A stretch of 64,000 nucleotides of DNA, taken from positions 268,012-332,011 of the forward strand of contig CAVQKE010000005.1 of assembly GCA_963713045.1 (NCBI GenBank). Direction: 5' to 3'. The translations under genes and the position numbers were made by a program. This DNA is from an uncultured delta proteobacterium. Its GTDB lineage: Bacteria; Myxococcota; Myxococcia; Myxococcales; Myxococcaceae. Shown piece by piece: positions 1 through 64,000 of the stretch (positions are counted from its first letter, which is position 1; each line of letters begins with the position of its first letter). The notes beneath the pieces are model-generated. The model saw nothing but the letters and a program-made list of their open reading frames with translations. It ran no database searches and had not been told where the DNA came from.

Positions 1-956
1 ACCGGCACCGCCCCCAGCCCAGCCAACAGCACCAGCGCCACCACGCGCTCGCTGGCGGAGAGGTAGAGGGTCAGGGCGGCCAGCACCATCAGCAGCTCCA
101 CCGCCAAGCCAAGGTGAAACACCAACGGCAACAGCAGCACCAAAAGCACCAGGGCGGACGTCTGCCAGCGGGCCACCGCGCGCGGGAAGAGGTGGTGCAC
201 GTCATGGAAGAGAAGCGGCGCATGCCGCAGAAACAGGACGGCCATCGCTGCCACCGCCGTGGCCACCCAGGCGAACAGCAGCGCGCTGCCGACGTCAGCC
301 AGCGCGCTGCGGGCATAGCGCGGGTCGTCCCAGAAGGCCCTCGCCGCCGCCTTGAGGGAAACCACCACCCGCCCCCAGGCCAAGGGCTCCTCGGCAAGCT
401 GGGCCTGGGCAAGCCCCAAGTACACGTAGGGGACGCTGGGGGACAGCTCTGCCGCAACGCTGGCCAGCTCGACGCTGCCCCGCATGTCCTGGCGCCTCCG
501 GCGTTCAGTCGCGGCGCGCAGCATGGCCACACTCATCGGCTCAAGGTCCGAGATGCCCAAGTCTTCCCGAAGGCCCAATAAGTCGCTGCGCGCCCCATCG
601 GCGACACGGCTGGCCCCCTCCCGCTCGGCTTGTTGCCAGCGCCGAAATGTCGAGAGGAGCTCCGAGTCCCCGGCGGTGGGGACAATCGGCAAGGGCAAGG
701 TCCGCGCCGCCGTGGGCGCTGCCACCTCGGCCGCCTTGGGCACCGCCGGCGCTGCAGTGCGCGGCGGCACCGCGCGCGCGGGCGGAGGTGGCTCGGGCGG
801 AGGGACCGGGCGGCGCGGTGGGGGCCGTTTCGGCGGCTCCTGCTCCAGCTCCTCCACCGGACGCGGGGGTTCCACCTGTGCGGGCGCGACTTGGGACGCC
901 AGCAGGGCCAGCAGTGCGGCGAGCGCGCGAGTGCCGCGGAGGCCAGGAAGAGGCAT
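1..956 (-). CDS. hypothetical exported/membrane protein, 3' end lies outside the window (absent from the ORF track because there is no stop in the window)
   Basis: Manual translation of the minus strand from ATG at 956-954 gives MPLPGLRGTRALAALLALLASQVAPAQ (signal-like), a Pro-rich linker, then hydrophobic segments (LLFAWVATAVAAMAVLFL, ALVLLVLLLPLVF). The frame stays open with GC-rich third positions to base 1. Confidence 0.55.
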   Translation of the reverse strand, partial: MPLPGLRGTRALAALLALLASQVAPAQVEPPRPVEELEQEPPKRPPPRRPVPPPEPPPPARAVPPRTAAPAVPKAAEVAAPTAARTLPLPIVPTAGDSELLSTFRRWQQAEREGASRVADGARSDLLGLREDLGISDLEPMSVAMLRAATERRRRQDMRGSVELASVAAELSPSVPYVYLGLAQAQLAEEPLAWGRVVVSLKAAARAFWDDPRYARSALADVGSALLFAWVATAVAAMAVLFLRHAPLLFHDVHHLFPRAVARWQTSALVLLVLLLPLVFHLGLAVELLMVLAALTLYLSASERVVALVLLAGLGAVP

Positions 957-1066
957 GCTTACGCCAAGCATCCTACGCGAGCACGGCGGCACCGCAATGC
1001 TTCCGACGGCGGGCGCACCCGTCTCTGCCCCTCGGGCCCTCCATCCGGAGGCCCGGGTGACTGCCC

Positions 1067-2470
1067 TTGTCCCCGTCGGCCCTCCCGGGCTATTTGCGCT
1101 CGCTGCTGCGCCCGACCGGAGGTCGCCCCCCTGTGCTTCTCGCCCTAGCAGCCGCTGCCCTGCTCACCGCCAGTCCTGCGGCCGCTTCTCCAACTGGCCC
1201 GAAGCCGGAGGTGCACCAACTGAAGAATGGCTTGCGCGTCGTCTTCATCCCCTTCGACTCGCCTGGGTTGGTGGCCTACTACACGCTGATGCGCGTCGGC
1301 AGCCGCAATGAGCCGGAGCCCGGCCGCTCCGGCTATGCCCACTTCTTCGAACACATGATGTTTCGAGGCACGCCCACCAACCCCGCCGGGAAATACAAGG
1401 ACAGCGTGGCCGCGCTGGGGCTGGACTCCAACGCCTTCACCAGCGAGGACATGACCGTCTACCACCTGTTCGGGCCTTCCAAGGCGCTGCCCAGCATCAT
1501 CGAACTTGAAGCCGACCGCTTCCAGCACCTTGCTTACAACGAGGCGCAATTCAAGACGGAGGCCGGAGCCATCCTCGGCGAGTACGCCAAAAACGCCTCC
1601 AACCCGTTGCTCCTGATGGATGAGAAGCTGCTCGAGACGGCCTACACCCAACACACCTACCGCCACACCGTCATCGGCTACCTGGCCGACGTGAAGGCAA
1701 TGCCGGCTGGCTACACCTACTCTCTCGACTTCTTCCGCCGCTATTACACCCCGGACAACGCCACCATTTTCGTCGTCGGGGACTTTGACCACCCAGCCGC
1801 ACTGGCCGAGATTGAAAAAGCCTACGGCAGCTGGAAAGGAAAGGCCCACCCGGCGGCCATTCCGCCGGAGCCGCCCCAACACGCCGCGCGCCGTGCCAAC
1901 GTCCCGTGGACGACGCCGACGCTGCCGCGGGTGTGGATGGTTTGGCACACGCCGTCGGCGAGCAACTTGCGCGCCACCGCGGTCCAAATGGTGCTCAGCG
2001 AGTACCTCTTCGGAGAGACGAGTCCCTTGGTGGAGGACTTGGTCCGGACGCGGCAGATTGCCGACGCGGTCGACTCCTCCTACGACCCACACCGCGACCC
2101 GACACTCTTCGGCGTGCTGTTGCGGATGAAGGCAGAGAAGGACCTCGCAACCGGCGAGCAGGCCGTCCTGGAACAAATTCAACGGGTGGCCACCGGCAAG
2201 ATGGTCGCCGCACGGGTGGCCGCGGTGCGTTCCAACGTGAAGTACGGACGGCTCATGTCCCAGGACCGAGCCAACGAGGTGGCGGTGCAGACGGCGGTGA
2301 CCACCGCCCTCACCGGGGACGTCAACTACCAGGACAAACTGCTGGCCACCATCTCCACCGTCACCCCCCAGGAGCTGACCGCCTTCGCCAAGAAATACCT
2401 GGTTCCGTCCAACTCGACGACGGTGACGCTGGAAACCGCGCCGGCGCCAGCGCCGGGAGGGACCAACTGA
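1067..2470 (+). CDS. M16 family (pitrilysin/insulinase-like) zinc peptidase, catalytic subunit
   Basis: 467-aa ORF. HFFEHMMFRGT is the inverted-zincin HxxEH motif of family M16. N-terminus is signal-like (LLALAAAALL). The track start is TTG, so the exact start is uncertain. Confidence 0.85.
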   Translation: MSPSALPGYLRSLLRPTGGRPPVLLALAAAALLTASPAAASPTGPKPEVHQLKNGLRVVFIPFDSPGLVAYYTLMRVGSRNEPEPGRSGYAHFFEHMMFRGTPTNPAGKYKDSVAALGLDSNAFTSEDMTVYHLFGPSKALPSIIELEADRFQHLAYNEAQFKTEAGAILGEYAKNASNPLLLMDEKLLETAYTQHTYRHTVIGYLADVKAMPAGYTYSLDFFRRYYTPDNATIFVVGDFDHPAALAEIEKAYGSWKGKAHPAAIPPEPPQHAARRANVPWTTPTLPRVWMVWHTPSASNLRATAVQMVLSEYLFGETSPLVEDLVRTRQIADAVDSSYDPHRDPTLFGVLLRMKAEKDLATGEQAVLEQIQRVATGKMVAARVAAVRSNVKYGRLMSQDRANEVAVQTAVTTALTGDVNYQDKLLATISTVTPQELTAFAKKYLVPSNSTTVTLETAPAPAPGGTN

Positions 2471-4086
2471 TGCGTGCACTCACACCGGGAGTTGCGGCCT
2501 TCCTGCTGTTGCTCTCCAGTTGTGCAACGTCAGAGACGAAAACAGCCCCGGCCGCAGCGCCTGCTGCGCAGGCCACCCCCACCGCTGCTCCTCCCGCTGC
2601 GCCGCCAGCGGAGACGCCCTTGCCCCCGCCCGGGCCGGTGGGGCCGGTCGTGCTTCCACCCTCCGACTCGCCGCTGGTGGTGGTGGAGCTGCGCTTCCGC
2701 GCTGGCTCAGTGGACGACCCGGACGGGCAAAAAGGGGTGACGGCACTCGCCGCGCACCTGCTGTCTGAAGGCGGCACGCAGGCCCTCACCTCGCAGCAGC
2801 TGCTGGAGGCGCTGTTCCCCTACGCCGCCGACTGGTGGGTGCGGGTGGACAAGGAGCAGACGACTTTCGGCATGCGGGTCCATCGCGACGGACTGGAGAA
2901 GGTCTCCGGGCTGCTGGTGGACGCTCTGGTGCATCCGCGCTGGGACCCGCGGGAGTTTGAACGCCTCAGGGACAAGGTGGTGAACGACATTGAGAAGCGG
3001 CTCCGTCAGGGGGACGACGAGAACCTCGGCAAGTCGGCACTGGGCGAGATGATGTTCCAACACCACCGCTATGGCTGGCTGACCGAGGGGCACGTCGAAG
3101 ACCTCCGCAAGCTGACGCTGGACAATGTGCGCGCCCAGGCGGCCCGTGTCTTCAGCTGGGACCGACTCTCCATCGGCATCGCCGGCGGCTACCCGGCGGA
3201 CCTGCAGGCGCGCCTCACCACCGCCCTCCAGGCCCTGCCCACCACCGGGGCCGCCCCGCCGGTGCTGACTGTCGCTTCACCCCACCGGCCGAGATTTCTC
3301 TTGGTGCAGAAGCAGACGGACTCCACGGCCATCTCCATCGGCTACCCGTGGGCGCTCAGCCGTGGCAGTCCGGACTGGGCGGCCATGTCCGTCGCGCGCA
3401 GCGCTTTCGGCGAGCACCGCCAATTCAACGGCCGCCTGGTGCGGCGTCTGCGCGAGCAGCGGGGACTCAACTACGGCGACTATGCCTACCTCGAGTATTT
3501 CGTCCAGGAGGGCGGCGAGGCCTCTACCGCCCAAACCGGGCGCGCCCGGCGACAGCAGGCCTTCACCCTGTGGCTTCGGCCGGTGCAAAACAACAACGCT
3601 CTGTTCGCCCTGCGGGCGGCGCTTTACCAGCTGCAGCGTTCGGTGAGCGCGGAACCCTTCTCCGACGCGGAGATTTCCAAGACACAAGGCTTTCTGGATG
3701 GCTACCTGCTCCTGTTCGCCCAAACCGACGCGCGCCAGCTGGGCTACGCGTTGGACGACCAATTCCTCAACCTGAAGCACTTCCTCACCAGCTGGCGGAT
3801 GGCCGTCCCCAAAGTGACGACCGCCGAGGTGAATCAGGCGTGGAGGCGCTGGGTCCACCCGGACGACGTCCAGGTGGTCCTGGTGACGCCCGATGCGGCC
3901 GGGATGAAGAAGGCCATTTTGGCCAACGCCCCCTCGCCGATGAATTACCCGAAAGACGCCCAAGGCAAGCCCCAGGATGTGCCCAAGGCCCAGGCGGAAG
4001 CGGACGCCGAAATCGCCACCTTCCCCTTTGGCGCACGGGGAGAAGAGGATGTGCGGATTGTCCCGGTGGGCGAACTCTTCCAGTAG
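2470..4086 (+). CDS. M16-like peptidase lipoprotein, probably the non-catalytic partner
   Basis: ATG at 2470 overlaps the upstream stop (TGATG). MRALTPGVAAFLLLLSSC is a lipobox. The HxxEH position reads AAHLLSEGG. Track ORF 1906..4086 is a 5' over-extension. Confidence 0.8.
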   Translation: MRALTPGVAAFLLLLSSCATSETKTAPAAAPAAQATPTAAPPAAPPAETPLPPPGPVGPVVLPPSDSPLVVVELRFRAGSVDDPDGQKGVTALAAHLLSEGGTQALTSQQLLEALFPYAADWWVRVDKEQTTFGMRVHRDGLEKVSGLLVDALVHPRWDPREFERLRDKVVNDIEKRLRQGDDENLGKSALGEMMFQHHRYGWLTEGHVEDLRKLTLDNVRAQAARVFSWDRLSIGIAGGYPADLQARLTTALQALPTTGAAPPVLTVASPHRPRFLLVQKQTDSTAISIGYPWALSRGSPDWAAMSVARSAFGEHRQFNGRLVRRLREQRGLNYGDYAYLEYFVQEGGEASTAQTGRARRQQAFTLWLRPVQNNNALFALRAALYQLQRSVSAEPFSDAEISKTQGFLDGYLLLFAQTDARQLGYALDDQFLNLKHFLTSWRMAVPKVTTAEVNQAWRRWVHPDDVQVVLVTPDAAGMKKAILANAPSPMNYPKDAQGKPQDVPKAQAEADAEIATFPFGARGEEDVRIVPVGELFQ

Positions 4087-4115
4087 CGTCGGGTGAGGGC
4101 GCCTCGCCCCACCCC

Positions 4116-5789
4116 ATGGAACGTCTGGCCGCTGCGCTTCCGGTGCTTCGCTGGCTGCCCGTCTACCAGCGCCGTTGGCTTGCCTGGGACGTCCTGGCCG
4201 GGACGACGCTGGCCGCCTACGCCGTCCCGAACGCAGTGGCCTATGCGCTGCTGGCCGGCCTGCCGCCGGTGGCGGGGCTGGCGGGCTATCTCTTCGGCGG
4301 CCTGGTGTACGCCGTGCTGGGTACCGCCCGGCGTGTCTCGGTGGGGCCGACGTCGGCCATCTCCCTGTTGGTAGCAACCACCGTCGCCCCGCTGGCCGCG
4401 GGCGACGCCCATCGCTACGCCGCCCTCGCTGGGACCGCGGCGCTGCTGGTGGGCGCGCTGGCTCTCGCTGCCGCGGCCCTGCGCTGGGGCGGCATTGCCC
4501 ACTTCCTGAGCGGGCCGGTCCTCACCGGCTACAAATTCGGCGCGGCGCTCGTCATTGTCTCCACCCAGCTGCCGACGCTTCTCGGCGTCCCCCCAGGCGG
4601 AGACTCGACGCTGTCACGACTCGGGCACCTCCTCCGCCACCTGGGCCAGGCCCAGCCTTGGGTGTTGGGGGTGGGGCTTCTCGCCTTGGGCCTCCTGGAA
4701 CTCGGCCAGCGCCGCTGGCCTCGGCTGCCGGTGGGCCTTCTGGTGGTGGTGGCCTCCATGGGCGCCGCGCAGCTGTGGCGGCTGGACGGCCGAGGCGTGC
4801 CGTTGGTGGGAAAGGTACCGGAGGGGCTACCGCACTTCGCCTGGCCGACGGTGGACATCCAGGACGCCCGACAGCTGGTGCCGCTGGCCCTGGCCTGTTT
4901 CGTCCTGGCCTACCTCGAAGGCATGGCCAGTGCGCGGGCCTTCACGTCCAGCAACGAGGAGAAGCTAGACCCCAACCAGGAGCTGCTGGCGCTCGGCGTG
5001 GCCAACGCGGTGCTGGGCGTCGGCCAGGGCTACCCAGTCGGCGGCGGCTTCTCCCAGTCCGCGGTCAATGCGCGGGCCGGCGCGCGCACTCCGCTGTCCC
5101 TGGTGGTGACTTCGGGGTGGATGGCCGTGCTGCTGTTGTTTTTGGTGGGCGCCTTCGCCCGGCTTCCGCTGGCCACGTTGGCCGCGCTGGTGGTGGCCTC
5201 GGTCACGGCCTTCATGGACGTGAGTGAGTTGGTGCGTCTGGCACGCGTCCGGCCGAGCGCACTGGCGGTGGCGTTGGTCTGCGCGGTGGGGGTGGTGTAC
5301 CTCGGCATTCTGCAGGGCGTGCTGGTGGCGACGCTTCTGTCGTTGGCCCTCATCCTTCGAGCCGAGGCCTCGCTCGGGGTCTCCGAGCTGGGCGCGCTGC
5401 ACGGCGAAGTCCACTACGCCGACCGCTCGCGCCACCCCGAATGCCGGCGCCCTCCGGCGGCGCTGGTGCTGCGCATTGATGGGCCGCTCTTGTACTTCAA
5501 CACCGACTCGGTGGAGTCCCGCATTCTTCAGGCGGTGGCCGCGGCGCAGCCCGGCGTCCGGCACGTGGCGTTGGACATGAGTTTCAGCACCGACCTGGAC
5601 GTCTCGGCAGGCGACATGCTGAGGAGGCTCGCCGGCGAGCTTCAAGCCCAGGGCGTGTCCCTCTCCTTGGCGGAGGTGCACCACCGCGCGCGGGCAGACC
5701 TCGTCCGGCAGGGGCTGGGCGCGCTGTTGGTGGACGCTGGCCGGCGGCTGACGGTGAAGGAGACGCTGGCGCGGCTGAATGGCGGCTGA
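4116..5789 (+). CDS. SulP family anion (sulfate/bicarbonate-type) transporter with C-terminal STAS domain
   Basis: ATG at 4116 lies inside over-extended ORF 3348..5789. The N-terminus LRWLPVYQRRWLAWDVLAGTTLAAYAVPNAVAYALLAGLPP is typical of SulP. There are many hydrophobic segments and a STAS-like tail (LVLRIDGPLLYFNTDSV). Confidence 0.85.
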   Translation: MERLAAALPVLRWLPVYQRRWLAWDVLAGTTLAAYAVPNAVAYALLAGLPPVAGLAGYLFGGLVYAVLGTARRVSVGPTSAISLLVATTVAPLAAGDAHRYAALAGTAALLVGALALAAAALRWGGIAHFLSGPVLTGYKFGAALVIVSTQLPTLLGVPPGGDSTLSRLGHLLRHLGQAQPWVLGVGLLALGLLELGQRRWPRLPVGLLVVVASMGAAQLWRLDGRGVPLVGKVPEGLPHFAWPTVDIQDARQLVPLALACFVLAYLEGMASARAFTSSNEEKLDPNQELLALGVANAVLGVGQGYPVGGGFSQSAVNARAGARTPLSLVVTSGWMAVLLLFLVGAFARLPLATLAALVVASVTAFMDVSELVRLARVRPSALAVALVCAVGVVYLGILQGVLVATLLSLALILRAEASLGVSELGALHGEVHYADRSRHPECRRPPAALVLRIDGPLLYFNTDSVESRILQAVAAAQPGVRHVALDMSFSTDLDVSAGDMLRRLAGELQAQGVSLSLAEVHHRARADLVRQGLGALLVDAGRRLTVKETLARLNGG

Positions 5790-5825
5790 AAGCGTCCGAC
5801 GCCCGTGTTAGCCGGGGTGGACCCT

Positions 5826-7010
5826 ATGGCACGTACCGGCGAAGCAGTTGAGCGTCTGCAAGGCATCATGGCCCGCTTGCGCGCGGACGGGGGTTGCCCC
5901 TGGGACCGCGCCCAGAATTTGAAAAGCCTCCGCCCGTACCTGGTCGAGGAAACCTACGAAGTGCTGGAGGAGATGGACCGCGTCTCGGAGGGCGGCCCCT
6001 GGCGCCCATTGTGTGAGGAGCTCGGAGACCTCCTCTTTCAAATTGTCTTCCACGCGCAGCTGGCCAGAGAAATGGGGGAGTTCTCCCTCACCGACGTGGC
6101 GGAGGCCATCTCCAACAAGATTGTCCACCGCCACCCGCACGTGTTTGGCGAGCTGCGCGTGGCCGGAACCGAGCAGGTACTGGCCAACTGGGCCCGGCTG
6201 AAAGCCGAGGAGCGCCGGCAGAAGACGGGCAGTGAAGGCTCGGTGCTGGAGGGCGTGCCCTCCGGGGCGCCAGCGCTGCTGCGCGCCGAGCGCCTCGGCG
6301 AGAAGGCGTCACGGCTGGGCTTTGACTGGCCGGATGTCGCGGGCGTGCGGGGGAAGTTGGACGAGGAGCTTTCCGAGTTGAACCTCGCCCTGGCTTCGCA
6401 AGACCCGGCCCGGGTGGAGCACGAATTGGGGGACGTCCTCTTCAGCCTGGCCAACCTGGCGCGCCACCTGGGCACGCCGGCCGAAGACGCGCTGCGGGCT
6501 GCCAACAGCCGCTTCACCTCGCGCTTTCAAGCGGTGGAAAGGGGCCTGCGCGAGGCGGCCGTCCCCTTCGGCGAGGCCAGCCTTCCGCAACTGGAAGCGC
6601 TGTGGCAGAAGGCCAAGGCCGAGGAGGCGGCGCTGCCCCGCCCGGTGCGTCCGCCCCGGGCCGAGGTGGTGTGTCTGCGGCTGAATGTGGCCGGCTTGGA
6701 GCCTGAGTTTTGGCAGGCGGTGACGCCGCATTTGGGTTGGGCGCTGTCCGTGGAAGACGCGCGTCTGCGTTTGTCAACTCCCAGCTTCGCGCTGGAGTTG
6801 GTGGTCGGTCCCACCGGCGCGCCGGCGGACGTCGAAGCGCGCCTCGCCGTGGACGTCCCAGCGCTGGCGGCGGCCGTACGCCGTACCGGCGGCACCTTCC
6901 AGCAACTCTCACCTGCCGGCTGCGTCTTCTCTGACCCGGGGCGTTCGGTGGTGGTGCGTTGTCGTACCTGCGCGGAGGGTGAACCTTCTCTTCCCACAGG
7001 ACCTGTCTGA
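5826..7010 (+). CDS. mazG: nucleoside triphosphate pyrophosphohydrolase MazG with a ~125-aa C-terminal extension
   Basis: GGCPWDRAQNLKSLRPYLVEETYEVLEE and a second MazG-type repeat (ELGDVLFSLANLARHLG). ATG at 5826 is preferred over GTG at 5805. Confidence 0.85.
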   Translation: MARTGEAVERLQGIMARLRADGGCPWDRAQNLKSLRPYLVEETYEVLEEMDRVSEGGPWRPLCEELGDLLFQIVFHAQLAREMGEFSLTDVAEAISNKIVHRHPHVFGELRVAGTEQVLANWARLKAEERRQKTGSEGSVLEGVPSGAPALLRAERLGEKASRLGFDWPDVAGVRGKLDEELSELNLALASQDPARVEHELGDVLFSLANLARHLGTPAEDALRAANSRFTSRFQAVERGLREAAVPFGEASLPQLEALWQKAKAEEAALPRPVRPPRAEVVCLRLNVAGLEPEFWQAVTPHLGWALSVEDARLRLSTPSFALELVVGPTGAPADVEARLAVDVPALAAAVRRTGGTFQQLSPAGCVFSDPGRSVVVRCRTCAEGEPSLPTGPV

Positions 7011-7255
7011 AACCTGGGGGCAAGCTGGTGGGGGGTGACAATGGTGAGGCGACGGCCTTCTGACAGTGCGGGACTGCCGCTTCCTGCAGCACGCGCACTC
7101 GGCCTTTTTTCCCAAGCGGTTAGCGGCCCATCGCCCGGGTTTTTCCACAACGCCGACGCCGCCGCTGGGTGACGCACAGCCTCGGCTTGACGCCCCCCTC
7201 GCCCTCCGGTACTGAGGGCCCCCTTTCCCACCTGACGGACTTCCCCGGAGCGGAC

Positions 7256-7537
7256 GTGGCCAATACGAAGTCAGCCGAAAAGCGCAGCCGACAGAATGAC
7301 GTCCGCCGGGCGCGCAACCAATCCGTACGCACCCAGGTGAAGTCCGCGGTGAAAGCAGCGCGCGACGCCTTCACCAAAGGCGATGTCGCCGCATCGCAGC
7401 AGGCCCTCCGCCAGGCAGTGAAGACGTTGAGTACGGCTGCCAGCAAAGGCGTCCTTCACCCACGCAACGCCTCGCGCCGCATTTCCCGGCTGGCCCAAGC
7501 GCTGGCCAGCCGTCAGCCGGCGGCCACCCGCACGTAG
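7256..7537 (+). CDS. rpsT: 30S ribosomal protein S20
   Basis: GTG at 7256, in frame with track ORF 7169..7537. ANTKSAEKRSRQNDVRRARNQSVRTQVKSAVK is the conserved S20 N-terminus. 93 aa. Confidence 0.9.
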   Translation: MANTKSAEKRSRQNDVRRARNQSVRTQVKSAVKAARDAFTKGDVAASQQALRQAVKTLSTAASKGVLHPRNASRRISRLAQALASRQPAATRT

Positions 7538-8013
7538 GCGTCCTGGGCCAGCGCGGCGGCCAGACGCTTCAACGCAGCCAAGCGGTTGGCCTCGACGCTG
7601 AGAATGTCCGGGCGCTGGCCTTGCAGGTAATCCTCGTCACCAGCCACGTCCGCCTGCGTCACCAACTCCGTGCCGCGGTAAAGCTTCACCCGCAGCACCG
7701 CGTGCACCCGGTAGCTGAGGGCCTGCAGCGGACGGGGCGCACTTGAGGACGAGAGGACGGCCGGAGCCGCGGAGACGTAGATGATTTCTCCGTCCAAGTG
7801 CGCCGGGCTGTTTTCTCCCCCCAGCACGCCCACTCGGCCCAGCTGCTCGCGCAGCGCTTCGGTGAAGACGACTTCCAGCCCGGCCTCGGCCGTCTTATTC
7901 ACCACCACCGGCACAAACACCGGGCCGCTGCCGCCGGCGAGGGACGGGCCGCCGGCGGTGAAGTGGTAGCCACAGCCACTACCCAAAAGCGCGAGGGCCA
8001 AGCGCCAGCGCAT
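7513..8013 (-). CDS. lptE: LPS-assembly lipoprotein LptE (RlpB)-like
   Basis: ATG at 8013 inside track ORF 7513..8199. MRWRLALALLGSGCGYHF is a lipobox followed by the GYHF motif. It lies immediately downstream of leuS, the classical leuS-lptE synteny. Confidence 0.65.
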   Translation of the reverse strand: MRWRLALALLGSGCGYHFTAGGPSLAGGSGPVFVPVVVNKTAEAGLEVVFTEALREQLGRVGVLGGENSPAHLDGEIIYVSAAPAVLSSSSAPRPLQALSYRVHAVLRVKLYRGTELVTQADVAGDEDYLQGQRPDILSVEANRLAALKRLAAALAQDAYVRVAAG

Positions 8014-8020
8014 GGCGGTG

Positions 8021-10516
<2,496 letters not shown>

Positions 10517-10706
10517 AGAAGCTGTCCCTCATATGGCCCACCGTGCGGTGGCGCAATCTTCCCTCGACTGCGGCCTCCGGCGGGTCAAGCTGGCGATGGC
10601 GATGCGGGATGACCTTCGACGCCGCGGACGCCCGCCGTCAGAAACGAATTGGCAATTCGAAGCGCCCACCGGCGGGCGTTGCTGCAAGGTGCCTTCGGCC
10701 AGTGGC

Positions 10707-11954
10707 TCAGGCCCTCGAGAAGATGAGCACCGTGTTGGTCCCCCCAAAGCCCAGCGAGTTGCTCATCACCGCCTTGATGGTGGCCTCCCGCGCGTGGTTG
10801 GGGACGTAGTCGAGGTCGCAGTCCGGGTCGGACGACTCCTGGTTGATGGTTGGGGGCAACAGGCCGCGGCGGAGGGCCAGAATGCTCACCGCGGCCTCGA
10901 CGCTGCCCGCGGCACCGAGGAGGTGCCCAGTCATCGACTTGGTGGAGCTAATCGCGAGCCTCCGGGCTTGCGCTCCGAAGGCCTGCTTGATGGCGCGCGT
11001 TTCGTGCACGTCGTTCAGCGGCGTCGAGGTCCCGTGTGCGTTGAGGTAGCCGATGTCCTCGGCGTTCAATTGCGCGTCCTCCAGGGCCAATCGCATGCAA
11101 GACGCGGCGCGCGCCCCGTCCGTGGTCGGCTGCGTCAGGTGGTAGGCGTCGGCATTGGCCGCGAACCCCGTCAGCTCCGCCAGAATCTCCGCACCCCGGC
11201 GCCGCGCGCACTCCTCCTCTTCGAGGATGAGCACCCCTGCCCCTTCGCCCAGGACGAAGCCATCCCGGCCGAGGTCAAAGGGACGGCTGGCGCGCTGAGG
11301 GTCGTCGTTCCGGGCCGAGAGCGCGCGCATTGCTTCAAAACCCCCAATGGCCAGCGACGTCACCGCCGCCTCCGCGGAGCCGGCGATGACGGCATCGGTT
11401 CTGCCGCTTCGAATGGACCACAGCGCCTCGCCGATGGCATGCGCTCCGGTCGAGCACGCTGCCACCGGCGCCCAGTTCGGTCCCGCGGCTCCAGTGCGGA
11501 TGCTCACCAGCCCGGCGGCCGTATTGGTCAGGATTTGCAGGACAAAAAACGGCGAGAGCCGGTCGAAGCCCGTCGTCAAGGCCTTTTCGTGGGCTTCTTG
11601 GGCCGAGGCCAAACCTCCGATGCCCGAGCCGAGGATGACCCCCACCCGCTCCGGGGCATAGCCGCTCGAGCCTCCAATCCGAAGGCCGCTCGCCTGCACC
11701 GCCATCTCGCTCGCCGCCAGCGCATACTGGACGAAGAGGTCGACACGTCGGACCTCCTTTCGCGGCATCCATTGCTCGGCGTCGAAGTCCTTCACCTCGG
11801 CGGCAATGCGCGTCTTGAGTGTTCCCGGGTCGAACCGGGTGATGGGACCCACTCCAGACTGTCCGGCCACCAGCGCCTTCCAGGTGGTCTCCACACCGGT
11901 GCCTAGCGGCGTGACCAGTCCCAGCCCGGTGACGACGATTTTGCGTCCAGCCAT
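10707..11954 (-). CDS. fabF: beta-ketoacyl-ACP synthase II
   Basis: 415 aa. Active-site Cys in AACSTGAHAIG, His residues in NAHGTSTPLND and SMTGHLLGAAG. No acpP or fabG next to it. Confidence 0.92.
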   Translation of the reverse strand: MAGRKIVVTGLGLVTPLGTGVETTWKALVAGQSGVGPITRFDPGTLKTRIAAEVKDFDAEQWMPRKEVRRVDLFVQYALAASEMAVQASGLRIGGSSGYAPERVGVILGSGIGGLASAQEAHEKALTTGFDRLSPFFVLQILTNTAAGLVSIRTGAAGPNWAPVAACSTGAHAIGEALWSIRSGRTDAVIAGSAEAAVTSLAIGGFEAMRALSARNDDPQRASRPFDLGRDGFVLGEGAGVLILEEEECARRRGAEILAELTGFAANADAYHLTQPTTDGARAASCMRLALEDAQLNAEDIGYLNAHGTSTPLNDVHETRAIKQAFGAQARRLAISSTKSMTGHLLGAAGSVEAAVSILALRRGLLPPTINQESSDPDCDLDYVPNHAREATIKAVMSNSLGFGGTNTVLIFSRA

Positions 11955-11993
11955 GACAGCAGACAGGCGGCCAGGAGGAGGGCGGCTGGCCAG

Positions 11994-12497
11994 CTATTCT
12001 CCGAAGGTCCCTTCGGGTCGCTCCTCAACCTCGGGCCGCAGGTGGGGGTGGCGCTCCAGGAGACGAACACACGTATTCCACCTGAGGAGCGCCTCATCGT
12101 CTCCAGGCGGCCGCTCGGCCTCCGCCCGCTCGTACCAACTCATCGCCTCATGCAGCGAGTGGTATGCGATTCCGCTCGAGCCGGGACTTCCGAGGTCAAG
12201 CTGTGCCTTTCCTCGTCGTTCGCAGATGATGCCAGCGTAGTAGGCACGCTTATATTCGTCGCGGATGCGTGGAAGGAGCCTTCGGGCACGGTCGACCTCG
12301 TCGCCGCTGTGTCCGGAGAATTGGTCGGTAATGGCCAAAAGCAACGTAATCAGCGCTGCTTCGTTGTCCGGGTCGACCTCCAGTGCATCCAGACAGATAC
12401 TCTCCGCCGCCCACGCCTGATTGAGCAAGCGGTAGCGCTCGGCCTTTTGGAGCGCGGCTGGTACGGCATCCTTGGAGATGGGCTTGAATCGCAGCAT
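11994..12497 (-). CDS. hypothetical helical (TPR-like) protein
   Basis: ATG at 12497 (MLRFKPISKDAVPAALQKAERYRLLNQAW...) lies 8 nt after the sdhB stop. Third positions are GC-rich. I recognise no motif. Confidence 0.55.
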   Translation of the reverse strand: MLRFKPISKDAVPAALQKAERYRLLNQAWAAESICLDALEVDPDNEAALITLLLAITDQFSGHSGDEVDRARRLLPRIRDEYKRAYYAGIICERRGKAQLDLGSPGSSGIAYHSLHEAMSWYERAEAERPPGDDEALLRWNTCVRLLERHPHLRPEVEERPEGTFGE

Positions 12498-12504
12498 ACG
12501 GACC

Positions 12505-13246
12505 TCACTTCCGGAAATACGACAGCAGCCGGCGCAGTGGATCATACGCTGCGTCCACCACGCGTTCCTTCAGTGGAATAATGGCGTTGTCCGTGATGTG
12601 GATGCTCTTCTGGACAGACCTTTGTGCAGCACTTGGTGATGTTGCAGAACCCGATGCCCTCGCTCTTCTGCAGGTCGGCCACCCGGTTCTCGACATCGAG
12701 CGGGTGCATCTCCAGCGCGGCCGTGTACAGCAGCAGGCGCGGCCCCACGAATTGTGCCTGCTTAGCGTGGTCGCGCAACACGTGACAGACGTCTTGGCAC
12801 AAAAAGCACTCAATGCACTTCCGGAACTCCTGCACCCGGTCCACGTCGGACTGTGCCATCCGCCACGTCCCGTCTGGGGCATCCGGTGGACGGGGCTTGA
12901 AGGGCTTTATCTGCTTCTTCGCGGCGAAGTTCCAGGAGACGTCGGTGACGAGGTCCTTAATCAGTGGGAAGGAGTGCATCGGCTCGACCGTCACCGGTTC
13001 CTCCAGTGGGAGGTCGTTGAGACGTGTCATACACATCAGCCGCGGCATGCCATTGACTTCCGCTGAGCAGGAACCGCATTTGCCGGCCTTGCAGTTCCAA
13101 CGCACGGCGAGGTCATTGGCCGAGTCGGCTTGAATCTGCTGCACCGCGTCCAGCACCACCATGCCCTCGGACACCTCGGTGGTGTAGTCCTCCAGCTTTC
13201 CGCCCTGCGCGCCGCCGCGCCAGATTCGAAAGGTGGCTGTGGCCAT
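12505..13246 (-). pseudogene. sdhB: succinate dehydrogenase/fumarate reductase iron-sulfur subunit, one frameshift near the 3' end
   Basis: MATATFRIWRGG...WNCKAGKCGSCSAEVNG (2Fe-2S) ...CNITKCCTKVCPE in ORF 12542..13246. It continues as IHITDNAIIPLKERVVD...YFRK in ORF 12505..12882. The frame switch is near 12605-12612. Confidence 0.9.
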
Positions 13247-13274
13247 GAGGTTGTCCTCTGCTCCCGGGGGCTAG

Positions 13275-15103
13275 CTACTTCATCTCGTCGATAATCTGCT
13301 TCAGCTCGGCCGGCATTTCTGGGCCAGGTTGACGGGCCACCTGCATCGTGCCGTCGCTTCCTTTGTGCACCACAATATTCACGGTGGCGAAGGCCGGGTC
13401 CTTGTCTGGAAAATCCTCGCGGAAGTGGCCGCCCCGGCTCTCCTTGCGCTCGATGGCCGCATGAGTGATGGCCTGGGAGACGGTGAGCAGGTTGCTTAGG
13501 TCGAGTGCGGTATGCCAGCCAGGGTTGTACTCGCGGTTGCTGGAAACGCCCACTCGGCGGGCGCGCTCCCATAGCCCATCGAGGCCTTGAAGTGCCTGCT
13601 TCATTTCCGTCTGCGTGCGAACGATTCCCACCCACTTCTGCATCACGTCTGGAGGTCATGCTGCATCTGGTAGGGACCTTCGCCGGCGGCGTTGGGACGT
13701 CCGAACGGTTCGAGCGAGCGACTGGCGGCCCGATCCTCGACTGCTGAGGCGTCAATCTGCCCCCGCCCATTCTGGCTTGCGCAAACTTGGCTGCATACTC
13801 TCCGGCGCGCTTGCCGAAGACCAGCAGGTCCGAAAGCGAATTTCCGCCCAGCCGGTTGGCGCCATGGAGTCCTGCGGCGCACTCGCCGGCAGCGAACAGG
13901 CCGGGAACGGTGGACATCTGGCTGTCGCCGTCCACCTTGATGCCGCCCATCATGTAGTGGGTGGTGGGTCCGACTTCCATCGGCGTGTTGGTGATGTCGA
14001 TGTCCGCCAGCTGTATGAACTGATGGTACATGCTGGGGAGCTTCTTGTTTGATGTGCTCCTCAGCGTTCGGAAGCTTTTCTTTGATCCACGAGATGTCGA
14101 GGAACACGCCCCCATGCGGGCTGCCGCGTCCTTCCTGATCTCGCGCACGATGCAGCGGGCGACGTGGTCGCTGGTGAGCAACTCGGGCGGGCGGCGCGCG
14201 TTCTTGTCCCCTTGCGTGTAGCGCCAGCCTTCTTCCTCGTTGTCTGCGGTCTGCGTGCGGTAGTTCGCCGGGATGTCTCGAACATGAAGCGGCTGCCTTC
14301 CTTGTTGCGCAGGACTCCGCCTTCGCCGCGCACGCCTTCCGTGACCAGGATCCCTGGACGCTCGGCGGCCAGACCATGCCCGTTGGGATGGAACTGGACG
14401 AACTCCATGTCCATCAGGTCGGCGCCAGCGTCGTAGGCGAGCGCCTGGCCGTCGCCGGTGTATTCCCAGCTATTGCTGGTGATCTTGTAGGCGCGGCCGA
14501 TGCCGCCCGGTGCGCGAGCACCACGGCCCGGGCGCGAAAGAGATGGAAGCGTCCGCGCTCGCGATCGTAGGCCGAACGCGCCCGCACCCGCGGTCGCCGT
14601 ACTTCGAGCAGAGCTGACGATGGTGCATTCCATGAGCACGTCAATCGCCCTGCTGAATGCCGTGGTCCTGCAGGGTACGAATCATCTCCAGCCCGGTGCG
14701 GTCGCCGACGTGCGCCAGGCGCGGGTAGCGTGCCCGCCGAAGTTGCGCTGCAGAATGCGGCCGTCGCGGAGTGCGATCGAAAACCGCGCCCCAGGCCTCC
14801 AGTTCACGGACCCGTTCTGGCGCCTCCCTGGCGTGCAGCTCCGCCATCCGCCAGTTGTTGACGTACTGGCCGCCGCGCATCGTGTCGGCGAAATGGACCT
14901 TCCAGCTGTCGCGGTCGTCGACGTTGGCCAGCGCCGCGGCGACGCCGCCCTCGGCCATCACGGTGTGGGCTTTGCCCAACAGCGACTTGCAGACCAGGCC
15001 CGACCTTGGCGCCGCCGGCCGACGCTTCGATGGCGGCCCGCAACCCGGCGCCGCCCGCGCCCACCACCAGCACATCATGCTCGTGGGTCTCGTACTCGGC
15101 CAT
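13275..15103 (-). pseudogene. sdhA: succinate dehydrogenase/fumarate reductase flavoprotein subunit, about 13 frame switches
   Basis: Canonical SdhA peptides are scattered over seven track ORFs in three frames: MAEYETHEHDVLVVGAGGAGLRAAIEAS (14804..15421), LVCKSLLGKAHTVMAEGG (14641..15078), GGIGRAYKITSNSWEYTGDG (14061..14639), AYDRERGRFHLF (14414..14644), EGRGSPHGGVFLDISWIKEK (13643..14377), GPTTHYMMGGIKVDG...AAGECAAGLHGANRLGGNSL (13036..14181), MMQKWVGIVRTQTEM...IIDEMK (13275..13646). Confidence 0.9.
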
Positions 15104-15913
15104 CAGAAGAACCTCCAGTCGTGCCAGATGCCCATCGAACAGAGCCGGATGTAGACGTCGGAGAAGGCCACCGAAAACAAGCTGGGCCACGCCCAGCGCA
15201 TGTGGCGGCTGTTCAGGCAGCTGACGCAGGCGTAGGCCTCTGTTGCGTATCGGGACGCTGCGAGAGCGGTTGAACTGCCCGCCGACCAGATGCCGCAGCG
15301 AATGGCAGCCCAGCGTGTACCCGCCAGCAGCACCACATTCACGGCCAACAGCAGACGTCCCGACGCCGACCCCGAAGAGGACTTGGCCGGTGGCGGGTCT
15401 GCGAACCAAAGCGCCTTCCACACGTCGTGCACGAGAATGAGGATGAAAAGGCCAACGCCAGGTAGAGGAAGTAGCGATGGACGTTTTGGAGGATCAGCGG
15501 AAAGCCGCACTCGCCGACGGTAGTGGCTGACGCGGCTCACCCACGGCGCAGGCCGGCGGGTCGGCCCAGAAGGCTTTGTAATAGGCGCCGCGGTAGTAGT
15601 AGCAGGTGAAGCGAAACCCGGCCGGGAACGGCGAGAATGAGAGCGCCGGCGAGAAAGGGCAGCCAGCCAGGCCAGGCGGCTGGCTTCGGGCCGAACCAGG
15701 CGTGGGTTGGGATCGCCGAACAGCTCTGGCGAGTAGAACGGCGACAGGTACGGCCCGAAGGGTAGTGGTTGCATTCTGAAACGCCGCCCAGGTGGCGTAG
15801 ACGATAAAGACAGTCAGCAGCACCAACACCACCGACGGCCACGCCCACCATGCGTCCCGGCGCACCGTCTGTGCGAAGCGCGGCGGAGTGGGGCGAAATG
15901 TTGCTTGGGTCAT
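15103..15913 (-). pseudogene. sdhC: succinate dehydrogenase/fumarate reductase cytochrome b subunit (b558-type), at least 9 frame switches
   Basis: ATG at 15913 (MTQATFRPTPPRFAQTVRRDAWWAWPSVVLVLLTVFIVYATWAAF). Later pieces PFGPYLSPFYSPELFG, FPAGFRFTCYYYRGAYYKAFW, GECGFPLILQNVHRYFLYLALAF, FILILVHDVWKALWF, YTLGCHSLRHLVGGQ and AYACVSCLNSRHMRWAW...WHDWRFF alternate among three frames. The stop overlaps the sdhA ATG (TGATG). Confidence 0.75.
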
Positions 15914-16330
15914 GCAACGCTCCCTTTCGGGTGGCGACATCCGAGGGGGCGGACCATAAGCTCGCTCGGCAACACGGGGCCAGGACCCAAAAACCCTGGC
16001 GCGCCCATCCGATGGGTCCAGCGCGCCGCGTCGTCGCCGCGGCACAGGACAGCTGCTGGCCTGGTGAAGCGCTGCTTTCGCCTCGCCGCGGGGTCCCGAC
16101 GCCGTCGTCAACCAACGACGAAAGTCTCCTCGCCAACGGGAAGTTGAACCGGAGGCGTAGCCGGATTGACGCCGGGAGAGGTACGCCGGTGCAAGGGTAC
16201 TGGCGCGCGTCCATCGCATTCCGAGGCGACTGCAAGTCGAGGGGCTTCCATCGACACTGGGCATCGGCGCCGCCGGGCGTGTGGACGAAGAGCTGCGCCT
16301 GAGGATATTCCTGGGCTCGAGGAGGGAGTG

Positions 16331-17498
16331 ATGACCCCACCAGACCACCAACAAGCAGTCGCCCGGACACGTGAGATTGCCGACGCGACGATTTCCCCCG
16401 CAGCGCACGACCATGACAGGGCTGGGAGCTTCCCAACCGACGCCGTAGCCGCACTCGGACAGGCCGGGCTGCTGGCGCTCAACGTCCCGACAACTTTCGG
16501 TGGCTCAGGCCTCGGCCCACGTGCCTTCGCGGAGGTCATGACCATCCTCGCCGAAGCGGACCCGTCGGTGGCGATGGTCTACATGATGCACGTTTGCGCA
16601 AGCGAGGTGATTATCGCTGGCGCCAAGACGACCGGCAGCCGGGCAGCCGATGCGGCGCTCAGGGACATGTCCCGGGGCAAACATCTCACCACCCTCGCCT
16701 TCAGCGAGGCCGGATTGCGCAGCCACTTCTGGGCGCCCATCTCCAAGGCTTCCCGCTCCGACGGCGGCGTTCGGCTGAACGCGAAGAAGTCCTGGGTAAC
16801 CAGCGCCGGGGTCGCAGACAGCTACGTCATCACCACACTCTCACCCGAGGCGAAGGGCAGCACCGACTCGACGCTGTACCTGGTTCCGGGGGTCTGCGGC
16901 CGGGATGCGCGTCGCGGCGCCCTGGGACGGCCTGGGCCTGCGGGCGACCGCATCGTCCCCAATGACGCTTGAGGCGGTGGAGGTCGGCGACGACCGCCGC
17001 CTCACCGAGGAGGGCGGCGGCTTCGCGGCCAAGCTGAACGTCGTGCTGCCCTGGTTCAACCTGGCCAGTGCCACCGTCTCCCTCGGCATCTGCCGCGCCG
17101 TGGTGGCGGCAACTGTGGCTCATCTGAAGACCAGCAAGTTCGAGCATCTGGGCAATACCTCGCTCGGCGAAGCGCTACCGACGCTGCGACAGAGGCTCGC
17201 CCAGATGCAGATTGACACCGATGGCCTCGCGCACCGAGTCGACGACTGCGTCGGCGCGCTGGAGACCCCCGGCCCGCTCACGATGCTCCGCGTCCTCGAG
17301 GTCAAGGCCGCTGCCGGGGAGACCGCCATCCGGGTCACCTCCAGCGCGATGCAGGCCTGCGGCGGCGCCGCCTTCTCCAAGCACACGTCCATCGAACGCT
17401 ACTTTCGTGATGCGCACGCTGGCTCGGTGATGGCGCCCACCGTGGACGTCCTCCGCGAGTTCATCGGAAAGTCGCTCCTCGGCATCCCGCTGTTCTGA
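16331..17498 (+). pseudogene. acyl-CoA dehydrogenase-fold flavoenzyme, single frameshift in a G5 run (may be a sequencing error)
   Basis: ATG at 16331 follows GGAGGGAG. The N-terminal half is in ORF 16166..16972 (...STLYLVPG) and the C-terminal half in ORF 16905..17498 (MRVAAPWDGLGLRATASSPMTLEAVEV...YFRDAHAGSVMAPT). They join at GGGGG 16888-16892. Confidence 0.8.
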
Positions 17499-17514
17499 GC
17501 ACTGAGCACTCTCC

Positions 17515-18336
17515 ATGCTCGAGACCATCAACCTGGGCGCCGTGGTTTACGACCCGAAGGTCATCGGGATTTGGGAGGGCATGCGGAGGTACTTCCGCGA
17601 CGAGGCGAAGGTCCCGGTCGAGGTCGTCCTGTACCTGGGCTACCCGGCTCAGGTGGCTGCGCTTCTTGCCGGACGCATCGACATCGCCTGGAACACCAAC
17701 CTCGCTTATTTGCAGTCGGACCACTTCAGTCAGGGCAAGTGCAGGCCGCTCGCGATGCGAGACACCGACCTCGAGTGGTGGACGGAGATTGTGGTTCGCA
17801 AAGGGGGTGGCGTCCGCCAGCTGTCGGACCTCCGCGGAAAGCGTGTCGCCCTCGGAAGCCGTGACAGCGGCCACGCGGCGATTCTTCCAGTGCACTTCCT
17901 CGCTCAGGCAGGCCTGGTCGAGGACCGGGACTACCAGTCGCTCCGCTTCGACAGCGACCTCGGGAAGCATGGAGACACCGGGACCAGCGAGGTCGACGTG
18001 CTCCGTGCCGTCCTCAACGGCGAAGCCGATGCGGGCGCGGTGGGTAGCCCCTTCTGGGCGGGCGTTCTCTCGGGCCAGCTCGTCCCGGCAGGAGCCGTGG
18101 AGTCCATCTGGTCGTCTCCGCGCTACCACCATTGCATGTTCACCGCGCGGGTCGGCCTTCCCACCGAGGATGCCACCCGCTTCACCGACGCGCTCTTCAG
18201 AATGAACGGCGACCCGCGCCTCCGACCCATCCTCGACGCCGAAGGCCTCAAAGAGTGGGTGTCCCCCCGCACTGAGGGCTACGGCTCGCTTCGCGAGGCA
18301 GCGCTCCAGCAGGGCTTCCTCGCGCGGTCGGGCTGA
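17515..18336 (+). CDS. PhnD/SsuA-like periplasmic-binding-protein-fold protein lacking a signal peptide (predicted cytoplasmic)
   Basis: 273 aa. LLAGRIDIAWNTNLAYLQ and LRGKRVALGSRDSGHAAILPVHFL resemble the phosphonate/sulfonate-type SBP fold. The N-terminus MLETINLGAVVYDP has no hydrophobic leader. Confidence 0.6.
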   Translation: MLETINLGAVVYDPKVIGIWEGMRRYFRDEAKVPVEVVLYLGYPAQVAALLAGRIDIAWNTNLAYLQSDHFSQGKCRPLAMRDTDLEWWTEIVVRKGGGVRQLSDLRGKRVALGSRDSGHAAILPVHFLAQAGLVEDRDYQSLRFDSDLGKHGDTGTSEVDVLRAVLNGEADAGAVGSPFWAGVLSGQLVPAGAVESIWSSPRYHHCMFTARVGLPTEDATRFTDALFRMNGDPRLRPILDAEGLKEWVSPRTEGYGSLREAALQQGFLARSG

Positions 18337-19368
18337 ATGGGCTCGCTGCGCCATAAGGCGGAGCTTCGAGCGGACGCGAAGGACTTCTCGAACGGCTTGC
18401 TGAACGACCTCCTCGCGGCGTTCCAGGGTTTGGCCGACGGCGACCTCCTCTCGCTGCTCGGTCCTGCGCGTCTCGGGCCCGACCTTGACCTCTGGGCTCG
18501 CTTCACCGGGAACGCAATCGTCGAGGTGACCAGCGAGGGTGAGACCAGCCGGTTCGTCGTCCGCAAGGGGCCGCTGCTTTCGTATGAGGAGGCGCCAGTC
18601 GTTGGGGAGCGGCTGTGGCTCTACACCAACTTCGATTGCAATCTCGCCTGTGACTATTGCTGCGTGCGCTCCTCACCGCGGGCGGATCCCCAGGCGCTCC
18701 CGCTTGAGGACATCCAGCGCGCTGCCTCCGAGGCGCCCGAGGCCGGCGTCCGTGAACTCTTCGTCACCGGAGGCGAGCCGTTCCTGCGCTCGGACATCGC
18801 CGAGATATTGCTGGCCTGTGGACGGGCTCTTCCGACGACCGTGCTCACCAACGGACTTCTCTTCGCCGGCAAGCGCCTGCGCGCCCTTCAAGAACTCCCC
18901 CGCGACCGTGTGGTCCTGCAGATTAGTCTCGACAGTCCCACCGCCGCGCTCCACGACCGGCATCGAGGAGCCGGGAGCTGGGAGAAGGCCCGGGCCGGCA
19001 TCGCCAGCGCCCGGGAGGAAGGCTTCCGCGTCCGGCTGGCCTCGACCGTGACCGACGCGCAGGCGGAGCAGGACTTCCAGGAGTTCGTCGAGCGGGAGGG
19101 TATTCCGAAGCAGGACTGCGTCGTGCGCCGAGTCGCCCTCCGCGGGTTCGCCGAGGAGGGCGTGGCCCTGTCGCGGTCGGACCTGGTTCCAGAGGTGACC
19201 TTCACCCGGGCGGGCGTCTACTGGCATCCCGTCGGGGCGACAGACCAGGACTTCTTCGTCACCGGTCGGTTTTTTCCTCTCGTCGAGGCAATCGAGGCAG
19301 TCAGGCGCGCCTTCGCCGAGGAGCGGCGCTTCGCCACCTCTGTGGCCAACGTGTTCCGCTGCGCCTAG
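18337..19368 (+). CDS. radical SAM enzyme with a ~95-aa N-terminal TusA-like extension
   Basis: The ATG directly abuts the upstream stop (TGAATG). CNLACDYC is the CxxxCxxC 4Fe-4S/SAM motif. FVTGGEPFL is the GGE-type SAM-binding motif. 343 aa. Confidence 0.8.
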   Translation: MGSLRHKAELRADAKDFSNGLLNDLLAAFQGLADGDLLSLLGPARLGPDLDLWARFTGNAIVEVTSEGETSRFVVRKGPLLSYEEAPVVGERLWLYTNFDCNLACDYCCVRSSPRADPQALPLEDIQRAASEAPEAGVRELFVTGGEPFLRSDIAEILLACGRALPTTVLTNGLLFAGKRLRALQELPRDRVVLQISLDSPTAALHDRHRGAGSWEKARAGIASAREEGFRVRLASTVTDAQAEQDFQEFVEREGIPKQDCVVRRVALRGFAEEGVALSRSDLVPEVTFTRAGVYWHPVGATDQDFFVTGRFFPLVEAIEAVRRAFAEERRFATSVANVFRCA

Positions 19369-19621
19369 AGCCCCTCCCTGCTTCAACCGCTGCTCCACGA
19401 TGACGGCTTCGAGCCGTTCGAGTCCGAACGCCGTCACCGGGAGCAGTCTCATCGGACAGACGGAGCCACCCACGCTTGACGTGGCAGGCCGGCGCGCGTT
19501 GGATGCCGTCGGCCTTTACCAGCCCGCCGCTGGCACGGCGGCTGCCGAGAGGCCGCCCGACCCATCGCATTCACCACCCGCATCTCGGAAACTCGAATGT
19601 CGAGTCGCCCAGGAGGGCCCC

Positions 19622-20359
19622 ATGATGAGAGCAGGCCGCGTTGCCGTGACGACTGCTGTATTCATCGGAATGCTTTGTCCAGCGACACCTGTGTCCGCGC
19701 AGCAGCTCCCGGCCATCGCCGAGCAGATTGCGAAGACCTATGGTCTCGACTCCTTTGGTCAAATCGAGGCCATCCGGTACACCTTCAACATCGATGTCGG
19801 TAAAGGAAAGTTCAAGGTCTCGCGTTCGTGGGTCTGGGAGCCGAAGGCGGACCGAATCTCATACGACGGAAAGGACAAGGCCGGTCTCCCCGTCAAGGTC
19901 ACTTACTCGCGCTCTGAGTTCGCAACTCAGAGCGCGTTCGTGAAGGAGGAAGTCGATCCGGCGTTTTTCAACGACCAATACTGGCTATTACTCCCGTTCC
20001 ATCTCGTCTGGGATACCAGCGCCACAGTTCAGGATGCCGGCATGCAGAAAGTCCCGCTTGGGAAAGGATCCGCCCGGAAGGTGGTGCTGAAGTATCCCTC
20101 GAACGTGGGCTACACGCCGGGTGACACCTGGGAACTTTACGTCGGCACCGACGACCGAATTCGGGACCTCGTCTTTCGTCACGGCGGTAGCACAAAGCCA
20201 AGTCTCGTCATTGCGACCTGGACTGAATATAAGAAGGCGGGACCGCTGCTCTTTTCACTGGATCACCGCGGAACGGCCGATGGCGCGCCGATGCGCGTTT
20301 TCTTCTCGAACGTGGCCGTCAAACTGGTGGGGTCCAGTACCTGGATAGAGGCCAAGTAA
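19622..20359 (+). CDS. hypothetical secreted protein
   Basis: ATG at 19622 inside track ORF 19400..20359. MMRAGRVAVTTAVFIGMLCPATPVSAQQ is a signal peptide. I recognise no motif. Visibly lower GC than its neighbours. Confidence 0.6.
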   Translation: MMRAGRVAVTTAVFIGMLCPATPVSAQQLPAIAEQIAKTYGLDSFGQIEAIRYTFNIDVGKGKFKVSRSWVWEPKADRISYDGKDKAGLPVKVTYSRSEFATQSAFVKEEVDPAFFNDQYWLLLPFHLVWDTSATVQDAGMQKVPLGKGSARKVVLKYPSNVGYTPGDTWELYVGTDDRIRDLVFRHGGSTKPSLVIATWTEYKKAGPLLFSLDHRGTADGAPMRVFFSNVAVKLVGSSTWIEAK

Positions 20360-20512
20360 AGCTGCTGGAGACATCTCGCCGCCGGAATTCGTCAGGGTGC
20401 TCCATAGGCCTGAACGTACTGCCCTCTACCATGCCCGGCGCAGACCGGCCGCCGATGCGCGTCGTGCCGGATACGCATCTGCCCAAGGCTGGCAGCGCCT
20501 GCACCGTCCTCG

Positions 20513-21832
20513 TCATGGAACGCTCCTCGACGACGGATTGAGGTCGGCGTCCAATCTCAAGCGCTTGCTTCGCCACAGCCAGAAGACAGCGCCGACCAGC
20601 GCTCCATACTCGACCAGAAGCGCCCAGCCAGGCACCGCCCATGGCACGCCGACGAGCCCCCACGCGCTGTAGGCGCTCAGGATGGATACCGTCCAAATCG
20701 TCAACGGCATCGTCGGCGGCGCGACCAGAAACGGCGTGAGCCAGAGGAGATACCAGGGGTAGACCAATGGCGCACAAACCAGCACTGCCGCCATCGGCCA
20801 CGCCCAGGCTTGCGGCGAAGCCAGCGAGAGCCGACGCCGCGCCCAAACGCCGACCGCCAAACCAACGGCAACTGCGAACCCGGTGGCCGCGGGCGGCCCT
20901 ACAAGCGAGGCGACACCCGAGAAGATTGGCCCGTTGAAGCGGAAACGATGAATTACTTCCGGAACAGACCCGATGGGCAGGCCGCGGTGGTCCCAGAACA
21001 GCACATAAAGCACCAGCAGCAAGGCGCCTGCGACGACGACATGGCGTCGCGAGACACGGCGCCACAGGAGCGGCAAGAGAACGATTGGAAGGGGCTTCAC
21101 TGCTACCGACAGCGCAAAGGCGACGCTCCCCACAAATTTCCGGCCGCGCGCGAGGGCAAACGCAGCGCAGGCGACGAGGAGCGCGCCGACCACGTCCACG
21201 TGCCCGTGACGGGCGACCTCGAGCGAGACGAGCGGGCTCCACAGGTACGCAAGCACCCAGCCGGGGTTTGCGCCGGCGGCGAGGAGCGAACGCCACACGA
21301 CAAACGCCAGCAGCGCGTCACAGAGCAGAACGGCTACCTTGATGCTCCGCGCTGATTCACTCAGCGTCGTCGCCGCGAGGAAGAAGAGCTGCGCGCCCGG
21401 AGGGTAGGGGCTCGGCACGTCGGGGTTGTTTACCGGCCAGTTCTCGCTGGTCCGCAGATGCGCGAATGCAGGGTCGGCCGGAACGACTGCATAAGGGCTG
21501 AGGCCCGCCCGGACGAGGTGCGCGTCCCATAGGTAGCGGCGCAAGTCAGCGTTAGGTTCGGGAGGCGTCAGCAGCATCGGCACCCGCCAGGCCAGCGCCA
21601 GGACGGCGCAGGCCAGCAGCATCCGCGCGGAAGGCCGTAGGCCGTTCGTCACCTGGTGCAGCGCTGCGAGGTAGCCGACCGCGGCCAGTGCGAGCAGAAC
21701 GAAGAACGCGGCCGAGCCGTCGGCCGGTCGAATCAGGCCGAAGGTGACGAGCGCCGAACCAACGATGGCGCCGCTGATGCACAGTCCATGGCTGGCGCGC
21801 ATCGGTCTCCTGGCGTCATCCGGCGCGCTCAT
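20513..21832 (-). CDS. polytopic GT-C-fold-like membrane glycosyltransferase (DUF2029/GT87- or PMT-like)
   Basis: More than 10 hydrophobic segments. The loop YPPGAQLFFLAA after the first helices is typical of polyprenyl-phosphate-sugar-dependent transferases. Start is ambiguous (21832 overlapping the upstream gene, or 21802). Confidence 0.55.
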   Translation of the reverse strand: MSAPDDARRPMRASHGLCISGAIVGSALVTFGLIRPADGSAAFFVLLALAAVGYLAALHQVTNGLRPSARMLLACAVLALAWRVPMLLTPPEPNADLRRYLWDAHLVRAGLSPYAVVPADPAFAHLRTSENWPVNNPDVPSPYPPGAQLFFLAATTLSESARSIKVAVLLCDALLAFVVWRSLLAAGANPGWVLAYLWSPLVSLEVARHGHVDVVGALLVACAAFALARGRKFVGSVAFALSVAVKPLPIVLLPLLWRRVSRRHVVVAGALLLVLYVLFWDHRGLPIGSVPEVIHRFRFNGPIFSGVASLVGPPAATGFAVAVGLAVGVWARRRLSLASPQAWAWPMAAVLVCAPLVYPWYLLWLTPFLVAPPTMPLTIWTVSILSAYSAWGLVGVPWAVPGWALLVEYGALVGAVFWLWRSKRLRLDADLNPSSRSVP

Positions 21833-22538
21833 CGTCGTGGTCGCCCCAACCCGGTCGCCACGATGCGAGGAGAGCGGCCGTGCGAGGCGCTCGCGCGGGT
21901 TCGATGCGTAGCTCGGCGGCGAGCCGGCGCAAATCCGCCGGCACGTCCACATCGTACGACGCTTCGGTGAAAGCCACCGGCAAGCCGAGTGTTCGCGCGT
22001 TCCCGAGCAGCGCATCGCGAGCATTCCCTGTGCCCAGCGGAGTCAACTCGAACAGGCGCGGGTGCATCGCCGACGCCCCGACAAGGTAGTAGCCGCCGTC
22101 CTCGGTCGGTCCCACCACCAACTCGTGGGTCTCCAGAAGCTGAAAGGCCGACTGTAGGGTGGCGAGGGGCAGGTGCGGACTGTCGCTGTCGACCGCAATC
22201 ACACGGCGGAACTCCGGGACGAAATGCTCGAAGGCCGAAACCAACGCGGCGCCGAGCCCGCTGCCGCGCTGGCCGACGACGTGTACCCTCGCCGGCAAGC
22301 GCGCTTGGATGTCGGCCACCTCCTCAGAAGGGCACATCACGGCCACGTGGACGCGAGAGAGTTTCTGCACCAGCGTCAACGTGTCGCGCAGCATGGCCTC
22401 GGCGAGCTGGACGACGTCGGCTGCCGGGTACGCGCCGGCCAGTCTCGTCTTGGCGAAACCTTCCCGGGGAGCCTTCGCCATGACCACGACGGCCCCACGC
22501 ATTTCTTTGGTTCGGCAATCGACACTGCTTCGGCTCAT
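21816..22538 (-). CDS. DUF2064 family nucleotidyl/glycosyl-transferase-like protein
   Basis: VVVMAKAPREGFAKTRLAGAY, VIAVDSDSPHLP and VVGPTEDGGYYLVGAS match my memory of the DUF2064 (TIGR04282-type) signature. The ATG overlaps the upstream stop (ATGA). Confidence 0.7.
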   Translation of the reverse strand: MSRSSVDCRTKEMRGAVVVMAKAPREGFAKTRLAGAYPAADVVQLAEAMLRDTLTLVQKLSRVHVAVMCPSEEVADIQARLPARVHVVGQRGSGLGAALVSAFEHFVPEFRRVIAVDSDSPHLPLATLQSAFQLLETHELVVGPTEDGGYYLVGASAMHPRLFELTPLGTGNARDALLGNARTLGLPVAFTEASYDVDVPADLRRLAAELRIEPARAPRTAALLASWRPGWGDHDDERAG

Positions 22539-23248
22539 TTCACGGGTCCGGGTTCGGTTCGACTCGTCGCCGCGCCGAGCCGGTTCTTCAGGATGCCCGC
22601 GAGGATGCACCAGGCGGCGCCGATCGAGCCTCGCACCGTTCCGCTAATCTTCGAAACGCCGATGCGCCGATGGTAGCTGACGGGGACCTCCGTCACTCTG
22701 TAGCCGCGCATCGCGCCGCGCGTCACCAACTCGACGGGCCAGCCGTAGGTCATCTCGCGTAAGTCGAGGGCCCGCAGCACTTCGGAGCGCGCGGCCCGGA
22801 ACGGCCCGAGATCCGTCAACGAGACACCGTACAGCAACTGGATCAACGTCGCCGCAAGGCGGTTCCCGAACACGGCGTGCCACGGCATCGCCCCTGGCTC
22901 AAGACCGCCGGCAAGTCGCGATCCGAGGACGATGTCTGCGGAACCTTCGCGGATCGGGTCGAGCAGACGCCCCAGCTCGCAAGGCCGGTCACTGTAATCC
23001 CCGTCGAGGAATACGACGGTGTCCGGTTCCTTCGCGGCTGCCAGGCCAGCCAGGCAGGCGCGACCGTATCCGCGACGTGGCTCGACGATGACACGCGCGC
23101 CACGCGCGGCTGCAATCTCCCGGGTCCCGTCAGTCGAGTCAGCATCGACGACCAGCACTTCCGTGACCAGGGACGCAGGAAGTTCGTCCAGGACGCGTGC
23201 GATGGACCCAGCCTCGTTGTAGGTGGGGATGACAACGCTGACTCGCAT
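22535..23248 (-). CDS. family 2 glycosyltransferase, Dpm1/GtrB-like polyprenyl-phosphate glycosyltransferase
   Basis: ATG at 23248 inside track ORF 22535..23422. MRVSVVIPTYNEAGSI, VLVVDADSTDGT and VFLDGDYSD (DxD) are GT2 motifs. Confidence 0.85.
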   Translation of the reverse strand: MRVSVVIPTYNEAGSIARVLDELPASLVTEVLVVDADSTDGTREIAAARGARVIVEPRRGYGRACLAGLAAAKEPDTVVFLDGDYSDRPCELGRLLDPIREGSADIVLGSRLAGGLEPGAMPWHAVFGNRLAATLIQLLYGVSLTDLGPFRAARSEVLRALDLREMTYGWPVELVTRGAMRGYRVTEVPVSYHRRIGVSKISGTVRGSIGAAWCILAGILKNRLGAATSRTEPGPVK

Positions 23249-23259
23249 CCGGAATCGAC

Positions 23260-23886
23260 CTATCCGAGGCGCCAACCCGGACGGCGGCGCGCGATCAGGC
23301 CGTCGAGGCCCCACCTGCGCCCGGAACGCACCGAGGCGAGGCTGAATGCGACGATGATGGGCATGCCCAGCTCCCATATCCAAGCGCTGCCGAATTCCGA
23401 CAGCCACAGGGTGAAGAGCCACGCTCCGGCGGCGGCCGCCGCGGCGCGGCTGGCCGCCCCCGCCACGAGGAGCACGCCAAGCCCGAGCTCGGTCGCAGCC
23501 TGGAGCGGCGCGGCGACCCGCGCGTTGGCTGCAGCCATGGACATGACGCTTTTCCAGACGCCGGGTGCGTGCCCATTCTTCAGGTAGTAGTCGATGACTC
23601 CCTGGTACCCAGCCGGTGTGTACGCGCCTTTCCCCAGGTTTTCGAAGAAAACCCAGACGAACATCGTGCCGAGGGCCACACGCAACACCGCCAGCGCGCG
23701 CTGCTCCCTGGAAGCATTGTTGTCCACAGGACCCCTCACTTTCCCAGTCGTTGCCTCGCCATTATAGCCCACAGGGTCCGCGGTCGAGACGAGCGGGATT
23801 CTTACTGTTCCAGCGGTGCCGGTGTGTTGACGGTCCAAGACCTGTGCGCCGACTCTGGCACTATTCTGCGTCGGCCACGGTGGCAC
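23260..23886 (-). CDS. DoxX-like small membrane protein, start uncertain
   Basis: Four hydrophobic segments beginning ALAVLRVALGTMFVWVFFENLGKG. The stop is 11 nt before the GT2 start. The track start is GTG at 23886. An alternative GTG at 23739 is closer to the first helix. Confidence 0.5.
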   Translation of the reverse strand: MPPWPTQNSARVGAQVLDRQHTGTAGTVRIPLVSTADPVGYNGEATTGKVRGPVDNNASREQRALAVLRVALGTMFVWVFFENLGKGAYTPAGYQGVIDYYLKNGHAPGVWKSVMSMAAANARVAAPLQAATELGLGVLLVAGAASRAAAAAAGAWLFTLWLSEFGSAWIWELGMPIIVAFSLASVRSGRRWGLDGLIARRRPGWRLG

Positions 23887-23948
23887 TCATGGTTGTTAGG
23901 CCAACGCGGGGGGGGGCCACGAGTTGAGAAGCACCTCCCTGCAACACC

Positions 23949-25016
23949 TTACTTCCTGGTTTGGATTGGCTCATCCAGGAAGCACTGGACCTCCCGCAAC
24001 AGCATCATCCGGTTTTTCTCCCGGTCCACCGTGTGTGTCCCCTCGCCCAACTCGATGTAACGCTTCGAGGGCGAGTTCACGAGCCGCACGAACAAGGACT
24101 GGGCCATATAGCTGGGCGTGATGTTGTCCCACTCGGCTTTGATGAGCAGGACTGGAACGCGGATGTCCTTGACGTCAAAGGGAATGGTTGCCCCACTTTC
24201 GTAGCGCATGACGTCGAAGAGGGCTCCATTGGGAGCCCGGAACACCGGAGGATGCTGCTGCCAACCCTCGGGGTCGGTGTCAAGCTGAGCCGAGGCCCAA
24301 GCGTCGAGCCACCCTTCTGGTATCAGGTCAGCCTTCTTGTCCTCCGGGACTCCCGCGAGCGCTTCGGCTCTGAGCTGTGCAGCTGTAAAGGAACTGTAGG
24401 CCCCGAACTGGCCAGCGGCAGGGGGCGCCATCGAAGGCGTCTGGCGAATCCAGAGGGGCCCATACAGAACCAGCTTGTTGACGTTGGTGTTGTTCTTTGC
24501 GGCGTACCACTGAGCGATGAAGGTTCCCCAGGACCATGCCAGCACATCGAGCTTGCCAATGCCTCGCCGGTGCTTGATGAACTCAACCACGGCGGCCACG
24601 TCCCGGACGGCCTCTTCCGTTGTCGCAACGGGCGCCGACTCAGCGGGGGGCAGACTCATCTGGGGCGGGCGCGTGGAGCGGCCGTAACCGCGGACATCCA
24701 TCAGGTAGACGTCGTAGCCATCGTCAGCAATGAAGTCCATCCACGAGAAGCCGCCGAGGCTCAGGTCGAAGGTGCTTTCCGAAGGGCCAACTGCTCCATG
24801 GATGAAGAGCACGGTCTTTGTTGCTTCGAAACTCGTCATCGTCGATGGGTGCTTATTCCGGACAAAGATGTCGATTCCAGGGTCGCTGTGGACCTTGAAC
24901 TCCTCCATTGCCAGGCTGGTACCCGGGTTGGGCGGTGTCGCAGCCTCCGCAGCAGAATAGGCGAGCAGAAGGCCCATCAGATTTACGCCCAACTGTAGAA
25001 TTAACGACGAGTGCAT
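23949..25016 (-). CDS. secreted alpha/beta-hydrolase
   Basis: ATG at 25016 (MHSSLILQLGVNLMGLLLAYSAAEAA signal). Nucleophile elbow AWSWG. YLMDVRGYGRS is typical of the fold. Confidence 0.75.
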   Translation of the reverse strand: MHSSLILQLGVNLMGLLLAYSAAEAATPPNPGTSLAMEEFKVHSDPGIDIFVRNKHPSTMTSFEATKTVLFIHGAVGPSESTFDLSLGGFSWMDFIADDGYDVYLMDVRGYGRSTRPPQMSLPPAESAPVATTEEAVRDVAAVVEFIKHRRGIGKLDVLAWSWGTFIAQWYAAKNNTNVNKLVLYGPLWIRQTPSMAPPAAGQFGAYSSFTAAQLRAEALAGVPEDKKADLIPEGWLDAWASAQLDTDPEGWQQHPPVFRAPNGALFDVMRYESGATIPFDVKDIRVPVLLIKAEWDNITPSYMAQSLFVRLVNSPSKRYIELGEGTHTVDREKNRMMLLREVQCFLDEPIQTRK

Positions 25017-25426
25017 GAGGCCCTCTCCGCTATTCTCGGCCTTGAGGTGGCGGCCGCCGGACCTCACATGGTGAGTGTCGCCGACCCCGCCGTCACAATG
25101 GTGACGTGACAGCAGAGGGGCTTAACCGCGGACATAGAGCCTCGGCAACACGCCGTTGTCAGGGTTAGCGATGCCATCCGGGTCGGCCTCAGCCACCTGG
25201 AGGCTCTTGGGCGTCTGGAACTCCCACAGCTGAGATGCAGGCAGGAAGCCCACAGACACGTGGTCCAAATGGCCTTCTTTAGCAGCAGTTGGTCGCGGCG
25301 AAGAGTGACTCAGGTGAAGTGGGCTTGCTCGGCCCGGCATCGGTGGGTGGCCCCCTCGCCCATGCAGAAGACTGCTTCTGGCGAGGGAACATCAAGAGGC
25401 TACCAAAATCAGCGTGACTTCAGTTC

Positions 25427-26308
25427 CTACTTGGTTCGGATAAATCCGAAGGTAGCTCCGGCCGAGTTTACATAGAAGCCGACGATGGTACCCGAAGGAT
25501 TAATCCCGGATGCGCCAGTGCCCTGACCGGAGCTTGTGCCGGCGTCCGGTGCTTCGAAGGTCGTGAAAACGCCCTTGCTGAGGATGAAAGCGCCGGCGAC
25601 GCCGTTGGCGTCGGCGTATTGGCCTACGACATCGCCCTCGGCGTTACCACCTCCAGCAAACGTGAATACCGCACCTGGAACGTCAATGGTGGTGTACGTC
25701 CCGTGGTCAAGCACGTACCCATGAGAGTTTCCGGCACTATCAATGTAAAAACCGACGACTTTGCCGGAAGGGCTAACAGTACTGGCCGCACTGCTGATTG
25801 CCCCGGGTGGGTCGAAGCTCGTAAAGACGCCCTTTTTAGAGAGTACAAAACTGTGGGTGATCGTGTTGCAGAGGGGCGCGTCACAGGATTCTCCTGAGAT
25901 TTCACCCGATGGACTGATACCAGTCAGAATGGTGCCGGCCGCCCCTGGGAAGTCGCACGTTGTGTATGTTCCCTCATTCAGAACAAAACCGCGGCTGATG
26001 CCCGACGCATCCAGATAACCGCCAACAATCACTCCCTCCGGATTGATAAAGTTAGGAGTCGTAAACGCGGAACCCGGAGGATCGAACGACGTGAATGTGC
26101 CCCCTTTCGTCAACGTGAAGCCGTGAGTGACGCCAGAGGTGTCGGTATAATCACCGACGCTCGTGCCTTCTGGATTGGGGCCGCCGGTTAAAATGGTGGT
26201 CACCGCACCAGGAAATTGGACGGTCGTAAACTCTTGTGCCGACGCAGCCGACGGTACAAACGAGACGCTGATCGGCAAAACGACAAAGAAGCGAAGTATT
26301 TTGTGCAT
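25427..26308 (-). CDS. secreted six-repeat (~44 aa unit) beta-propeller-like protein, HAF-repeat-like
   Basis: ATG at 26308 (MHKILRFFVVLPISVSFVPSAASAQE). Six units of the pattern FT(T/S)FD.PGA...T...GI.P.G.(I/V)VG.Y.D..G..HGF(V/L)L..G. Confidence 0.7.
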   Translation of the reverse strand: MHKILRFFVVLPISVSFVPSAASAQEFTTVQFPGAVTTILTGGPNPEGTSVGDYTDTSGVTHGFTLTKGGTFTSFDPPGSAFTTPNFINPEGVIVGGYLDASGISRGFVLNEGTYTTCDFPGAAGTILTGISPSGEISGESCDAPLCNTITHSFVLSKKGVFTSFDPPGAISSAASTVSPSGKVVGFYIDSAGNSHGYVLDHGTYTTIDVPGAVFTFAGGGNAEGDVVGQYADANGVAGAFILSKGVFTTFEAPDAGTSSGQGTGASGINPSGTIVGFYVNSAGATFGFIRTK

Positions 26309-26580
26309 GCGAAGCTCCTTTCCCCGCATCGAGAACGCGTCCGAAACCTGTGCGCGTTCGGTAAGAACCGTGAAAAGCTTTCAAGAGTGCATCTCATCGC
26401 AATGCAATCGGCACCCCGAGCCGAGGAAGGTGCGCGATGTGGGTTCCCCTGTTGGTCTCTAAATTTCGGCTCAGTTAGACCGCCACCTGGCGTCCTAAGT
26501 GCCATGAAGGGTACGGTTCGTTTGGTCCATCGCCTAGGTCCAATTCATGGCAAGTTGATTGGACCAAGGGGAGCCCCGCA

Positions 26581-28089
26581 ATGACCGACGCCAGGCCTTC
26601 GTCGGAGTTCCCGCTGATGCTGGACCTCTCTGGCGGGCGGTCCCTGCAGCTCGCGGTTCACGACGCGCTTCGCGCCGCCATCCTTGACCGGCGCCTCGGC
26701 GCGGGCGCACGCCTTCCAGCGACTCGAGACCTTGCTCATCAGCTCGGCGTCGCGCGAGGAACGGTGGTCCTCGCATACGAGCAGCTCAGCGCCGAGGGCT
26801 ACTTCCGCTGCGCTCGCGGGGCCGGCACCTTCGTTGTGGAGACGCTGCCAGATGGCTGGTTTTCGCCCGCAACCCGTGCCTCTTCCTCTCGCAAGCGCCG
26901 ACTCTCGGTCACGCTATCGGAGCGCGGCTCTTCGCTTGCTAAAGGGCTCTTCCCGGTGGCCGCACCCGGGCCACCGAGGCCATTTCTGCCCTACACGCCA
27001 GCGGTCGACTTGTTCCCGCGCATTCGTTGGGGGCAGCTGATGGCGCGTCAGGCGCGAAGGTCAGAGCCCCGGCGTTTCCGGGACGTGGACGTTCGCGGAT
27101 ATCGTCCGCTGCGTGAGGCACTCGCGGAGCACCTGCGTGTGTCACGAGGAGTCCGTTGTGACGCCGACCGAATCCTCATCTTTTCGGGCGTCCATCAGGC
27201 GCTCGATGTCGCTTCTCGCCTCCTGCTCGACCGAGGCGATTCAGTTTGGATGGAGGATCCGGGCTACTTTGGCGCCCGCCGTGTCCTCGAGGCGTCGGGG
27301 CTGAAGCTTGTGCCGGTACCGGTCGACCGTGCCGGCTTGGACGTTTCGAGAGGCATCGCCACCGCCCCCCGCGCGCGGCTCGCGTATGTGACCCCTGCCC
27401 ACCAAGCGCCGTTGGGCACCACACTGTCACTGGAGCGTCGGATGCTCCTCATCGGATGGGCCGACGCGGCCGGCGCCTGGGTTTTCGAGGACGACTACGA
27501 CAGTGAATTCCGCTACGAGGGGAGACCTCTCCCGGCCATGCAGGGCCTTGACGATCGCGATGTCGTCCTGCATGCAGGGACGCTTAGCAAGTCAATGTTT
27601 CCTGGGCTGCGTTTGGCGTATCTCGTCGTCCCCGACGCGCTCGTCGACTCCTTCTCTGCGGGGATGTCCGCGCTGCACCGCTACGTCGCGCTTCTCCCGC
27701 AGGCCGTGGCTGCGGAATTCATCACCAGCGGAGAGCTGGGCCGTCATTTGCGGCGCATGCGCAGTGTCTACGCCGAGCGCCGGCTCGCGCTGGTGTCCGC
27801 AATCGCTTCCGAGCTCGGTGACCAGCTCGAGGTCCTCGGCTCGATGTGCGGGATGCAGGTCTTAGCGCGGTTTAAGACCAACGCGAATGATCGGGCCATT
27901 TGCCGGCTGGCATTCGAGAACCAATTGGAGATGTTGCCACTTTCAAAGTTCGCCATTCGTCCGCTTCGCCCGGGAGGACTTGTCCTCGGGTTCGCCGCTG
28001 TGGACTCCGGACAGACAAAACGTGCGGTGCCTCGCCTGCGGGCAGTCATTGAGAGCACGCCGAACACCCTCGAAGATGCGAGCCGATAG
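26581..28089 (+). CDS. MocR/PdxR-type regulator (GntR wHTH fused to a class I aminotransferase-like domain)
   Basis: 502 aa. LPATRDLAHQLGVARGTVVLAYEQLSAEGY is a GntR HTH. The C-terminal ~350 aa are aminotransferase-like (LHAGTLSKSMFPGLRLAY carries the PLP lysine context). Confidence 0.85.
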   Translation: MTDARPSSEFPLMLDLSGGRSLQLAVHDALRAAILDRRLGAGARLPATRDLAHQLGVARGTVVLAYEQLSAEGYFRCARGAGTFVVETLPDGWFSPATRASSSRKRRLSVTLSERGSSLAKGLFPVAAPGPPRPFLPYTPAVDLFPRIRWGQLMARQARRSEPRRFRDVDVRGYRPLREALAEHLRVSRGVRCDADRILIFSGVHQALDVASRLLLDRGDSVWMEDPGYFGARRVLEASGLKLVPVPVDRAGLDVSRGIATAPRARLAYVTPAHQAPLGTTLSLERRMLLIGWADAAGAWVFEDDYDSEFRYEGRPLPAMQGLDDRDVVLHAGTLSKSMFPGLRLAYLVVPDALVDSFSAGMSALHRYVALLPQAVAAEFITSGELGRHLRRMRSVYAERRLALVSAIASELGDQLEVLGSMCGMQVLARFKTNANDRAICRLAFENQLEMLPLSKFAIRPLRPGGLVLGFAAVDSGQTKRAVPRLRAVIESTPNTLEDASR

Positions 28090-28408
28090 ATGGGCACAGC
28101 GCCGAAACCACCAAGACGAACCGACCGCGAGGAAGGTGGATTGGTACCCAGTCTGAGCGTTGCGGCGCACAAGCGACTCACGATTCCACACTCATCACAA
28201 TTGGTGGTTTACCCGCTTCACTCCCCTCCGGTGTGACAAGGTGCAGCGAGACTTTGCAATGGATTCTTCGGACTGTTTCGGGGGGCCGAGATGCTTTCGG
28301 GTCTCAGGCAGTAGGAATGGTTGACCCCTTGCGACGAGCGGGGGTTCGGGCTGTGCGAAACCAGAATGCTTCGGGCGTGTAGTTTCCCGCCCTGGTGGAG
28401 GGGACCGC

Positions 28409-30178
28409 TTGTCACTGCCTCCCGGCACGCCAGTCGGTCGCTACGTCGTCCGCCGGAAAATCGCTGAGGGCGGAATGGCAGAGGTGTACCTAGCGTCAGC
28501 GAAAGGGCCGGCGGGATTCACCAAGGACGTGGTCATCAAGCGCGTCAGGCCGGTGTTGGTGGCTGACCCTGGCTTCGTAAAGATGTTCGTCTCCGAAGCT
28601 CAGCTCGCCAGTCAACTGAACCACCCGAACATTGTTCAGACTTTCGATTTTGACCTGCATGGTGACAGCTACTACCTGGCCATGGAGTACGTGCATGGCA
28701 AATCCTTAGCCGAGGTCCTGGCTCGTGCCGGAGGAGCGGGACTCAATCCCGTGCTCATTGCGCAGGTTGGGCTCGAAATCGCTCGGGGATTGGCGCACGC
28801 CCACCGCCTTGAACTTGTCCATCGTGACGTCTCGCCGCACAACATCCTCGTGTCGTTTGAAGGCGCGGTGAAGCTGACAGACTTTGGAATCGCTAAGAGG
28901 GCCGACCATGCATCGAACAGCGGAATGCTCAAAGGCAAGTTCGCTTACATGGCGCCAGAGCAAGCGCGAGGTGAACCGGTCGACGCGCGGAGTGACATCT
29001 TCTCGCTCGGCATCATCCTTTGGGAGATGCTGACCGGGCGGCGACTTTTCGAAGGGGAGAGCGACCTCGCGCTGCTCCGTGCGGTTCAGCAGGGGCCCAT
29101 CGAACTACCCTCAGGGCTGAACCCCCTTTGCGATTCCGAGTTGGAGAGCACCCTGATGCGCGCACTGGACCGAGAACCGGGCGCCCGGTTCCAGACGGCC
29201 GAGGAATTGGAGCGATGCCTATTCCAATACGTGATTGGTCACGCGCGAACCTCTGAGGACACCAGTCTCGGTGCCCTGATGCGCGGTCTCTTTTCAGAGG
29301 AGGTCGGGACAGCCGAGCAGTCGGGAAGAGAGCCGCTCCTTCTGACCCCGAGCAGGGAGAGTCCGGGCAAGGAATCGACCACCGGGCGCACGACGCCTAG
29401 CCGCCGGCGCCGACGCTCGCGCGTGTTGGGGATGGGAACCGTCGTCATCCTCTGCATTGGCGCGCTGGTGGTGACGGTTGGCCCCTCAAGCGCGCAGCGC
29501 GTGCCGGCGAACGCAAGCCCCAGCCTCGGCTTGCAGGCCCCTCTGGTGGACCTGGCTGCGTGGCTGTCGCTTTCTGAATTGTTGCCCTGGCCGGTGGCTT
29601 TGGTTGCCCTTCTCACAGGCGCTTTCCTCCTCGTTGCCGGAGGTGGAAAGGCGTTCCGAGTGATTGCTTCACCGCTCGGTGCCTTCCTCGGGTGGCTTCT
29701 TGGTGAGGCTCTGGCGGCTCCCTTAGGACTCGTCGGTTACGAGGGAGTCCTCGGCCTCAGCCTGGCCGTCTTGCTCTTCGCTGCCGGTCTGTTTGCGCCA
29801 GCAGTCATGGTGGCCATCGCTTTAGGGGTGCCGGTGGGGCTCGGCTTCGGTGTCCTGCTCGGAACGCCAAACTTTCTGATTGGCTTCCTCCCGGCTGCGG
29901 CGCTTGGAGGAGCAATTGCCGGGTTTCTCCACCGCCCTCTGCGCGCCTTGGTGGCGACGACGGCGGGTGTGGCGATCGGGATGCTCGGTCTCCTCCGGCT
30001 GCTACAGGAGGTCCCGTTTGCTGCTGAGCTGCGCCGAACGCACCCGGGATGGCTTCTCGGTGTAGCCGCGACCTTTGCGTTTGGCGGCGCATTGCTTCAA
30101 CTCGCGAGATGGACGCCGTCCGGCGAGCCTTCGGCCGGTGCCCCGGACCAGGGTCTGGAAAGCGATGGCATGCCGTAG
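28409..30178 (+). CDS. Ser/Thr protein kinase fused to a polytopic C-terminal membrane domain
   Basis: TTG start. GRYVVRRKIAEGGMAEVYLA, VVIKRV, HRDVSPHNILV, DFGIAK and YMAPEQ are kinase motifs. About 7 hydrophobic segments follow residue 340. Confidence 0.88.
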   Translation: MSLPPGTPVGRYVVRRKIAEGGMAEVYLASAKGPAGFTKDVVIKRVRPVLVADPGFVKMFVSEAQLASQLNHPNIVQTFDFDLHGDSYYLAMEYVHGKSLAEVLARAGGAGLNPVLIAQVGLEIARGLAHAHRLELVHRDVSPHNILVSFEGAVKLTDFGIAKRADHASNSGMLKGKFAYMAPEQARGEPVDARSDIFSLGIILWEMLTGRRLFEGESDLALLRAVQQGPIELPSGLNPLCDSELESTLMRALDREPGARFQTAEELERCLFQYVIGHARTSEDTSLGALMRGLFSEEVGTAEQSGREPLLLTPSRESPGKESTTGRTTPSRRRRRSRVLGMGTVVILCIGALVVTVGPSSAQRVPANASPSLGLQAPLVDLAAWLSLSELLPWPVALVALLTGAFLLVAGGGKAFRVIASPLGAFLGWLLGEALAAPLGLVGYEGVLGLSLAVLLFAAGLFAPAVMVAIALGVPVGLGFGVLLGTPNFLIGFLPAAALGGAIAGFLHRPLRALVATTAGVAIGMLGLLRLLQEVPFAAELRRTHPGWLLGVAATFAFGGALLQLARWTPSGEPSAGAPDQGLESDGMP

Positions 30179-30379
30179 TGGCTGAGGCTGGCAACGGTGT
30201 TGCGAGCTCCGGACGCTCCCAGACGCAATGGACAGTCGAGGCGTGGACGCCGAGCCTCTCGGCACCTGGCAGACGCTCAAGAGCCACTCACCACAACGGT
30301 TAGCGCCTTCAGGCTCGCAGCTTGTGTCCCGTCTATGTGTCCAGGTTCGACGCGCTGCGCGGACGTGCCAACGACTTGG

Positions 30380-30866
30380 TTACCCGCGGCGACAGTGCGG
30401 GCAGAGGCCCTCGACCTGGACTCGAACGGTGCGGACCTCGAACCCATGCACATCGTGCGGGGAGGGCCGGAATGCATCTAGCCGGCGATCATGGAGATCG
30501 AGCACCTTCCGACAGCGGATACAGACCAGGTGGTGGTGAGGGCGGCCGGCGCCGGTTCCGGGAAGCGCCGCCTCGTAGCGTCCATGCTCGTGGAGGCTGT
30601 TCACGTCGCTCACCGCGCCGATGGCGCGCAGCGCTTCGAGGTTCTTGTACACGGTGGCCAGGGACAGGCGAGGGAGCCGCTCCCGCACAGCCCGGTGGAT
30701 TCTGCTCGGCGCTGGGATGCTCCCAGGACGTGGCCAGCATGGCGAAGATTGCTCGGCGCTGCTCGGTGACCAGGAGACCATTGGCCCGGCAATGGGCGAT
30801 GAAGGCCGCCTCGTCGGCCGTGGCGCGCGTGTGGTCGACAGCACGCACCTTGCGTGCTCGCCTCAT
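30380..30866 (-). pseudogene. Fur/PerR family metalloregulator, single frameshift near 30700
   Basis: The N-terminus is in ORF 30489..30866 (FIAHCRANGLLVTEQRRAIFAMLATSWEHPSAEQ). The rest is in ORF 30380..30844 (IHRAVRERLPRLSLATVYKNLEAL...HHHLVCIRCRKV...CPHC). They join at cagAAtcc. Confidence 0.8.
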
Positions 30867-31066
30867 GTCACACCTCCTCTGGCGACGACGGAAGGCTTCA
30901 CCAGCTCCTCGCCCGGACCGCCGGCGGCCGGGCAGGCCTGGCCTCGGCCCGGACCTCCCGCAGCATCTTGGCGAAGCGACCGCCGTGAGATTTCTGGCGC
31001 GGCGGACCAGCGTCCCCCAAGGGACTCCGGTTGTTCCTCCGCGTCACCTGCTCCAGCCTTTGGGAA

Positions 31067-33325
<2,259 letters not shown>

Positions 33326-33541
33326 TCAACGACATCGGCATGGACCCCGAATCCAGAGGAGCTAGCACAACCGCGGCCGCCCCCCGGCGAAGGTGACAAG
33401 CGCTCCCCTTCCGGGCCAGCCCGTCAACGGGTAGAGGTCGTCGAGTTTCGGACCTCTTCGAAGGTGATGGCCGGGGCCCTCTGGCGGTGAGGCTGATATT
33501 CGAAAGTCGACGAACCCGTTCGGGGCAACACGCATGAGGAA

Positions 33542-33820
33542 ATGGACTCTCCTTGCGCTCCTCAGCACCCCAGAGGGTGGCAACCGCACTACGTGCGTCA
33601 TGAACTCATCCATGCTTGGCAGAGCCAGACGCTGGGAAATCTGCCGTTTCGCCGCCTCCCCGAATGGCTCGCTGAAGGAATGGCGTACGCATGGAGCGAT
33701 GATCCGCGCGGAGTGTTGGAGCAGCCCTTCGAGTCCTACCGCGAGCGCTTCGTCCAGTGGAATGGCGCTCAGGGGACGCAGCAAATCGCCGCCCGGCTGA
33801 GAGCAGAAGTCGCTCGATAG
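33542..33820 (+). CDS. small HExxH protein, peptidase-MA-like fragment
   Basis: 92 aa. VRHELIHAWQ followed by PEWLAEGMAYAWS resembles the HExxH...EG motif pair of MA-clan (Peptidase_MA_2-like) domains. It is much shorter than a full domain. Confidence 0.35.
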   Translation: MDSPCAPQHPRGWQPHYVRHELIHAWQSQTLGNLPFRRLPEWLAEGMAYAWSDDPRGVLEQPFESYRERFVQWNGAQGTQQIAARLRAEVAR

Positions 33821-33964
33821 ACCGGTTCCGGTCGCCATGCGAGCCCCCCCGCATTTCGGCCCACGCTTCACAGCTGGTGAGCACCCGCTTGCTGCATTCT
33901 TGCCGCCAGGCCTCCGGGCAAGTGGAAGCATCGGGCTGGCACCAATGGGCTGAAAGGCATCGGG

Positions 33965-34855
33965 GTGAACGGCAGCTTTATGAATTCGATTCCCAGCGAG
34001 GTGATTTGGTCGTATCTCGTCGGTGGAGCCGTTCTTGCAATCTGGCTGGTCGTCACTGTTTTCCGCGACGATTGGTCAAAGGCGCGAGGCGTCGACAAGC
34101 TGATTCTGCTTGGGCCAGTTTTTTACGCGGCGCCACTCGCGGCCTTTGGCACTGAACATTTCACGCGGACGGAGGCCATTGCGTCCATCGTGCCAGCGTG
34201 GATTCCGTGGCATACATTTTGGGCGTACTTCATCGGTGCTTGTTTTATCGCAGCCGGTGTCAGCCTCGCGACGAGGATTCAGACGCGTCTTTCGGCGAGC
34301 TTGCTCGCTTTGACGTTTTTCTTGTTCGCAGTGCTGATGGACGCCCCAGCTTGGGCACAAGACCCGGGCGATCGGATTGCACTTACGCTCGCGCTACGCG
34401 AACTGTCCTTCAGCGGAGGCGCTCTAGCGCTGGCAGCCAGCCTCACCGAGCCGCCGCGCAAGCCTGGCAGGGACATCCTTGCGACGATGGCGCGGTACTT
34501 CGTTGCAATTCCGGTGCTGGTTTTCAGCTTCGAGCAATTCATGCACGGCGACTATGTTCCCGGCGTTCCGCTGAACCTGGTGACGCCGGAGTACGTTTAC
34601 GGACACGCAATTTGGACGTACCTGGCGGCCCCGGTTTACGCACTCGCGGGTACCCTCTTGCTTGTTGGCAAGAAAGTCCGCGCAGCGGCAACGTGGCTTG
34701 GCTTGACAGTGCTTTTCTTGGAGTTGTTCGTCTATCTGCCGATCGCAGTCGTGCAACGCGCCAGCCTGGACAACGGTCTCAATTACTTGGCAGACACCCT
34801 GATGTTTTGCGGAGCCGTTTTGCTGCTCGCGGGCGCCATGCCGCGCGAACCATAG
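33965..34855 (+). CDS. polytopic membrane protein (about 8 TM), function unknown
   Basis: 296 aa with regularly spaced hydrophobic segments. The real ATG is possibly at 33980 (MNSIPSEV). Confidence 0.6.
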   Translation: MNGSFMNSIPSEVIWSYLVGGAVLAIWLVVTVFRDDWSKARGVDKLILLGPVFYAAPLAAFGTEHFTRTEAIASIVPAWIPWHTFWAYFIGACFIAAGVSLATRIQTRLSASLLALTFFLFAVLMDAPAWAQDPGDRIALTLALRELSFSGGALALAASLTEPPRKPGRDILATMARYFVAIPVLVFSFEQFMHGDYVPGVPLNLVTPEYVYGHAIWTYLAAPVYALAGTLLLVGKKVRAAATWLGLTVLFLELFVYLPIAVVQRASLDNGLNYLADTLMFCGAVLLLAGAMPREP

Positions 34856-34992
34856 CGTGGAGAAATCGCCACGCCGGTGCTCGCCCGGCTTCGGAAGTTG
34901 GGCCTAAATGCGTAGCACTCGACTGCGCGCCGATAGCCTCAGAGTGACGGAGCCCTTCCCCTCCGAGCGAGTCGAAAATCTCAGTCGCTCGC

Positions 34993-36648
34993 TCATGGGT
35001 TGCACGTTCCATCTGTAATCTGCCCCGAGCAATATTGGATGACTTGATAGGCAGTCGCAAAGGTGTTGTTGGCAGAGAGATAGTCGTTGAGACTCACGTT
35101 GGAAACGTCAAACAACGCAATTCCGTAGTCGTTGTTGGCGGTACCATAATTGATGAAATTACAATTGGCGATGACAGGACCCAAGGGTCCATTCGCCGTT
35201 TGTTGTCCATCGCCCATGGCGATTTCCCCGGTTCCCGTGGGCCCAGAATTATTCACCGCTGCAGCCCACTCGATGGTGGCGTAACTTAATGAAGAGCCCG
35301 TGCTCTGGTTGGCATTTGTGCACCAGAAATTGAGGCCAGCCCAATCCCCTAGCCCGGGGCTCGCCGCGCCGCTGGTGAAAGTGATGGAATTTCCTGCCGA
35401 CCCAGCGGCGACCAAATAACTGTTCCCATTGGACTGGTTGTTGGAACCAGCCGGTGGCGGGTCGACGTCCAATTCGGTGCCTGAGGCGAACTCGACCGTG
35501 TTGGGAGCGGCGATGGTGAGGGTGTCATCCGGGCCAGTCGGGCCTGAGGAGATGACCTGCACGGTGGTCTCGATGAAATAAGGCAGCGGGATGGCGGGCC
35601 AGGTCGTGCTTGCTGCGACGAGGCAGAATTGGTTAACAAACGTCTGAATTTCCACCACGGCTGAAGCGCTGGTCGAAGGTGTCGCGGAAATGGTCGTTGG
35701 AACTGTTCCCCCCTCATTCGCCTCGATGACCAAGGGGAAGTGCTCAGTCAATTCCCAGTTCATGACGCTGATGTAACCCGAGTTCGGGCCAAACCCCGTG
35801 TCCAGCCCGGCGAACACCAGGCCGTGGCCAGCGCTGTTGTGGACCGTGACGTAACTGAGCAGTGGGGCGGGAGTTTGACTGGCGCTCCCACTCAAGACAT
35901 CTCCCCCTTCAACGGTCAGCCCAGCGGCATCGGTGTTTGGTAAGTCGTTGCCCCCTGCGCCCCCCGCGTAGTTGATGGTGACGTACTCCATCGACGTGCC
36001 GCCGCCCTGGGGCCCAATGAGAACTCCGCCCCAATCACCCGGGGCAGGAGACGAGGACTCGGAAGTGAGGAGGATGCCGGATGCGCTGGTTCCATTCGCC
36101 ACCAGCGAGCCGGGTTGCCCGTCCGCTCCGACACGGAGGGCGGCACCGTTGTTTCCGCCTGTACCGGGCGCGAACTCGACGGTCGTCCCTGGCAGGATGG
36201 TGAGCACCGGGCTGCTCGACCCGCCGACGGTGACGGTCGCCGCAGCCGTCCAAATACAACTGTTGTCGAGGGTCATGTTGGAGGTGACCGTGGAAGGGAG
36301 GAGGCAAGGGGCGAGATAACGGAATCCGCTGGGGAGCACCGCGGACTGGCTGTCTGGATTGGTGACGGTCACGTCGACAGCTCCCGCTGCCCCCGCGGGG
36401 GTGACGGCCGAAATGCTTGCCGCACTGTTGATGGTCACTCCCGTCGCTGGCGCTGAACCAAAGTGGACGCTTGCGCCGACTTGGAAATTGGCTCCGGCAA
36501 TGGTGACGGCTGTGCCGCCTGCAGTCGAACCCGAGTTCGGCTGAACACTCGAAAGGGAGGGAGGCGGGGCTAGGTTCGGAGTGGAACTGCATGCGGCGAG
36601 AAATGACAGGACTCCGCCCACCACCAGTCGTATTGAAAGACGTCTCAT
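34993..36648 (-). CDS. lipoprotein with an N-terminal IPT/TIG domain and a Gly/Ser/Thr-rich beta-helix-like region
   Basis: ATG at 36648 (MRRLSIRLVVGGVLSFLAAC lipobox). SSVQPNSGSTAGGTAVTIAGANFQVGASVHFG...VTNPDSQSAVLPSGFRY is IPT/TIG-like. Confidence 0.7.
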   Translation of the reverse strand: MRRLSIRLVVGGVLSFLAACSSTPNLAPPPSLSSVQPNSGSTAGGTAVTIAGANFQVGASVHFGSAPATGVTINSAASISAVTPAGAAGAVDVTVTNPDSQSAVLPSGFRYLAPCLLPSTVTSNMTLDNSCIWTAAATVTVGGSSSPVLTILPGTTVEFAPGTGGNNGAALRVGADGQPGSLVANGTSASGILLTSESSSPAPGDWGGVLIGPQGGGTSMEYVTINYAGGAGGNDLPNTDAAGLTVEGGDVLSGSASQTPAPLLSYVTVHNSAGHGLVFAGLDTGFGPNSGYISVMNWELTEHFPLVIEANEGGTVPTTISATPSTSASAVVEIQTFVNQFCLVAASTTWPAIPLPYFIETTVQVISSGPTGPDDTLTIAAPNTVEFASGTELDVDPPPAGSNNQSNGNSYLVAAGSAGNSITFTSGAASPGLGDWAGLNFWCTNANQSTGSSLSYATIEWAAAVNNSGPTGTGEIAMGDGQQTANGPLGPVIANCNFINYGTANNDYGIALFDVSNVSLNDYLSANNTFATAYQVIQYCSGQITDGTCNP

Positions 36649-37279
36649 TGCCTCTCCCCCTTCAGTGGCTTTGGCCACAAGTTTCGAACCAAGTGACGCC
36701 GGTTGAGCGTTGCGAAAAACGAAAAAGCTTTGGCCTCGGACGGCCAACCTCGAGGTGGCGGGCCACAGAAGGTGGAGACCGAAGAAGGCGAGGCAGCCGC
36801 GAATGGATTGCCGCTGAAGAGTCCTCTCGAGCGCCGCCGGCAAACGCGCGATGCCTGGCGACTGCAGCGTCGAGGACGCCTCTCCATTTCGTCGCCTGCG
36901 GCTGCCTCATGTTTGAGCGCCCAACGCTCCTTTGGGGACGTCCTGGGGACGTCCGTCCTTCCCTGCGTCACTAGACGCTTGGACCAGGCACTTTTTCTCA
37001 CGCTGGGTTTTCGTGAACGCCGGCACCGGTCCTTTGGTGTCCCGAGCACCCCACCTATCGGCGCAGTGACCAACAGCGCGCCGTGGCAGCCGAGGGGTAT
37101 GGCTGCTGGACGCGGTCTGCGCCTGGCACTTGCAACAGGGGCGCTGCATGCCAGCCGTGGCGCACGACCCCAACTGCCGACCGCATGGTTACGGTCGGGT
37201 CGGCGCGACCGACGGCGCAGCCCGCTTCCCTGAGGCACGACCGCGAACCGGCGAGTGAGCTGCCTGGCTCTCACCCCCG

Positions 37280-38312
37280 ATGGACCTAAATCCCCACCCC
37301 TTGGGACGAGCGTCGGGTTTCTGGCTGCTCGCGCTCTCGCTGCCCTTCCTCGCGTGCTCTCGTTCGGCGTCGCTCGCGGCCCCCGACGCGGGGCCCGAGA
37401 GGGCGGTCCGACTCGTCGAGCAGCGTACCGAGCGAGGTGTGGACCCGGTCCCGGCGGTGCTCCAGGCCATTCGCCGTGCAACGCTGTCCACGCGCATTCC
37501 GGCGCGGGTCACCCATGTGTACGTCGCGGCGGGAGACTCGGTGCAGGCCGGGCAACTGCTCGTCACGCTGGCCGACGACGACCTCCGGGCTCAGGTGGCC
37601 GGCGCTCAGGCGAGCTTCGCCACCGCCGCGGCGCACGAGCGGCGACTGACGCTGCTCACGCAGCAGGGCGCGAGCCCTCGGAGCGAGCTGGAAACCGCCC
37701 AGGCGCAGCGCGCGCAGGCGGAAGCCGCCCTGCGGGCCGCCGAGGAATCCCTGCGCTATACCCAGCTGCGTGCCCCATTCGAGGGTCGATTGCAGGCGAA
37801 GCGCGTCAACGAGGGGGATTTCGTCGTGGCTGGCACCCCCCTTGTCGAAGTCGAGGGGCGCGAGCTGGAACTCGTGGCCAGCCTTTCGGCCCAGCAGGTG
37901 GCGGGACTGGTGCACGGGCGGTGGGTGGACTTCGAGGTGGGGCAGCTCCGCGGCCACGCGGTGGTGACGGCTGTGGCGCCCGCCGCCGACTCGCTTGCAC
38001 ACCGGGTGGAGGTGCGTGCCCGCGTCCTCGGGGCTCCACCAGAGCTCCGGGGCGGGCTCTTCGCCCGCCTGCTGCTGCCTCGACCGGAGGAAAGCGGTGG
38101 GAGCGACGTCTGGGTCCCGTCCACAGCGCTGGTCCAGCGAGGCGACCTGCGCGGCGTCTTCGTGGCGGCCAACGGACGGGCCGAGCTCCGCTGGGTGCTG
38201 GCCGGGGACGTGGTCGATGGAGCCGTTGCAGTCCGGGCGGGACTCCTCCCGAATGAGGCCATCATCGACCAGCCAGGAGACCTCGTCGACGGGCAGCGGA
38301 TTGAGGTGGCGC

Positions 38313-38323
<11 letters not shown>
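37280..38323 (+). CDS. RND efflux periplasmic adaptor (membrane fusion protein) lipoprotein
   Basis: Lipobox LPFLAC. Coiled-coil hairpin region (AQAQRAQAEAALRAAEESLRYTQLRAPFEGRL). Confidence 0.85.
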
Positions 38324-41569
<3,246 letters not shown>

Positions 41570-41573
<4 letters not shown>

Positions 41574-42208
41574 GCATCGAGCGGACGGTTCGAGCTTTTG
41601 GGAGCCGCACCCCCCGGCTGCGTCAACCAGCCTTGGACCGTCCCAGGGCAAGAGGGTGGGGTCTCCTCGCAGCCGGTGCGGTGGTGCTCGGTGCGTCGGC
41701 GCCAGTCCCCGCGTCTCGCCAGCGCGTCGAGCCATTCGCCTCGGAGGCTGACCAGGCCATTGCCATTCTGCGGAGTAGGCTGCTCCAGCGGCTGACGGAG
41801 GCGATGGCCCAGGGCGGCGCTTCGGGCGCCATTGACGTCTGCAGCACCGAAGCGACGCGGCTGGCCACTGAGGCCGGTACCAGGCAAGGAGTCGAGGTGG
41901 GGCGGACCAGCTTCGCCCTCCGCAACCCCGGCAACGCTCCCCGGGCGTGGGCGGCGTCCACCGTCAACGCGGCGGCAGGCAAGAAGGCGGCGGAGGTTGG
42001 CCCGACGGTGTTCGACCTCGGAGACCGCGTGGGCGTGCTTCAACCCATCCCGGTAGGCAGCCTGTGCCTGGCTTGTCACGGCATGCGCGTCTCGCTGAGC
42101 CGCGATGTCAGCGCGGCGCTGGCGATGCGCTACCCCACCGACCGCGCCGTGGACTTCCGAGAGGGAGACCTACGGGGCTTCTTCTGGGCCGAGGTGAGGA
42201 AGCACTGA
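41570..42208 (+). CDS. Tll0287-like (DUF3365) domain protein with a CXXCH c-type heme motif
   Basis: GTG at 41570 overlaps the RND stop (GTGA) and is preceded by AGGAGG. AIDVCSTEA, GRTSFALRNPGN, CLACHG (CXXCH) and YPTDRAVDFREGDLRGFFW. Confidence 0.7.
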
Positions 42209-42235
42209 CCGCGCCGCGCTCGACTACGCGCAGCC

Positions 42236-42994
42236 TCAGTGCTTCGCCAGCTCTACCTCCAGCGCTTCACGAGAAACCTCGCCGGAACCGCGCCAGCGTT
42301 CCTTGCCGTCGACGTACACCACAAAGACCGGAACGCCCTGGATTCTCTCGCTCACCGCGAGGGCTTCGCTCTCCCCGATGTCCACGCGCAGCACGGTCGC
42401 CCTTCCCTTCCAGCTCTCGGCAATGGCGTCGATGACTGGGCTCATTCTGCGGCAGCTGTCACACCACTGCGTCTGGTAGTCCACCAGGACGCGTTTATTT
42501 GCCCTCAACAGCGCATCGAGCGCCTTGGGGTCCATCGCCTTCTCACCGCCCGCCACCGGCGGCGCGGACTGCTCGATGGGGTAGCCCTCGCGCGCCCAGG
42601 CCCCGATGCCCCCTTGCAAGTCATAGACCTGGGTAAAGCCAAGCTGTGCCATCATCTCCGCGGCTGCACCGCTGCGCTTTCCAGAAGCGCAGTAGACAAA
42701 GATGGGCTTGTTCTTCGGCAGCAAGTCGACCTTTTGCTTGAACTTCGGGTCGTGGAAGTCGATGACGCTCGCATTCGGAAGGTGTCCCCCCGCCACTTCG
42801 CCGGGCGTCCGGACGTCGAGGTAAGTCCCTCCCGTCTGCGCGGCCAGCTTCCGGAACTCCTGGGCACCGAGATGCGAAACATGCGACGGCCCTTGCATCG
42901 ACGTCTGAGTGGAGGCGCCAGCAGTAGCCTCCGCTTTGGCACAACCTGCGAGGAAACCCAGCGCGAGGAAACCGAGAAGGCGACAAGAGGGCAT
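42236..42994 (-). CDS. lipoprotein fusing a rhodanese domain and a thioredoxin-like domain
   Basis: ATG at 42994 (MPSCRLLGFLALGFLAGC lipobox). The rhodanese active-site loop is YCASGKRSG. The thioredoxin-like motif is WCDSC. Confidence 0.8.
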   Translation of the reverse strand: MPSCRLLGFLALGFLAGCAKAEATAGASTQTSMQGPSHVSHLGAQEFRKLAAQTGGTYLDVRTPGEVAGGHLPNASVIDFHDPKFKQKVDLLPKNKPIFVYCASGKRSGAAAEMMAQLGFTQVYDLQGGIGAWAREGYPIEQSAPPVAGGEKAMDPKALDALLRANKRVLVDYQTQWCDSCRRMSPVIDAIAESWKGRATVLRVDIGESEALAVSERIQGVPVFVVYVDGKERWRGSGEVSREALEVELAKH

Positions 42995-43093
42995 GGGGAC
43001 CTCCTCCAATTTCCAAGGCGAGCTGCACCGAAGAGAACGGGGCATGGTAGCCCCAGCCTGCTGGGGTGAACATCCCTACGAGCCCCCGCCGCC

Positions 43094-43577
43094 TTAGAAG
43101 GGTTTGGAAAGCTGACGGAATAACGTTTCGACCAGGGCCGCGTCACCGTTCTTCATGTCAATGGTGCCTCGACCGTAGAACCAGCCCTCCTTCTCCGTCA
43201 GCAGAAACGGCGCTACGGACCAGTCCTCCGGCTTGGCCTCGACAACATCGAGATGTCCGAGAAAGAGGATCGGCCTCCCCTGGCCCTTACCGCGGGAGTG
43301 GACGACGAGGTTTCGCTTGGTAGGGCAGTCAGCCGGGGCGATGGTCACCGAGTCCTTGGCAGCAAACCCGGCGGCCAAAAGCCGGCGTTCAATTGCTTTT
43401 GCAGCTTCGGTGGAGCCTTTCTCGTGGGTGGTGTTGATCTCAATCAGTTCCCTAAAGATTTCGCGGGCGAGTTGTTGGTCCGCAGACGGTGGAAGTGGTC
43501 GCGGCGCTGCAGCCGAGGAGTTGGAGGCCAGGCACAAACAGCAGAACGGAGGCTCCGGAAATGACGAAGCGGCTCAC
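43094..43577 (-). pseudogene. M20 family metallopeptidase remnant (5' third only, plus one frameshift)
   Basis: LFLGHLDVVEAKPEDWSVAPFLLTEKEGWFYGRGTIDMKNG is the M20 N-terminal catalytic region, and the ORF stops after ~147 aa. A lipoprotein signal (VSRFVISGASVLLFVPGLQLLGC from GTG 43577) is in a different frame. Confidence 0.7.
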
Positions 43578-43732
43578 GAAATCCTGACACACGTTGCCCC
43601 CCTCGAAAATCAGTTGCCTGCAGCGGCCAGACAGTAGCCAACGTTGAGCCAGCGCGCGCCCTCGCGGGCCGCGTACACCCCAGTGATTGAGTCCGCTCGC
43701 GCCGCCTACCACTCCAAAATCGTTGCGCATTG

Positions 43733-44205
43733 CTTCGGTCTTCTTCCCAGGCCGCGGTGTCGGGCTCTCGCTCTCCGGTATTTCTCCACGCGCCGCGGCC
43801 GCGGCGGTTCTGCTGCTCGCGCGTCCAAGGGGCATACTCCGAGCCGACTCACTTCCAGGCTCGCCGGGGCGCAGCGCGTGCTCGGGCCCGACTGCGCGTC
43901 CTGAGCGGCCGGTCACTCGCGGATGACCCGCATTCCCTTCCAGCCAACGACACGGCGGACGAGCGAAAGCATCTGCTCCTCCCTGCCCGCCGGCACGGTG
44001 TACCTCGCATAGAAGCCCCACCCGCGTCGTTCGTCGACCCAGGCATACGCGACGTCGAGCCGGTCGGCCGCGAGACGGATCTGCAGCTCCTCGCAGGCGA
44101 ACCGCAACTGACCGTCGGAGCACGTCCCGAGCATCGCGGCGGGAAGGGGCACGCCGCGGGTCGGGTACCGCTCGAGGGCCTTCCGGAGGAAGTCCACGTC
44201 AATCG
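43733..44205. repeat. dispersed repeat R2, copy A (3' two-thirds of the small secreted-protein gene plus ~180 bp downstream flank)
   Basis: Aligns by eye with 53546-53967, with a few short indels in the non-coding part. Confidence 0.85.
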
Positions 44206-44398
44206 GCCGACCAGTCGACACGTGGAGAACGACCACGACCGCTGTCGGGTCCTCGGGGTCGTGCGCCGCGACGTTCGCGGAGGGGACCTCGATCAGGACC
44301 CATCCCGGCGGCACCACCCAGACCACTTCCTGCCGAAAGTCCTGGCCTCCGTCGGCAACCGATAGAGCCGCGAGCACCAGTAGGCAGGCTCCATTCAC
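43913..44398 (-). CDS. small secreted protein of unknown function (161 aa)
   Basis: MNGACLLVLAALSVADGG is signal-like. A truncated paralogue is at 53675..53959. Confidence 0.65.
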   Translation of the reverse strand: MNGACLLVLAALSVADGGQDFRQEVVWVVPPGWVLIEVPSANVAAHDPEDPTAVVVVLHVSTGRPIDVDFLRKALERYPTRGVPLPAAMLGTCSDGQLRFACEELQIRLAADRLDVAYAWVDERRGWGFYARYTVPAGREEQMLSLVRRVVGWKGMRVIRE

Positions 44399-44687
44399 CT
44401 TAAGCAGTTTCGCGACGATTCAGCGCGCGTGCAACCCGGGAGCCCACCGTTCGGTGGTACACCGCAGTCGGAAGTGGCACCTGTGATGGAGTGCGGTTCA
44501 GAGGCGCGGTCTCAATCTTCTTGGCTTCGAGGAGGTTGGGGCCCTGGTCCTTCCGGTAAAATCTGCTGGTCAGTTCCAGGTCCGGTAACAGCCGCCCACG
44601 GATTAGATGGTCTGGGGGCATAGTTGTGGGTCTGCGGCGCGGGTTGGTCTGGACACCCAAACCGTAGCCGGGGTCACCCTGGGGTAG

Positions 44688-44769
44688 GCGCCTGGCGATT
44701 TCCCGGCGCACCCGTGTGACTTGGCTCAAGGACGCTGGCCTGCGTCGGCCTCGCAAATCCGGGGCGTGA
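44688..44769 (+). pseudogene. remnant of the last ~27 codons (Fis-type HTH) of a sigma-54 activator
   Basis: Translates RLAISRRTRVTWLKDAGLRRPRKSGA*, versus RLGISRRTLVTWLKDSGLPRPRKSGA* at the end of 50250..51980. I saw no activator-like sequence upstream of 44688. Confidence 0.8.
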
Positions 44770-44776
44770 GCTGTGC

Positions 44777-44807
44777 TGCGCTAATTGCGCAGCTGAGTCG
44801 TTGCGCA
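44777..44807. promoter_or_regulatory. candidate enhancer (UAS): TGCGC-N5-GCGCA palindrome plus a second TGCGCA 16 bp downstream
   Basis: TGCGCtaattGCGCAgctgagtcgtTGCGCA lies about 75-95 nt upstream of the -24 element. It is conserved at 51988-52018. Confidence 0.4.
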
Positions 44808-44867
44808 GATTGAGCAGCGCCGGCGGACCTGGCCGGGGAACGAGCCGAATTAACGGGCCACCTCGCC

Positions 44868-44882
44868 TGGCACTGGCATTGC
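44868..44882 (+). promoter_or_regulatory. sigma-54 (-24/-12) promoter
   Basis: TGGCACtggcaTTGC is an exact match to TGGCAC-N5-TTGC, 126 nt upstream of ATG 45009. Confidence 0.8.
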
Positions 44883-45008
44883 TCGCCCCTCATCACTCAC
44901 AACGCGAGAAGCCGAAACCGGGGGCGGGGGACGGTTAGGCCGCACGAGGGGCGCGGTGACCGCCCGCCTTATCTCGGCGCTCGCAAGACAGGCAAGGGAG
45001 AAGGGCAC

Positions 45009-46469
45009 ATGCATTCGACAGAATCATCAGCAGTGTACGGGCGTAAGACAGCGCTGAGCGGCTTCAATCCCAGCTGGCTTCTCGAGATGGCATTGGTCGC
45101 CGCACTCGCCATTTCGGTGCCCGCTTCGGCCGACACCGACAGCCACAGACTCTGGGGGACGGCAAACCATATGGTGACAGCACCGGCGGCATTTCTCTTA
45201 ACAGCGACTCCAAGTCCAACCGAGCTACCCGCTTCAGTACTCAAGCTGGCCCGACCGATGACTAACTTGCCAGCCTCGACTGCCGCGAGCACAGGCCACA
45301 AGGCATACGGGGGCAAGCACGGTGGCGGCGGTAGCGGCGACAGCGCCGCAGGCGTGCCGGGAATTACCAGCATTCAGAACTGGACCGGGCAATTCACGGA
45401 GCCCGGCTATGACAACTATGGCAACCCGCAAAGCGTCTGGCCCTACGCGATAGTGGGTCAGCCGCCCGAGAAGGGAGGGACCACGACCATCCATGCCCCG
45501 CTCATCCCCGTCATCGTCGACTTGCTGGACGCGAACGGCAACGTGGCCACGAGCAGTCAGGGTGTCCCTCTCACCTTCGACCCGACCCAAGTCGTCAAGC
45601 CGGTGCTGGATTCACCTGTGTTTCAACCCTGGCCCTACTATTCCGGCTTCACCCAGTTTGTGGACGGCCTTCAGCGCGCTGAATTTTGGGACCGTCTCCG
45701 GGACGACGACAAGGGACAGGATTGCGAGGATGGTTGGCATACGCTGTTTGAGCCGCACCGCAAGCCCACGCAACGGATGCAGATTCCGTATGGCTCTTGG
45801 TACGTGGTGCTGAACGCCGATGGGAGTTGCTGCACCGCCGCGCTGGTGGATGTTGAGGCCTTCCTCGTCCAGCTCTACCCGTCCACCGTCCCGCAAACCC
45901 TCGGTACAGTTATCGGGTATGCAGAGCTAACCGGAGCGATGACGACCAAGGACATGACGACGTTTCTCTTCAACGACGTCTATCTGTACGGTGGAAACGT
46001 CTCAAATTGCTGCTACCTTGGTTTCCATGACGTCGACCTCGAGGCGGACGCGCAGGGCAACTTTACCCTTTGGTACGTGTTCTCCTATGCCAGCTGGATT
46101 GGCAACACCTTCTTCACGGGTGGCTTCCAGGACATCACCGCCCTGAATCACGAGCTCTCCGAGGCGACGAACGACCCCTTTGTCCAGATCATCCCCTACA
46201 ACTGGACTCCCTGGTACCTGTCGCCCTCGGGGCTTTGCCAGAACAACCTCGAATCCGGTGACGCCATCGAGGGCCTCAACACAACACCGACGTTTGCCCT
46301 CCAGATGAACGGCCGAACGTACCACCCGCAAAACATGGCCATGTTTCCGTGGTTCGCGTTCGAGTCGCCGTCTCCGGCCTTGAAGCACACCTATAGCTTC
46401 CCGGACGAGACGACGCTCACCACGCTCTCGCCCCCGAACTTGCTGCCCAACTGCGTCCCCGGGCCCTAG
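45009..46469 (+). CDS. secreted protein of unknown function (486 aa), sigma-54-dependent
   Basis: Leader MHSTESSAVYGRKTALSGFNPSWLLEMALVAALAISVPASA is shared with 52221..53372. The mature part has no motif I recognise. It contains paired cysteines (SCC, NCC, LC, NC). Confidence 0.75.
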   Translation: MHSTESSAVYGRKTALSGFNPSWLLEMALVAALAISVPASADTDSHRLWGTANHMVTAPAAFLLTATPSPTELPASVLKLARPMTNLPASTAASTGHKAYGGKHGGGGSGDSAAGVPGITSIQNWTGQFTEPGYDNYGNPQSVWPYAIVGQPPEKGGTTTIHAPLIPVIVDLLDANGNVATSSQGVPLTFDPTQVVKPVLDSPVFQPWPYYSGFTQFVDGLQRAEFWDRLRDDDKGQDCEDGWHTLFEPHRKPTQRMQIPYGSWYVVLNADGSCCTAALVDVEAFLVQLYPSTVPQTLGTVIGYAELTGAMTTKDMTTFLFNDVYLYGGNVSNCCYLGFHDVDLEADAQGNFTLWYVFSYASWIGNTFFTGGFQDITALNHELSEATNDPFVQIIPYNWTPWYLSPSGLCQNNLESGDAIEGLNTTPTFALQMNGRTYHPQNMAMFPWFAFESPSPALKHTYSFPDETTLTTLSPPNLLPNCVPGP

Positions 46470-46479
46470 AGTAGACGTC

Positions 46480-46523
46480 GAGGACCCGCTTGGACGGAGT
46501 ACGGGCGCGGTCCAAGCGTCCTC
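46480..46523 (+). terminator. possible hairpin terminator without a U-tract
   Basis: GAGGACccGCTTGGAC-N13-GGTCCAAGCGTCCTC (14 bp stem with a 2-nt bulge) starts 11 nt after the stop. Confidence 0.35.
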
Positions 46524-46730
46524 TGGCCACGAGAGGCCCCGGCATCGTCCCCGCGAAGACCGTGTTGGGCCGTTGGGTGGAAGGGTCGCACCAAGGCGCC
46601 GCTCCGCGCCTCCCCCGAGGCCCCCTCGGCCATCCCATGTACGCGGGCGTTGTGCAGGTGACGGGGCCAAGTCCACCGCCGAAATCGCGCGTTGCGTCAG
46701 CGGTGTAGTTGAGCCCGTTGTCGGAGAGCC

Positions 46731-49700
46731 TCACCGCGCTGGGTTTGAGGCGGCAAGGCGCTGCCCATCGAGTGCCTCGCGTGCGAAGCGAGCGATGCGG
46801 AAGAACTCCCTGGATTTTGCCTCACGTTCCAACCTGACTAACCGCGCGTGGCCTTGAGTGGGATGCGCTCGGAGTTCCACTTCACCCAGTGCAAGGGCGA
46901 TCTCGAAAGCCATTGCCATCGCGCCCTGGCTTTCCGCATTGGCCAACGCAACACGGAGCTCTGCAGTGGACTTGGCGGTCCCACCCAGAGCGGCCCGGAT
47001 GCGCATGAGGTAGACGTTCGCGAGACTTCGCTCGACGTACCCGCCCAGCTGCCGCGCCTCCGCGAGCGCTTCGACGGCTAGTTTTTCTCCTCCGGGAAGG
47101 TCGCCGGCGAGGTATCGGCACTTCGCGAGCCGTAGATTCCTTGCGAGCACCTGAGCGGTACCCGCTCCATCCGGGGGAGGATGTTGGGTTAGGCAATCCA
47201 CGCCTTCTTGCGGACGCCCTTCATCACAGGCTATCTCGCAAAGGATAGCTTGGAAGCTCGGCGCATCCGACAGAAGGCTTGAAAGCTGCTGCATTCCGAT
47301 GACCTTTTCCAAGCTCTGCCGTGCTTCTGGCAGTCGGTCCTGCTCTCTCAAGGCAGCAAACTCTATTCCGACGGCTGGGTCATCGATTCCCTCCTGATGA
47401 TGCGAAGGGTCGATTCGCAACAGATGGAGGGCATTCCGCACGCCCCCCATGTCTCCCATCTGCAGCGCCAAGTCGGCTTTTCCCTTCTGGTAGAAGGCGC
47501 CCGGCCCCTCGTCCATGGCCTCTGACTCGGACAAGCTCTCCTGCAGTTTCGCAGCCGCTCGCTTGTAGTCGCCAGAGTGGATCAGACTCCCTGCCTCTGC
47601 GTTCAGAACCTCCCGTAGGGCCCGATGATTGCCGAGCTTGCGGAGTAGCGCGGCATTCTCCTCAAGCGCCTTTCGCACCGTGCTCGTCGGAAGGTATTGT
47701 ATCATCAAAAATGCTCGCCAATTCTGGGCCAGAGCGAGCGTCGGCAAATCGCCAATCTCCTTTAAGAGGGCAACCGCCTGGTCGAATGGGCCCATCGCCT
47801 CAGCTCCGCGGCCCTTCCCTTGCCAGAGCATCCACGCCTCAACGAGGTAGGCATCGGCCGCCTCGCCTCGAGCCCCGAGTGCCTTTGCACGAGCCTTCAG
47901 TCGTGCAACTAGCTCCTCGGCGTGTTTGAAATCGCCCAGTTGCCAAGCGTTGAAGGCCTCTGCACCCTCGACACGCGAGTCGGCCTGGGCACTCGGGCTG
48001 TGCTCCCGGAGGCGGCCGAGAATGGCCGCCCCAGTCTTGGGCGGAGCCTCGCTCACGATGCGGATTGCCAGCTCGACATCGTCTGGTGTGGCGTCGAAGA
48101 GGGCAGTCAGGGCCTCCGTTCCCTTTTCAGGCTCGGGACCTAGGCTCAATATTCTCCCCTCGGTTTCCGCGAGCTGTCGCGGCGTGAGGCCGCCTGGACG
48201 CGCGCGAATTCGGTCGGCGACCTCTCGCGCCTTTTTCTTGTTTCCCTCCAGGTCCCAAATCTCGCCGAGACGGCGTTGGGCATCCATGAAGCTCCCGTCG
48301 GTCGCAAGTGCAGCCTGGAAATAACTCCAGGCGTTTTCGTATTCGAAGCTCCTTAGACGCACGAGGCCTTGCGCATAGGCGCGCGCGGCGGACAGGTTTC
48401 GGGGTCGGACGGCCGCCAGTGCAGTCGCCTGGCTCTGCGAAAGAGAAACGCCCAGCTTCTGGCGGAGGCGTTCGGCGAGGCTGGAGGCTTTGTCGGCCCA
48501 GGCCTGTCCACTCTCGCCAAGGTCCTCTTCGAAGGAGGCAAGCTCCCGCCCCGAGGCGCCGTCAATCATTTTCAGGGAAAGCCCGACGGACGCCGGATTT
48601 TCCGCCGCCGGCTTCAACGTCCCGTAGATGAGGACATCCGCGACAAGGAGGCCCTGCATCCGTGTCTGCACGGTTTCCTCGGAGACGGCGTTCTCAGAAA
48701 CTCCGAGTGAGCGCCGGACCTGTACGACTCTGTCGCCGGGGACGACGCGCAGTGAAGTTTCCGCCGCTGCGAGCTCCCGCCCGAGGTCTTCGGCAACGGC
48801 TGTCGGAAGCCACGCCGACTCGGCGGACACCAACTCGTTGCGAAAGCCCAGCAGGGCAACCGCCCGTCGGAGGGTCGAGGCGACGGTGGTTCGGGAGGGC
48901 TTTGTCGGGCGAAGGGTAGGAAGCTTCCCGGCGACAGAGAAAGCGGCGAGCACCGCCGCAAGCAGGACGGCGCCGACGGAAGCCCAGCGCGGCCAGCGTC
49001 GACGCGGCCGCTCGAGCTCCGGGAGGATGTCCAAAGCGCTCTTGAAGCGCCGCTCCGGCTCCCGGGCCAGGCAGCGTAGGACCGTGCTGCTCCATCTCCC
49101 GTCGAGTCCCGGCGTGGTCGCCTCGGGGCTCGGGGGCGCCTCCCTCAGGCGCTTAGCAGCCGTGACGAGCGGCGTATCGCCGGTAAAGGGCAGCTTGCCC
49201 GTTACCATCTCGTACAGGACGACGCCCAGCGCGTAGATGTCCGTAGCCTTTGTCACCGGCTCACCGGAGACTTGCTCCGGCGCCATGTACTCAGGGGTTC
49301 CGAGGATGCCGTTACCCCCCGTCAGCGGCTCGCTCGCCGCGTCCGTGCTGCGAGCGTGAAGCGCCAGCGCAATGCCGAAGTCCGTGATGACGACACGGGC
49401 GGATGAGGTCGACTCACCCGAGCCTTCTCCGCTGGCGACGAGCATTACATTGCCGCTCTTGAAGTCTCGGTGAATGACACCTTCGGCATGGGCCGCCGCG
49501 AGCCCGTCGCACAGCTGCCGCACCAGCGGGAGTGCCTCGGCTGTGGTCAGCCGCCCCGCCCGCGCGAGGCGTTGGCTCAGGGTCTCTCCGTCCAAGAGTT
49601 GCATCGTGAGGAAGTGAATGGGCACCCCGGCCGCGGTCGTCCCGTCATAGAGCTCGTAGACGCGGCACACGTTGGGGTGGCTCACCCGACGGGCGAGCAA

Positions 49701-50120
49701 CACTTCGCGCCGGAAGCGCTCCATGGCCGTCGCGTCGGTGGCGATGCGGCCCCGTATCACTTTGAGCGCCACCCCTGAACGCAGCTTGACGTCACTCGCT
49801 TCGTAAACGGCCCCCATCCCGCCCTGGGCGATGAAGCGGAGAATCGTGAACCGGCCAGCGAGCAACTCGCCAGGCGTCAACCGCGGGTTGTCGGCGTCCT
49901 CGACACAGGCCAAAGCCCGGGAACCCGTGCTCGACTCCGGCTCCAAGCCAGCCGGCTTCGGGAGAAGCAACGTCGACTCGTCGGGCGTTTGACGAGCGGC
50001 GCCGCGAGCTCCCAACGCGGGGTTCGCGTCTTCAACGCCGGCGACTTTATCGACGTGGCTGTCCCCCTCACCACCCATGCCTGTGCACAGTACCTGAAAG
50101 GTCTCAGTGGGACCCGTCAT
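46731..50120 (-). CDS. Ser/Thr protein kinase with a transmembrane segment and a large C-terminal TPR-like domain
   Basis: 1129 aa uninterrupted. GRFTILRFIAQGGMGAVYEA, VALKVI, HRDFKSGNVML, TDFGIA and GTPEYMAPEQ are kinase motifs. TM segment WASVGAVLLAAVLAAFSVAG. The C-terminus is helical-repeat rich. Confidence 0.9.
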   Translation of the reverse strand: MTGPTETFQVLCTGMGGEGDSHVDKVAGVEDANPALGARGAARQTPDESTLLLPKPAGLEPESSTGSRALACVEDADNPRLTPGELLAGRFTILRFIAQGGMGAVYEASDVKLRSGVALKVIRGRIATDATAMERFRREVLLARRVSHPNVCRVYELYDGTTAAGVPIHFLTMQLLDGETLSQRLARAGRLTTAEALPLVRQLCDGLAAAHAEGVIHRDFKSGNVMLVASGEGSGESTSSARVVITDFGIALALHARSTDAASEPLTGGNGILGTPEYMAPEQVSGEPVTKATDIYALGVVLYEMVTGKLPFTGDTPLVTAAKRLREAPPSPEATTPGLDGRWSSTVLRCLAREPERRFKSALDILPELERPRRRWPRWASVGAVLLAAVLAAFSVAGKLPTLRPTKPSRTTVASTLRRAVALLGFRNELVSAESAWLPTAVAEDLGRELAAAETSLRVVPGDRVVQVRRSLGVSENAVSEETVQTRMQGLLVADVLIYGTLKPAAENPASVGLSLKMIDGASGRELASFEEDLGESGQAWADKASSLAERLRQKLGVSLSQSQATALAAVRPRNLSAARAYAQGLVRLRSFEYENAWSYFQAALATDGSFMDAQRRLGEIWDLEGNKKKAREVADRIRARPGGLTPRQLAETEGRILSLGPEPEKGTEALTALFDATPDDVELAIRIVSEAPPKTGAAILGRLREHSPSAQADSRVEGAEAFNAWQLGDFKHAEELVARLKARAKALGARGEAADAYLVEAWMLWQGKGRGAEAMGPFDQAVALLKEIGDLPTLALAQNWRAFLMIQYLPTSTVRKALEENAALLRKLGNHRALREVLNAEAGSLIHSGDYKRAAAKLQESLSESEAMDEGPGAFYQKGKADLALQMGDMGGVRNALHLLRIDPSHHQEGIDDPAVGIEFAALREQDRLPEARQSLEKVIGMQQLSSLLSDAPSFQAILCEIACDEGRPQEGVDCLTQHPPPDGAGTAQVLARNLRLAKCRYLAGDLPGGEKLAVEALAEARQLGGYVERSLANVYLMRIRAALGGTAKSTAELRVALANAESQGAMAMAFEIALALGEVELRAHPTQGHARLVRLEREAKSREFFRIARFAREALDGQRLAASNPAR

Positions 50121-50249
50121 GCCAACACGCGGAAAGAATTCGTGCTCCCTTCATGGGAGGCGACGGGGACAGTGTCCTGAGCGCCCCTCAATCAACGACA
50201 GCGGCGCGGCAGAGAAATGCTGTAGCTTCCCGGGCTTCTGGGTGTCGCC

Positions 50250-51980
50250 ATGCAATCGGAACCTGACCCGGAGACCCTGCGGCTGGCACGGGCGGTGGAA
50301 GAGCCGCCGCACGGCCTGTGCGTGTTGGCTCTCTGGGACGAGGAGCATGTCACCTTCCCACTCCCCGACCGGGGAAGCGTCACCGTCGGGCGGACCGAGG
50401 GCGTGGACGTCCGGCTCGGGGACCAGGCCATCTCTCGTCAGCACATCAAATTCCATGTCAGTGAGCTGCTGCACGTGGAGGACCTGAGCAGCGCCAATGG
50501 CACGCGCGTCCGCGGACGTTTGTTGAAGTCCGGCGAGACTGTCGAGGTGAACCCCGGCGACACCATCGAGCTCGGGCGGACGCTGCTCGTCATCCAGCGC
50601 TCGGCTGGTCCGACGCGTTCATTTCGCATTTACGCGCACGACTATTTCGACGCACGGGTCGACGACGAGTGCGCCCGGGCAGAGCGCGGCGGGGTGTACT
50701 TTGTTGTGGTGCGAGTGCACGACGGCGGTCTGCCCCGTGCACTGGTACAGCAGCGTTTGGCGGCAGCGGTCCGGCCGGGCGACGTCGTGGCCGCCTACGG
50801 GCCGTCCGAGCACGAGCTCCTGTTGGTGGACTGCGAAGCTCGCCTGGCAGAGCAGCGCGTAGCATCGCTGCTCGCGTCGCTTCAGCCACTGTCTCCGTCC
50901 GCAGCGGTTGGCTTTGCGTGCAGCCCGCGCGATGGCCGCACCTCAGCCTCGCTGCTCGAGGTGGCCAATGCAGCCGTCCGGGGCATCAACCTCGACCAGC
51001 AGACGCCCCCCGTCGGATTGTCCGATGGGACGATGGAAAGTCTTCGGCGCGTTGTCGAGCGCATCGCCGGGGGCTCCATCAGCGTTCTGATCACCGGGGA
51101 GACAGGTGTCGGCAAAGGGCTGTTAGCAAAGGAGCTGCACCGCAAGTCCTCGAGAGCGTCGAATGCCTTCGTGGCGCTCAACTGCGCTGAGCTTCCGGAG
51201 TCCCTGCTCGAAGCAGAACTCTTTGGCTACCAGAAGGGCGCCTTCACTGGAGCAGTTCAGGCCAAGGCTGGACTCATCGAAACAGCGCATGGGGGGACGC
51301 TGCTCCTCGACGAGATTGGCGACATGCCACTTGCGACGCAGGCAAAGTTGCTTCGGGTGCTCGAAGACCACGAGGTGCGTCGCATTGGGAGCTTGCATCC
51401 ACGACACGTCGACTTGCGCGTCGTGGCGTGCACCAACCGGGACCTCAAAGAGGAGTCCGAGCGCGGCGCTTTCCGGTGGGACTTGTATTTTCGGCTCGCT
51501 GGAATCTCGTTGGCGGTGCCCCCTTTGCGGGAGCGTGCCGCAGAGATTGAAGGACTAGCACGTGCGTTCCTCGAGCAAGCCGGACATTCCGGAGGGCGAG
51601 CGAGCGCCCCAATCCTCGCCCCCGAGGCCTTGGCGGCGCTGCATCGCTACTCGTGGCCGGGCAACGTCCGCGAGCTGCGCAATGTCATCGAGCGAGCAGT
51701 GCTGCTTTCTCAAGACGGAGTCATTCGGTCCGAGCACCTCCCGGTCGACCGCCTGCGCACCACCGTGTACCCCGCTTCCGTCCCAGGGCCGAGCGCTCGC
51801 GGTGCCGAGTCCGCGGAAGGCAAGCTAGACGACAGCAAGCGGCAGCGGATTCTGGAGGCACTGGCGACCTGTGGCGGGAATCAGAGCCGCGCCGCGAAGC
51901 GCCTGGGGATTTCCCGGCGCACCCTTGTGACGTGGCTCAAGGACTCTGGGCTGCCTCGGCCTCGCAAATCCGGGGCATGA
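50250..51980 (+). CDS. sigma-54-dependent transcriptional activator (bEBP) with an N-terminal FHA domain and a degenerate GGDEF-like middle domain
   Basis: FHA region: GSVTVGRTEGVDVRLGDQAISRQHIKF...SSANGTRVRG. AAA+ region: GETGVGKG, GAFTGA, LLLDEIGDM. C-terminal HTH: NQSRAAKRLGISRRTLVTWLK. Confidence 0.92.
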   Translation: MQSEPDPETLRLARAVEEPPHGLCVLALWDEEHVTFPLPDRGSVTVGRTEGVDVRLGDQAISRQHIKFHVSELLHVEDLSSANGTRVRGRLLKSGETVEVNPGDTIELGRTLLVIQRSAGPTRSFRIYAHDYFDARVDDECARAERGGVYFVVVRVHDGGLPRALVQQRLAAAVRPGDVVAAYGPSEHELLLVDCEARLAEQRVASLLASLQPLSPSAAVGFACSPRDGRTSASLLEVANAAVRGINLDQQTPPVGLSDGTMESLRRVVERIAGGSISVLITGETGVGKGLLAKELHRKSSRASNAFVALNCAELPESLLEAELFGYQKGAFTGAVQAKAGLIETAHGGTLLLDEIGDMPLATQAKLLRVLEDHEVRRIGSLHPRHVDLRVVACTNRDLKEESERGAFRWDLYFRLAGISLAVPPLRERAAEIEGLARAFLEQAGHSGGRASAPILAPEALAALHRYSWPGNVRELRNVIERAVLLSQDGVIRSEHLPVDRLRTTVYPASVPGPSARGAESAEGKLDDSKRQRILEALATCGGNQSRAAKRLGISRRTLVTWLKDSGLPRPRKSGA

Positions 51981-51987
51981 GCGGCGT

Positions 51988-52018
51988 TGCGCTAAATGCG
52001 CAGCTGAGTCGTTGCGCA
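51988..52018. promoter_or_regulatory. candidate enhancer (UAS), copy B
   Basis: TGCGCtaaatGCGCAgctgagtcgtTGCGCA has the same geometry as copy A. Confidence 0.4.
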
Positions 52019-52078
52019 GATTGAGCAGCGCGGGCGGCCCTGGCCGCGGAACGACCCGATTTAACGGGGCGCCTCGCC

Positions 52079-52093
52079 TGGCACTGTCGTTGC
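52079..52093 (+). promoter_or_regulatory. sigma-54 (-24/-12) promoter
   Basis: TGGCACtgtcgTTGC lies 98 nt after the activator stop and 127 nt upstream of ATG 52221. Confidence 0.8.
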
Positions 52094-52220
52094 TCGCCCG
52101 TCATTGCTCACAGCGCGAGAAGCCGAAATCCAAGGGAGACGCTTCGCACAATGCGGGGACCGCTGTCGGATTCAGCCCGATCTTTTTCGGCGCTCGCAAG
52201 ACAGGCAGGGAGAACGGCAC

Positions 52221-53372
52221 ATGCATTCGACAGAATCATCGGTTGTGTACGGACGTAAGACGGCGCTGAGCGGCTTCAACCCCAGCTGGCTTCTCGAGAT
52301 GGCTTTGGTCGCCGCGCTCACCACTTCGGTGCCAGCTTCAGCTGAAGCCGACAGCCGATTTATCGAATTCGACGTCCCGGCCGCAGGCACCGCTGCCTAC
52401 CAAGGCACCACCGGCATCGGCATCAACGGACGCGGCGAGACAATTGGCTACTACTTGGACGCGAATTTTGTGTACCACGCCCTCCTGCGCGCATGCGACG
52501 GAACCATCACCTCGTTCGACCCCCCGGGCAGCCAGGTCACCCTCGCCTATGGCCTCACGGAGCAAGGGGTCATCGCGGGAATCTTTCATGATGCGAACGA
52601 CGTTCATCACGGTTTCATCCGGGCTGCCGACGGCAGCTTCACCGACGTAAACGCGCCGGGCGCGGCTACGGGTGCAGGCCAGGGAACTCTTGCCTGGAGC
52701 ATCGACGCTCGCGGAGAGGTCTTCGGAACCTACTTTGACGAAAACGGAGCTTGGCATGGCTACCTACGCGCGCCGGCCGGCACCTTCACGACGTTTGACG
52801 CGCCAGGGGCAGGCACCGGTGCTGGCCAGGGCACCTACGCCTCCAGCTTCGACGGCAACAACGCACAAGAGGCAGTCGGCTCGGTTGTAGATGCCAACAA
52901 CGTGGGTCACGGCTTCCGACGCGCGGCCGCCGGCGAGTTCACGACGTTTGACGCGCCAGAGGCAGGCGCTGGTGCCGGTCAGGGGACGTTTGTCGACGGC
53001 GTCAACGCCGAGGGGGTCATCATCGGAGGGGCGATTGATGCGGACAACGTGGCCCACGGCTTTCAGCGGGCGGCCGACGGCAAATTCAGCAGTTTTGACG
53101 TCGCGGGGGCGGGTACAGCTGCCGGCCAGGGCACATTTCCCCAGAACATCAACCGCGAGGATGCCATCACTGGATACACCGTTGATTCGAACAATGCGGC
53201 TCACGGCTTTTTACGCGCTCCTGACGGCAGGACCGTCACATTCGACGCTCCGTCCGCGGGCACGGGTGCCGGTCAGGGGACATTTGCAACAAGCAACAAC
53301 GCCGAGGGCGCCATCACGGGAGCAGTCACGGACGCGAACAACGTGAGCCACGGCTTCCTGCGCAGAGAGTAA
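52221..53372 (+). CDS. secreted seven-repeat beta-propeller-like protein (same repeat family as 25427..26308), sigma-54-dependent
   Basis: ATG at 52221 inside track ORF 52104..53372. Seven ~46-aa units FT(T/S)FDAPGAG(T/A)GAGQGT...G.I.G...DANNV.HGF(L/R)R..(D/A)G. Confidence 0.8.
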   Translation: MHSTESSVVYGRKTALSGFNPSWLLEMALVAALTTSVPASAEADSRFIEFDVPAAGTAAYQGTTGIGINGRGETIGYYLDANFVYHALLRACDGTITSFDPPGSQVTLAYGLTEQGVIAGIFHDANDVHHGFIRAADGSFTDVNAPGAATGAGQGTLAWSIDARGEVFGTYFDENGAWHGYLRAPAGTFTTFDAPGAGTGAGQGTYASSFDGNNAQEAVGSVVDANNVGHGFRRAAAGEFTTFDAPEAGAGAGQGTFVDGVNAEGVIIGGAIDADNVAHGFQRAADGKFSSFDVAGAGTAAGQGTFPQNINREDAITGYTVDSNNAAHGFLRAPDGRTVTFDAPSAGTGAGQGTFATSNNAEGAITGAVTDANNVSHGFLRRE

Positions 53373-53382
53373 GTTCGGCGCG

Positions 53383-53443
53383 TCGCCAAGGGACTGGCTT
53401 CGGAGGTCGCCATTCGTCGCGTTGCCGAAGCGCCCCTTGGCGA
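53383..53443 (+). terminator. long imperfect hairpin after the propeller gene (possible terminator)
   Basis: TCGCCAAGGG...CCCTTGGCGA are perfect 10-bp arms enclosing an inner GGCTTCG/CCGAAGC stem. It starts 11 nt after the stop. No U-tract. Confidence 0.35.
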
Positions 53444-53545
53444 ACCCGCGGGCCTCCTGTTTTGTTATTATTGGGTCAGCAGATTGCCATAGACGCCTTC
53501 CAGTCCCGTATTCCTCGCCCTTCTTGTCGCCTAGCTCGTTCGATT

Positions 53546-53967
53546 TGCTTCGTTTTCTTCCAGGCAGCGGTTTCGGGCTCTCGCTTCTCCGGTATTTCTC
53601 GACGCGCGGCGGTTCTGCTGCTCGCGTGTCCAAGGGCGGCTGCTCGGGCGCGACTGCGCGTCCTGAGCGGCCCGTCACTCGCGGATGACCCGCGTTCCCT
53701 TCCAGCCAACGACACCCCGGACGAGCGAAAGCATCTGCTCCTCCCTGCCCGCCGGCACAGTGTACCTCGCATAGAAGCCCCACCCGCGTCGTTCGTCGAC
53801 CCAGGCATACGCGACGTCGAGCCGGTCGGCCGCGAGACGGATTTGCAGCTCCTCGCAGGCGAACCGCAAGTGACCGTCGGAGCAAGTCCCGAGCATCGCG
53901 GCGGGAAGGGGCACGCCGCGGGTCGGATACCGCTCGAGGGCCTTCCGGAGGAAGTCCACGTCAATCG
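53546..53967. repeat. dispersed repeat R2, copy B (truncated)
   Basis: See 43733-44205. Homology ends abruptly after ...GTCAATCG. Confidence 0.85.
53675..53959 (-). pseudogene. 5'-truncated paralogue of the 161-aa secreted protein (lacks signal peptide and ~65 N-terminal residues)
   Basis: (V)DFLRKALERYPTRGVPLPAAMLGTCSDGHLRFACEELQIRLAADRLDVAYAWVDERRGWGFYARYTVPAGREEQMLSLVRGVVGWKGTRVIRE is nearly identical to residues 67-161 of 43913..44398. Confidence 0.75.
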
Positions 53968-54418
53968 TCGCCGAGGCTGTCGAGGACTATCTGCACCCTT
54001 CATGACCGGGGCGGCAGTCAAACCGGCCCGCCTCGGTGAGGTCCTGGGCAACTTTGTTGAGGATGAAAGTGGCCCGTTAGGAGTATCTGTCGTACCGCAT
54101 TGTCAGTTGATTCCCGGGCAGTGCAGGACCCCTTAAGGCCGAGGCGGTCGATGCTGCCCTTTGGGGCACGGCTTGCTTCAGATATCCGCATGAGCCCTTT
54201 CGTGTGGCTACTCGCCCTCACAGTCACTGCAAATCCCCGGCGGACAGTCTCGCTGTCGGATGTCCTGAGGCTTGATGGGGTTGCCTTTCGCTGGAGGACG
54301 ATTCCTGCGACGAAATACGGGCAGTGTTTTGGTCCATCGCCCTGGCCTGTTGGCGTAAGAGACGGGGCATGGTCCCGACATAAATAAATCACTAGCACCA
54401 TTATGGATTCTTCGCCTT

Positions 54419-54853
54419 ATGCTTCTATGGCTGACAATTCTGTATGGTAGCGCCCTCCTCCGAACTTTGTATTTTCGACCGGTTCAAGGGGACGTAGCCG
54501 CCGAGGAATACCGAGCCACTGCTTTGCTACTGCGCAGTGGCCTGGCACTTTCATATTTCTTAGCTAAAATATTTATGCTCTTTGGGACCCTGAGCGGCGT
54601 GGTTGGGGCTATACTGCTAGTTCTTCGTAAGAATGCGGGGTTCTTGCTATTGGTCGTTGCCTTTCCACTCCTCTGCCTTGCCGCGCGATACAACACACCA
54701 GAACAGGGGTATCCGGATCTTCAAGACGTCGATGCGTCGCTGCTCTGGTATTGCAGCTGTGCTTGGTGGGGAGCGGTGATTATCTATGCTCGGCTTCAGC
54801 GGCGCGTCTTATTTTGCGGATCGGACGGGGCAGAGCAGGGATACGCAAGGTGA
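54419..54853 (+). CDS. small membrane protein in an AT-richer islet
   Basis: 144 aa with about 4 hydrophobic segments. Codon usage is clearly AT-richer than the window average. Confidence 0.5.
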   Translation: MLLWLTILYGSALLRTLYFRPVQGDVAAEEYRATALLLRSGLALSYFLAKIFMLFGTLSGVVGAILLVLRKNAGFLLLVVAFPLLCLAARYNTPEQGYPDLQDVDASLLWYCSCAWWGAVIIYARLQRRVLFCGSDGAEQGYAR

Positions 54854-54922
54854 GGCTCATAGCGTGACAGGCCACCGCCACGTCCCGAAGTCCAGTCGGT
54901 GGTGAGGCGTCCTTCCGTGGCC

Positions 54923-56284
54923 TCACCGGGTGTGGGAAGCAAGCAGAGGCAGGAGCTTGTCGCTGGTCCACTCCTCTGGGATGCCGGCTCGGGCGCCCTG
55001 AAGCGCCGTCACCCATGCCTTCCCCAGCACCGGCTCGACGGCGCCGCGAGCATAGACGGTGAGGCCGGGCTCGCTCGCCCCTCCTTCCTGGATGACCCCG
55101 TAGAGAAAGTGGCACCCGACCACCTCGCCAGCGAGCGGACTTTCCGTGTGGCGGACGCGCGCACCGTCGGGGCACCACACGTCGGGGGTGAAGCCAGTGG
55201 CGGCCAAGTCCTTGCTGTAGCGGTTCCACTCGGCGAAGTAGGCGCGCTCTGCAGTCAGCAGCCCGCGCATTCCAACCCGCGCCTCCTCCACAAGAGAATT
55301 CGCGGTGGGTGCACGTGCCTGGACGACGGCGACGAGGTTGCGCTGAACCACATATCCGGCAACCAGTGCCGCCAGGCCGGCAACAATCGCCGCCACCGCC
55401 AGGATTTGCCTCCGTCGTGGTCGCCAGTGGGGAGCGCGGAGCCAGCGCAGGGCCGCTTCGGCCGTCGAGAAGCGGTCGGCTCTCTTGGGGGCCGTCAGCC
55501 GAGCCAAGAATTCGTTCTGCTTGGGAGAGAGGGAAGCCACCCTCCCAAACGCCAAGTGCATGCCGTCGAGGAGAAACGCGGACGGCGCCCTCCCGGTGGA
55601 GGCGTGCAGCAGTGAAGCTCCCAGCGCGTGGAGGTCGCTCGACTCGTCAATGGTCCCGCCCAGCTGCTCGGGAGGCATGTAGCCAACGGTGCCCACCATG
55701 GTGGAGCCGAAAGTCACGGCCTGCTCGAGTTGCCGGGCCGAGCCGAAATCCACCAGCACCAGCTCGCCGTTGCTGCGAAAGACAAGGTTCTCCGGTTTGA
55801 TGTCCCGGTGAATGAGTCTTGGGCTGCGCGAGTGCAAAGCGATAAGCGTCTCCAACACCTGGGTGGCGACGTCATCGAAGGCCGCGCCAAGCAGTGGCTC
55901 GCGAGCGAGCCGCGCCAAGAGGGACTCTCCTTCGATGAATTCCTGCACCAGGTAAAGGCGGGTGTCGATGCCCTCGCCGACACTGAAGGCCGCGATGAAG
56001 CGGGGCGTGCGCCGCATGTGAAGGGCCTGCAGAACGGCCGCCTCACGGTAGAAGGCATCGAGTTGCTGAACGCTGGGCACCACCGAATAGAGCAACTCTT
56101 TAAGGGCCACCCGCGTCCCATCCGCTGACCGCCCGGCGTAAACCCGCGAATGCGGGTGCTGCGCCAGTGTCCTCTCCACCCGGTAGTCCTTCACCCGCTG
56201 TGCACAGCCGCAGGACGCACAGCGGCACAGGGGCAGCAGCAGCCCACCACATTGCGCACAGCTTGCTTGAACGGCGCTGTCCAT
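54923..56284 (-). CDS. Ser/Thr protein kinase with an N-terminal Cys-rich zinc-ribbon-like motif, one TM and a pilin-like C-terminal ectodomain
   Basis: CAQCGG...CRCASCGC at the N-terminus. VALKEL, HRDIKPENLVF, VDFGSAR and YMPPEQ are kinase motifs. TM segment ILAVAAIVAGLAALVAGYVV, then QARAPTANSLVEEARVGMRGLLTAERAYFAEWNRYSKDLAATGFTP. Confidence 0.88.
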   Translation of the reverse strand: MDSAVQASCAQCGGLLLPLCRCASCGCAQRVKDYRVERTLAQHPHSRVYAGRSADGTRVALKELLYSVVPSVQQLDAFYREAAVLQALHMRRTPRFIAAFSVGEGIDTRLYLVQEFIEGESLLARLAREPLLGAAFDDVATQVLETLIALHSRSPRLIHRDIKPENLVFRSNGELVLVDFGSARQLEQAVTFGSTMVGTVGYMPPEQLGGTIDESSDLHALGASLLHASTGRAPSAFLLDGMHLAFGRVASLSPKQNEFLARLTAPKRADRFSTAEAALRWLRAPHWRPRRRQILAVAAIVAGLAALVAGYVVQRNLVAVVQARAPTANSLVEEARVGMRGLLTAERAYFAEWNRYSKDLAATGFTPDVWCPDGARVRHTESPLAGEVVGCHFLYGVIQEGGASEPGLTVYARGAVEPVLGKAWVTALQGARAGIPEEWTSDKLLPLLASHTR

Positions 56285-56387
56285 CGCCCCCGAAGCAGTT
56301 TAGCGCACGGGCGCCGAGATTCAGGACATCCACAGGTAAGGAGAGGTGGCCGAGCGGCCCCGGCTTCTGCTACGAGATTGCGCCGCC

Positions 56388-57692
<1,305 letters not shown>

Positions 57693-57720
57693 GGCCGGTC
57701 GCTTCGCCCTTGACGAGGTT

Positions 57721-58281
57721 TCAGGGCTTCATGTTTTTCGGCAGCTGGTCGAGAAGGTCCGCCAAGTCATCGGCGTGGTCCTCCTCGTCCTTCTGAATCT
57801 CCTCCACCATCCGGCGGCTGGTGGTGTCGAAGGCGGCGAAGTAGGCGGCGATTTCCCGGTAGCTGTCGATGGCGATGCGCTCGGCCACCAAGTCCTCCTG
57901 AAGCATCTGCGCCACCGTCTCCCCTTCCCGGTATTCGGAATGGCTGCGCGAGGCGAGCCCGTCCGGCGAGAAGTTGGGCGCGCCGCCCAGCTGCACGATG
58001 CGTTCCGCAATGCGGTCCGCGTGCCGCTCCTCGTCCTTTGCGTGCTCGAGAAATTCTGCCTTCACCGGCCCGGCGTGGATGCCCTTGGCCATGAAGTAGT
58101 GCCGCTTGTAGCGGAGGATGCAGACAATTTCCGTCGCCAAAGCGTCGTTGAGGACCTTGCAGGCGGTGACCGGGTCTCCGGCGTAACCTTCGGTCACGGC
58201 CCCTTCAGCAATGTGCTGCCGCGCCCGTTTGCGCAGCGTCTGGACGTCGGTGAGAAACGGCTTGTCAAGCTTGCTGGCCAT
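57721..58281 (-). CDS. ferritin-like (bacterioferritin/Dps superfamily) protein
   Basis: 186 aa. Di-iron ligand-type pairs EFLEHAKDEERHADRI and EEIQKDEEDHADDL. Confidence 0.7.
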   Translation of the reverse strand: MASKLDKPFLTDVQTLRKRARQHIAEGAVTEGYAGDPVTACKVLNDALATEIVCILRYKRHYFMAKGIHAGPVKAEFLEHAKDEERHADRIAERIVQLGGAPNFSPDGLASRSHSEYREGETVAQMLQEDLVAERIAIDSYREIAAYFAAFDTTSRRMVEEIQKDEEDHADDLADLLDQLPKNMKP

Positions 58282-58323
58282 GGCGGTGGGGTGCCTTTCC
58301 TTGGGACTTCAGGGTGAGGGGGC

Positions 58324-58698
58324 CTACGACGCGTTGCGCGACGTCGACTCGCCCAACACAAGGTAGAGCAGCGCCCGCGTCACGCCAATCACCAGGGCCC
58401 CCCAGAAGGCCGGGCCGAAGCCCGCCACCTGGAAGTGAAAGCCCAACGACTGGGACAGCTGCGCGGTCAGCCACAGCAGAAACGCATTCACCACCAGGGC
58501 AAACAGTCCCAAGGTGAGGATGGTGAGCGGCAGGGTGAAAAGCTTCACCAGGGTGCCGATGAAGGCGTTGACCACGCCGAAGACGAGGGCCACCCCCAAC
58601 AGGGCCACCGGGGTACCACTGTAGTGGATGCCCGGCACCACCTGGGTGGCCACCCACAGCGCCACGGCGGTGATGAGTAACCGAAGTAGAAACACCAC
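58324..58698 (-). CDS. DUF360 / phage-holin-4_2 family small membrane protein
   Basis: GTG at 58698 preferred. VVFLLRLLITAVALWVATQVVPGIHY...FTLPLTILTLGLFALVVNAFLLWL is typical of the family. Four TM segments. Confidence 0.65.
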   Translation of the reverse strand: MVFLLRLLITAVALWVATQVVPGIHYSGTPVALLGVALVFGVVNAFIGTLVKLFTLPLTILTLGLFALVVNAFLLWLTAQLSQSLGFHFQVAGFGPAFWGALVIGVTRALLYLVLGESTSRNAS

Positions 58699-58814
58699 GC
58701 GCCGCGCACCTCGCGAAAAAAAGGGAGCCGACAAGGGTCCCCTGGCGGCGCGTTCTCGCACAGCCCGGGGGTGGCGTGCACCTGCCTTTTCACCGCCCCC
58801 ACGGCTGGGGCGAC

Positions 58815-60563
58815 TTAGGCGGTGGTGGGGTCCAGCCGTTCAAGGCCCTTGCCCAGCCAACCGAGGGCCACTTGAATTTCCACGCCCAGCACCGCCGCCG
58901 CCGTGGCGCAGCCGACAGTTGAGGCAGCAGCCCCCAGGCCCGCCCAGCGCGCCGCGATGCCGATGGTGATGCCAACCACCCCGGCCGGCACGAAGCCGAC
59001 GAGAAACAGCAGCAGTGAGGCCCCCAGGTTGAGGAGCCGTCCCCCGGTGGCCTCCACCCCCCGCGGCGCTCGCTCCTCGTCATCCACCAACAGACTGGGG
59101 AAGGTGACGGCGGCGGCATTTTGGACGACGAGGAGGGCTGTGGTGGCCACCGGCAACAGCAGCGCCAGGCCTGCCGCCCACGCCGCGCGCGACGCCAGTG
59201 GGAACCCCCGCACGGGGCTGGCCGCCGACAGCAGCAGCGCCAAGAGGAGGAGGGCTACTTCGGTGACGCCCAGCAGCAGCGCCGGCGCCAGCAGCTCACC
59301 CCGCACCACCTGCAGCCCACTCAGCGGAAGCGTCCGCAGGACGTCCAGCCGGCGGAGGTCCGCCCGCAAGTCCGTCCGCGTGGTGAGGGGGCCGAAGAAG
59401 AAGGTGAAGCCGGCGAAGAGGAGGGCCAACACGGCCGCCAACAGTCGCCAGTCCCCGGCGTGCCTGCGTTGCAGCATGGCCCACACGCTGAGACTGCTGC
59501 CCAGCCCCAAGGCCACCACCAGCACGCCCAAGGAAGCGCCGTACATGCGGCGCAGCGCCGCCCAATTCTTCCAGGCAAGCGCCACTTCCGGCCGCCCGGT
59601 GGGGCGGAGCGGCGGAAGGGACGTCACCCGTGGCAGCGAGAGGCCGCGACGCTGTCGGCGGGCTTGCAGGCGTGCGCGGCGCTCGGCCGAGGCCAGCGCT
59701 GCCTCCTCCACCGGTACGTCCAACAGCAGCACCGCAACCAACACCGCCGCCGCCAACAGGGCCAGCACCCCCAAGGAGGGCAGCGCGTCCTTGAAAGTGG
59801 GCGCCGAGACGCTGTGGAAAAAGGCCCAGGCGGGCACCAGGGCCCAAGACACCGCTGGCGCCTCGGCCAGCCTCCCCAGCCAGGCCGTGGCCTCAGCGAG
59901 GAAGGCCGAGAAGTCGAGCCCCAGCTTCGGCGGCAGCCCGGCGGTGCGCAGCCCAAGCCCGACGATGAGGGCGAAGGCACAGGCCAGCGTTGCGCCGACG
60001 AGGGCGCGTCGCTGGGGAGAGGTCCCCGCCTGATGCCAGCCGACGCGCACCAGCGAAGCGAAGGCCGAGTGCAGCCACACCAAAGCAAAGCCCAGCGACG
60101 TCGCCAGCACCAAGGGAAGCGGCGCGGCGGCCAACCCGCGGCGGAAGAGAAGCGTCACCAGCACCGCACTCAACAGCGTCCGCAAAAGCCCCACCGCCAC
60201 CTTGTAGCGCACCACCTGGCGCCGGCTGACGGGGCCGCTCAGCAGCCACGTCACCTCCGCCTCATTAAAAGAAAACGACAGCCTGTCCTGCCCCAGCGTC
60301 CAGCTGGAAAAAACGGCCGCCGCCCCCAGCACCGTCATCCCCAGTTCGAGCAGCAACTGCACCGCGGCGCTGGCCTGCGCCGGCAGGAGCCCACCGCCCC
60401 CGTGGCTGCGGAAGGCCCCGCGCACCAAAAAACTCCACAGGTACAAGAGAAGGGCAGCGGCGCCGACCAGGTAGCGCGGCTCGCGTAGCTTGCGCAGCGC
60501 CTGGCGCACCCGGTTTCGGGCCGAGGCCGCCACCAGGTAAGCGCCGGCGCGAGGAAGGCTCAC
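58815..60563 (-). CDS. polytopic ABC exporter permease ('putative ABC exporter' type)
   Basis: 582 aa with about 12 hydrophobic segments. The GTG start overlaps the ATPase stop (GTGA). Confidence 0.65.
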   Translation of the reverse strand: MSLPRAGAYLVAASARNRVRQALRKLREPRYLVGAAALLLYLWSFLVRGAFRSHGGGGLLPAQASAAVQLLLELGMTVLGAAAVFSSWTLGQDRLSFSFNEAEVTWLLSGPVSRRQVVRYKVAVGLLRTLLSAVLVTLLFRRGLAAAPLPLVLATSLGFALVWLHSAFASLVRVGWHQAGTSPQRRALVGATLACAFALIVGLGLRTAGLPPKLGLDFSAFLAEATAWLGRLAEAPAVSWALVPAWAFFHSVSAPTFKDALPSLGVLALLAAAVLVAVLLLDVPVEEAALASAERRARLQARRQRRGLSLPRVTSLPPLRPTGRPEVALAWKNWAALRRMYGASLGVLVVALGLGSSLSVWAMLQRRHAGDWRLLAAVLALLFAGFTFFFGPLTTRTDLRADLRRLDVLRTLPLSGLQVVRGELLAPALLLGVTEVALLLLALLLSAASPVRGFPLASRAAWAAGLALLLPVATTALLVVQNAAAVTFPSLLVDDEERAPRGVEATGGRLLNLGASLLLFLVGFVPAGVVGITIGIAARWAGLGAAASTVGCATAAAVLGVEIQVALGWLGKGLERLDPTTA

Positions 60564-61303
60564 CGGGCGCCTTCCCCGCCGGCGCCGGTGACGGCCAGAA
60601 ACAAGTCCTCCAGCGAGCCGGAAGCGTCCCCCGCCTGGGCACGAATTTCGGCCACCGTCCCCAGCGCCACCGCACGTCCGTGGGCGAGAATGAGGACGCG
60701 GCTACACAGCTCTTCCACCAGCGGCAAGAGGTGAGAGGAAAGCACCAGCGCGGCGCCCGACTCCGCGCGCCGGCGCAGTGCCTCTTTCATCCGGCGAATG
60801 CCCAAGGGGTCCAGTCCCGTCAGCGGCTCGTCCAGCAGCACCAGGGCTGGCCGGTGAAGAAAGCCGCAGGCAATGGACAGCTTCTGCTTCATTCCTCGGG
60901 ACAACTCCCCCGGGAGGGCGGATTCTTTGCCGTCGAGTTCAAAGCTTTCCAAGAGGACCCGTCCCTCGGTCTCCCAGTCCGCCACCTGGTAAAGGCGCGC
61001 CGTGAAGTTGAGGTGTTCCCAGACGGTGAGGTATTCAAAGAGGCGGGGCTCATCCGGCAGGTAGGCCAGGGCCCGCTTGGCGGCCACTGCATCCTTCTGC
61101 ACGTCATGTCCGCCGATGCGCACCACGCCCGCGGTGGGAGGAAGAATGCCGGCCACGCAGCGCAAGGTGGTGGTTTTCCCGGCGCCGTTGGGGCCCACCA
61201 GCCCCAGCACTTCGCCCGCGGCCACGCGAAAATCCAACCCCTGCACGGCGCGGAAGTCGCCGTAGCTGCGGCTCAGCCCCTCCACCTCAAGCGCCCACGT
61301 CAT
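60560..61303 (-). CDS. ABC transporter ATP-binding protein (ABC-2/DrrA-like)
   Basis: Walker A GPNGAGKTT, signature LSRGMKQKL, Walker B LVLLDEP. The ATG overlaps the cheY stop (ATGA). Confidence 0.9.
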   Translation of the reverse strand: MTWALEVEGLSRSYGDFRAVQGLDFRVAAGEVLGLVGPNGAGKTTTLRCVAGILPPTAGVVRIGGHDVQKDAVAAKRALAYLPDEPRLFEYLTVWEHLNFTARLYQVADWETEGRVLLESFELDGKESALPGELSRGMKQKLSIACGFLHRPALVLLDEPLTGLDPLGIRRMKEALRRRAESGAALVLSSHLLPLVEELCSRVLILAHGRAVALGTVAEIRAQAGDASGSLEDLFLAVTGAGGEGAR

Positions 61304-61683
61304 GGCAGCCCGAGCAGGCCCCTCAGCGCGGAGGACACCCGCCCGGCGTGAATCGGCTTGAGGAGGCAGGCGTTGGCCCCCAGCGCCATGGCCCGCGAGC
61401 GGTCTGTCTCGCCAGCCTCGGTGGTGACGACCAGGATGGGGACGTCCGGACGCCGCTCGCCGGCGCGAATGTGGTGGATAAGCTTCAGCCCGTCCACCAG
61501 CGGCATATTCAAGTCGGTGACGACGACGTCGTATTCCGCCTCGGAGAAGCGCTTCAGCCCTTCGGCGCCATCCTCCGCCTCGTCACAGGCCGCGGCGCCC
61601 AGCGTTTGAAGCACGGCCACCAGCCGCCGGCGCATGGCCAGCGAGTCGTCCACCACCAGCGCGCGGAAGCCGACTGTCACCAA
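61300..61683 (-). CDS. cheY: CheY-like single-domain response regulator
   Basis: VVDDS acidic pair, phospho-acceptor context VVVTDLNMP, LVVTTE, LLKP lysine. Confidence 0.85.
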   Translation of the reverse strand: MVTVGFRALVVDDSLAMRRRLVAVLQTLGAAACDEAEDGAEGLKRFSEAEYDVVVTDLNMPLVDGLKLIHHIRAGERRPDVPILVVTTEAGETDRSRAMALGANACLLKPIHAGRVSSALRGLLGLP

Positions 61684-61696
61684 CGAAAGGCCGACT

Positions 61697-62182
61697 CTAG
61701 CCCTGTTGGGGCGCCAGGAGCGACTTCCGGTGCAGCAGCCAGAGGACGTCCAGAAGAAGGCAGGTGCCCGCTGGCTCCGTCCACACCGCCGTCACCCCGG
61801 GCGGCACCGCTTCGGCCGCGGCCGGCAGGCGCAGGTTGGCGACGGCCACCTGGGCCACCGCCCCCACTCCGTCGATGCAGAAGGCCACCCGACGCCGGCC
61901 CAGCCAGCACACCAACAGTCCCGGGCGGCCCCCCTTCACGGCGGGGCCCTCCGCCAGGCAGGCGCGCAAGTCCACCACTGGAAGGCGCTGGCCGCGAAAG
62001 GTGACGACGCCGCACACCGGCCCCACCCCATCGCCGGGGGATTCGGCTTTCTCCATCTCCGGCAGCACTTCGTCCACGCGGGCCAAGTCCACGGCGTAGC
62101 GCCCCCTGCCCACGGAGAAGGTAAACAGTTCGAGAAAGTCGCCTTGCGACGGCGTCGGCTCAGGATTCACCACAGCGCCCAC
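61697..62182 (-). CDS. cheW: CheW-like coupling protein
   Basis: LFTFSVGRGRYAVDLARVDEVL...VVTFRGQRLPVVDL is the CheW fold signature. Confidence 0.8.
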   Translation of the reverse strand: MGAVVNPEPTPSQGDFLELFTFSVGRGRYAVDLARVDEVLPEMEKAESPGDGVGPVCGVVTFRGQRLPVVDLRACLAEGPAVKGGRPGLLVCWLGRRRVAFCIDGVGAVAQVAVANLRLPAAAEAVPPGVTAVWTEPAGTCLLLDVLWLLHRKSLLAPQQG

Positions 62183-62745
62183 TCCAGCTCCAACATCAGC
62201 AGTGGCTGCGTCCCCACCGCAGCGCGGCCCGCCACGGGGCCAGCGCCCGGCACGGCCTCAATGCTGCTGGGCGCCAGCCGCACCACGTCCCGCACGCAGT
62301 CCACCCACAGGCCGGCCGGGCCGGCCGGGGTGCGGGCGACGAGAATGCGCGCTGCGCGGGGCACCACCTCGCACTCCCCCTCCGGTCCCGCCACCTTGTG
62401 CAATTCGGTGCGGATGCCAAGGTCGAAGCCCAAGTCGTAGACCGGCGTCACGGTGCCCCGGAGGTCCAGCACGCCCAGCAGCGGCGCGGTGGCGCGGGGA
62501 ATTTCCACCAACCGGCGCGCCCGAAGAATTTCCTGCACCGCCCCCAGTGGCACCGCGTACGTCGCCCCACTCAACTCGAAGGACAGGTACTCCCCCAAGG
62601 CCTCCTCGGCCGGCGCTGGTGTCACCGGCCCAGCTTCGGCGGGGGGAAGCAGCAGCGAGGAGACGTCCTCGTCGGCGTGGTAGCGAAAGGCCGCCAGGCG
62701 CTCGGCCAACGTCGTACGCCGTGGGGCGCGGGGCAGCTGACTCAT
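62167..62745 (-). CDS. cheW: CheW-like coupling protein (second copy, longer N-terminus)
   Basis: YLSFELSGATYAVPLGAVQEIL...VLDLRGTVTPVYDLG. The ATG overlaps the cheA stop. Confidence 0.8.
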   Translation of the reverse strand: MSQLPRAPRRTTLAERLAAFRYHADEDVSSLLLPPAEAGPVTPAPAEEALGEYLSFELSGATYAVPLGAVQEILRARRLVEIPRATAPLLGVLDLRGTVTPVYDLGFDLGIRTELHKVAGPEGECEVVPRAARILVARTPAGPAGLWVDCVRDVVRLAPSSIEAVPGAGPVAGRAAVGTQPLLMLELEWALW

Positions 62746-64000
62746 TCCGGTAGGGCTGAGCGCTCGACGCCCGGGGCCGCGCCCAACGCCTCGCCAATGA
62801 GGGCTGCCACGTCCAACACCAGCACCGTCCGCCGGTTGCCGAGGTCCGCCACCCCGGCGATGCCCTCCACCCGGGACAGGCGCTCGCCCAATGGCTTGGT
62901 CACCATGTCCGCTTGGCCGAGAAGCTCGTCCACGGCCAGGCCCAGGCGCTCCTGGGCCAGGCCGAGCACCACCACATTCCTTTTGGGGAGGTCCACCTCC
63001 GGCAAGCGAAAGAGGCGGGCCAGCCGCACCAGCGGCAGGGAAGTGCCGCGCAGGGAAATGGACTCGCGTCCTCCGCGCGTCACCACCCCGTCCGGGCCCA
63101 GCGCGAGAATCTCCACCACGCCGTTGAGGGGAATGGCGTAGGTGCGCCCACTCACCCTCACCATCAGGCCGCGCACCATGGCCAGGGTCAGGGGCAGGGT
63201 GAGGCGGAAGCAGGTGCCGAGGCCAGCCACCGACTCGATGTCAATGACGCCAGACAGCCGGGCCAAGTTGGTGTGGACGACGTCCAGGCCCACGCCGCGG
63301 CCGGAGAGAGGGCCAACGCTGGGGGCGGTGGAGAACCCGGGGGCGAAGAGGAGGCGGTGCAAGGCGCGGGGGGAGATGGTGTCGGCTTGCTCCGGCGCAA
63401 GGAGGCCCCGCTGCACCGCCACCTGCCGCACCCGCGCGCTATTCACCCCCCGCCCATCGTCGCGAACTTCAATCACGACGTGGGCTCCGGCCGGCCGGGC
63501 GGTCAACGTGAGGCGGCCGAGCCGAGGCTTGGCCAGCTGCTCTCGCTCGGCCGGCGCTTCAATGCCGTGGTCAATGGCGTTGCGCAACAGGTGCATCAAC
63601 GGGTCGGAGAGTTCCTCCACAATCAGTTTGTCCAGCTCCACCTCCGCCCCGCGGGTCACCAACTCCAACTCCTTGCCAGCCTCGCGCGCCACCCGGCGGA
63701 CCAGCCGCTGCAGCCGCTCAAACACCTGGGCCAGCGGCACCATGCGCGACTGGAGAAGTCCGGACTGAAGCGCATCCAAGCGCCGCGCCATTTGCCGCTG
63801 GTCCTTCAGCAAGTCCGCGCCGAAGGCCCGCGGCAACTGAAGGACGCCCGGGGCCGACGCGCCGTCGGCCAGCCGCTGCAGGTTGGCGGCAATCAGCCGC
63901 AGCTCGCCCACCGCATTCATCATCTCGTCCAGCCGCTCAATGTCCACCCGCACTGTCCGGCGGGAAGGGGGCTGCGGCGCCTCGGCCTCGGCTGGCGCGA
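62742..64000 (-). CDS. cheA: chemotaxis histidine kinase CheA, 5' part outside the window
   Basis: The frame stays open upstream of the track start (..APQPPSRRTVRVDIERLDEMMN). HLLRNAIDHG (N box), RDDGRG (G1), SGRGVGLD (G2) and a C-terminal CheW-like domain (YAIPLNGVVEIL). Confidence 0.9.
   Translation of the reverse strand, partial: APAEAEAPQPPSRRTVRVDIERLDEMMNAVGELRLIAANLQRLADGASAPGVLQLPRAFGADLLKDQRQMARRLDALQSGLLQSRMVPLAQVFERLQRLVRRVAREAGKELELVTRGAEVELDKLIVEELSDPLMHLLRNAIDHGIEAPAEREQLAKPRLGRLTLTARPAGAHVVIEVRDDGRGVNSARVRQVAVQRGLLAPEQADTISPRALHRLLFAPGFSTAPSVGPLSGRGVGLDVVHTNLARLSGVIDIESVAGLGTCFRLTLPLTLAMVRGLMVRVSGRTYAIPLNGVVEILALGPDGVVTRGGRESISLRGTSLPLVRLARLFRLPEVDLPKRNVVVLGLAQERLGLAVDELLGQADMVTKPLGERLSRVEGIAGVADLGNRRTVLVLDVAALIGEALGAAPGVERSALPE

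What the first reader, a model, noticed from the sequence alone, without database searches (positions are those of the whole stretch)
16331..19368. Tightly coupled operon: ACAD-fold flavoenzyme, cytoplasmic PhnD/SsuA-like binding-fold protein, radical SAM enzyme
The three genes share a strand with gaps of 16 nt and 0 nt (TGAATG). The middle protein has a periplasmic-binding-protein fold of the phosphonate/sulfonate type but no signal peptide, so it is more likely a cytoplasmic ligand-binding or enzyme-like module than a transporter component. ACAD-fold proteins next to SsuA/PhnD-like genes are often flavin monooxygenases of organosulfur metabolism (DszC/SfnB type) rather than true acyl-CoA dehydrogenases. 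I know of no characterised pathway that combines these with a radical SAM enzyme. This is a candidate small-molecule tailoring or C-S/C-P-bond chemistry cassette.
Basis: inference. Interest (0 to 1): 0.6.

Follow-up and report, generated by a model that had tools for sequence, protein, structure and literature searches.

The report
Radical-SAM cassette tied to glycan capping
The three genes are this soil bacterium's copy of the uncharacterised Rv1679-Rv1680-Rv1681 cassette of Mycobacterium tuberculosis, and across five phyla it sits beside genes that attach an unusual sugar to the cell envelope, which gives the cassette its first testable function.

Summary
The trio is at the stated coordinates: an ACAD-fold flavoprotein, a PhnD-like protein with no signal peptide, and a radical SAM enzyme, with gaps of 16 and 0 nt. 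The ACAD gene is split by one extra G at 16888. An independent assembly that is otherwise identical over 13.6 kb lacks that G, so it is most likely an assembly error.

All three proteins best match the NCBIfam families named after M. tuberculosis Rv1679 (FadE16), Rv1680 and Rv1681 (MoeX). I found no paper on their function.

In 37 loci with full flanks from five phyla, the radical SAM gene lies near the other two genes in 34-35. It lies near DUF2064, GT2 and GT-C genes in 32-34, and near a LolA/LprG-like secreted protein and a DoxX-like membrane protein in 25 each. Gene order is shuffled but membership is constant. In the window this eight-gene module spans 16331-23727.

The glycosyltransferase block resembles the MtxS/MtxT system that caps mycobacterial lipoarabinomannan with methylthioxylose. 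Related clusters add MTA phosphorylase, a GalE-like epimerase and ArsM-like methyltransferases.

Elsewhere a di-iron oxidase with the same Cys-less TusA-like N-domain replaces the radical SAM enzyme. An earlier follow-up in this scan had already reported that counterpart on other DNA.

Best reading: the cassette makes or tailors a 5'-deoxyadenosine-derived pentose for envelope glycosylation. The substrate is unknown.

The parts
16331..17498 (+). ACAD-fold flavoprotein of the Rv1679/FadE16 type, 388 aa once the extra G is discounted. The canonical catalytic Glu is replaced by Ala368 (codon 17433-17435).
   Evidence: Pfam Acyl-CoA_dh_N/M/1. NCBIfam NF049984 scores 401.4 bits on the intact L011 copy against a cut-off of 600; the next family scores 117. 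Alignment to PDB 1ws9/3nf4 places Ala opposite the catalytic Glu. VMAPT is invariant in 59 family members.
16888..16892 (+). Run of five G holding one extra base that splits the ACAD reading frame. Probably an assembly error.
   Evidence: This is the only gap against G021 and G005 within the gene. It is also the only difference from Logan contig L011 over 13.6 kb.
17515..18336 (+). Cytoplasmic SBP-like protein of the Rv1680 type (PhnD/PtxB fold), 273 aa, no signal peptide. Many polar residues are invariant: MRDxD, DSGH, GKHGD, HCxFT and EGL.
   Evidence: Pfam Phosphonate-bd at 133 bits. NCBIfam NF049985 at 308 bits against a cut-off of 400; the next family scores 95. Conservation. The nearest solved structures are only remote PhnD/PtxB relatives.
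18337..19368 (+). Rv1681/MoeX-family radical SAM enzyme, 343 aa. It has a Cys-less TusA-like N-domain (about nt 18364-18570) and CNLACDYC at residues 101-108 (nt 18637-18660). Cys109, Cys161 and Cys342 are also invariant, and the protein ends in Cys-Ala. There is no SPASM or twitch cluster.
   Evidence: NCBIfam NF049973 at 416.5 bits, above the cut-off of 380. Invariant residues. hhalign of the N-domain against the N-domain of the di-iron partner gives Prob 95%, E 3.8e-8. AF2 model with mean pLDDT 76; top Foldseek matches include BlsE, MoaA, viperins, AbmM and DesII, alongside the peptide maturases SkfB and SuiB.
19622..20359 (+). Secreted 245-aa protein with a LolA/LolB/LprG/LppX-like fold. 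It is a conserved module member and a candidate periplasmic carrier for a lipid or lipoglycan.
   Evidence: Hydrophobic N-terminus at residues 7-27. No Pfam family. AF2 mean pLDDT 87. Foldseek matches DUF1329, LolA3, LolB and LprG at E 7e-7 to 4e-4. Present in 25 of 37 full-flank loci.
20513..21802 (-). Polytopic GT-C glycosyltransferase (GT87/MptB-like), 429 aa.
   Evidence: Pfam GT87 at 29 bits, above the cut-off of 25. MptA_B_family in the precomputed table. About 10 hydrophobic segments. Present in 33 of 37 loci.
21816..22538 (-). DUF2064 / CofC-like transferase of the TIGR04282 family, 240 aa.
   Evidence: TIGR04282 at 142.6 bits, above the cut-off of 134. Pfam DUF2064 at 86.7 bits. Present in 34 of 37 loci.
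22535..23248 (-). GT2 glycosyltransferase of the polyprenyl-phosphate-sugar synthase type (Dpm1/AglJ/PpgS-like), 237 aa.
   Evidence: Pfam Glycos_transf_2 at 89.8 bits. The best NCBIfam hits are AglJ at 137 bits, dolichyl-phosphate hexose transferase at 104 and PpgS at 57, all below their cut-offs. Present in 32 of 37 loci.
23260..23727 (-). Small four-helix DoxX/DoxD-like membrane protein, 155 aa.
   Evidence: Pfam DoxX at 22.5 bits, just under the cut-off. Hydrophobic segments. Full-length match at 24% identity, E 3e-5, to the DoxD-like gene two genes upstream of an actinobacterial Rv1679 orthologue. Present in 25 of 37 loci, and a 212-aa DoxD-like protein takes its place in 5 more.

Best explanation
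Shown: the trio is the local copy of the Rv1679-Rv1680-Rv1681 cassette. It consists of a flavoprotein without the acyl-CoA dehydrogenase base, a cytoplasmic SBP-like protein, and a radical SAM enzyme with a TusA-like N-domain. It belongs to an eight-gene module (16331-23727) whose membership is conserved across five phyla while gene order is shuffled. The other five genes are a GT2 of the polyprenyl-phosphate-sugar synthase type, a DUF2064 transferase, a GT-C transferase, a DoxX-like membrane protein and a LolA/LprG-like secreted protein.

Inferred: the module makes an unusual pentofuranose and attaches it to an envelope glycoconjugate. The model is methylthioxylose capping of mycobacterial lipoarabinomannan, where methylthioadenosine is converted to decaprenyl-P-MTX by MtxS and transferred by the GT-C enzyme MtxT. 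The cassette would be the cytoplasmic chemistry arm. The radical SAM enzyme would either transfer its 5'-deoxyadenosyl radical onto a small anionic substrate held by the SBP-like protein, as ArsS does in arsenosugar synthesis, or abstract a hydrogen from the nucleoside-derived sugar phosphate. The flavoprotein would do the accompanying two-electron redox step, possibly passing electrons to quinone through the DoxX-like protein. GT2 and DUF2064 would then load the sugar onto polyprenyl phosphate, and the GT-C enzyme would transfer it outside the cytoplasm, with the LolA-like protein handling the lipid-linked product. The substrate is not identified.
For: Family identity.

Conserved module: among 37 loci with full 8-kb flanks from Myxococcota, Acidobacteriota, Alpha- and Gammaproteobacteria and Verrucomicrobiota, the counts are rSAM 36, PBP 35, ACAD 34, DUF2064 34, GT-C 33, GT2 32, sec245 25 and DoxX-like 25, in at least three different gene orders. 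Genomes with trio-only loci carry DUF2064 and GT2 elsewhere. In G044, DUF2064, GT87 and sec245 sit together at a second site.

Actinobacterial genomes: in genome G377 the three cassette proteins pass all three NCBIfam cut-offs. Upstream of that trio lie a GalE-like epimerase and then a DoxD-like membrane protein, with GT2 and DUF2064 4 kb away. In G246, DUF2064, GT2 and MTA phosphorylase lie 13 kb from the trio.

Related cluster in G029, same order as the window's organism: an Rv1681-related rSAM lies with two ArsM-like methyltransferases, MTA phosphorylase, GT2, DUF2064, a GalE-like epimerase and a DUF2079 membrane protein.

Own genome: MTA phosphorylase lies next to a DUF2064::GT2 fusion at a second locus.

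Literature: MtxS (Rv0539) makes the lipid-linked MTX donor, MtxT (Rv0541c) is the GT-C transferase, and the pathway starts from 5'-methylthioadenosine (PMC12088412, PMC8780516, PMC11127046).

Structure: sec245 has the LolA/LprG fold. The top Foldseek matches of the rSAM model include enzymes that act on nucleosides, nucleotides or nucleotide sugars (BlsE, MoaA, viperins, AbmM, DesII), mixed with the peptide maturases SkfB and SuiB.
Against: No enzyme of the cassette has been assayed, and I found no paper on it.

The window's module holds no nucleoside phosphorylase and no epimerase.

In M. tuberculosis (from memory) Rv1679-81 and Rv0539-41c are far apart, and MTX synthesis is described without Rv1679-81.

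The di-iron version of the trio (15 of 15 loci) has no glycosylation genes nearby. A di-iron enzyme cannot transfer an adenosyl group, so the cassette's core chemistry may be independent of glycosylation.

I could not show direct homology of the window's GT2, DUF2064 and GT-C to Rv0539-Rv0541c, because the M. tuberculosis genome could not be reached. The actinobacterial membrane proteins next to DUF2064 show no significant similarity to the window's GT-C.
Confidence: 0.45

Rival explanations
1. A stand-alone redox cassette that acts on a small sulfur, selenium or phosphorus oxyanion or organo-compound. The SBP-like protein holds the substrate. The flavoprotein and the radical or di-iron enzyme oxidise it or cleave a C-S or C-P bond. 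The glycosylation genes are neighbours only for regulatory or historical reasons.
For: The trio occurs alone in the di-iron version in 15 of 15 loci and in several rSAM loci. After its own family, the SBP-like protein scores best against a putative selenate binder, phosphite/phosphonate binders and SsuA. The ACAD-fold protein's next-best families include SfnB, 3-sulfinopropanoyl-CoA desulfinase and DszC. The TusA-like domain and the DoxX/DoxD-like partner are both sulfur-flavoured. LysR regulators lie next to some di-iron cassettes.
Against: No transporter or starvation regulator is conserved with it. The rSAM version is linked to DUF2064, GT2 and GT-C in 32-34 of 37 loci with shuffled order, and Rv1681-related rSAMs that lack the ACAD and SBP partners are still linked to that block. 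The second-best family scores are only at the general superfamily level.
Confidence: 0.2
2. An arsenosugar-type pathway for arsenic or another metalloid. The radical SAM enzyme would be a functional ArsS analogue, adenosylating a trivalent metalloid bound by its three extra cysteines. DUF2064 and GT2 would be the 'arsenosugar glycosyltransferases'.
For: The DUF2064 protein passes the TIGR04282 cut-off. Three non-cluster cysteines are invariant. The G029 relative is clustered with two ArsM-like methyltransferases.
Against: The enzyme is not an ArsS family member. TIGR04167 is not among its 25 best NCBIfam families, and the genome has no ArsS above cut-off. No ArsM or ars resistance genes lie in the module. 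The ArsM-linked relative lacks the three cysteines and the TusA-like domain. The module is very widespread in ordinary soil Acidobacteriota.
Confidence: 0.1
3. A molybdenum-cofactor enzyme, as the name MoeX suggests. The radical SAM protein would be a MoaA-like GTP cyclase.
For: MoaA models are among the weak secondary hits at 62-68 bits, and MoaA appears among the structural neighbours.
Against: The scores are far below the MoaA cut-offs of 284-325 bits. There is no C-terminal auxiliary-cluster cysteine triad, only Cys109, Cys161 and Cys342. No moaC, moaB or moaD lies nearby. The partners are a flavoprotein and an SBP-like protein.
Confidence: 0.02
4. A decaying pseudogene cluster: the frameshift in the ACAD-fold gene is real and the cassette is being lost in this lineage.
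For: There is a one-base insertion in the window. The G005 relative has a different one-base insertion in its SBP-like gene. The cassette is patchy among relatives, in 3 of 41 genomes.
Against: An independent assembly of run ERR11571144 has the intact gene and is otherwise identical over 13.6 kb. Both indels lie in contiguous MAG assemblies (7 and 9 contigs). The same window has a dense indel patch in essential sdh genes, with 30 gaps in 1.3 kb against L011. The ACAD protein is 89% identical to its closest relative's copy, while the trio's DNA is about 85% identical to the two genome relatives.
Confidence: 0.08

Closest known systems
Rv1678-Rv1679 (FadE16)-Rv1680-Rv1681 (MoeX) cassette of Mycobacterium tuberculosis (NCBIfam NF049986, NF049984, NF049985, NF049973)
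   Same: The three protein families are the same, in the same order and on the same strand (ACAD, then SBP-like, then rSAM), as seen in actinobacterial loci L120-L123. The rSAM passes the family cut-off. A DoxX/DoxD-like membrane protein accompanies the cassette in both settings.
   Different: The window's ACAD and SBP-like proteins score below the curated equivalog cut-offs (401 against 600, and 308 against 400). No Rv1678_C domain was found in this genome. Here the cassette is physically joined to a DUF2064/GT2/GT-C block. The function of the mycobacterial cassette is itself unknown.
Methylthioxylose (MTX) capping pathway of mycobacterial lipoarabinomannan: MtxS (Rv0539, GT2), MtxT (Rv0541c, GT-C), starting from 5'-methylthioadenosine (Angala et al. 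2017, as cited in PMC11127046, PMC8780516 and PMC12088412)
   Same: Both have a GT2 of the polyprenyl-phosphate-sugar synthase type plus a GT-C transferase. A DUF2064 gene lies between or beside them; that Rv0540 is DUF2064 is from my memory only. Related clusters found here add MTA phosphorylase and a GalE-like epimerase.
   Different: The window's module has no phosphorylase or epimerase. Instead it carries the rSAM/flavoprotein/SBP-like cassette and a LolA-like protein. Direct homology to the M. tuberculosis genes was not tested. The sugar and the acceptor are unknown.
Arsenosugar biosynthesis set: ArsM + ArsS (radical SAM, TIGR04167) + TIGR04282 + TIGR04283
   Same: Both are triads of a radical SAM enzyme, a DUF2064 transferase and a GT2. 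The window's DUF2064 protein passes the TIGR04282 cut-off.
   Different: The radical SAM enzyme belongs to a different family. There is no ArsM. The GT2 looks like the membrane-associated polyprenyl-phosphate type rather than TIGR04283 (50 bits against a cut-off of 182). A GT-C enzyme is present.
Di-iron counterpart cassette (ACAD-fold, then SBP-like, then TusA-like::ferritin-like di-iron oxidase)
   Same: The flavoprotein is 44-49% identical and the SBP-like protein 37-41% identical. The gene order is the same, and the third protein has a homologous N-terminal TusA-like domain.
   Different: The catalytic domain of the third protein is an oxygen-dependent di-iron carboxylate fold instead of radical SAM. 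No glycosylation genes are conserved nearby.

Membership tests
Rv1681 family radical SAM protein (NF049973) | Whole-protein score at or above the curated cut-off of 380 bits | tested here: met
   416.5 bits; 416.3 bits in the genome search.
Rv1681 family radical SAM protein (NF049973) | CX3CX2C cluster motif and the family's invariant C-terminal features | tested here: met
   C101, C105 and C108, plus invariant C109, C161 and the terminal Cys-Ala, in 61 aligned members.
Rv1680 family SBP-like protein (NF049985) | Score at or above the curated cut-off of 400 bits | tested here: not met
   308 bits. This is by far the best family; the next scores 95 bits. An actinobacterial orthologue scores 494.
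Rv1679 family acyl-CoA dehydrogenase (NF049984) | Score at or above the curated cut-off of 600 bits | tested here: not met
   401.4 bits for the intact copy on L011; the next family scores 117. An actinobacterial orthologue scores 655.
Canonical acyl-CoA dehydrogenase (alpha,beta-dehydrogenation) | Catalytic glutamate at the MCAD-type (YEG) or IVD-type position | tested here: not met
   Ala368 aligns with the Glu of IGEGT/IFEGT in 1ws9 and 3nf4, and VMAPT is invariant in the family. A conserved Phe sits at the IVD-type position; I placed that position from knowledge of IVD Glu254.
Periplasmic PhnD/PtxB substrate-binding protein of an ABC transporter | Signal peptide or lipobox, with adjacent permease and ATPase genes | tested here: not met
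   The protein begins at the first conserved strand. No ABC genes are conserved with it. The Pfam Phosphonate-bd fold itself is met.
MoaA GTP 3',8-cyclase | Family score above cut-off, and a C-terminal auxiliary [4Fe-4S] cysteine triad | tested here: not met
   62-68 bits against cut-offs of 284-325. There are only three scattered extra cysteines.
ArsS arsenosugar radical SAM (TIGR04167) | Family score above 300 bits | tested here: not met
   TIGR04167 is not among the 25 best NCBIfam families of this protein. The best TIGR04167 matches in the genome score 74 bits and lie elsewhere.
TIGR04282 (DUF2064, 'arsenosugar biosynthesis glycosyltransferase') | Score at or above the cut-off of 134 bits | tested here: met
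   142.6 bits for window 21816-22538.
MTX-type lipid-linked pentofuranose capping system (MtxS/MtxT) | GT2 polyprenyl-phosphate-sugar synthase plus a GT-C transferase in one cluster | tested here: inconclusive
   GT2 and GT87-like GT-C are adjacent. The GT2 resembles AglJ, Dol-P-hexose synthase and PpgS below their cut-offs. No MtxS or MtxT model was among the NCBIfam hits.
MTX-type lipid-linked pentofuranose capping system (MtxS/MtxT) | MTA phosphorylase and an epimerase in the cluster | tested here: not met
   Both are absent from the window's module. MTA phosphorylase lies about 250 kb upstream on the same contig, beside a DUF2064::GT2 fusion. Both are present in the related clusters of G029, G246 and G377.
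MTX-type lipid-linked pentofuranose capping system (MtxS/MtxT) | Sequence homology to Rv0539, Rv0540 and Rv0541c | not testable with these tools
   A pattern scan for the M. tuberculosis genome found nothing, and the primary paper is not held.

The most novel reading that the evidence does not exclude
The Rv1681-type enzyme is a radical adenosyl transferase, in the manner of ArsS, HpnH and MqnE. It would form a new C5'-heteroatom bond (C-S, C-Se, C-P or C-As) between 5'-deoxyadenosine and a small anion delivered by the cytoplasmic SBP-like protein and prepared by the flavoprotein. After loss of adenine, the resulting 5-deoxy-5-X-pentose would be loaded onto polyprenyl phosphate and displayed as a cap on envelope glycans. 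That would be a family of MTX-like sugars spread across soil bacteria and mycobacteria.
Probability: 0.2. Interest if true: 0.85.

Novelty: new variant of a known kind. Interest (0 to 1): 0.62.

Why it matters
Rv1679-Rv1681 (FadE16, Rv1680, MoeX) is a conserved but functionally blank cassette in M. tuberculosis. MoeX is known only as an antigen found in patients' urine.

The cassette travels with an MtxS/MtxT-like glycosylation block, MTA phosphorylase, epimerases and a LolA/LprG-like carrier in five phyla. This turns "unknown" into a concrete and testable idea: the cassette supplies or tailors an adenosine-derived sugar for the cell envelope.

It also suggests that methylthioxylose-like capping, so far described only for lipoarabinomannan (PMC11127046 says it is unclear whether it exists elsewhere), is one case of a widespread soil-bacterial strategy.

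The exchange of a radical SAM domain for a di-iron domain behind the same TusA-like domain is a clean natural experiment for working out the chemistry.

Tried and rejected
I used an independent Logan contig instead.
- Riboswitch or other RNA element upstream: Rfam at gathering thresholds found nothing in the window or in five related loci, apart from one tRNA-Sec in L034.
- That tRNA-Sec as a selenium clue: it occurs in only 1 of 60 loci, so I rejected it as coincidence.
- Promoter and terminator scan around the trio: nothing above the shuffled expectation.
- Inverted repeats at the ends of the segment that is inverted relative to G021 and G005 (window 19.6-23.7 kb): none convincing.
- Fetching the M. 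tuberculosis genome with a remembered dnaA-start pattern: no match.
- A sample of 150 Actinomycetota genomes had no Rv1681 match above cut-off. A class-level sample of 400 had 16.
- Papers: nothing functional on Rv1679, Rv1680 or Rv1681. Angala 2017 and two related papers are not held.
- MoaA/Moco and ArsS membership: tested and rejected (see the membership table).
- GtrA-like flippase for the 155-aa protein: rejected in favour of DoxX/DoxD-like.
- Similarity between the window's GT-C and the polytopic membrane proteins next to actinobacterial DUF2064-GT2: none significant.
- Pocket analysis of the SBP-like protein: I did not fold it, because the tools return no coordinates. I used residue conservation only.

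Full report
**1. Observation**

The + strand between 16331 and 19368 holds three abutting coding regions:
- an ACAD-fold gene at 16331..17498
- a PhnD-like gene at 17515..18336, after a 16-nt gap
- a radical SAM gene at 18337..19368, joined as TGAATG

Pfam confirms the three folds.

The first gene is not one ORF in the window. Its 1168 nt change frame inside a run of five G at 16888-16892. Aligning the trio with its two closest genome relatives, G021 and G005 (85% DNA identity), shows that this single G is the only gap inside the gene.

A Logan contig from run ERR11571144 carries the identical radical SAM protein (L011). It matches window 15783-29368 base for base except for that G, and it encodes an intact 388-aa protein. 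I therefore read the frameshift as a homopolymer error of the assembly.

Three further points fit an assembly error. G005 carries a different one-base insertion in its SBP-like gene. The window shows 104 mismatches and 30 gaps against L011 in the sdh genes just upstream. The closest named relatives are long-contig soil MAGs.

**2. What the three proteins are**

All three find their best NCBIfam family, by a wide margin, in models named after one M. tuberculosis gene string.

| Protein | NCBIfam family | Score (bits) | Cut-off | Next-best family |
|---|---|---|---|---|
| ACAD-fold (intact copy) | NF049984, Rv1679/FadE16 | 401 | 600 | 117 |
| SBP-like | NF049985, Rv1680 | 308 | 400 | 95 |
| Radical SAM | NF049973, Rv1681 | 416.5 | 380 | 68 |

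- **Flavoprotein.** It lacks the acyl-CoA dehydrogenase base. Ala368 in an invariant VMAPT motif aligns with the Glu of IGEGT. A conserved Phe sits where isovaleryl-CoA dehydrogenase has its alternative Glu.
- **SBP-like protein.** It has no signal peptide. It carries an unusually dense set of invariant polar residues (MRDxD, DSGH, GKHGD, HCxFT, EGL). That looks more like an active or metal site than a plain binding pocket, but this is inference.
- **Radical SAM enzyme.** It has a Cys-less TusA-like N-domain, the motif CNLxCDYC, three further invariant cysteines (109, 161, 342), an invariant C-terminal Cys-Ala, and no SPASM or twitch cluster.
- **Structures.** None of the three has a close relative of solved structure. 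An AlphaFold model of the enzyme (pLDDT 76) finds BlsE, SkfB, MoaA, SuiB, viperins, AbmM and DesII as top neighbours. Many of these act on nucleosides, nucleotides or nucleotide sugars.
- **Literature.** I found no functional paper on Rv1679-81. One structure-based annotation calls Rv1680 a putative phosphonate transporter component (PMC8562490).

**3. The trio is part of a larger conserved module**

An alignment of family members retrieved 80 loci from Myxococcota, many Acidobacteriota, Alpha- and Gammaproteobacteria and Verrucomicrobiota. I ran tblastn with the window's proteins and an all-against-all clustering of ORFs on these loci.

Counts among the 37 loci with full 8-kb flanks:

| Gene | Loci (of 37) |
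|---|---|
| rSAM | 36 |
| SBP-like | 35 |
| ACAD | 34 |
| DUF2064 | 34 |
| GT-C | 33 |
| GT2 | 32 |
| 245-aa secreted protein | 25 |
| small DoxX-like membrane protein | 25 |

A 212-aa DoxD-like protein replaces the DoxX-like protein in five more loci. No other family is widely shared.

The order differs between lineages:
- Window type: ACAD, SBP, rSAM in one direction.
- Most Acidobacteriota: DoxX, GT2, DUF2064, GT-C, sec245, rSAM in one direction, converging on SBP and ACAD.
- Pyrinomonadaceae: a third order.

Constant membership with shuffled order is the classic signature of a functional link.

In the window the extra genes lie at 19622-23727. The block from sec245 to the DoxX-like gene is inverted relative to G021 and G005. 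At least one other MAG (L015) shares the window's arrangement.

Annotations of the extra genes:
- The DUF2064 protein passes the TIGR04282 cut-off.
- The GT2 resembles archaeal and mycobacterial polyprenyl-phosphate-sugar synthases.
- The GT-C is GT87/MptB-like.
- The secreted protein folds with pLDDT 87 into a LolA/LolB/LprG/LppX-like half-barrel.

Among 41 relatives of the window's genome, only three carry the Rv1681-family gene above cut-off. The module is therefore accessory and patchy.

**4. Links to methylthioadenosine-type sugar pathways**

In M. tuberculosis, MtxS (Rv0539, a GT2) makes decaprenyl-phospho-methylthioxylose. MtxT (Rv0541c, a GT-C) transfers it to lipoarabinomannan caps, and the pathway starts from 5'-methylthioadenosine (PMC12088412, PMC8780516, PMC11127046). 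From memory only, the gene between them (Rv0540) is DUF2064-like, and an MTA phosphorylase and a GalE-like epimerase belong to the same cluster.

Several results here fit that picture:
- **G377 (actinobacterial).** All three cassette proteins pass the NCBIfam cut-offs (655, 494 and 513 bits). A GalE-like epimerase, a DoxD-like membrane protein and a small Rv1678_C membrane protein lie directly upstream. GT2 and DUF2064 lie 4 kb away.
- **G246.** DUF2064, GT2 and a bona fide MTA phosphorylase form a string 13 kb from the trio.
- **G371.** GT2 and DUF2064 lie 18 kb from the trio.
- **G029, same order as the window's organism.** An Rv1681-related radical SAM gene scores 274 bits and lacks the TusA-like domain and the extra cysteines. 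It converges on a DUF2079 membrane protein, a GalE-like epimerase, DUF2064, GT2 and MTA phosphorylase, and it is preceded by two ArsM-like methyltransferases.
- **The window's own genome.** It has a second DUF2064, fused to a GT2, next to MTA phosphorylase.
- **Genomes whose trio stands alone.** They carry DUF2064 and GT2 elsewhere. In G044, DUF2064 lies with GT87 and sec245.

So DUF2064 plus GT2 recur with enzymes that produce 5-deoxy-5-substituted ribose-1-phosphate, and Rv1681-clade enzymes recur with that set.

**5. The radical SAM / di-iron swap**

Some relatives carry ACAD and SBP-like paralogues (44-49% and about 40% identity) without the radical SAM gene. There the third gene encodes a 430-480-aa protein with an N-terminal TusA-like domain and a ferritin-like di-iron domain. 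The di-iron domain has the motifs ENETAAL, DEARH, GEGSF and QDEARH, and gives weak hits to MiaE, AurF, R2lox and VlmB.

All 15 loci retrieved with this protein, from Myxococcota and several actinomycete genera, have the order ACAD, SBP-like, di-iron. They share no other conserved neighbour. Profile comparison shows that the two N-domains are homologous (Prob 95%, E 3.8e-8).

After I had found this, a look-up showed that an earlier follow-up in this scan had reached the same conclusion starting from the di-iron side on other DNA (e1-1376541).

The swap can be read in two ways:
- The shared step is a hydrogen abstraction or oxidation, done with or without oxygen.
- The flavoprotein, the SBP-like protein and the TusA-like domain handle a common small substrate whose fate differs. 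The radical SAM enzyme would adenosylate it and the di-iron enzyme would oxidise it.

**6. Mechanism proposed**

I consider the following shown:
- the cassette's identity
- the conserved eight-gene module
- the loss of the dehydrogenase base
- the cytoplasmic location of the SBP-like protein
- the LolA-like fold of sec245
- the domain swap

The rest is inferred. The cassette would be the cytoplasmic chemistry arm of a pathway that ends with a polyprenyl-phosphate-linked unusual pentose being transferred by the GT-C to an envelope glycoconjugate. The LolA/LprG-like protein would handle the lipid-linked product. The DoxX-like protein may take electrons from the flavoprotein to quinone.

I put the coupled-pathway reading at about 0.45. 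The specific adenosyl-transfer version, which would form a new C5'-heteroatom bond, I put at about 0.2.

The main rival is a self-contained sulfur, selenium or phosphorus redox cassette. The di-iron version and the sulfur-flavoured secondary similarities keep it alive.

**7. Novelty**

The trio is a known but uncharacterised family set. The glycosylation logic is known from MTX and arsenosugar work. I found no description of their union, of the extra LolA-like and DoxX-like members, or of the phylogenetic breadth. I class the module as a new variant of a known kind.

Noticed in passing
window 14454-15782 (sdh genes, minus strand): Against the independent contig L011, this stretch has 104 mismatches and 30 gaps in about 1.3 kb. 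The next 13.6 kb are identical except for one base. L011 has clean ORFs here (the SdhA N-terminus and a 267-aa protein), while the window's frames are broken. This is a local low-quality or mixed-strain patch of the assembly.
   Followed up: partly
L009 about 7936 (G005, same genus): The SBP-like gene of the closest same-genus relative has its own one-base insertion (an extra C) that splits the ORF. This is another likely homopolymer error in a long-contig MAG.
   Followed up: partly
window 19578-23715: The whole block from sec245 to the DoxX-like gene is inverted relative to G021 and G005, where DoxX, GT2, DUF2064 and GT-C follow the rSAM on the same strand. Synteny upstream of 16281 is also lost. 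No inverted repeats mark the breakpoints.
   Followed up: partly
G000 contig C5, 17200-20533 (L129 6189-9533), about 250 kb upstream of the window: A second DUF2064 copy is fused to a GT2 domain (467 aa). It converges on an MTA phosphorylase (285.6 bits, above cut-off) and a Pyr_redox_2 flavoprotein. This looks like a separate MTX- or arsenosugar-like mini-cluster in the same genome.
   Followed up: partly
L010 (G029) 2141-9956: A cluster of a DUF2079 membrane protein, a GalE-like epimerase, DUF2064, GT2 and MTA phosphorylase converges on an Rv1681-related radical SAM gene and two ArsM-like methyltransferases. It is a candidate pathway for a methylated-metalloid or chalcogen sugar.
   Followed up: partly
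L034 3470-3567: A tRNA-Sec gene lies immediately upstream of the module in one Acidobacteriaceae MAG. It was not seen in the other 59 loci scanned, so it is probably coincidence.
   Followed up: yes
L092 3396-7071 (G016): One ACAD + SBP-like pair lacks any third partner. It lies next to an FMO-like monooxygenase, a short-chain dehydrogenase and a LysR regulator, which hints at yet another context for the pair.
   Followed up: no
window 23949-25016 and 25427-26308 (minus strand): Downstream of the module lie an alpha/beta hydrolase and a 293-aa protein with no family hit. They are not conserved with the module.
   Followed up: no

Follow-up and report, generated by a model that had tools for sequence, protein, structure and literature searches.

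The kinase, activator and cargo genes

The window analysed here comprises 64,000 nt of an uncultured delta proteobacterium of the Myxococcaceae (assembly GCA_963713045.1, contig CAVQKE010000005.1, positions 268,012 to 332,011 of the forward strand). A gene on the reverse strand (46731–50120) codes for a Ser/Thr protein kinase whose C-terminal region is rich in TPRs (Pfam Pkinase 1.6e-40 and TPR), and divergent from it lies the gene of a sigma-54 activator (bEBP; 50250–51980, forward strand), in which Pfam recognizes FHA, Sigma54_activat (3e-63) and HTH_8 domains and which carries a Walker A motif at residue 283 and the GAFTGA motif at residue 330. As all of these elements are present the bEBP looks competent, and the kinase is presumed to provide the input to its FHA domain. 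It is the sole bEBP within the window, in agreement with the preliminary description of this DNA, and an rpoN gene or RpoN box was not found in the same 64 kb. No characterised ortholog could be identified, as NCBIfam gave only sub-threshold matches to NorR, NifA, AtoC and similar proteins, and a search of genome contigs with the bEBP returned generic AAA+ matches of 40–55% identity and no orthologs.

The bEBP gene is followed by the gene for a predicted secreted protein of 383 aa, named cargo 2 (52221–53372, forward strand). The AlphaFold model (pLDDT 88.5) confirms the proposed 7-blade beta-propeller, and a structure search of the PDB retrieved the CylK propeller and the Photorhabdus PLL/PHL lectins with E values from 1e-9 to 1e-6. 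All propeller homologs carry an ordinary signal peptide at the position of the leader, so that cargo 2 is its original carrier.

Cargo 1 is encoded on the same strand, in a native ORF of 432 aa (45171–46469) that starts at M55 of a fused ORF of 486 aa (45009–46469). It had been regarded as an orphan, but its homologs number more than 500; they are about 430 aa long and align from residue ~55 of the fused protein. No Pfam, NCBIfam or PDB sequence match was obtained for cargo 1, and a fold search gave nothing significant, with the TACE catalytic domain as best match (E=0.1). Cargo 1 is a conserved protein of secreted type that would have been extracytoplasmic already before the rearrangement described below. 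Beyond codon 48 there is no similarity between cargo 1 and cargo 2, so the mature proteins are indeed unrelated. The 431-aa and 444-aa genes that follow the propeller homolog P0136 (L122) were also compared with cargo 1, as a relationship would have connected both cargo families, and are not related to it.

Anatomy of the duplicated unit

The regions 44688–45144 and 51899–52356 (both forward strand) align colinearly in 466 columns, of which 84.8% are identical (blastn E=5e-145), and this confirms the duplication noticed earlier; a third copy was not found in the window. As had been described, the shared block contains an activator tail, a spacer, a sigma-54 promoter, a 5'UTR and the codons of a signal peptide, and a 60-nt patch of the 5'UTR is essentially unalignable between the copies, which are about 90% identical once this patch is set aside.

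At the left copy, the activator tail (44686–44769, forward strand; DNA homology from 44688) is a pseudogene fragment consisting of the last 27 bEBP codons and the stop codon, and it shares 91.6% identity with the right copy. A tblastn search of the window with the bEBP matched residues 550–577 only to the left of cargo 1 and found no further activator sequence at the left copy, and an in-frame stop is located just 5' of the tail. The assumption of an activator lost from the left copy is probably not correct: this copy more likely never had a full activator, and the duplicated segment started inside the activator 3' end, as is also seen at locus L088 of a related organism, where an independent tandem duplication begins in the last ~22 codons of the activator. 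Since the candidate enhancer directly follows the activator stop codon, a stub of the activator would be carried along by such duplicates.

The spacer downstream of the tail, which had been called identical over 98 nt, differs at 11 of 97 nt (88.7% identity). It contains two 15-bp dyads of the pattern TGCGC-N5-GMGCA (44777–44791 and 44802–44816 in the left copy, no strand assigned; 51988–52002 and 52013–52027 in the right copy), the left ones centred at about -108 and -83 relative to the inferred start site. Transcription would be expected to start about 12 nt 3' of 44881 and, in the right copy, of 52092. On both strands of the 64 kb, six of the seven matches to this pattern, or four of the five distinct sites, fall into the two units, with about two matches expected by chance. 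We regard the dyads as a candidate enhancer (UAS), an element expected about 80–150 bp upstream at sigma-54 promoters, to which the bEBP would bind. The left promoter, TGGCACTGGCATTGC (44868–44882, forward strand), is an exact TGGCAC-N5-TTGC sequence, and exactly two such matches exist in the 64 kb, namely TGGCACTGGCATTGCT at this position and TGGCACTGTCGTTGCT at 52079–52093. They agree at 13 of 15 positions with both mismatches inside N5, and both contain the -24 GG and the -12 GC at the exact spacing of the consensus TGGCAC-N5-TTGCW. These consensus matches, together with an activator of the cognate type nearby, suggest that both promoters depend on sigma-54. At L088 and at the orthologous loci L124–L126 the dyads and the promoter are kept as well. 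Between left and right, the dyads show no mismatch at specified positions, and for dyads and promoter together none of 24 mismatches falls on the 30 specified positions, all of which are intact in both copies (p=0.029).

The left 5'UTR (44883–45008, forward strand; ~116 nt transcribed) shares 88.6% identity with the right one in its proximal part and 93% in the SD region, where GGGAGAAGGG is found at 44996–45005. The divergent patch (44918–44978) would make up the top of a hairpin whose prediction is not significant, as the 5'UTRs do not fold better than shuffled sequences (z -1.6 and 0.06), and an Rfam scan of 43000–54500 gave no match.

The last element is a leader of 45 codons, MHSTESSAVYGRKTALSGFNPSWLLEMALVAALAISVPASA|DTDS (45009–45143 in the left copy, forward strand; 52221–52355 in the right copy), with 88.9% nucleotide identity and 40 of 45 identical amino acids. 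It has the layout of a Sec signal peptide, for which a positive n-region, about 10 or more hydrophobic residues in the h-region and small residues at -3 and -1 are expected: R12 and K13 are found in the n-region, the h-region is LLEMALVAALAI, and A-S-A precedes D42. The predicted signal-peptidase I site is located after A41. The maximum 11-residue hydropathy (KD) of the h-region is 2.6 (left) and 2.0 (right), and AlphaFold predicts a helix for residues 22–32 and 22–35, respectively, followed by a low-confidence linker. From these features we infer a cleavable Sec-type signal peptide with cleavage at ASA|D. The homology between both copies does not stop at this site, as had been stated, but continues for four codons.

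The left unit ends about 9 nt 5' of the ribosome-binding site of cargo 1, and therefore the leader reads in frame into the complete cargo-1 gene through nine codons of the former 5'UTR (HRLWGTANH; 45144–45170, forward strand). Native upstream DNA of cargo 1 does not survive to the left of the unit.

Direction of copying and selection

Close relatives, whose loci are 86–88% identical, carry the right-hand unit alone, with the kinase, the FHA-type sigma-54 activator, the promoter and the 7-blade propeller. At the five orthologous loci (L124–L128) synteny is confined to positions 46731–53518 of the window, and neither cargo 1 nor a second unit adjoins the kinase. Therefore the right copy is the native one, whereas the left one arose by a partial, lineage-specific duplication and is younger than the separation from these relatives. 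The trio of kinase, bEBP and propeller is kept at all five loci and also near P0156. The MAG that contains L125 also has a homolog of cargo 1 (L001), on another contig, with its own upstream region and without the unit. Compared with the relatives, 26 derived leader substitutions are common to both copies of the window, and about one third of the leader residues differ from the relatives, which indicates fast divergence of this peptide between species.

With the relatives as outgroup, the substitutions of the left lineage were counted. In the left leader, seven are synonymous and one is nonsynonymous (binomial p=3.8e-4 against neutrality), and the latter falls past the cleavage site, so that all 41 residues of the signal peptide are unchanged despite seven silent substitutions. 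The left activator tail has four nonsynonymous and no synonymous substitutions; the difference between leader and tail is significant (Fisher p=0.010), although the numbers are small (eight and four events). These opposite ratios make it very probable that the left leader undergoes translation and is constrained, and they mark the tail as a decaying fragment. The signatures of selection thus set the parts that are still important, i.e. the dyads, the -24/-12 elements and the leader peptide, apart from the activator tail, which is not.

Taken together, we consider it likely that a 457-bp graft placed the unrelated cargo 1 behind a copy of the enhancer and promoter of the propeller gene and added an in-frame leader that replaces a weak native signal. 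The native module, which the close relatives share, consists of the TPR Ser/Thr kinase divergent from the FHA sigma-54 activator, followed by the two dyads, the -24/-12 promoter, the ~116-nt 5'UTR and the propeller gene. In this lineage only, the segment that begins 27 codons before the activator stop and extends to propeller codon 45 was copied and joined ~9 nt 5' of the native ribosome-binding site of cargo 1, about 7 kb away. Upon a kinase signal received by the FHA domain, the single activator would then switch on cargo 1 in trans as well as the propeller, both in dependence on rpoN and the bEBP, and the signal peptide of the propeller, in frame through the nine former UTR codons, would take over the function of the weak N-terminal signal of cargo 1. 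Two unrelated proteins are thus probably subject to one switch and carry one export tag.

Alternatively, only the promoter was captured, the leader codons are a passenger and functional cargo 1 starts at its native ATG at 45171 with the native SD. This SD (GGGGGA, 45154–45159) and the ATG are indeed intact, with the same SD-spacer-ATG arrangement as at the loci L001, L003, L004 and L086 of cargo-1 homologs, and all three frames of the 27-nt linker are open, so that an in-frame fusion is not improbable and could by itself be explained by chance. We regard this as unlikely, however, as the left leader has a strong SD of its own and is under purifying selection in contrast to the tail, and as the native hydrophobic segment of cargo 1, MVTAPAAFLL, has decayed and gained a proline, in contrast to the intact MLxALVALLVAA of the homologs. 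Its maximum 11-residue KD of 1.72 is below that of every one of the 28 homologs with a short N-terminus (mean 2.61, minimum 2.05).

The preliminary description had proposed a modular cassette for expression and secretion that has captured different cargos; taken as a system, this would be a dedicated cassette with recurrent captures. In line with this idea, a boundary inside the activator 3' end arose independently at L088, and in close relatives the block of kinase, bEBP and propeller is found in three different surroundings. The cargos at L088 are paralogs, however, which makes it an ordinary tandem duplication, and the 64 kb contain just two copies of the unit. Terminal inverted repeats and target duplications are absent at 44688 and 45144, and no recombinase is found among the annotated genes adjoining the unit. 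Among 1.84 billion representatives no further protein has this leader, and a degenerate DNA motif for GFNPSWLLEMA had no match in 185,579 GTDB representative genomes, a set to which the source genome does not belong. With one capture found, we consider such a cassette very improbable. Some further candidates were rejected: the sole leader match among the 1.84e9 representatives, P0241, is a repetitive protein with a chance match to an internal LSGSNPSW; a supposed third tandem unit at L088 turned out to be the shared downstream flank 3' of paralog B; and the 32 matches of the double-dyad pattern in a metagenome scan were all unrelated, most of them being TTGCGCAGC tandem repeats, with neither a promoter nor a bEBP or cargo gene in their vicinity. 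A leader-only profile search of an index of 5.8 billion proteins gave no candidates, and this search is uninformative as it missed even P0001.

The left copy might also be a dead leftover of a rearrangement, its motifs being intact only due to recency. The decaying activator tail would fit, as would the rearranged surroundings with a truncated M20 gene, D2 repeats and an inverted neighbour, and the left spacer has acquired seven lineage-specific changes versus two in the right one, which points to a possible relaxation on the left spacer. Against this, the copies have diverged by about 11% and still the 30 positions specified in promoter and dyads are free of differences (p=0.03), and the left leader has changed by one amino acid versus seven silent substitutions; hardly any weight can thus be given to a dead relic.

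An assembly artefact, with a chimera or a wrong join at a repeat in the MAG contig, is extremely unlikely. The left junction is known from one MAG contig only, no independent assembly of it was found, an exact look-up of P0001 returned no contig, and the 83-nt exact run of the D2 repeats could mislead a short-k assembler. However, more than 68 differences separate the copies of the unit, which share no exact run above 35 nt, and they are therefore not the collapsed repeat that had been named as a possible artefact. Moreover, the contig would have to be mis-joined twice in a stretch of 460 nt (at 44688 and 45144), and a tail decaying like a pseudogene with no activator sequence upstream fits real evolution and not the intact locus of a foreign strain.

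Outside the pair of units nests a second pair of direct repeats, D2, on the reverse strand. D2-L (43720–44210) covers the 3' part and the downstream flank of a small ORF (43913–44398, 161 aa), and D2-R (53536–53974; ORF 53675–53959, 94 aa) is a truncated copy that begins 18 nt past the right edge of the block kept in the relatives. The core of both is 96% identical (84.6% including indels), and the repeats share an exact run of 83 nt. Homologs of cargo 1 were checked for the small D2 ORF next to them, and it is not conserved there; our attempts to derive a single-event model covering the nested D2 and unit repeats yielded none. The region also contains a truncated M20 gene and an inverted neighbour gene.

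Comparison with known gene remodelling

The arrangement had been considered as not described, but accounts of type III effectors (PMC4278537) and of the lpl units of Staphylococcus aureus (PMC2568036) contain similar reassortments. Terminal reassortment moves a promoter and an N-terminal signal of type III effectors onto unrelated genes (Stavrinides, Ma & Guttman 2006, PLoS Pathog 2:e104, via PMC4278537). This outline is shared by our case, in which non-homologous proteins have in common a 5' block that supplies the regulon promoter together with the N-terminal secretion signal, the recipient has homologs without them, and the chimera would gain both an export route and regulation. In contrast to the effectors with their T3SS signal and hrp box, a predicted cleavable Sec signal and a sigma-54 promoter with enhancer are found here, a fragment of the upstream activator was dragged along, the recipient had a weak signal of its own, and one event is known. 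The unit thus appears to work like this class without being a member of it, given its Sec-type signal, its sigma-54 promoter and a context free of a T3SS. The graft is a one-off event of promoter and leader comparable to terminal reassortment, i.e. a clean case of an already known gene remodelling and not a new system.

In the lpl clusters of tandem paralogs the evolutionary unit is composed of 3'ORF, intergenic region and 5'ORF (Tsuru & Kobayashi 2008, PMC2568036). Here, too, the duplicated piece comprises the 3' end of one gene, the intergenic region and the first codons of the gene that follows, which encode its signal peptide, and the tandem duplication at L088 has the same composition. 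Unlike our case, lpl units are shuffled among homologous paralogs through recombination in a central conserved region; the unit studied here reached a non-homologous gene, and its junction, likewise non-homologous, is in the former 5'UTR of cargo 1.

In mycoplasmas, the variable lipoprotein genes vsp and vlp form multigene families connected with phase variation and site-specific recombination, and their members are nearly identical in the upstream region and the signal peptide but divergent in the mature parts. The common upstream region and signal peptide in front of different mature parts resemble our two genes, which differ from these families in that just two copies are present, a recombinase is absent and the mature parts are not linked by repeats.

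If our account is correct, it provides a dated natural example with an outgroup in which one partial duplication of 457 bp had two effects at once, as it rewired a gene into a sigma-54/EBP regulon and exchanged its export signal. Terminal reassortment would then not be confined to type III effectors but would include proteins exported via Sec and promoters that depend on an enhancer, and a lectin-like propeller and a widespread uncharacterised 430-aa protein would be outputs of one pathway of kinase and FHA-bEBP. It is conceivable, but rather doubtful, that the leader acts as a lineage-specific sorting or partner tag that directs the propeller and cargo 1 to one destination or complex, recruited into a secreted pair controlled by the kinase and the FHA-bEBP, a reading which the fast divergence of the leader between species and the 41 unchanged residues of the grafted copy would fit; in a stronger version, units of enhancer, promoter and leader may be a recurrent vehicle for the expansion of regulon and secretome in Myxococcota.

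FHA-domain enhancer-binding proteins belong to the sigma-54 regulon of Myxococcus (Jelsbak, Givskov & Kaiser 2005, PNAS 102:3010, via PMC6971385). The propeller and the ~430-aa protein are not known as members of this regulon. The activator itself corresponds to the proteins described there, with its FHA, AAA+ (GAFTGA) and HTH_8 domains, its pairing with a Ser/Thr kinase and its host from the Myxococcaceae.

Structure of the duplicated block and its junction with cargo 1

The stretches 44688-45144 and 51899-52356 are colinear, as the preliminary description had it, with 84.8% identity over 466 alignment columns (blastn E ~5e-145). Between the left and the right copy, the activator tail is 91.6% identical, the promoter-proximal UTR 88.6%, the SD region 93% and the 45-codon leader 88.9% (40 of 45 residues); the spacer, initially described as identical, reaches 88.7%, and a patch of ~60 nt in the 5'UTR is effectively unalignable. 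The predicted sigma-54 promoter is the same at 13 of 15 positions with both differences located within the N5 spacer, and exact TGGCAC-N5-TTGC sequences are restricted to these two sites in the 64 kb. Block, leader and activator have no further copy in the 64-kb window. An assembly duplication by a collapsed repeat is excluded, because more than 68 positions differ between the copies and the longest common exact run is 35 nt. A chimeric join at the left copy, whose junction is known from one MAG contig, would require two mis-joins inside 460 nt.

In every propeller homolog examined an ordinary signal peptide occupies the exact position of the block leader, and the first blade begins a few residues after it. 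Homologs of cargo 1, the gene behind the left copy, align to the window protein only from residue ~55. At the DNA level, homology with the right copy ends at 45144, and from ~45150 the window follows the SD-spacer-ATG layout seen upstream of cargo-1 homologs at four other loci, with the native SD at 45154-45159 and the native ATG at 45171, corresponding to M55. Therefore, the block was set before an otherwise complete gene, and the leader ORF runs in frame via nine codons of the former 5'UTR into cargo 1, which gives a fused ORF of leader and native gene (45009-46469).

Cargo 2 (52221-53372) had been described as a 7-blade repeat protein, in line with the seven-bladed beta-propeller of the predicted structure (pLDDT 88.5); among solved folds, the CylK propeller and the Photorhabdus PLL/PHL lectins, which are likewise seven-bladed, come closest to it. 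Cargo 1 is not the orphan it was first taken for, as its family comprises more than 500 proteins of ~430 aa from Myxococcaceae MAGs, Acidobacteriota (e.g., Koribacter Acid345_3119) and metagenomes, in which certain Cys, His and Glu positions are invariant. Neither Pfam nor NCBIfam has a model that matches cargo 1, and fold comparison gave no significant hit. The native part of cargo 1 (45171-46469) has a G+C content of 0.604, below the 0.658 of the window, its identity to the nearest homologs is 63-65% compared with ~86% to relatives for neighbouring genes, and in two relatives (L001, L004) the homolog lies beside TraC/TraG-like conjugation genes; a horizontal origin is possible. A third, distant propeller paralog (25427-26329, minus strand, 300 aa, ~33% identity) carries an ordinary signal peptide and lacks a sigma-54 motif, and another Ser/Thr kinase is encoded nearby (28409-30178, plus strand).

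Origin of the duplication and of the activator stub

The intact activator (50250-51980) combines an FHA domain, a sigma-54 AAA+ domain with GAFTGA and Walker A, and HTH_8; divergent from it lies a Ser/Thr kinase gene (46731-50120, minus strand, 1129 aa, with TPRs). Activator orthologs are at least 90% identical. The five loci of these orthologs in close relatives (L124-L128; two Myxococcaceae MAGs, three metagenome contigs) match the window at 86-88% identity across 46731-53518 only, a range covering kinase, activator, right cassette and propeller, and in none of them does cargo 1 or another cassette adjoin the kinase. In the MAG GCA_052143535.1 the cargo-1 homolog is found on a different contig, adjoining TraC/TraG-like genes and with its own upstream region devoid of a sigma-54 motif. 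As both window leaders have 26 derived substitutions in common relative to the relatives, which lack a second cassette, the comparison indicates that the duplication arose in the window's lineage after its split from these relatives.

A parallel case occurs in a more distant relative, the Logan contig L088, which carries two propeller paralogs in tandem, each with a TGGCAC-N5-TTGCT promoter and dyads, the second following a stub made up of ~22 codons from the 3' end of the activator gene. The shared downstream flank identifies a simple tandem duplication with its left breakpoint inside the activator gene. The duplicated unit is located at 1565-2090, and its left breakpoint falls within ~15 nt of that in the window. 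Block copies are closer within genomes (89.6% and 79.5%) than between them (59-69%); therefore, both duplications were independent or have been homogenised. The candidate enhancer starts only ~8 nt past the activator stop codon, and this proximity likely explains the recurring stub, since duplicates that retain the enhancer would tend to include a piece of the activator. Thus, instead of having lost its activator, as previously proposed, the left copy probably never had a full one.

Maintenance of the grafted leader and proposed regulation

Differences between the copies were polarised with the relatives as outgroup. The left-lineage leader has acquired seven synonymous changes and one nonsynonymous change (binomial p = 3.8e-4 against neutrality), the latter at codon 43, beyond the predicted ASA|D cleavage site. 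In contrast, the left activator tail shows 0 synonymous and four nonsynonymous changes (Fisher p = 0.010 for leader versus tail), and the intact right tail has three synonymous and one nonsynonymous, as expected of a working gene. This contrast indicates that the left tail is a decaying fragment and that the left leader is translated and maintained. Independent support comes from the native hydrophobic N-terminus of cargo 1, MVTAPAAFLLTAT, with a maximum 11-residue hydropathy of 1.72, below all 28 homologs with a short 'MLxALVALLVAA' type N-terminus (mean 2.61, minimum 2.05); such weakening would be expected if the grafted leader took over export. The right, native leader (52221-52355) carries four nonsynonymous and two synonymous lineage-specific changes, among them A34T and I35T, both of which reduce the hydrophobicity of the h-region, and the ancestral peptide is retained in the grafted copy; the original leader appears more relaxed than the graft.

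Two TGCGC-N5-GMGCA dyads per spacer (44777-44791 and 44802-44816; 51988-52002 and 52013-52027) form a candidate enhancer, placed at about -108 and -83 relative to the inferred start site. Six of the seven matches in the window, or four of five distinct sites, lie in the cassettes, with ~2 matches expected by chance, and the relatives as well as L088 have the dyads conserved. The 24 mismatches of 44688-44917 all fall outside the 30 specified positions of promoter and dyads (p = 0.029). The unalignable patch (44918-44978; 52129-52187; ~11880-11930 in L125) forms the apical portion of a predicted GC-rich hairpin with conserved GCCGAA...TTCGGC flanks and a filling that differs among left copy, right copy and relatives; folding energies were not significant versus shuffles, and no Rfam match was obtained.

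We propose that the FHA domain reads a target phosphorylated by the kinase and that the activator would assemble on the dyads and remodel the sigma-54 holoenzyme at -24/-12. As these dyads and the promoter have been kept in the left unit, this single activator would be expected to drive cargo 1 in trans along with the propeller. The Sec-type leader, the same on both products, is predicted to direct export, with R12 and K13 in the n-region, the h-region LLEMALVAALAI and A-S-A at -3 to -1. In the Myxococcus sigma-54 regulon, an FHA-bEBP combined with a Ser/Thr kinase is described as a typical architecture (Jelsbak et al., 2005, cited in PMC6971385), and on another metagenome contig a propeller homolog is flanked by FHA-bEBPs and a 1099-aa kinase.

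Relation to known systems and rearrangements at the locus

A modular cassette that captures different cargos, as suggested in the preliminary description, is not borne out. Non-paralogous capture is known from this window alone, a search of 1.84 billion representative proteins for the leader gave a single match, due to chance, its degenerate motif is absent from 185,579 representative genomes, neither terminal inverted repeats nor target duplications were found at the block ends, and no recombinase is among the annotated genes adjoining the unit. Hence, we see no evidence for a dedicated cassette system. The closest concepts are terminal reassortment of type III effectors, described as recombination of a promoter and N-terminal secretion signal onto unrelated genes (Stavrinides, 2006, as described in PMC4278537), and the '3'ORF-intergenic-5'ORF' evolutionary unit of the S. 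aureus lpl tandem paralogs (PMC2568036). The block works like the former without being a member, as it combines a Sec-type signal with an enhancer-dependent sigma-54 promoter and lacks a T3SS; its unit shape is that of the latter, but the genes it joins are non-homologous.

Several rearrangements must have occurred at this locus, judged from nested repeats, three block contexts and an inverted neighbour gene, and no single model was found to account for them. A second pair of direct repeats (43720-44210 and 53536-53974; core identity 96%, indels of 44 and 9 nt) is nested outside the cassette pair and contains the 3' portion of a small ORF without a family assignment, which is full length on the left (43913-44398, minus strand, 161 aa) and truncated on the right (53675-53959, minus strand, 94 aa). 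The right repeat starts 18 nt past the edge of the block syntenic with the relatives, and just beyond it lies a low-GC (0.54) hydrophobic ORF of 144 aa (54419-54853) with no family match. The 6.8-kb kinase-activator-propeller block (46731-53518) has sharp conserved boundaries at 86-88% identity across L124-L128 and is found in three contexts among close relatives (SSB...HSP33/SelB; 294-aa gene...241-aa/TetR; the window's own), so that it behaves like a relocatable module or lies in a rearrangement hotspot. Adjoining the left outer repeat, an M20/M25/M40 peptidase gene (43094-43537, minus strand) is truncated to its N-terminal 147 aa (Pfam positions 1-47 of 206) and is probably a rearrangement scar. 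In the window, the ortholog (87.7% nt identity) of the 294-aa gene directly beside the kinase in L127 is found at 33931-34857, at a distance of 12 kb and in inverted orientation; this points to an inversion that had one of its breakpoints at the kinase stop codon (46731).
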